Source: an uncultured Chloroflexia bacterium
GTDB lineage: Bacteria > Chloroflexota > Limnocylindria > Limnocylindrales > CSP1-4
Length of the DNA: 21,490 nucleotides
NCBI GenBank assembly: GCA_963749705.1
Contig: CAVVNQ010000012.1
Coordinates: forward strand, 1 to 21,490
Reading direction: 5' to 3'
The position numbers and the translations under genes were made by a program. The notes beneath the pieces are model-generated. The model was not told the origin of the DNA and made no database searches. It saw only the letters and a program-made list of their open reading frames with translations. Positions 1 through 21,490 of the stretch are shown here, in pieces. How positions within the stretch are numbered: the stretch's first letter is position 1; every line of letters starts with the position of its first letter.

Positions 1-298
1 TCACGAGCGCCGCGGTTGACGGCATCCAGTAGTCAGGCGTCAGCGTCGCGAGCAGGATGATGTCGATGTCGTCCGGCTCGAGGCCCGCGGTCCGGATCGC
101 CCGCAGGCCCGCGACCGCGCCCATCGACGCGGTGGTCTCGTGGGCCGCCGCGACGCGTCGCTCGCGGATCCCGGTTCGGGACACGATCCACTCGTCGGAC
201 GTGTCGACCATGCGCTCGAGGTCCGCGTTGCTCAGGACCTGGGCCGGCGCATATCGGCCCCACCCGGTCAGCCGGACGGACGTGGCGGAATCGCTCAT
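1..298 (-). CDS. fabH: 3-oxoacyl-ACP synthase III (FabH), 5' part; runs off the window
   Basis: Not in the ORF track. Manual translation from ATG 298 gives MSDSATSVRLTGWGRYAPAQVLSNADLERMVDTSDEWIVSRTGIRERRVAA...DIDIILLATLTPDYWMPSTA, which contains the FabH N-terminal NxDL/DTSDEWIxxRTGIxERR motif. The start overlaps the accB stop (ATGA). Confidence 0.95.
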   Translation of the reverse strand, partial: MSDSATSVRLTGWGRYAPAQVLSNADLERMVDTSDEWIVSRTGIRERRVAAAHETTASMGAVAGLRAIRTAGLEPDDIDIILLATLTPDYWMPSTAALV

Positions 299-960
299 GC
301 AGGCTCGACCTCGATCAGGGGCTGCTTTGCCTTGACCAGCGCGCCGTTGTCCGCACAGATGCGGACCACGCGGCCCGCGAGGTCACTCTTGATCTCGTTG
401 AACAGCTTCATCGCCTCGATGAGCCCGATGATCTGGCCCACGGCGACGTGGTCGCCGACCGCGACGTACGCCGTGGCGCCCGGGGACGGCGCCCCGTAGT
501 AGATCCCGGTGAGCGGCGCCTTGACCGACGGGCGGGCTGGCGGTGCGGGAATCGGGCTCGGGCTCGCGTCGGCGTGACGCTCGGCGGACGGACCGGTCCC
601 TGGCTGCGGGGCGACATCGGCGGCGGCGGTCGCGACGGCGACGGCGGTCCGTTCGACGGCCGATGGCGCGCGAAGCACGATCGTGGTGCCACCGGACGCC
701 ACCTCGAGCTCCCCGAGCTCGGTTCGCTCGAGGACGCCGGTCAGCCGATCGATGAGCGCCAGCAGTGAGGCGTCGGCGCCGGACGTGACGGGGACGGGCG
801 CCGGCTCGGCGGGCACCGCGGTCGGCGCGCCGTCACCGGGACCGACCGCGGTCGGCGCCGCCCCGTCATCGCGAGCCTCGGCCGGCGGCGCGCCGTCACC
901 CGGGCCGACCGCGACCGGGTCCACGAGCGGCTGCGTCCCGGTGACGTTCGTCTCGGACAT
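295..960 (-). CDS. accB: acetyl-CoA carboxylase biotin carboxyl carrier protein (canonical, biotinylatable)
   Basis: C-terminal biotinyl domain VKAPLTGIYY...GQIIGLIEAMKLFNEIKSD with intact EAMK. GGAGGAG RBS before ATG 960. Ala/Pro-rich N-terminal extension. Confidence 0.93.
   Translation of the reverse strand: MSETNVTGTQPLVDPVAVGPGDGAPPAEARDDGAAPTAVGPGDGAPTAVPAEPAPVPVTSGADASLLALIDRLTGVLERTELGELEVASGGTTIVLRAPSAVERTAVAVATAAADVAPQPGTGPSAERHADASPSPIPAPPARPSVKAPLTGIYYGAPSPGATAYVAVGDHVAVGQIIGLIEAMKLFNEIKSDLAGRVVRICADNGALVKAKQPLIEVEPA
824..913. repeat. 27-bp imperfect direct repeat within the accB N-terminal extension (AVGPGDGAP x2)
   Basis: ggcgcgccgtcaccgggaccgaccgcg (824-850) versus ggcgcgccgtcacccgggccgaccgcg (887-913), 25/27 identical. 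Confidence 0.8.
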
Positions 961-992
961 TGGCTCCTCCCGCGGGGACTCCTGCGAGCCGG

Positions 993-2264
993 TCATCCGT
1001 CCCACCGCCGGAACACCAGCGCCGTGTTCTGGCCGCCGAACCCGAACGAGTTCGAGATCCCGGCGTGCAGCGGGCGCCGGGTCGCGACGTTCGGGGTCAG
1101 GTCCAGGCCGGCAGCGTATGCATCGGGTGCGTCGAGGTTGATGGTCGGCGGGACGCATCCTTCGCGCAGCGCCATGATCGTGGCGATGGCCTCGATCGCG
1201 CCCGCGGCGCCCAGGGTATGCCCGATCATCGACTTGTTGGCGGTGACCGCCACCTTCGAGGCGTGGTCGCCGAAGATGGTGCGGATGGCCTGGAGCTCCG
1301 CCTTGTCCCCCTCCGGGGTCGAGGTCGCGTGGGCGTTGACGTGATCGATGTCGGCCGGCTCCATGCCCGCCTTGTCGAGGGCGCGCTGCGCGGCACGGAC
1401 CGCCCCGATCCCCCCGGGTGCCGGAAGCGTGATGTGCGATGCATCGGCCGTCGCGCCGTAGCCCACCAGCTCGGCCAGCGGGGTCGCGCCGCGGGCCTCG
1501 GCGCTCTCGAGCGCCTCGAGGATGACGACGCCGCCACCCTCCCCGATCACGAACCCGTCGCGACCCTGGTCGAACGGCCGTGATGCCGCGGCCGGGTCGT
1601 CGTTGCGCGTGGACAGCGCCTTCATGGACGCGAACCCGCCCATCGTCGCCTCGTGGATCCCGGCCTCCACGCCGCCCGCGATCATGAGGTCCGCATCGCC
1701 ACGCCGGATGGTCTCCCACGCCTCGCCCAGGGCATGGCCCCCGGTGGCGCAGGCGGACACCGTTGCGAAGTTGGGTCCGGTCGCACCGACCGCGATCGCC
1801 ACCTGCCCGGCACCGACGTTGGCGATGCCCATGGGGATGAAGAACGGGGAGATCCGGTCCGGTCCGCGCTCCCCCATCACCAGCACGTTCTCGAACAGCG
1901 TCGACACGCCGCCCAGCCCCGAGCCGACGATCACGCCCGTGCGCGCCGCGCGTTCCCCCTCGAGGCGGCCGGGCAAGCCGGCCGAATCGAGCGCCTGGCG
2001 CGCGGTGACGAGCGCGAACTGGATGTACCGGTCCGTCCGCCGGCGCTCCTTGCGATCCAGCACGTCCGAGGGATCGAAGTCCTTGACCTCGGCGGCGACC
2101 TGCGAGTCGAGGCGGGACGGGTCAAACAGGGTCACGCGGGCGATGCCCGACCGCCCGGCGACGAGGCCGGCCCAGGTCGACTCGACGTCGTTGCCGACGG
2201 CGGACAGGGCGCCCATGCCCGTGACCACCACGCGCCGCGGCCGGCTGGGCCAGGTCCAGGTCAT
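993..2264 (-). CDS. fabF: 3-oxoacyl-ACP synthase II (FabF)
   Basis: RRVVVTGMG N-terminus, catalytic SACATG, HVNAHATST, KSMIGHTLGAAG and SNSFGFGGQN motifs. ATG overlaps the upstream stop. Confidence 0.96.
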   Translation of the reverse strand: MTWTWPSRPRRVVVTGMGALSAVGNDVESTWAGLVAGRSGIARVTLFDPSRLDSQVAAEVKDFDPSDVLDRKERRRTDRYIQFALVTARQALDSAGLPGRLEGERAARTGVIVGSGLGGVSTLFENVLVMGERGPDRISPFFIPMGIANVGAGQVAIAVGATGPNFATVSACATGGHALGEAWETIRRGDADLMIAGGVEAGIHEATMGGFASMKALSTRNDDPAAASRPFDQGRDGFVIGEGGGVVILEALESAEARGATPLAELVGYGATADASHITLPAPGGIGAVRAAQRALDKAGMEPADIDHVNAHATSTPEGDKAELQAIRTIFGDHASKVAVTANKSMIGHTLGAAGAIEAIATIMALREGCVPPTINLDAPDAYAAGLDLTPNVATRRPLHAGISNSFGFGGQNTALVFRRWDG

Positions 2265-3007
2265 CGCACCAGCTTCCCGGTGCGCACGGTCGCGGCCCGG
2301 TACACGTCCCCCGGCAGCCCGCGCGCCGAGATCGCGTTGGCGACGGACATCGCGTCGAACTCGGTGCGCCGGATCTCCGCGACGACCTCGCCGTCCTCGA
2401 TCGTCACCAGCGCCCACGACGCGGTCGGGTCGCCGTCGAACACGTAACCCGCGCTGCCGTCGTTGACGATCACCTTCCAGCCGAGGTCGCGGACCTCGGG
2501 CACGTGCGTGTGACCGACGCACACCACGCGTGCATCGGTGGCGCTGACGCGGTCGAGGATCACGTTGGCGTCGAGCGCCTGGTCGAACCCGCGCGTCTGC
2601 GACCCGGGCGACGCGTGGACGACGAGCACGAGCGTGTCGTCTGCGGTGCGCAGCCGGCGTTCCGCGGGCAGCCGCCGGAGCCAGCCAAGCTGGTCCTCGG
2701 TCAGCTCATCGTGGGCCCATTCGGCCGCGATCTGGACCGCGTCCGGCACGCCATCCGCGTACTGCGGGAAGGCAGCGCCGTAGTCGAAGTCGGCGACCGC
2801 GATGTCCGTGTTTCCCGACACGATCAGGGCACCTTCGGCGTCGAGGGCCCTGAGCGCGTCGACCGCGCCGCCGGGGTCCGGCCCGTTGAGCACCAGGTCG
2901 CCCGCCACGAGGATCGCATCGGGCGAGGCGTCGCGGATCGCGGCCAGCGTCGCCTCGAGCGCGATCAGGTTGCCGTGGACGTCCGAGAGGACCGCGAGGC
3001 GGGTCAT
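2261..3007 (-). CDS. calcineurin-like metallophosphoesterase (YfcE/MJ0936-like)
   Basis: Motifs SDVHGN, GDLV, GNTD, HASP, GHTH and NDGSAG. 4-bp overlaps with fabZ and fabF. Confidence 0.9.
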   Translation of the reverse strand: MTRLAVLSDVHGNLIALEATLAAIRDASPDAILVAGDLVLNGPDPGGAVDALRALDAEGALIVSGNTDIAVADFDYGAAFPQYADGVPDAVQIAAEWAHDELTEDQLGWLRRLPAERRLRTADDTLVLVVHASPGSQTRGFDQALDANVILDRVSATDARVVCVGHTHVPEVRDLGWKVIVNDGSAGYVFDGDPTASWALVTIEDGEVVAEIRRTEFDAMSVANAISARGLPGDVYRAATVRTGKLVR

Positions 3008-3483
3008 CGCAGCGCCCCGGCCGGCGGGATGATGAAGCTCAGCAGGCCCTCGCACGCGACCTCGCCGTCGACCGACGCGACCCCGCGTCCCTTGCCGAAG
3101 CGGCGGCCCAGCTTGTCCATCGTGACCTCGAGCCGCACCACGTCGCCCGGGACGACGACCCGCTTGAAGCGGACCTCGTCGATGCCGGCGAACAGGCCGA
3201 TCCGATCCCCGAAGCCGGGCTGCCGTGCGACGTAGACGGCCATCGTCTGGGCCAGCGCCTCGACCTGGAGGACACCCGGCATCACCGGCAGCCCGGGAAA
3301 GTGACCCTGGAAGAACCATTCGGTCGCGGTGACGGCCTTGATGCCCACGATGCGCTTTGCGTCCGGGTCGTAGTCCACGATCCGGTCCACCAGCAGGAAC
3401 GGCCAGCGGTGCGGGATGAGTCCCTCGATCTCGCGCACGGAGTGCACGGTCTCGGCGGCGGACGCGGGGTTGGCTTCGGTCAC
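3004..3483 (-). CDS. fabZ: 3-hydroxyacyl-ACP dehydratase FabZ
   Basis: IPHRWPFLLVD and FFQGHFPGLPVMPGVLQVEALAQ motifs. GTG start at 3483 chosen from the upstream GGAG. Confidence 0.95.
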   Translation of the reverse strand: MTEANPASAAETVHSVREIEGLIPHRWPFLLVDRIVDYDPDAKRIVGIKAVTATEWFFQGHFPGLPVMPGVLQVEALAQTMAVYVARQPGFGDRIGLFAGIDEVRFKRVVVPGDVVRLEVTMDKLGRRFGKGRGVASVDGEVACEGLLSFIIPPAGALR

Positions 3484-3568
3484 GGGCAGCTCCAGACGGG
3501 GGTCGGCTGAGTGTCGCGCACCACCCGGGCGGCGCGCATGGCGGTCGATGCAGGGGTGCAAGCGGGGC

Positions 3569-4936
3569 TCACGATCGTTCGAAGCCTTCGAGGAAGGCGC
3601 CGCTGCCCACGCGGTCGAGGAGGTTGGTGGTGAACTTGCCTTCGAGGAACGGCTCGGAGTCGAGCAGCGCCCGGTGGATCTGGGCGTTGGTGATCACGCC
3701 TTCGATCACGAGCTCGCCCAGGGCAGCCCGGCCGCGGGCGATCGCCGCGTCGCGATCGGGGCCCCAGACCACGAGCTTGCCCAGCAGGGAGTCGTAGAAC
3801 GGCGGCACCTCGTAGCCGGCGTACGCGTGGGTGTCGAACCGGACACCGGGCCCCCCGGGCGCGTTGAACCGCTCGATCGTGCCCGCGCCGGGCCGGAAGT
3901 CGTGCTCCGGATCCTCGGCGTTGATCCGGAACTCGATCGCGTGGCCACGCTGTTCGATGTCCGCCTGGGTGAAGCCCAGCGGCTCGCCGGCGGCGATCCG
4001 GATCTGGGTTGCCACGAGGTCCATCCCGGTCAGCATCTCGGTCACCGGGTGCTCGACCTGGATCCGGCAGTTGATCTCGATGAAGTACGCGTTGCCGTCG
4101 CCGTCGACCAGGAACTCGAGCGTGCCGAGGTTCTCGTAGCCCGCCGCGACGACCGCGCGGATGGCCCGTTCGGCAAGCTCGAGGCGGCCGGCGGCGGACA
4201 TCGCGGGCGATGGTGACTCCTCGAGGATCTTCTGGTGGCGGCGCTGGACCGAGCAGTCGCGCTCCCACATGTGGACACCGTTGCCGAACCGGTCCACGGC
4301 GACCTGGACCTCGATGTGCCGGTTGTCCTCGAGCCATCGCTCCAGGTACAGCGCATCGTCACCGAAGGCCGCCTTCGCCTCGGACCGGCAGATCGGCAGC
4401 ACGGCCGCCAGCTCGCGCGGGGAACGGACCATCCGCATGCCCTTGCCGCCGCCGCCGGCGGACGGCTTGATCAGCACCGGGTATCCGATCTGCTCCGCCT
4501 GCGCGAGCGAATCCGTCTCGTCGCCCAGCAGGCCCGAGCCCGGGATCGTCGGCAGCCCGTGGGCGGCCATGAGGCGGCGCGTCTCCTCCTTGGAGGCAAA
4601 TCGCTCGAGCACGTGGGCGGGCGGCCCGATGAACGTGAGGTCGTGGGCGCGAACGACCTCGGCGAACGCGTCGTCCTCGCTCAGGAACCCGTATCCCGGA
4701 TGGACGGCGTCGCAACCGGTGACGACCGCAGCCGAGATCACCGCGGGCGCGGACAGGTAGGAGCGCCGGGCATCGGCAGGCCCGATGCAGATGGCCTCGT
4801 CGGCGAGCATCGCGGGCAGCGAATCGCGGTCCGCCTCGGAGTACGCGACGACCGCCTCGATCCCCAGCGTCCGGCACGCACGGAGGATGCGCAGGGCGAT
4901 CTCGCCGCGGTTCGCGATCAGGATCCGGCTCACCAT
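3569..4936 (-). CDS. accC: biotin carboxylase subunit of acetyl-CoA carboxylase
   Basis: ILIANRGEIA, HPGYGFLSE, GGGGKGMR, ERDCSVQRRHQK, RIQVEHPVTE and RINAED motifs. Confidence 0.96.
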   Translation of the reverse strand: MVSRILIANRGEIALRILRACRTLGIEAVVAYSEADRDSLPAMLADEAICIGPADARRSYLSAPAVISAAVVTGCDAVHPGYGFLSEDDAFAEVVRAHDLTFIGPPAHVLERFASKEETRRLMAAHGLPTIPGSGLLGDETDSLAQAEQIGYPVLIKPSAGGGGKGMRMVRSPRELAAVLPICRSEAKAAFGDDALYLERWLEDNRHIEVQVAVDRFGNGVHMWERDCSVQRRHQKILEESPSPAMSAAGRLELAERAIRAVVAAGYENLGTLEFLVDGDGNAYFIEINCRIQVEHPVTEMLTGMDLVATQIRIAAGEPLGFTQADIEQRGHAIEFRINAEDPEHDFRPGAGTIERFNAPGGPGVRFDTHAYAGYEVPPFYDSLLGKLVVWGPDRDAAIARGRAALGELVIEGVITNAQIHRALLDSEPFLEGKFTTNLLDRVGSGAFLEGFERS

Positions 4937-4939
4937 CGG

Positions 4940-5518
4940 TCAGGCACCCCCGGCCGGGTCGCCGGCACGATCGGCGCCGGAGGGGTCCGCCTCGATCGTC
5001 GCGATGGGCTCGCCGTACTCGACCGCCTCGCCACCCGGGACGAGGACCTCCACCAGCGTCCCGTCGATCGGCGCGACCACGTCCTGCGGGATGCCCAGGA
5101 GGTCCACGATCCCGATCCGGTCACCGGCGCGAACCCGGGTGCCGGGCTGGGCACCGGGCCTGAACACGCCGACGGCCGGCGACAGCGCCATCGACCGATT
5201 GGGCGTCGGCGCCTCGCGGGTCGGGTCAGCCGGCGCGGTTGCTGCCTCGCGCGGGCTGCGGCCATCGCGCTCGAGCGCATGGGGTGCGGTCCGGATGCGA
5301 TCGGCGCGGCGCCCGGACGGCGATGCCGCGGCGGTGCCGGTCGATCGCCGGAGGCGCACGCGCCAGTCGCCCTCGCGGACCTCGAGCTCGCCCAGGCCGC
5401 TCGTGTTGAGCTTCTGGACCAGGGCGGGCACGAGGGTCTCGGCGAGCCGCGCCAGCCCGGCGTGATCCGCCTCCCGCTGCTCCGGGGTGCGCTCGCCTTG
5501 CGTGTGGGGATCGGGCAT
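4940..5518 (-). CDS. AccB/BCCP-like protein lacking the biotinylated lysine (BADC-like)
   Basis: AccB-type N-terminus (LNTSGLGELEVREGDWRVRLRR), a linker and a biotinyl-fold C-terminus (SPAVGVF...GDRIGIVDLLGIPQDVVAPIDG...VEYGEP). EAMK is replaced by DLLG. Confidence 0.85.
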   Translation of the reverse strand: MPDPHTQGERTPEQREADHAGLARLAETLVPALVQKLNTSGLGELEVREGDWRVRLRRSTGTAAASPSGRRADRIRTAPHALERDGRSPREAATAPADPTREAPTPNRSMALSPAVGVFRPGAQPGTRVRAGDRIGIVDLLGIPQDVVAPIDGTLVEVLVPGGEAVEYGEPIATIEADPSGADRAGDPAGGA

Positions 5519-5521
5519 CGC

Positions 5522-6553
5522 CTAGACGTCCTCGCGGGCTGGTGGCTCGTCGCGTCGCCCCACCGGGAGCGGCGGCGCGGGGATGGCCCGCTGGCCGGCC
5601 TCGATGAGCCCACGGATCCGATCCGCGAGCCCGGTGCGGGGCGGGGTGATCGGCGCCGGCGCCGGGCCGGCAAGCTCGGTGAACGCGCCAAAGGAACGGT
5701 ACCGGCGATAGCGCTCGTCGACCAGGCGATCGAGCGGGATCGCGGCCAGCCGGTCGAGCTGCTCGAGGATCACGACCTTGAGCCGGCGGGCCGTCTCGGC
5801 CGGATCCGCGTGCGCGCCCTCGCCGGGCTCCGGGATCACGATGTCGACGACACCCAGCTCGCGCTGGTCGTCGGCCGTCATCCGCATCGCCAGCGCCGCC
5901 GTCGGCGCCTCGTCGGCCGTCCGCCACAGGATGCTGGCACACCCCTCGGGCGAGATGACCGCGTACACCGCGTTCTCGAGCGCGAGCACGACATCGCCCA
6001 CCGCGATCGCGAGCGCCCCACCGGACCCGCCCTCGCCGGTGATCACGGTCACGATCGGCGTCCGCAGCCGGGTCATCAGCCCGACCGAGCGTGCGATGGC
6101 ATCGGCGATGCCGCGCTCCTCGGACTCCGATCCGGGGTGCGCGCCGGGAACGTCGACGAAGGTGACCACCGGGAGCCCGCAGCGCTCGGCCAGCTCCATC
6201 ACCCGCATCGCCTTGCGATAGCCCTCGGGATGCGGCATCCCGAAGTTGCGCCGGACGTTCTCCTCGGTGTCCGCGCCCTTCTGCTGGCCGATGACGGCGA
6301 CGCGGCGGCCCTCGATCCGGGCCAGGCCGGCCACGATGGCCTCGTCGTCGCCGAACAGCCGGTCGCCGTGGAGCTCGATGAACTCGTCGGCGATGACGGC
6401 GAGGATCTCGTTGATCCGCGGCCGGCGCAGGTTCCGGGCGAGCTGGACACGCGCCCAGACGGCCGCCTTCGGGTCGGCGGCGACCTCCTCGACCGCGTCG
6501 TCGCCGTGCTGGTCGTGGCCATCCCTGCCCCGACCGAGGATCCGGTCAACCAT
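5522..6553 (-). CDS. accA: acetyl-CoA carboxylase carboxyltransferase alpha subunit
   Basis: ELHGDRLFGDD, RNFGMPHPEGYRKAMR, GEGGSGGALA and ISPEGCASILW motifs. The start overlaps the end of accD. Confidence 0.96.
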   Translation of the reverse strand: MVDRILGRGRDGHDQHGDDAVEEVAADPKAAVWARVQLARNLRRPRINEILAVIADEFIELHGDRLFGDDEAIVAGLARIEGRRVAVIGQQKGADTEENVRRNFGMPHPEGYRKAMRVMELAERCGLPVVTFVDVPGAHPGSESEERGIADAIARSVGLMTRLRTPIVTVITGEGGSGGALAIAVGDVVLALENAVYAVISPEGCASILWRTADEAPTAALAMRMTADDQRELGVVDIVIPEPGEGAHADPAETARRLKVVILEQLDRLAAIPLDRLVDERYRRYRSFGAFTELAGPAPAPITPPRTGLADRIRGLIEAGQRAIPAPPLPVGRRDEPPAREDV

Positions 6554-7397
6554 TTGCGGCCTCCGCGGGATGCGGCGCAAGGAAGCGGAGCAGCTGGGCG
6601 AGCTCCCGTCGCAGGTCCGGGCGCTGGACGACACGGTCGACGAAGCCGTGGCGGAACAGGAACTCGGCGCGCTGGAAGCCCGGCGGGAGCTCCTGGCCGA
6701 TGGTCCCCGCGCCGACCCGGGCGCCCGCGAACCCGATCAGGGCGTTGGGCTCGGCGAGGTTGACGTCGCCCGTCGCCGCGTACGACGCGAACACGCCACC
6801 CGAGGTGGGGTCCGACATCACCGATACGAATGGGACGTGCGCCGGGCGCAGGCGCTCGATGGCGGCCATCGTCTTGGCCAGCTGCATCAGCGCCAGCGAG
6901 CCCTCCTGCATCCGCGCACCCCCGGACGCGGACACGATGACCAGCGGGACGCGCTCGGCCAGCGCGCCTTCGGCTGCCCGCGCCACCTTCTCGCCCACGA
7001 CGGCGCCCATCGAGCCGCCCATGAACGCGAAGTCCATGACGACGATGGCGATCCGCTGGCCCTCGATCCGGGCGAAGCCCCACACGGCCGCGTCGCGCAG
7101 GCCGGTCGCGAGCTGGGCCGCGGCAATCCGGTCCGGGTAGGGCTTCTGGTCCACGAACCCGAGCGGGTCGAGGCTGACCAGCCCGGCGTCCTGCTCCTCG
7201 AATGTCCCCTCGTCGAGCAGCTGGGCGAGCCGTGCACCGGCGGACAGCCGGAAGTGGTGACCGCACGACGGGCACACGCTCATCGCCTTCTCGAGCTGCT
7301 TGTTGAACAGCTGCTCCTCGCACGATGGACAGCGCGTCCACATCTTCTCGGGATAGGTCTCGCGCCGGGACCGGAACGAGGGAAAGCGCATCGGCAT
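6546..7397 (-). CDS. accD: acetyl-CoA carboxylase carboxyltransferase beta subunit
   Basis: Zinc ribbon CPSC...CPSC, FMGGSMG, SGGARMQEG, PTSGGVFAS and FQRAEFL motifs. The start could be 7397 or 7391. Confidence 0.96.
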   Translation of the reverse strand: MPMRFPSFRSRRETYPEKMWTRCPSCEEQLFNKQLEKAMSVCPSCGHHFRLSAGARLAQLLDEGTFEEQDAGLVSLDPLGFVDQKPYPDRIAAAQLATGLRDAAVWGFARIEGQRIAIVVMDFAFMGGSMGAVVGEKVARAAEGALAERVPLVIVSASGGARMQEGSLALMQLAKTMAAIERLRPAHVPFVSVMSDPTSGGVFASYAATGDVNLAEPNALIGFAGARVGAGTIGQELPPGFQRAEFLFRHGFVDRVVQRPDLRRELAQLLRFLAPHPAEAANG

Positions 7398-7999
7398 CAG
7401 GCAGGCCCTCCGATGCCGCCGCTCGACAGGCCCACCGGGGCGGGCGGGCCGGGGTGGGCGGCGCGGCCGGGCAACGGGAGCGCGGTCCGTCCGGCCGACG
7501 CGCGGCTGGCGCGCCAGGCCACCCAGGCGACGCCGACGATCGAGATCGCTGCCGACGTCAGCGCCCCGCCGACGATCAACGGGCGGCGCGTGGCGGGGAG
7601 GTGCGGTGCGTCGGGCATCGTCGTCTCGTCGGCCGGGTCCGCGTCCCCGGCGATGATCGCGGCCAGCCACGGGTCGACGGCCTCACGACCCGCGCCCGCG
7701 GGCGGGAACGGGAGCAGCGCCCCGCCACCACCGGCTGCACCTGCGCCACCTCCCTGGGCGACCGCGAACGCCGCCAGGCGGGTCGCCAGGCGCTCCTCGA
7801 ATCGGAACGAGGGATGGACGCGGACGAGGGCCCGGCGGAGCAACCGCGCGGCATCGCGGATCTCGGGGGCGAGGACGGCATCGGCCGGCGCGTCGTCCGC
7901 ATGGCGCTCCGCGGCGGCGAGCAGCGCGTCCAGGTACCGGTCGACGACCAGCGCCTCGACCGCGTCGTGATCTCGCGGCGTCCCGCTGCCCCCGATCAC
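7397..7999 (-). CDS. hypothetical single-pass membrane protein, putative anti-sigma factor
   Basis: The start overlaps the sigma stop (GTGA) and the stop overlaps the accD ATG. Helical N-terminus with PSFRFEERLATRL and one hydrophobic segment, LIVGGALTSAAISIVGVAWVAW. The function is inferred from position and topology. Confidence 0.7.
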   Translation of the reverse strand: MIGGSGTPRDHDAVEALVVDRYLDALLAAAERHADDAPADAVLAPEIRDAARLLRRALVRVHPSFRFEERLATRLAAFAVAQGGGAGAAGGGGALLPFPPAGAGREAVDPWLAAIIAGDADPADETTMPDAPHLPATRRPLIVGGALTSAAISIVGVAWVAWRASRASAGRTALPLPGRAAHPGPPAPVGLSSGGIGGPA

Positions 8000-8640
8000 G
8001 AGCGACCGGTCCGGCGATCCCGCCCGAGCTCCCGGGCGACGGCGCCCAGGGCACGATGGATCAGGACCCGGACCGCGCCCTCGGACCGGCCCAGGACCGC
8101 GGCGATCTCGGCGGTGCTCATCTCGTCCACGAACCGCAGCAGGAGGGCACGCCGCCGGTCCTCCGGCAGGCCGCGGAGCGCCCGCAGCGCCTCGGATGCC
8201 TCGTCGCGCGTGGTCGCCTGGCCCTCGAGGTCCATCCGGTCCGGGATCGAGAGGCCCGCGCCGAGCGCCGTGTCCAGCGAGGTCTCCGGCCGCCGGCGGC
8301 GGCTCCGGCGCTCATTGGCGATCACGTTGCGGGCAATCCGGAACAGCCACACGCGGAAGGTCGATGCCTCCGGGCCATCCGCGACCTGCGCCTGCTCGCG
8401 GAACCCGGGCATCGCGGCAAGCGCGCGCAGGAACGTCCGCTCGGTCGCGTCCTCGGCGGCGTGATGGTCGGCGAGCTCATAGAGCGCGTAGGCGTACACC
8501 TGGGCCACGTACTTCCGGTACAGGGGGTCGAATCGGGCCGGATCGCGGCGGGCCGCCTCCACGAGGACCCGGTCGCGGTCGAGCGCAACGACGCCTCCCC
8601 TCGTCGGCTGCTCTCGTCTACCAAACACCGGGCGGGCCAT
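7996..8640 (-). CDS. ECF-type sigma-70 family RNA polymerase sigma factor
   Basis: Region 2 (AEDATERTFLRAL...FRVWLFRIARN) and region 4 (LPEDRRRALLLRFVDEMSTAEIAAVLGRSEGAVRVLIHRA). No region 1 or 3. Confidence 0.92.
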   Translation of the reverse strand: MARPVFGRREQPTRGGVVALDRDRVLVEAARRDPARFDPLYRKYVAQVYAYALYELADHHAAEDATERTFLRALAAMPGFREQAQVADGPEASTFRVWLFRIARNVIANERRSRRRRPETSLDTALGAGLSIPDRMDLEGQATTRDEASEALRALRGLPEDRRRALLLRFVDEMSTAEIAAVLGRSEGAVRVLIHRALGAVARELGRDRRTGRS

Positions 8641-8644
8641 CGCG

Positions 8645-9535
8645 TTACACCCCCGCCGACGATGCGAGCCGCACCCGGACGACCTCGCCGGCATGGACGA
8701 GCCACGGCGTGCCGGACGCGGCCTGATCCCGGACCACGAGCGCGCCGCTGGTCGCGTCGACGCCGATCGCCATCAGCGCCACGCCGGCGTCCTGCCCGTA
8801 CCCCTCGAGCAGCACCAGTCGGTCCGTCGTCGCCTGCCGCTCGGTCCAGGTCGCGATGTCGAAGTACCCCGCGCGCAGGGCGTCGACCCGGCCCTCGAGG
8901 CGATCCACGAACCCTTCGAGCAGGGCACGCCGGTCGATCGGCCGCCCGCCCGACGCCGCGCGCAGGCTGGTCATCGTCGGCGCGAGGTCGGCCGGGAAGT
9001 CGGCCGGATCCCAGTCGGCGTTGATCCCGATCCCGACGACCACGCGCACATCGGGCGTTCCGAGCCCGTCGCTCTCACCCAGGACCCCGGCCAGCTTGCG
9101 CAGCTCGAGCGGCCCGGCCAGCCGCGCCGCCGCCTCGGCGGCGTCGACCGTGCCGGTGAGGAGCGCGTGCGGGCCGCGGATCTCGACCACGAGGTCGTTG
9201 GGCCACTTGAGCCGGATCGAGCCGACGGGCAGGCCGGCGGCATCCTCGGCCGCGTCGCACATCGCCAGCGCGACCGTCGCAGCCAGCCGCCACGTCCGGT
9301 CGGGGGCGAGCCAGTGGGGACGGAACCCGAGCGACGCCAGCAGCGCGGCTGCGGGTGGTGCCTGCCACGTCCGGTCATGGCGCCCGCGGCCCGCCGTCTG
9401 CTCATCGGCGGTGGCGAGGCAGACCTCGGGGGTTCCGCTCGACAGCCACCCGCGGACGATGTCGTTGGTCGAGCCGACGGTCGCGAAGTGCTCGACGCGG
9501 CTGAGCAGGGTGGTGGCGGGACGGGCGTCGGTCAC
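8645..9535 (-). CDS. birA: biotin--[acetyl-CoA-carboxylase] ligase without an N-terminal DNA-binding domain
   Basis: GSTN, EQTAGRGRHDRTW, KWPNDL, KLAGVL and VGIGIN motifs. GTG start. Confidence 0.93.
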   Translation of the reverse strand: MTDARPATTLLSRVEHFATVGSTNDIVRGWLSSGTPEVCLATADEQTAGRGRHDRTWQAPPAAALLASLGFRPHWLAPDRTWRLAATVALAMCDAAEDAAGLPVGSIRLKWPNDLVVEIRGPHALLTGTVDAAEAAARLAGPLELRKLAGVLGESDGLGTPDVRVVVGIGINADWDPADFPADLAPTMTSLRAASGGRPIDRRALLEGFVDRLEGRVDALRAGYFDIATWTERQATTDRLVLLEGYGQDAGVALMAIGVDATSGALVVRDQAASGTPWLVHAGEVVRVRLASSAGV

Positions 9536-9541
9536 TCGGGG

Positions 9542-10846
9542 TCAGCCGGCGGCCGCGCCGGCCGCCTCGATCGTCTCGGGCTGCTGGAGCTCGAATGCGG
9601 CGTGCAGGGCGCGGACTGCGTCCTCGATCCGGTCCTCGGCGATGATCGTGGTGATCCGGATCTCGGACGTGGAGATCATCTCGATGTTGATCCCGGCGTC
9701 GGCCAGGGTGCCGAACATGCGGGCGGCGTAGCCGGGCGCGTTCTGGATCCCGGCGCCCACGATCGACACCTTGGCGACCGACGAGTCCGTGGTCATGTCG
9801 CGGAAGCCGAGGTCATGGATGAGCGGCTCGAGGAGGCGCTTGGCCTTTGCCAGCTCGACCCGCGGGATCGTGAACGACAGGTCGGTCGCGCCGCCGTGGC
9901 CGACGTTCTGGACGATCATGTCGACGTTGATGCCGGCGTCCGCGAGGGGGCCGAACACGCTGCGCGCGACGCCCGGCTTGTCCGGGACCTCGACCAGCGT
10001 GATCTTGGCCACGTTGCGGTCGTGGGCGAGCCCCCGCACCTTGTTCCGCTGCTCCACGAGCGGGTCCTCCCTGATCTGCGTCCCGGGCGCGTCCTCGAAC
10101 GAGCTGAGGACCTCGATGATGACGTCGTTGACCCAGCCCAGCTCGACCGCCCGGGTCTGCATGACCTGGGCGCCCTGGTGGGCGAGCTCCATCATCTCCT
10201 CGTAGCCGATGACGGACAGCTGGCGGGCGTCCGGCTCGATCCGCGGGTCCGCGGTGTAGATGCCCTTGACGTCGGTGAAGATCTGGCATCGATCGGCGCC
10301 CAGCTGCGCCGCCAGCGCGACCCCGGTCGTATCGGAGCCCCCGCGGCCCAGGGTCGTGATCTCGGCCGCGTGGACGTCGCTGGCCGTGGGGCTCGCGTCG
10401 AGACCCCCGAGCGCGGCGGCGCTCATGCCCTGGAACCCGGCCACGATCACGACCTTGCCCGCCGCGAGCTCCGCGCGCACGCGCCGGGGGTCGATCCCTG
10501 CGATCCGGGCCCTGCCGTAGCGGCCGTCGGTGGTGATCCCGGCCTGGGGCCCGGTGAGGCTGATCGCCGGGACGCCCAGCGAGTGGAGGGCCATCGAGAC
10601 CAGCGTGGCGCTCTGGTGCTCGCCGGTCGAGAGCAGCACGTCCAGCTCGCGCGGATCGGGATCATCGGTGATCGCCGCGGCCAGGCCCAGCAGCTCGTCG
10701 GTGGTGTCGCCCATCGCGGACACGACCACGACCAGCTGCGATCCGTTCGCGCGCTCGCGCACGATCCGGCGCGCCACGCGCCGGATCCGCTCCGCACCGG
10801 CGACGGACGAGCCGCCGAACTTCATCACGACGAGGGGGTCGGACAT
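9542..10846 (-). CDS. lysC: aspartate kinase with C-terminal ACT domains
   Basis: MKFGGSSV, VVSAMGDTTD, TTLGRGGSDTT and TDVKGIYTADPR motifs, plus ACT repeats (INVDMIVQ, KVSIVGAG, INIEMISTSEI). Confidence 0.96.
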   Translation of the reverse strand: MSDPLVVMKFGGSSVAGAERIRRVARRIVRERANGSQLVVVVSAMGDTTDELLGLAAAITDDPDPRELDVLLSTGEHQSATLVSMALHSLGVPAISLTGPQAGITTDGRYGRARIAGIDPRRVRAELAAGKVVIVAGFQGMSAAALGGLDASPTASDVHAAEITTLGRGGSDTTGVALAAQLGADRCQIFTDVKGIYTADPRIEPDARQLSVIGYEEMMELAHQGAQVMQTRAVELGWVNDVIIEVLSSFEDAPGTQIREDPLVEQRNKVRGLAHDRNVAKITLVEVPDKPGVARSVFGPLADAGINVDMIVQNVGHGGATDLSFTIPRVELAKAKRLLEPLIHDLGFRDMTTDSSVAKVSIVGAGIQNAPGYAARMFGTLADAGINIEMISTSEIRITTIIAEDRIEDAVRALHAAFELQQPETIEAAGAAAG

Positions 10847-10853
10847 CGCGCGC

Positions 10854-10859
10854 ATTCTA
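10854..10859 (-). promoter_or_regulatory. putative -10 element (TAGAAT) of a leaderless lysC-acc-fab transcript
   Basis: TAGAAT lies 7 nt upstream of the lysC ATG with no Shine-Dalgarno in between. Confidence 0.6.
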
Positions 10860-11056
10860 GCGGAGGGTCGCCGCAGGACCCGCGGGGGGTCGGGTCGGCT
10901 CGTGGAGCGGGTCGGCGTGCCGGCGGCTCGCGGTGCCGGGTCGGGTTCGGCTCGTCGCCTCGCGCCGGGCGTCGGATGCCATTTGTCCGCCTGGCGGACG
11001 CAAGGTCAGCCGGTACGGGCGAACCGCCGGTGTTCCACGGCCCCGGTGCACCCGCC

Positions 11057-11256
11057 GGCATCGATCGCCTGCCAGATGCGCGCCAGGCGGCCATTGGCCA
11101 GCGTCTTCCCCGGCGAACGCTCGTGAGATGGACCTCTGTCAGCCCCGCGACCCCGGGGTCCGGCGGCGTGAGCACGGGCCGGGGAGGGAGCCCGATACTG
11201 CGGCCGCCGCCCAGGTCATTCCGCTCGCGTGGCGGCCATCTGGCAGGGATCGAGCC
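11057..11256 (+). ncRNA. candidate structured RNA, a ~200-nt rod-like hairpin (6S RNA-like)
   Basis: Nested stems read by eye: 11061-66/11248-53, 11068-78/11237-47 (perfect 11 bp), 11081-85/11230-34, 11086-92/11202-08, 11104-14/11178-88, 11119-25/11167-73 and 11130-36/11155-61. G-U pairs favour the + strand. Family identity is not established. Confidence 0.45.
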
Positions 11257-11400
11257 CGACGTCCCGGGGCTGGGCGCGGGCGACCGAGCCGCGCTCCCCG
11301 CGAGGCTCGAGCGGCCCTCGCGACGGATCGCGCCGATCGCGCGACAATCAGGTCCTCGGACCGGCGACCGTCCGCAACCCCACGACCAGAGGCGTCCCGC

Positions 11401-12165
11401 ATGTGCTTCGATCACGACTCCCGACCGCCGATCACGCCCATCGCCGGTGGCGCGCTTGACGCGCAGGCGATCGAGCTCGAGGCCGCGGACGGCAATCGGT
11501 TCGCGGCGTTCCTGGCTCGCGCTGCCGAGCCGACGGGTGCCGGCATCGTGATCCTGCCCGACGTGCGCGGACTCCACACCTACTACACCGAGCTCGCGAT
11601 GCGTTTCGCGGAGCACGGGATCGACGCGATCGCCCTCGACTACTTCGGGCGAACCGCGGGCATCGGCGACCGTGGCCCGGATTTCGGCTACCGGGAGCAT
11701 GTGCAGCAGACGAGGCTCCCCGGGCTCCGCGCCGACATCACGGCCGCCGCCGCTCACGTCCGCGCCGAGACGAGCCCGACGTCGCTGTTCACCGTCGGGT
11801 TCTGCATGGGGGGCCGCCTCGCCTACGTCACGGCCACCTTCGGGCTCGGGCTTGCCGGGGTCATCGGCTTCTACGGATGGCCGGTCGGCGAGTCGTACAA
11901 CGGCACGCCGGCGCCGGCCGAGGTCGCGGACCGCTTCGAGAGCCCGGTCCTTGGCCTGTTCGGCGGGGCCGACGAAGGGATCGGGCCCGATGCGGTTGCG
12001 GCGTTCGAGGGCGCGCTCACCTCGGCCGGGGTCGAGCATCGGATCATCACGTACCCGGACGCGCCGCACAGCTTCTTCGATCGCAAGGCAGATGCCTTCG
12101 CGTCCGCATCCGCCCAGGCGTGGGACGAGGTGCTCGGCTTCGTCCGCGGGCACTCGCGGTCCTGA
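11401..12165 (+). CDS. dienelactone hydrolase family protein
   Basis: MCFDHDSRPP start, ILPDVRGL, nucleophile motif GFCMGG, GGAD and HSFFD (Cys-Asp-His triad). Confidence 0.92.
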   Translation: MCFDHDSRPPITPIAGGALDAQAIELEAADGNRFAAFLARAAEPTGAGIVILPDVRGLHTYYTELAMRFAEHGIDAIALDYFGRTAGIGDRGPDFGYREHVQQTRLPGLRADITAAAAHVRAETSPTSLFTVGFCMGGRLAYVTATFGLGLAGVIGFYGWPVGESYNGTPAPAEVADRFESPVLGLFGGADEGIGPDAVAAFEGALTSAGVEHRIITYPDAPHSFFDRKADAFASASAQAWDEVLGFVRGHSRS

Positions 12166-12166
12166 G

Positions 12167-12427
12167 ATGGGCTTCCTGCGACGACTGGTCGGCGGCGGGC
12201 AAGAGCCCGATGCGGGGACGGACGCCGCCGCATCCGATGCGTCGGGCCAGGCGCCGGGCCCGGACGAGGACGAGATCGCCCGCAACCGCGAGCTGTTGCG
12301 CGAGGAGGCCGAACGGCTGGATGACACGCTCATCCAGCGCCAGCTTCGATATGCCGATCGGTCGTGGGTTCCGCCGACGCAGGGGGGCAGCCAGCGTTCG
12401 GGGGACGAGGGCGCGCCCGAGAGCTGA
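12167..12427 (+). CDS. small hypothetical protein (86 aa)
   Basis: ATG 1 nt after the dienelactone hydrolase stop. MGFLRRLVGG amphipathic start, a charged helical core and GC3-biased codons. Confidence 0.7.
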   Translation: MGFLRRLVGGGQEPDAGTDAAASDASGQAPGPDEDEIARNRELLREEAERLDDTLIQRQLRYADRSWVPPTQGGSQRSGDEGAPES

Positions 12428-12514
12428 GCGCTCGGCACAGGCTGGGCGAGCCGCGCCGGATCGCGCGCCCACGTGTCCGCGGCCGGAGGTCGCCGGCCCG
12501 CGTCCCGGTGGGTG

Positions 12515-12700
12515 CTACCGCAGGAGGATCCTCCAGCCGATCACGAGGACGGCCGCCACGGCGATGACCGGCATCGCCCCGGGCGGCAGCGCGGCCGCCA
12601 GCGCCGACACCATCCCGTGGAGCGCGTCGCCGATCGCCGCGAGCGACCCGCCCACCAGGCCCGTGATCCCGTCGCCGACCGCGCGAACCAGTCCGTCCAT
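12515..12700 (-). CDS. small hypothetical membrane protein (61 aa)
   Basis: Gly/Ala-rich helices and a hydrophobic C-terminus (VIAVAAVLVIGWRILL). Fills the gap between neighbouring genes and has GC3-biased codons. Confidence 0.65.
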   Translation of the reverse strand: MDGLVRAVGDGITGLVGGSLAAIGDALHGMVSALAAALPPGAMPVIAVAAVLVIGWRILLR

Positions 12701-12783
12701 CGGCCCGAAGTGTGGGACACGGCGTCAACCACCGCCCGTGTCGCCGGCCCGACGAGCAGAGCCGTTCGAATTCGCGCCTCATG

Positions 12784-12805
12784 CGCGCCCCGGGGCGCGT
12801 ACGCT
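12784..12805 (+). promoter_or_regulatory. 16-bp palindrome abutting a putative -10 box (TACGCT)
   Basis: cgcgccccggggcgcg (12784-12799) is immediately followed by TACGCT (12800-12805), 30 nt before ATG 12836. Confidence 0.35.
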
Positions 12806-12835
12806 GGGGCCAAATCCGATCGACGGAGAGGGACC

Positions 12836-13066
12836 ATGAAGGAACGGCTCATCGGCGAGGACCAGCTGCTGGTCACGGCGGACACGACCATCGGCGACGC
12901 GCTCTGGGACTGGGTCGCCGCCGACGCCGCCCGGCGAGCGCCGGATGGGTGGCGCATCGCCAACATCGGCGCGGTCGGGACCCAGGCGGGCGCACCGGCC
13001 GGCATGGCGTATGGCGCCGGCGCGGCGATGACCGGCGTCGCCATGTGGATCCTGTACCGACGGTGA
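12836..13066 (+). CDS. small hypothetical protein (76 aa)
   Basis: GGAGAGGG RBS and MKERLIGEDQLLVTADTT start. The stop overlaps the next GTG (GTGA). Confidence 0.72.
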   Translation: MKERLIGEDQLLVTADTTIGDALWDWVAADAARRAPDGWRIANIGAVGTQAGAPAGMAYGAGAAMTGVAMWILYRR

Positions 13067-13728
13067 CCACGCCCGAGCCGGCGGCCGATCGCGCCGCACC
13101 GCCCAGCGACCGGACGCGCGCCCGCCGCGTGCCCGACCGCGGCCGCTATGACCGGGCGACGATCGACGCCATCATCGACGCCGCGATCGTCGGTCACGTT
13201 GGCTGGGTCCTCGACGGACAGCCGTTCGTGACCCCGACCTCGGTCTGGCGCCAGGGCGACCGCCTGTACTGGCACGGCTCGAGGGCCAGCCGGATGCTGC
13301 GACAGACCGACGGCCAGGTGGTGTGCGTCACCGTCACCCACCTCGACGGCCTCGTCCTGGCGAGGTCCGGCTTCAACCACTCGGTCAACTACCGGGCCGT
13401 CATGGCGCTGGGAACGGCGCACCTGGTGACCGACGACGCGGAGGCAGACGCGGCGCTCGAGACGTTCATCGAGCATCTCTACCCGGGCCGCTGGGCGGAG
13501 CTGCGCCCGATCACGCCCAAGGAGCGCAAGGCGACCTCGGTGATGTGGATGGACCTGTCCGAGGCATCGGCCAAGATCCGCGCGGAGTTCAACCACGACG
13601 ACCCGGAGGACGAGACCTGGCCGACCTGGGCCGGCGTGATCCCGATGCGGACGGTGGTCGGCGAGGCCGAGCCAGATCCGCACGTGGCCCCCGGGACCCC
13701 GGTTCCCGAGGCGCGCATCCCCGGTTGA
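13063..13728 (+). CDS. pyridoxamine 5'-phosphate oxidase-like (NimA/flavin-binding split barrel) protein
   Basis: RGRYDRATIDAIID, GQPFVTPT, LYWHGSRASRM, DGLVLARSGFNHSVNYRAV and WAGVIP motifs. Confidence 0.9.
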   Translation: MTTPEPAADRAAPPSDRTRARRVPDRGRYDRATIDAIIDAAIVGHVGWVLDGQPFVTPTSVWRQGDRLYWHGSRASRMLRQTDGQVVCVTVTHLDGLVLARSGFNHSVNYRAVMALGTAHLVTDDAEADAALETFIEHLYPGRWAELRPITPKERKATSVMWMDLSEASAKIRAEFNHDDPEDETWPTWAGVIPMRTVVGEAEPDPHVAPGTPVPEARIPG

Positions 13729-13781
13729 TCCGCTCGAGCGGCCCCTCGCCGGTCGCGGGCGCGTGAGCGGCCCCCGCCGGC

Positions 13782-14759
13782 TCAGCCGGCCACGACCTCC
13801 GGTCCGTGGTTGCGGGGCGTGACGATCGCCGTGCGTCCGGCCAGCCCGCAGGCCGCCGCCTCCGCGCGGAAGGCCGCCTCCACCGGGCCGCCGTCCACGC
13901 CGGGCGCGATGAACGCGAGGACCGTCGACCCGGCTCCTGACAGGAACGCGCCCAGTGCGCCGGCCTCGCGCGCGGCGCCCGTCAGCCGTGGCAGCTCCGG
14001 ATACGACACGGCTCGATACGGCTCATGCAGCCGGTCGACCGCGAGGTCCGCGAGCAGGTCGAACCGGCCGCTGGCGATCCCGGCGACCCCGATCGCAACC
14101 CGGCCCAGGTTCTCGACGGCGTGGCGCAACGGGACATCCGTCGGGAGCACCTTGCGCATGACCTCGGTGGACAGCCGCCGATCGGGGATGAACAGCACGC
14201 AGCGAAGTCCGGCCGGCGCGTCGAAGCGCACCGCTGCCACGCGGTCCACGAGGTGCGCCGAGACCACGAACCCGCCGAGCAGCACGGCCGCGGCGTTGTC
14301 GGGGTGCGTCTCGATCATGGTGGCGACCTGGAGCAGCGCATCCGGCGCCAGCGCGTCTCCGACCAGGGCGTTGCCCGCGGCCGCGCCGCCGACCGTCGCC
14401 GCGGCGGACGAGCCGAGCCCGCGCGACAGCGGGATGTCGTTGTGCATCGACACCCGCCAGCCGATGGCCGGCGGCCGCGGGCCAAGGCAGGTCTCGAGGA
14501 CGCCCTCGAGGCCGGCGATGAACCGGTTGTCGCGGGTCGCGGGCAGCTCGCCGGCGCCCTCGCCCCTCACCTCCAGCTCGATCGCGCCCGGCCCGCGGGC
14601 GTCCTCGACGGCTTCGACGGTCACCCGGTTGGTCAGCTCGAGCGCGAGCCCCAGGCAGTCATAGCCGGCCCCGAGGTTGGCGGACGACGCGGGGACGTCG
14701 ATCGTGAGACGGCGACCGACCAGCGCCGCCCAGGACGCGGCCGCCGGGATCGCCGGCAT
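13782..14759 (-). CDS. thrB: homoserine kinase
   Basis: VPASSANLGAGYD, PLSRGLGSSAAA (GHMP motif), HPDNA, LHEPYR and LSGAGST. GAGGTG RBS. Confidence 0.95.
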   Translation of the reverse strand: MPAIPAAASWAALVGRRLTIDVPASSANLGAGYDCLGLALELTNRVTVEAVEDARGPGAIELEVRGEGAGELPATRDNRFIAGLEGVLETCLGPRPPAIGWRVSMHNDIPLSRGLGSSAAATVGGAAAGNALVGDALAPDALLQVATMIETHPDNAAAVLLGGFVVSAHLVDRVAAVRFDAPAGLRCVLFIPDRRLSTEVMRKVLPTDVPLRHAVENLGRVAIGVAGIASGRFDLLADLAVDRLHEPYRAVSYPELPRLTGAAREAGALGAFLSGAGSTVLAFIAPGVDGGPVEAAFRAEAAACGLAGRTAIVTPRNHGPEVVAG

Positions 14760-14769
14760 CGGTGCCACC

Positions 14770-15854
14770 TCAGAGCCAGCCCAGCGCGCGGCCCACGCCA
14801 ACGACGGTCGGCTCGGCCTCGACGACCTCGACCGTGAGCCCCGCCTCGGCGGTCGTCGGATCCTTGAGCCCGTTGCCGGTGAGCACGCACACGACGGAGG
14901 CGTCCGCGTCGAGCTCACCGCGCCTGGCCGCGTTCGTGACGCCGGCGACCGAGGCGGCCGATGACGGCTCGCAGAACACGCCCTCGAGCCGGGCCAGCTC
15001 GCGGTGGGCCGCCAGGATCTCGTCGTCGGACACGGCGTCGATCCGGCCACCGGAGGCGTCGCGCGCGTCGGTCGCCAGCGTCCACGACGCCGGATTGCCG
15101 ATGCGGATGGCGGTGGCGACGGTCTCGGGGTGCTCGATCGGATGCCCGGCGACGAGCGGCGCGGCGCCCGCGGCCTGGAACCCCCACATCTGCGGCACGG
15201 ACGTCGCCAGCCCCGCATCGCGATACTCGCGGAACCCGCGCCAGTAGGCGCTGATGTTGCCCGCGTTGCCCACCGGGATCGCGAGCACGTCGGGTGCGTG
15301 GCCCAGGTCGTCGACGACCTCGAACGCCGCGGTCTTCTGGCCCTCGAGCCGGAACGGGTTCACGGAGTTGACGAGGGTGACCGGGTGGTCGTCCTGTTCG
15401 GAAAGCGCCCGGACGACGCGCAGCGCCGCGTCGAAGTTGCCGCTGACCGAGATCACGCGGGCGCCGAACACCATGGCCTGGAGCAGCTTGCCGACGGCGA
15501 TCTTGCCGGCGGCAGCACGACCACGCACTCGAGCCCGGCGGCGGCGGCGTAGGCGGCGGCCGATGCCGAGGTGTTGCCGGTGGACGCGCAGATCACGCTC
15601 CCAGCCCCGGCCTCGAGCGCCTTGGCGACGGCCAGGACCATGCCCCGGTCCTTGAAGCTCCCGGTCGGGTTCTGGCCCTCGATCTTGAGGTGGAGGTTGC
15701 GCAGCCCGAGCGACGCGCCGAGGCGCTTCGCGTGGACCAGCGGGGTTGCGCCCTCGCCCAGCGAGACCACCGGCGTCGCGTCGGTGACCGGCAGGAACGA
15801 TCGGTAGCGGTCGACGAGTCGCGGGCGGGCGGCGGGCGCTGACGGCATGTCCAT
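14770..15854 (-). CDS. thrC: threonine synthase, with a 1-bp frameshift near 15511-15513 as sequenced
   Basis: The N-half ([31 protein letters not shown]) lies in ORF 15453..15968. The C-half ([43 protein letters not shown]) lies in ORF 14770..16176. The join reads CTG CC GCC GGC AAG. Confidence 0.9.
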
Positions 15855-15859
15855 CGGCC

Positions 15860-16981
15860 TCAATCTGACACGGGGTAGCAGGCGCCCGACGGCGCGGCGA
15901 CGCATTCTCCGGCCAATGGTCGCACGGGGATCCCCGTCCACTCGGTCGCCGGGGGCAACCCGGCCCACGTCGATCCGAGGCCGCGGGCGATCGCGACCAG
16001 GTCGCCCAGCACCGCGGACGCGGTCGCCGGGCCGCCGGCGCCGGGACCCTCGAACGCGACCCGGCCAACGGGCGCCGCATCGACCTCGATCCGGTTGAGC
16101 ACGCCGTCACAGCGCCCGAACGGCGAGTCGGTGGGCACCGCGCTGGGCACGACCGATGCCTCGAGGGCGCCGTCATCGGCCACGCGGGCGGTCGCGATCA
16201 GGCGGACGATCCGGCCCTCGGCTGCCAGCGCCGCGACGTCGTCCGCGGTGACGCCCGTGATCCCGGGCTGGCCGGCGGCGCCGGTGATGGTCCCCGGCCG
16301 GCCGTCGATCGCGTCGGGCGCGATCCATGCGCCAAACGCTAGGCGGGCGAGGATGACGAGCTTGTTGACCGCATCGAGGCCTTCGACATCGGCGGTGGGA
16401 TCCGCCTCGGCATAGCCCCGCGCCTGGGCGTCGGCAAGCACCAATTCGTAGTCCCGGCCCTCGCGCGCCATCGCGGTCAGGATCAAGTTGGTCGTGCCAT
16501 TGACGATCCCGCGAACGCGCGCGATCCGGTTCGCGGACAGGTCGAGCGCGAGCGGTCCGAGCACGGGGATGCCGCCCCCGACGGCCGCCTCGAAGCGGAA
16601 CGACGCGCCGGACGCCCGCGCCGCCTGCTCAAGCTCCGGGCCGTGGTGCGCGACCAGGTGCTTGTTGGCGGTGACCACGGGCCGCCCGTTCGCCAGCGCG
16701 GCGTGGACGAGCGTCCGGGCCGGCTCGGCGCCACCCATCAGCTCCACCAGCACGTCGATCTCGGGGCTCGCGACGAGGTGGGCCGGCGCGTCGGTCAGCA
16801 GCGCCTCCGGGATCCCCGCGGCAACCGCCTTCGGGACGTCTCGCACGGCCACCCCCGCGAGCACGAGCGGCGCACCATCGGAGGGCGCCAGGCGCGGCGA
16901 TGGCTGGAGCAGGGCGCGGATGACCTCGCGGCCGACGGTCCCGGCGCCGATCACGCCGACGCGGACGGGGGCGACGTTCAC
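15860..16981 (-). CDS. hom: homoserine dehydrogenase with no obvious C-terminal ACT domain
   Basis: [46 protein letters not shown] and [13 protein letters not shown] motifs. GTG start at 16981 is uncertain. Confidence 0.93.
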
Positions 16982-17058
16982 GACCGCTGGCTGCCGGGAG
17001 CGGGCGGGTGGGCGTGGAGCGACGGCGTTGCAGGCGCGGGGATCAGCAGGTTGGGCAT
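16978..17058 (-). other. 26-codon upstream ORF coupled to hom ([26 protein letters not shown])
   Basis: The ATG lies 8 nt after a TACGAT -10-like box (17067-17072). Its TGA overlaps the hom GTG (GTGA). Confidence 0.4.
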
Positions 17059-17202
17059 CGGGGCGCATCGTATCGTCCCGAGCGCGGCGAGCGCGATGCA
17101 AGCGGCGGACTGGCGGCGGAACGGGCGGTGCGACCGGGGGAACCGCGGACCGCCCGGCGGGCTGGCCGCTCGTCGCGGGCCCGATGGGCATCGGCGCTCC
17201 GC

Positions 17203-17208
17203 TACACT
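17203..17208 (+). promoter_or_regulatory. putative -10 element (TACACT) of leaderless trpS
   Basis: 8 nt before ATG 17217 with no Shine-Dalgarno. Confidence 0.55.
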
Positions 17209-17216
17209 CGCCCGCA

Positions 17217-18236
17217 ATGACCATCGAGCTCGCTCCATCGCCCGCGCCCGCGGCTGATCCCGCCGCGCGCCCGCGCATCTTCTCGGGCATCCAGCCGTCC
17301 GGCATCGTCCACCTGGGCAACGACCTGGGGGCGATCCGCAACTACGTGATGCTCCAGCACGAGTACGAGGCGATCTACTGCATCGTCGACTACCACGCGC
17401 TCACCAGCACCCACGATGCGGAGCTCATGCGCCGGCGCACGCGCGAGATGGCCGCGAGCCTGCTCGCCCTGGGTCTCGATCCGGAGCTGTGCACACTGTT
17501 CGTGCAGAGCCATCGGCCCGAGGTCACCGAGCTCGCCTGGCTGCTGATGACGGTCACGCCGGTGAGCTGGCTGGAGCGAACCCCGACCTACAAGGAGAAG
17601 CGCCAGAACCAGCCCGACGACGTCAACCACGGGCTGCTCACGTATCCGGCGCTGATGGCGGCCGACATCGTCCTGTACAAGGCGACGGTCGTTCCGGTCG
17701 GCAAGGACCAGGCCGCCCACCTCGAGCTCACCCGCGAGATCGTCCGGGCCTTCAACGCACGGTTCGGAAAGACGTTTCCTGAGCCGCAGGCCGTCCACAC
17801 CGAGGCGCCCGTCGTCCTGGGCACGGACGGGGTGCGGAAGATGAGCAAGTCGGTCGGGAACACGATCGACATCTTTGCCGACGCGGAGACGGTCCGGCGC
17901 CAGGTCATGTCGATGGTCACCGACACCCAGCGGATCCTGCGCACCGACCCCGGCCGACCCGAGGTGTGCAACGTGTGCCAGCTCCACCGGTTCTTCGGCG
18001 ACGACTACGAGGAGGTCTGGGACGGCGAGCGGACCGCGCGGACCGGCTGCGTCGATACCAAGAAGCTGCTCGCCGAGCGGATCGTCCGCCGATATGCGGG
18101 TGCTCGCGAGCGCTACCTCGAGCTGATGGCCAGCCCGGCCGAGGTCGACGGGATCCTGGAGAGCGGCGCGGACCGGCTGCGCCCACTGGCCGAGGCCACG
18201 ATGGCCGAGGTTCGCGAGCGAATGGGGTTGCGCTGA
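17217..18236 (+). CDS. trpS: tryptophan--tRNA ligase
   Basis: FSGIQPSG, HLGN (HIGH-like), YPALMAADI, VPVGKDQ and KMSKS motifs. Confidence 0.97.
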   Translation: MTIELAPSPAPAADPAARPRIFSGIQPSGIVHLGNDLGAIRNYVMLQHEYEAIYCIVDYHALTSTHDAELMRRRTREMAASLLALGLDPELCTLFVQSHRPEVTELAWLLMTVTPVSWLERTPTYKEKRQNQPDDVNHGLLTYPALMAADIVLYKATVVPVGKDQAAHLELTREIVRAFNARFGKTFPEPQAVHTEAPVVLGTDGVRKMSKSVGNTIDIFADAETVRRQVMSMVTDTQRILRTDPGRPEVCNVCQLHRFFGDDYEEVWDGERTARTGCVDTKKLLAERIVRRYAGARERYLELMASPAEVDGILESGADRLRPLAEATMAEVRERMGLR

Positions 18237-18237
18237 C

Positions 18238-18702
18238 ATGGCGGGTCGCGTCGAGGCAATCCGGATCGCGCCTGCCGAGGGCGCCCCGATGGAGACCGTG
18301 TGGCGCGTCGCCGCGCACGCGGGCGGTGGCCTGGAGGGCGATCGGTACCACGTCGTGTCCGTTGATGGATCAGCCCCGGCCGGCCCGGGCAAGGGCCTGA
18401 CATTGGTGTCGGCGGACTCGATCGAGAAGGCCAACAAGGAGAACCCGGGACTGGACATGACGCCGGCGCTCACCCGTCGGAACGTCACGGTCCGCGGCGC
18501 CGACCTCGACGGCCTGGTGGGACGCGAGTTCCGCATCGGGCGGGTACGCTGCCGCGGGGTCAAGCTCGCGGAACCGTGCACCTACCTCGAGGGCCTCGTC
18601 GGCCGCCCGATCCTGGCCGCGCTCGCGCACCGGGCCGGGCTGCGTGCCGACATCCTCGAGGACGGGGAGATCGCCGTCGGCGACGAGATCAGCCTGGTCT
18701 GA
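18238..18702 (+). CDS. MOSC domain-containing protein
   Basis: GLEGDRY, RRNVTVRG, EPC and GLRADILEDGEIAVGD motifs. Confidence 0.9.
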   Translation: MAGRVEAIRIAPAEGAPMETVWRVAAHAGGGLEGDRYHVVSVDGSAPAGPGKGLTLVSADSIEKANKENPGLDMTPALTRRNVTVRGADLDGLVGREFRIGRVRCRGVKLAEPCTYLEGLVGRPILAALAHRAGLRADILEDGEIAVGDEISLV

Positions 18703-18810
18703 GGGTGGCCGGCCAACCGGGGGCGCCGGCGCTGACCGGCGGTTCGCCGGGGGCGCGGCATCGTCTGCGAGCGGAGCGCCGCGACCAGATTTCCGGAGCG
18801 ACGTTGCCCC

Positions 18811-18855
18811 CGGTCGCGCTGGTCGCGTTGGCCACACTGGTCGCCCTGGTCGCCG
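18811..18855. repeat. five degenerate 9-bp tandem repeats (consensus tggtcgcNN)
   Basis: cggtcgcgc tggtcgcgt tggccacac tggtcgccc tggtcgccg. Confidence 0.7.
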
Positions 18856-19127
18856 AGCGCGGCGCCTGAGGCCACGGGATCGCGCTGGCGACGTCCGGTC
18901 GTCCCGGCTTGCCGCCGAGCGTGGCGCCTGAGGCCACGGAATCGCCCATGCCCGTGTCGTCGTTGGCCGGCACCAATCCGACGGGGCGATGTCGTGGCGC
19001 CACGGGCAACGATTCCGCGACCACGGGTGTCGGCCTGCGCGGCAGGGCGATGTCGTGGCGCCACGGACCGCGGGCCGCGGCCGAGAGCGGCGGCTGTCCG
19101 CGCGGCAGGGCGATTTCGTGGCGCCAC
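18851..19127. repeat. REP/BIME-like cluster of five related palindromic units at ~62-bp spacing, two inverted relative to three
   Basis: cgccgagcgYggcgcctgaggccacggRatcgc at 18851-18883 and 18913-18945. gggcgatKtcgtggcgccac at 18984-19003, 19045-19064 and 19108-19127. Confidence 0.8.
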
Positions 19128-19224
19128 AGGCGACGGTCCGCATCGGCGCCGAGAACCCGGCTTGAGCGCCGCCGCCGATCAGGAGCCTTGCGACTCCGGG
19201 CTTCCGGCGGAGAGCCGGGCGTCG

Positions 19225-19230
19225 TAGGCT
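19225..19230 (+). promoter_or_regulatory. putative -10 element (TAGGCT) of the leaderless AI-2E transporter gene
   Basis: 6 nt before ATG 19237 with no Shine-Dalgarno. Confidence 0.5.
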
Positions 19231-19236
19231 GACGTC

Positions 19237-20458
19237 ATGCCCATCGAGCTGACGGAGCGCCAGCAGCGCCTCGTCAATGCCGTCCTGATCCTGGCGGTGA
19301 TCACGCTCGCGTTCGTCGTGCTCGGCTACGTGGCCGGGGTGATCTACGCGTTCGGCGACATCGTCCTGCTGTTCTTCCTCGCGTGGCTGCTGTCGTTCGC
19401 GCTGACGCCGCTGTACACGGGGATCGCGAAGGTGATGCCTGGGCTCCCGCCGGCCGTCGCGGTGATCGTCGTCTACGTCACGATCGTGGGGGTGTTCCTG
19501 GCCGTGATCGTCCAGGCCTCGGCCAGCCTGGCCGCCTCGATCGGGCAGTTCATCCGCGACGCACCCCAGCTCCAGGACCAGCTGCGCAATGTGCTGGCCG
19601 GGCTCCAGGATCGGCTGGCCGCGTTCGGCTTCCAGGTCGATCTCGTGGGCCAGGCGCCGATCATCGTGGCCAATCTCCAGCAATGGGCGGGCGAGCTCGT
19701 CGGACCGTTGCAGTCGCTGGCGTTCGCGAGCATCGGCGTGCTGGGCAACATCCTGATCCTGGTGATCCTGTCGGTGTACATCGCGATCGACCGCGAGGCG
19801 ATCCTCGCGTTCCTGTTCCGTGTCGTGCCCCCGAGCCTCGCCCCCGAGGCGCACCTGCTCCAGGTCAGCGTCTCGCGATCGTTTGGCGGCTTCCTGCGCG
19901 GCCAGGTGATCATGGGCCTGGTGTTCGGCGTGTTCACCGCATTCGTGAACATGGCGTTCGGGTTGCAGTACGCGGCGGCGACCACGGTCATCGCGGGCGT
20001 GCTGCAGATGATCCCGTTCTTCGGTCCGTTCGTGTCCTGGACACCGCCGGTCGCGGTCGCGCTCCTGCTCAGCCCCGACGCCGCGCTGCCGGTGCTGGTG
20101 CTGATGGGCATCGCCTGGTTCGTGACGATGAACGTCCTCCAGCCGCGCATGATGTCCGACTCCGTCGGCATTCATCCGATCGTGGTCCTGGGCTCCGTCG
20201 TCATCGGCTCCAAGGTCGCCGGGATCGTCGGGGCCATCTTCGGCATCCCGATCGCCGCGGTCCTGTCCGCGTTCTTCTTCCACTGGTTCGGCCGAACGCG
20301 CGAGGGCGGAACGGTCGCGGATCGGGCTGCGCGCCGGCTCGCGGCGCGGGAGGGGCGCGAGGTGCGCCGGCCGCGCGAACCGGTTCCGGGCGATAGACGC
20401 GGACATGGCGGAGGTCACGCCCGAGCACCCGGTCCTGGATGCGGACGTGCAGCCGTGA
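19237..20458 (+). CDS. AI-2E (PerM/UPF0118) family transporter; the 3' end is probably frameshifted near 20392
   Basis: Not in the ORF track because the frame stays open to the window end. Multiple TM helices, FGGFLRGQ, IPFFGPF, NVLQPRMMSDSVGIHP and GIVGAIFGIPIAA. The probable true stop is TGA at 20456-20458 in the +1 frame. Confidence 0.9.
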
Positions 20459-21490
20459 GCGAGCGGACCGGGCGCGACGCCACCGGCGGCGGCAACGACA
20501 CCGCACCGGACGCCGCGCCGCCGGACATGACCCGCGAACGCGCGCGAACCGAGCGCCGCAACCTGGACATGGAGCGTGGCGAGCCCGTCGCGGGCACCCG
20601 CGGTGGGCGCCGGACGCTCAAGCGGGTCGGGCGGCCGCTGGGCGACTGGACCACCCGTCCGAGGATCCTCGTGACCAACGACGACGGCATCGAATCGCGG
20701 GGCCTGCTCGCGCTCAAGCGGGCGCTCGATCCCATCGGCGACGTCACCGTCGTTGCCCCCGACACGAACCAGTCGGCGGTCGGGCACCAGAAGACGCTGA
20801 TGCGCCCGCTGCGCGTCCGGGAACGAACCCTTGCCGACGGCTCGTCCGGCTACTCGCTGGACGGCTCCCCCACCGACTGTGTCAGCCTCGCGTTCCTCGG
20901 CTTCTTCGACGAGCGCTTCGACCTCGTGGCATCCGGCATCAACTACGGCGCCAACCTGGGCGACGACATCACCTACTCCGGGACCGTGTCTGCGGCGATG
21001 GAGGGGGTGATCAACAGCTGCCCGTCGTTCGCGATCTCGCAGGAGTACTACGAGGAGGTCGATTTCGCGCTGGCGGCGGTGGCCGCGGCCGTGGTCGCAC
21101 GCAACATCCTCGAGCACGGGCTCAAGCGGGGCGAGCTGCTCAGCGTCAACGTCCCGGCGACCTCGATCGAGGATTGCGAGGGCCTCGAGATCACGAGGGT
21201 CGGCCGCCGCGTGTACCAGGACGAGCTGATCCGGCGGGTCGATCCGCGCGGCATCCCCTACTACTGGATCGGCGGCCCGCCACCGTCCGGGATCAGCGTC
21301 CCGGGCACCGACTTCAACGCCGTGGTCAATCGCAGGATCTCGGTCACGCCGATCCACCTCGACCTCACCGGACGGCGGCTGATGCGCCAGCTCCAGACGT
21401 GGAACTGGTCGCTCGAGGAGCGCGCGTCGGCCGTGCCGGTGTCACCGGCCGGCGCGATCGAGGAGGCGCGCCTCGCGGAGGAGACCCGGA
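20455..21490 (+). CDS. surE: 5'/3'-nucleotidase SurE, 3' truncated by the window
   Basis: RILVTNDDGI, VVAPDTNQSAVG, DGSPTDCV, SGINYGANLGDDITYSGTVSAAMEG, DPRGIPYYWIG and ISVTP motifs. The start is uncertain (GTG 20455, or ATG 20527 or 20569). Confidence 0.93.
   Translation, partial: MSERTGRDATGGGNDTAPDAAPPDMTRERARTERRNLDMERGEPVAGTRGGRRTLKRVGRPLGDWTTRPRILVTNDDGIESRGLLALKRALDPIGDVTVVAPDTNQSAVGHQKTLMRPLRVRERTLADGSSGYSLDGSPTDCVSLAFLGFFDERFDLVASGINYGANLGDDITYSGTVSAAMEGVINSCPSFAISQEYYEEVDFALAAVAAAVVARNILEHGLKRGELLSVNVPATSIEDCEGLEITRVGRRVYQDELIRRVDPRGIPYYWIGGPPPSGISVPGTDFNAVVNRRISVTPIHLDLTGRRLMRQLQTWNWSLEERASAVPVSPAGAIEEARLAEETR

What the first reader, a model, noticed from the sequence alone, without database searches (positions are those of the whole stretch)
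4940..5518. Non-biotinylatable AccB paralogue in the acc operon: a candidate bacterial BADC-like regulator of acetyl-CoA carboxylase
Seen: the gene in the usual accB slot, directly upstream of accC, has full BCCP architecture. Aligning it with the true AccB (295-960) gives GQIIGLIEAMKLFNEIKSDLAG versus GDRIGIVDLLGIPQDVVAPIDG, so the biotin-accepting Lys is Gly (GGC at 5093-5095). The whole motif differs, which rules out a single-base error, and the domain has no other Lys. The N-terminal interaction segment is retained and the ORF is intact with 3-bp gaps on both sides. Known: plant plastid heteromeric ACCase has BADC proteins, lysine-less BCCP homologues that modulate assembly and activity. 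Inference: this is a bacterial decoy or scaffold subunit that tunes ACCase.
Basis: partly seen in the sequence, partly recalled or inferred. Interest (0 to 1): 0.8.

Follow-up and report, generated by a model that had tools for sequence, protein, structure and literature searches.

The report
Biotin-less carrier-protein twin in ACC operon
A soil Chloroflexota bacterium keeps, between two acetyl-CoA carboxylase genes, a well-conserved copy of the biotin carrier protein that cannot carry biotin, much like the plant BADC "dummy carrier" proteins, which papers read here describe as unique to plants.

Summary
Gene X (4940-5518, minus strand, 192 aa) is a full-length BCCP homologue. It has the N-terminal helix and hairpin, a disordered linker and a C-terminal biotinyl-type barrel. 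The biotinyl-Lys is Gly142 (GGC, 5093-5095), the barrel has no Lys, and the 8-residue "thumb" is deleted. A true AccB (EAMKLFNE) lies downstream, between fabF and fabH.

X is not decaying. All 120 listed homologues and all 48 intact locus ORFs have Gly at that site, inside a nearly invariant VDLLGIPQDV hairpin. dN/dS is about 0.3 in both folded domains. accA-X-accC synteny holds in 68 of 71 Limnocylindria loci; the other 3 are cut by contig ends.

Added here: other Chloroflexota families carry K-less BCCPs (N, G, R, A or M at the site) in a pepP-efp-BCCP-xseA locus. Five of five genomes checked also have a canonical BCCP after fabF. In the window's genome the efp-xseA site is empty. The loss is old and took 1-3 events.

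Best reading (about 0.55): a non-catalytic ACCase subunit or modulator that binds biotin carboxylase, analogous to BADC. Binding is untested, because the complex predictor was unavailable. No bacterial case turned up in eight literature searches. Earlier notes of this scan describe the same gene on other DNA.

The parts
4940..5518 (-). Gene X: 192-aa lysine-less BCCP paralogue (coordinates include the TGA stop)
5348..5485 (-). N-terminal BCCP-type segment of X (residues 12-57): helix 12-40 and beta-hairpin 44-57, containing the conserved SGLGELEVREGDWRxRLRR
   Evidence: AF2 model, pLDDT 67-86. Aligns to the N-terminal part of E. coli BCCP and of the operon's own AccB (hhalign, 97.5% probability). 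18 invariant columns between R10 and R58.
5210..5338 (-). Disordered Ala/Pro/Arg-rich linker of X (residues 61-103)
   Evidence: pLDDT below 50. Variable in length. dN/dS 0.64.
4991..5197 (-). C-terminal biotinyl-type beta-barrel of X (residues 108-176); contains no Lys and lacks the thumb
   Evidence: pLDDT about 97. Best Foldseek match is 1bdo, E 1.4e-6, TMt 0.76. 8-residue gap at the thumb relative to AccB.
5078..5107 (-). Former biotinylation hairpin, VDLLGIPQDV (residues 138-147); Gly142 (GGC, 5093-5095) replaces the biotinyl-Lys
   Evidence: 9 of these 10 columns are invariant in 24 sequences. The turn lies between strands 134-140 and 143-148.
3569..4936 (-). accC, biotin carboxylase (455 aa); starts 3 bp after the stop of X. 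It is the only stand-alone BC found in this genome.
5522..6553 (-). accA, carboxyltransferase alpha
6546..7397 (-). accD, carboxyltransferase beta with zinc ribbon
295..960 (-). True accB (221 aa): EAMKLFNE hairpin with Lys, thumb retained; lies between fabF and fabH
993..3459 (-). fabZ (3004-3459), a metallophosphoesterase gene (2261-2995) and fabF (993-2267), lying between accC and accB; approximate gene limits

Best explanation
X is a non-biotinylatable, non-catalytic paralogue of the biotin carboxyl carrier protein. [quoted passage not shown] It most likely acts by binding the biotin carboxylase AccC, and possibly the true AccB.

Proposed mechanism, in steps:
1. X is co-transcribed with accD-accA-X-accC and translationally coupled to both neighbours. 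The genome layout shows this; it is an inference from that layout.
2. Its retained BCCP N-terminal segment lets it take a BCCP position in the BC-BCCP subcomplex, or pair with AccB (inferred).
3. Its barrel cannot shuttle CO2, because there is no Lys and no thumb (shown from sequence).
4. X therefore either occupies BC sites and limits the flux, as a decoy, or stabilises the BC-AccB subcomplex, as a glue. Both roles have been proposed for plant BADC. The near-invariant rebuilt hairpin suggests that the hairpin tip is itself a contact surface (inferred).

The protein descends from an old K-less BCCP lineage of Chloroflexota that normally sits after efp.
For: Architecture:
- BCCP-type N-terminal segment, linker and biotinyl-type barrel.
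- Profile-profile match to the operon's own AccB over both domains: 97.5% probability, E 5e-12.

Loss of carrier function:
- Gly at the Lys site in 120 of 120 listed homologues, in 48 of 48 intact ORFs from the window plus 71 loci, and in 143 of the 150 best 50%-identity representatives. The other 7 are 6 gaps from fragments and 1 Ala; none has Lys.
- One of the 120 homologues has no Lys anywhere, and 53 have a single Lys.
- The thumb is deleted.

Selection:
- dN/dS (NG86, 1081 pairs) is 0.30 for the N-terminal domain, 0.34 for the barrel, 0.64 for the linker and 1.04 for the tail. For window versus L001 the values are 0.09, 0.13, 0.30 and 0.36.
- 9 of 10 hairpin columns are invariant in 24 sequences.

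Context:
- accA-X-accC in 68 of 71 loci; the other 3 are cut by contig ends.
- fabF-accB in 63 of 71 loci. The whole nine-gene order holds in 59 of 71.
- The arrangement also holds in 8 of 8 loci from three further families of the class, some with fabD inserted between X and accC.
- 3-bp gaps on both sides of X.
- AccC is the only stand-alone BC among 3 BC domains in the genome.

Relocation:
- The window's own pepP-efp-xseA locus has no BCCP gene.
- In other classes the K-less relative sits exactly there: 30 of 32 K-less loci.

Partner:
- 5 of 5 genomes checked from three other families have a canonical BCCP directly after fabF as well as the K-less copy.

Precedent:
- Plant BADC is described as an inactive BCCP homologue that binds BC (PMC13585458 and PMC11926652; passages read).
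Against:
- Outside the class, 0 of 32 K-less loci lie next to an acc gene. The ancestral function therefore need not concern ACCase.
- The hairpin and thumb, which canonical BCCP presents to BC, CT and BirA, are rebuilt or lost. X may no longer dock where BCCP docks.
- In the solved E. coli BC-BCCP complex, the BCCP chain that Foldseek lists has only 77 residues, i.e. only the C-terminal domain (4hr7_G). The role I assign to the N-terminal segment rests on recalled biochemistry, not on a structure seen here.
- X is no better conserved than AccB, and much less so than the catalytic subunits: median best-HSP identity is 56% for X, 61% for AccB and 86% for AccC.
- Expression evidence is thin: one 184-nt contig from an RNA library, 91% alike, which could derive from DNA.
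Confidence: 0.55

Rival explanations
1. X is a dedicated regulator of acc gene expression. [quoted passage not shown] X would be a paralogue freed from catalysis that keeps only this feedback role. It would sense the occupancy of AccC and repress or derepress the operon.
For: The N-terminal segment is retained and is the best-conserved part of X (dN/dS 0.30; 18 invariant columns between R10 and R58). E. coli AccB autoregulation through its N-terminal domain is described in PMC3896788 (passage read). X also has a conserved, basic N-terminal extension (MPDPxxPGDRTPAQRxADHA) that BCCP lacks.
Against: No DNA- or RNA-binding domain was detected. The barrel and its hairpin are as strongly conserved as the N-terminal part, which a purely N-terminal function would not require. 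The efp-linked relatives sit far from acc genes. This role is also compatible with the best explanation rather than exclusive of it.
Confidence: 0.12
2. X works outside acetyl-CoA carboxylase. It would be a general protein-binding adaptor built on a biotinyl/lipoyl-type barrel, for example one tied to EF-P or to another process encoded at the ancestral pepP-efp-xseA locus. On this view its place in the Limnocylindria acc operon is a historical accident, or a remnant of an old accB-accC pair.
For: 27 of 32 K-less loci outside the class lie next to efp, and 0 of 32 lie next to acc genes. The hairpin has diverged into lineage-specific motifs.
Against: The same efp/xseA site holds a canonical, Lys-bearing BCCP in 11 of 18 Lys-bearing loci, so history explains the linkage. 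From recall, efp-accB linkage also occurs in other phyla. The one lineage in which the gene sits elsewhere has it inside the acc operon, coupled to accC, in 68 of 71 loci. The BCCP-specific N-terminal segment is retained.
Confidence: 0.12
3. X targets the biotin protein ligase or a signalling protein rather than BC. It could be a pseudo-substrate that titrates or regulates BirA, whose gene lies about 3 kb upstream. Or it could be a docking site for a PII-type regulator, as reported for plant BADC.
For: A BPL/LplA-family gene lies at 8645-9535 in the same gene neighbourhood. The hairpin tip, the part BirA recognises in BCCP, is the most conserved stretch of X. PII is reported to interact with BADC and BCCP in Arabidopsis (PMC12706156; title and abstract).
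Against: The hairpin no longer resembles the BirA recognition motif; only the flanking V/I and acidic positions persist. No PII gene was looked for or seen in the window. Nothing else supports this specifically.
Confidence: 0.06
4. X is a decaying or neutral relic of a duplicated accB with no function.
For: It has lost the catalytic Lys and the thumb. It evolves faster than the catalytic subunits.
Against: The ORF is intact wherever assembly quality allows; the 23 partial or start-less cases sit mostly in distant loci or in loci with frameshifts in neighbouring genes as well. dN/dS is about 0.3 in both domains. The replacement hairpin is invariant. The gene is present in 46 of 46 genomes of the class sampled, G000 included.
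Confidence: 0.02

Closest known systems
Plant and algal BADC / BCCP-like proteins (Arabidopsis BADC1-3; one in Chlamydomonas)
   Same: Both are BCCP homologues that lack the biotinyl-Lys and coexist with genuine BCCP in an organism that has a four-subunit (heteromeric) ACCase. The hairpin substitution is also alike. The Brassica BCCP-like motif printed in PMC9578262 reads ...YIEQLGG... where BCCP has ...IIEAMKL..., i.e. MK to LG. X has DLLGI, and other Chloroflexota have EALG or EVLG.
   Different: X is bacterial, operon-encoded and translationally coupled to accA and accC. Its thumb is deleted. Common descent with BADC was not tested, because no BADC sequence was available to the tools. BC binding and an effect on activity are documented for BADC and are unknown for X. 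Papers read here describe BADC as unique to plant htACCase (PMC11926652 abstract).
AccB / BCCP of heteromeric acetyl-CoA carboxylase (TIGR00531; E. coli 1bdo, 4hr7)
   Same: Same two-domain layout and fold, and homology over both domains. X sits directly upstream of accC.
   Different: X has no biotinyl-Lys and no thumb. It scores 51 bits against the 115-bit family cut-off. The organism has a separate true AccB.
efp-linked K-less BCCPs of other Chloroflexota (for example Ktedonobacteria such as Thermogemmatispora and Dictyobacter, annotated as 'acetyl-CoA carboxylase biotin carboxyl carrier protein')
   Same: Same protein lineage in the maximum-likelihood tree. They lack the Lys (32 of 50 loci; 0 of 120 homologues of one N-type member have Lys at the site). 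They coexist with a fabF-linked canonical BCCP.
   Different: They sit between efp and xseA, not in an acc operon. Asn, Arg, Ala or Met stands at the site as often as Gly. The basal members keep a thumb-length segment. No paper describing them was found in the searches made.
Non-catalytic epsilon subunits of actinobacterial acyl-CoA carboxylases, and B. subtilis RfaA (YqhY)
   Same: These are small accessory proteins, encoded next to carboxylase genes, that act on the complex. The epsilon subunit acts as a 'glue' (PMC11926652 passage). RfaA targets AccC (abstract start in the listing).
   Different: The folds are unrelated and they are not BCCP homologues.

Membership tests
BCCP / AccB (TIGR00531) | C-terminal biotinyl-domain fold (PF00364 barrel-sandwich) | tested here: met
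   PF00364 scores 27.3 bits, above the 22.1 cut-off. The AF2 barrel has pLDDT about 97. Best Foldseek match is 1bdo, E 1.4e-6, TMt 0.76.
BCCP / AccB (TIGR00531) | N-terminal segment and flexible Ala/Pro linker typical of ACC-type BCCP | tested here: met
   TIGR00531 profile positions 8-155 are covered. Aligns to 4hr7_B from chain residue 26. hhalign to the operon's AccB covers X 30-176.
BCCP / AccB (TIGR00531) | Biotinyl-Lys in the (E)AMKM hairpin | tested here: not met
   Gly142 stands at the site; the barrel has no Lys. 120 of 120 homologues have Gly.
BCCP / AccB (TIGR00531) | Thumb insertion between strands 2 and 3 | tested here: not met
   There is an 8-residue gap in X opposite GAPSPGAT of AccB and opposite the TPSPDAKA region of E. 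coli BCCP.
BCCP / AccB (TIGR00531) | Score above the curated equivalog cut-off | tested here: not met
   51.1 bits against 115.2. The true AccB, at 108.7, is also slightly below the cut-off.
BCCP / AccB (TIGR00531) | Biotinylated by BirA and carries CO2 between BC and CT | not testable with these tools
   Needs a streptavidin blot and an enzyme assay.
BADC (plant biotin attachment domain-containing proteins) | BCCP homologue without the biotinyl-Lys, alongside a genuine BCCP in an organism with heteromeric ACCase | tested here: met
   AccB with EAMK lies in the same operon.
BADC (plant biotin attachment domain-containing proteins) | Binds biotin carboxylase and/or BCCP | not testable with these tools
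BADC (plant biotin attachment domain-containing proteins) | Modulates ACCase activity or assembly | not testable with these tools
   Needs reconstitution or genetics.
BADC (plant biotin attachment domain-containing proteins) | Common descent with the plant/algal BADC clade | not tested
   No BADC sequence could be obtained through the tools. The only comparison made was with the short motif printed in PMC9578262.
Lipoyl domains / GcvH | Lipoyl-Lys at the hairpin tip | tested here: not met
   No Lys in the barrel. GcvH and E2 entries give only weak hits.

The most novel reading that the evidence does not exclude
Dummy biotin carriers are an old, phylum-wide fifth component of bacterial heteromeric acetyl-CoA carboxylase. 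One BCCP paralogue of Chloroflexota lost its lysine in 1-3 ancient events and was kept for a structural or regulatory job on biotin carboxylase. In Limnocylindria it was drawn into the acc operon itself. Plants reached the same solution, down to the MK-to-LG hairpin change, either by convergence or, less likely, by inheriting a bacterial K-less BCCP. If so, a non-biotinylated BCCP protomer is a general design principle of the BC-BCCP subcomplex, not a plant peculiarity.
Probability: 0.35. Interest if true: 0.8.

Novelty: new variant of a known kind. Interest (0 to 1): 0.65.

Why it matters
Acetyl-CoA carboxylase is the committed, rate-setting step of fatty-acid synthesis. It is a target for antibiotics, herbicides and metabolic engineering.

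Lysine-less BCCP look-alikes (BADC) are currently treated as a plant and algal speciality, and their mode of action, inhibitor or assembly glue, is disputed. A bacterial counterpart would give a much simpler system in which to settle how such a subunit works. This one is encoded in the operon with all four catalytic subunits, and it has relatives in cultured Ktedonobacteria.

The finding also flags an annotation problem. These proteins are labelled 'acetyl-CoA carboxylase biotin carboxyl carrier protein' by public sources. Metabolic reconstructions of Chloroflexota may therefore pick the wrong gene as the carrier.

Tried and rejected
- Complex prediction (AccC alignment A3 with X alignment A2) was not available.
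- Fused forms. The 'longer' search gave 9 proteins joining X to AccC or AccA. All are single-member clusters from long contigs. The one I inspected (L007) differs from its relatives by a shift in a G-run just before the stop. I treat these as assembly errors, not as Rosetta-stone fusions.
- Habitat and expression from public runs. All 20 runs hold only small shares of the words (0.15 or less). Laid at 85% likeness they show mostly relatives' conserved accC parts. One RNA-library contig lies inside X. This is too weak to claim transcription or habitat.
- A strict single origin of the Lys loss. IQ-TREE gives a clean split between K-less and K-bearing sequences, with modest support (UFBoot 67 or 89, depending on the side read). 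FastTree needs 2 changes, and 3 once the ten hairpin columns are removed. So I claim only 'few, old events'.
- My first thumb count with automatic anchors misaligned the Limnocylindria AccB sequences. The hhalign alignment replaces it.
- Reading X as a carrier for another acylation on a different Lys. Rejected: K36 is the only Lys, it lies in a helix, and one homologue has no Lys at all.
- ESM Atlas look-alikes returned only Chloroflexota PF00364 clusters and one Armatimonadota cluster, with no new lead.
- Papers not held: Salie 2016, Shivaiah 2020, Conrado 2024 and Ye 2020.

Full report
**What is in the window.** On the minus strand the window carries one long fatty-acid synthesis cluster. 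The gene order is accD (6546-7397), accA (5522-6553), X (4940-5518), accC (3569-4936), fabZ, a metallophosphoesterase gene, fabF, accB (295-960) and the start of fabH. X is an intact 192-codon ORF with 3-bp gaps to accA and to accC. Public relatives are labelled Candidatus Limnocylindrales/Limnocylindria or Chloroflexota MAGs.

**Check of the observation.**
- X matches Pfam PF00364 above its cut-off (27.3 against 22.1 bits, residues 120-175).
- It matches the BCCP equivalog TIGR00531 almost end to end (residues 32-176 to profile positions 8-155 of 156), but at 51.1 bits against a cut-off of 115.2. The operon's true AccB reaches 108.7.
- phmmer finds full-length E. coli BCCP (4hr7_B, E 1.7e-10). 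It aligns the N-terminal segment as well as the barrel, and places DLLGI of X under EAMKM.
The codon is GGC at 5093-5095.
- The only Lys of X is K36.
- A profile-profile comparison of 24 X sequences with 13 AccB sequences gives 97.5% probability (E 5e-12) over X 30-176 and AccB 70-218. It shows an 8-residue gap in X exactly where AccB has its thumb, GAPSPGAT.
- An AlphaFold2 model (24-sequence alignment; mean pLDDT 72) has a helix at 12-40, a hairpin at 44-57, a disordered stretch at 61-103 and a barrel at 108-176 with pLDDT about 97. Gly142 lies in the turn between strands 134-140 and 143-148.
- Foldseek's best match is the E. coli biotinyl domain 1bdo (E 1.4e-6, TMt 0.76).

**Conservation.**
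- The word-indexed search found 1264 proteins at E <= 1e-3. The 120 listed (56-100% identity) all have Gly at the Lys column, within VDLLGI[PAG]Q[DE]V. One of them has no Lys at all and 53 have just one.
- A profile search of 1.84 billion 50%-identity representatives gave 5834 hits at E <= 1e-3 and 501 at E <= 1e-10. Of the best 150, 143 have Gly and 1 has Ala. Six are fragments without the column. None has Lys.
- The search for related loci returned 72 loci from species-representative genomes: 71 from Chloroflexota/Limnocylindria-labelled MAGs and one chance hit (L072).
- Of the 71 loci, 68 show accA-X-accC; the other three are cut by contig ends. 63 show fabF-accB, and 59 show the whole nine-gene order.
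- From the window plus these loci, 48 X ORFs could be extracted intact. All 48 have Gly (GGC in 36, GGG in 12). The other 23 loci gave partial profile matches or no nearby start. They are mostly the most distant loci, or long-read assemblies with frameshifts in neighbouring genes as well.
- Nei-Gojobori dN/dS over 1081 pairs is 0.30 for the N-terminal domain, 0.64 for the linker, 0.34 for the barrel and 1.04 for the C-terminal tail. For the closest pair (window and L001) the values are 0.09, 0.30, 0.13 and 0.36. The values over many pairs are crude, because synonymous sites in this GC-rich DNA are near saturation.
- Nine of the ten hairpin columns are invariant in 24 sequences.

X is under purifying selection in both folded parts, and the rebuilt hairpin is its most constrained stretch.

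**Wider distribution (new relative to the finding).** In a sample of 401 genomes of the phylum, 46 of 46 genomes of the window's class (families f1-f4, G000 included) have a strong match. The overall tally is 239 of 401 and includes canonical BCCPs. It also includes three genomes flagged unpublished (G173, G272, G145), from which nothing was fetched and on which no other claim rests.

Eight loci from families f2-f4 of the class repeat accD-accA-X-...-accC with Gly at the site. In f3 and f4 a fabD gene lies between X and accC.

Outside the class I fetched 50 loci from 50 genomes in 24 families. I chose them from the best-scoring matches, so they are not a prevalence sample.
- 32 are K-less: Gly 13, Asn 12, Arg 4, Ala 2 and Met 1, in 11 families.
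- 18 have Lys, in 13 families.
- 30 of the 32 K-less genes lie in a pepP-efp-BCCP-xseA neighbourhood (27 directly beside efp). None lies beside an acc gene.
- The same site holds a canonical EAMKxMNEI BCCP in 11 of the 18 Lys-bearing loci.

In five genomes from three of the K-less families, a second small BCCP with EAMK[VS]FNE lies directly after fabF, as in the window. In the window's own genome, efp is followed at once by xseA with no BCCP gene between them.

A search with one Asn-type member returned 120 proteins, none with Lys at the site. They include entries from the cultured Thermogemmatispora and Dictyobacter species, which NCBI names 'acetyl-CoA carboxylase biotin carboxyl carrier protein'.

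**Phylogeny.** I built a maximum-likelihood tree of 77 small BCCP-type proteins (101 columns, LG+G4). It splits the 47 K-less from the 30 Lys-bearing sequences cleanly, and the Limnocylindria X proteins nest inside the K-less group. Support is modest: UFBoot 67 or 89 for the split, depending on the side read, and 41 for the X clade. FastTree needs 2 changes of state, and 3 when the ten hairpin columns are removed. I therefore claim a few old losses (1-3), not strictly one.

Spacing across the thumb region in the same sequences suggests that basal Asn- and Arg-type members keep a thumb-length segment, while the Gly types shorten it. That count is only indicative, because its automatic anchors misaligned some AccB sequences.

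**How it most likely works.**

Shown:
- X cannot accept biotin at the canonical site.
- It keeps both BCCP domains.
- It is selected.
- It is encoded, tightly coupled, between accA and accC.
- The organism has one stand-alone BC, among 3 BC domains found in a genome that is 88% complete.
- The organism has a separate true AccB.

Inferred:
- X occupies a BCCP position on AccC, or pairs with AccB through the N-terminal segment.
- Because it cannot shuttle CO2, it either limits or organises the BC-BCCP subcomplex.

Both modes are proposed for plant BADC. One is competition with BCCP for BC (PMC13585458 passage). The other is glue or cap for BC-BCCP (PMC11926652 passages). From recall, not from a call: deletion of the N-terminal ~30 residues of E. 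coli BCCP abolishes complex formation with BC (Choi-Rhee and Cronan 2003).

I put this reading at about 0.55. The rivals are:
- an expression autoregulator modelled on the E. coli AccB N-terminal domain (PMC3896788 passage);
- a function unrelated to ACCase, inherited from the efp locus;
- a ligand of BirA or PII;
- neutral decay, which the conservation data exclude.

**Comparison with what is known, and novelty.** X fails membership of functional BCCP on three tested features: the Lys, the thumb and the family cut-off. It meets the two sequence-level features of BADC-type proteins. The functional features and common descent are untested.

The hairpin change resembles the one printed for Brassica BCCP-like proteins: YIEQLGG against IIEAMKL (PMC9578262 passages).

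Eight full-text searches found no description of a lysine-less BCCP in bacteria. One paper's abstract calls BADC 'unique to the plant htACCase'. The 2024 paper on the evolution of the ACCase regulatory subunits (Conrado et al.) was not held. I saw only a one-paragraph summary, which says it dealt with autotrophic eukaryotes. Supplements were not consulted.

Earlier notes of this scan already describe the same gene on other DNA. Four notes cover accA-X-accC in Limnocylindria and two cover efp-linked copies. I found the efp link independently, before opening those notes. What this report adds:
- the connection of the two sets in one lineage;
- the empty efp site in this genome;
- the fabF-linked canonical partner across families;
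- the thumb deletion.

**Verdict.** This is a real, conserved, non-biotinylatable BCCP paralogue and a bacterial analogue of BADC. It is a new variant of a known kind. The function is inferred and no interaction data exist.

Noticed in passing
window 2261-2995 (-): A calcineurin-like metallophosphoesterase gene (PF12850/PF00149) sits between fabZ and fabF. It is detected in 68 of 71 Limnocylindria loci and in the f2 loci, but is absent from the f3 loci (fabZ-fabF directly). Its role in a fatty-acid synthesis operon is unexplained.
   Followed up: partly
window 7397-9535 (-): Upstream of accD lie three genes: a BPL/LplA-family ligase gene (8645-9535; probably birA), an ECF-type sigma-70 gene (7996-8694), and a 200-aa ORF with no Pfam match (7397-7999). 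The stop of that ORF overlaps the accD start (ATGA). This looks like a sigma/anti-sigma pair coupled to the acc operon.
   Followed up: partly
window 295-960 (-), N-terminal third of AccB: The true AccB has a long N-terminal extension with a repeated VGPGDGAP motif. Its first part, PVAVGPG, is conserved in 13 of 13 aligned orthologues. E. coli BCCP has nothing comparable.
   Followed up: no
window 4934-4945; L001, L037: The TGA stop of X is followed by one codon and then the accC start in the same reading frame (TGA CCG ATG). In other loci the spacing differs or the genes overlap out of frame, so the in-frame arrangement is not general. Nine 'fusion' proteins in the database are single-member clusters from long contigs and look like assembly errors.
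   Followed up: partly
L075 6571-7533; L080 7447-8367: In families f3 and f4 of the class, a fabD gene (PF00698) is inserted between X and accC. In f4 there is further unassigned DNA between X and fabD.
   Followed up: partly
L163 (G000:C2:165500-174500): The window's own genome keeps pepP-efp-xseA with no BCCP-type gene between efp and xseA. This is an empty site at the position where other Chloroflexota have the K-less or a canonical BCCP.
   Followed up: yes
L094, L095 (family f9): Two K-less BCCP-like genes (Arg and Asn at the site) have no pepP, efp or xseA within about 2.5 kb. This is a third genomic context, which I did not examine.
   Followed up: no
window 9536-21490: I did not examine the right-hand 12 kb of the window beyond the ORF list that overlaps 9000.
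   Followed up: no
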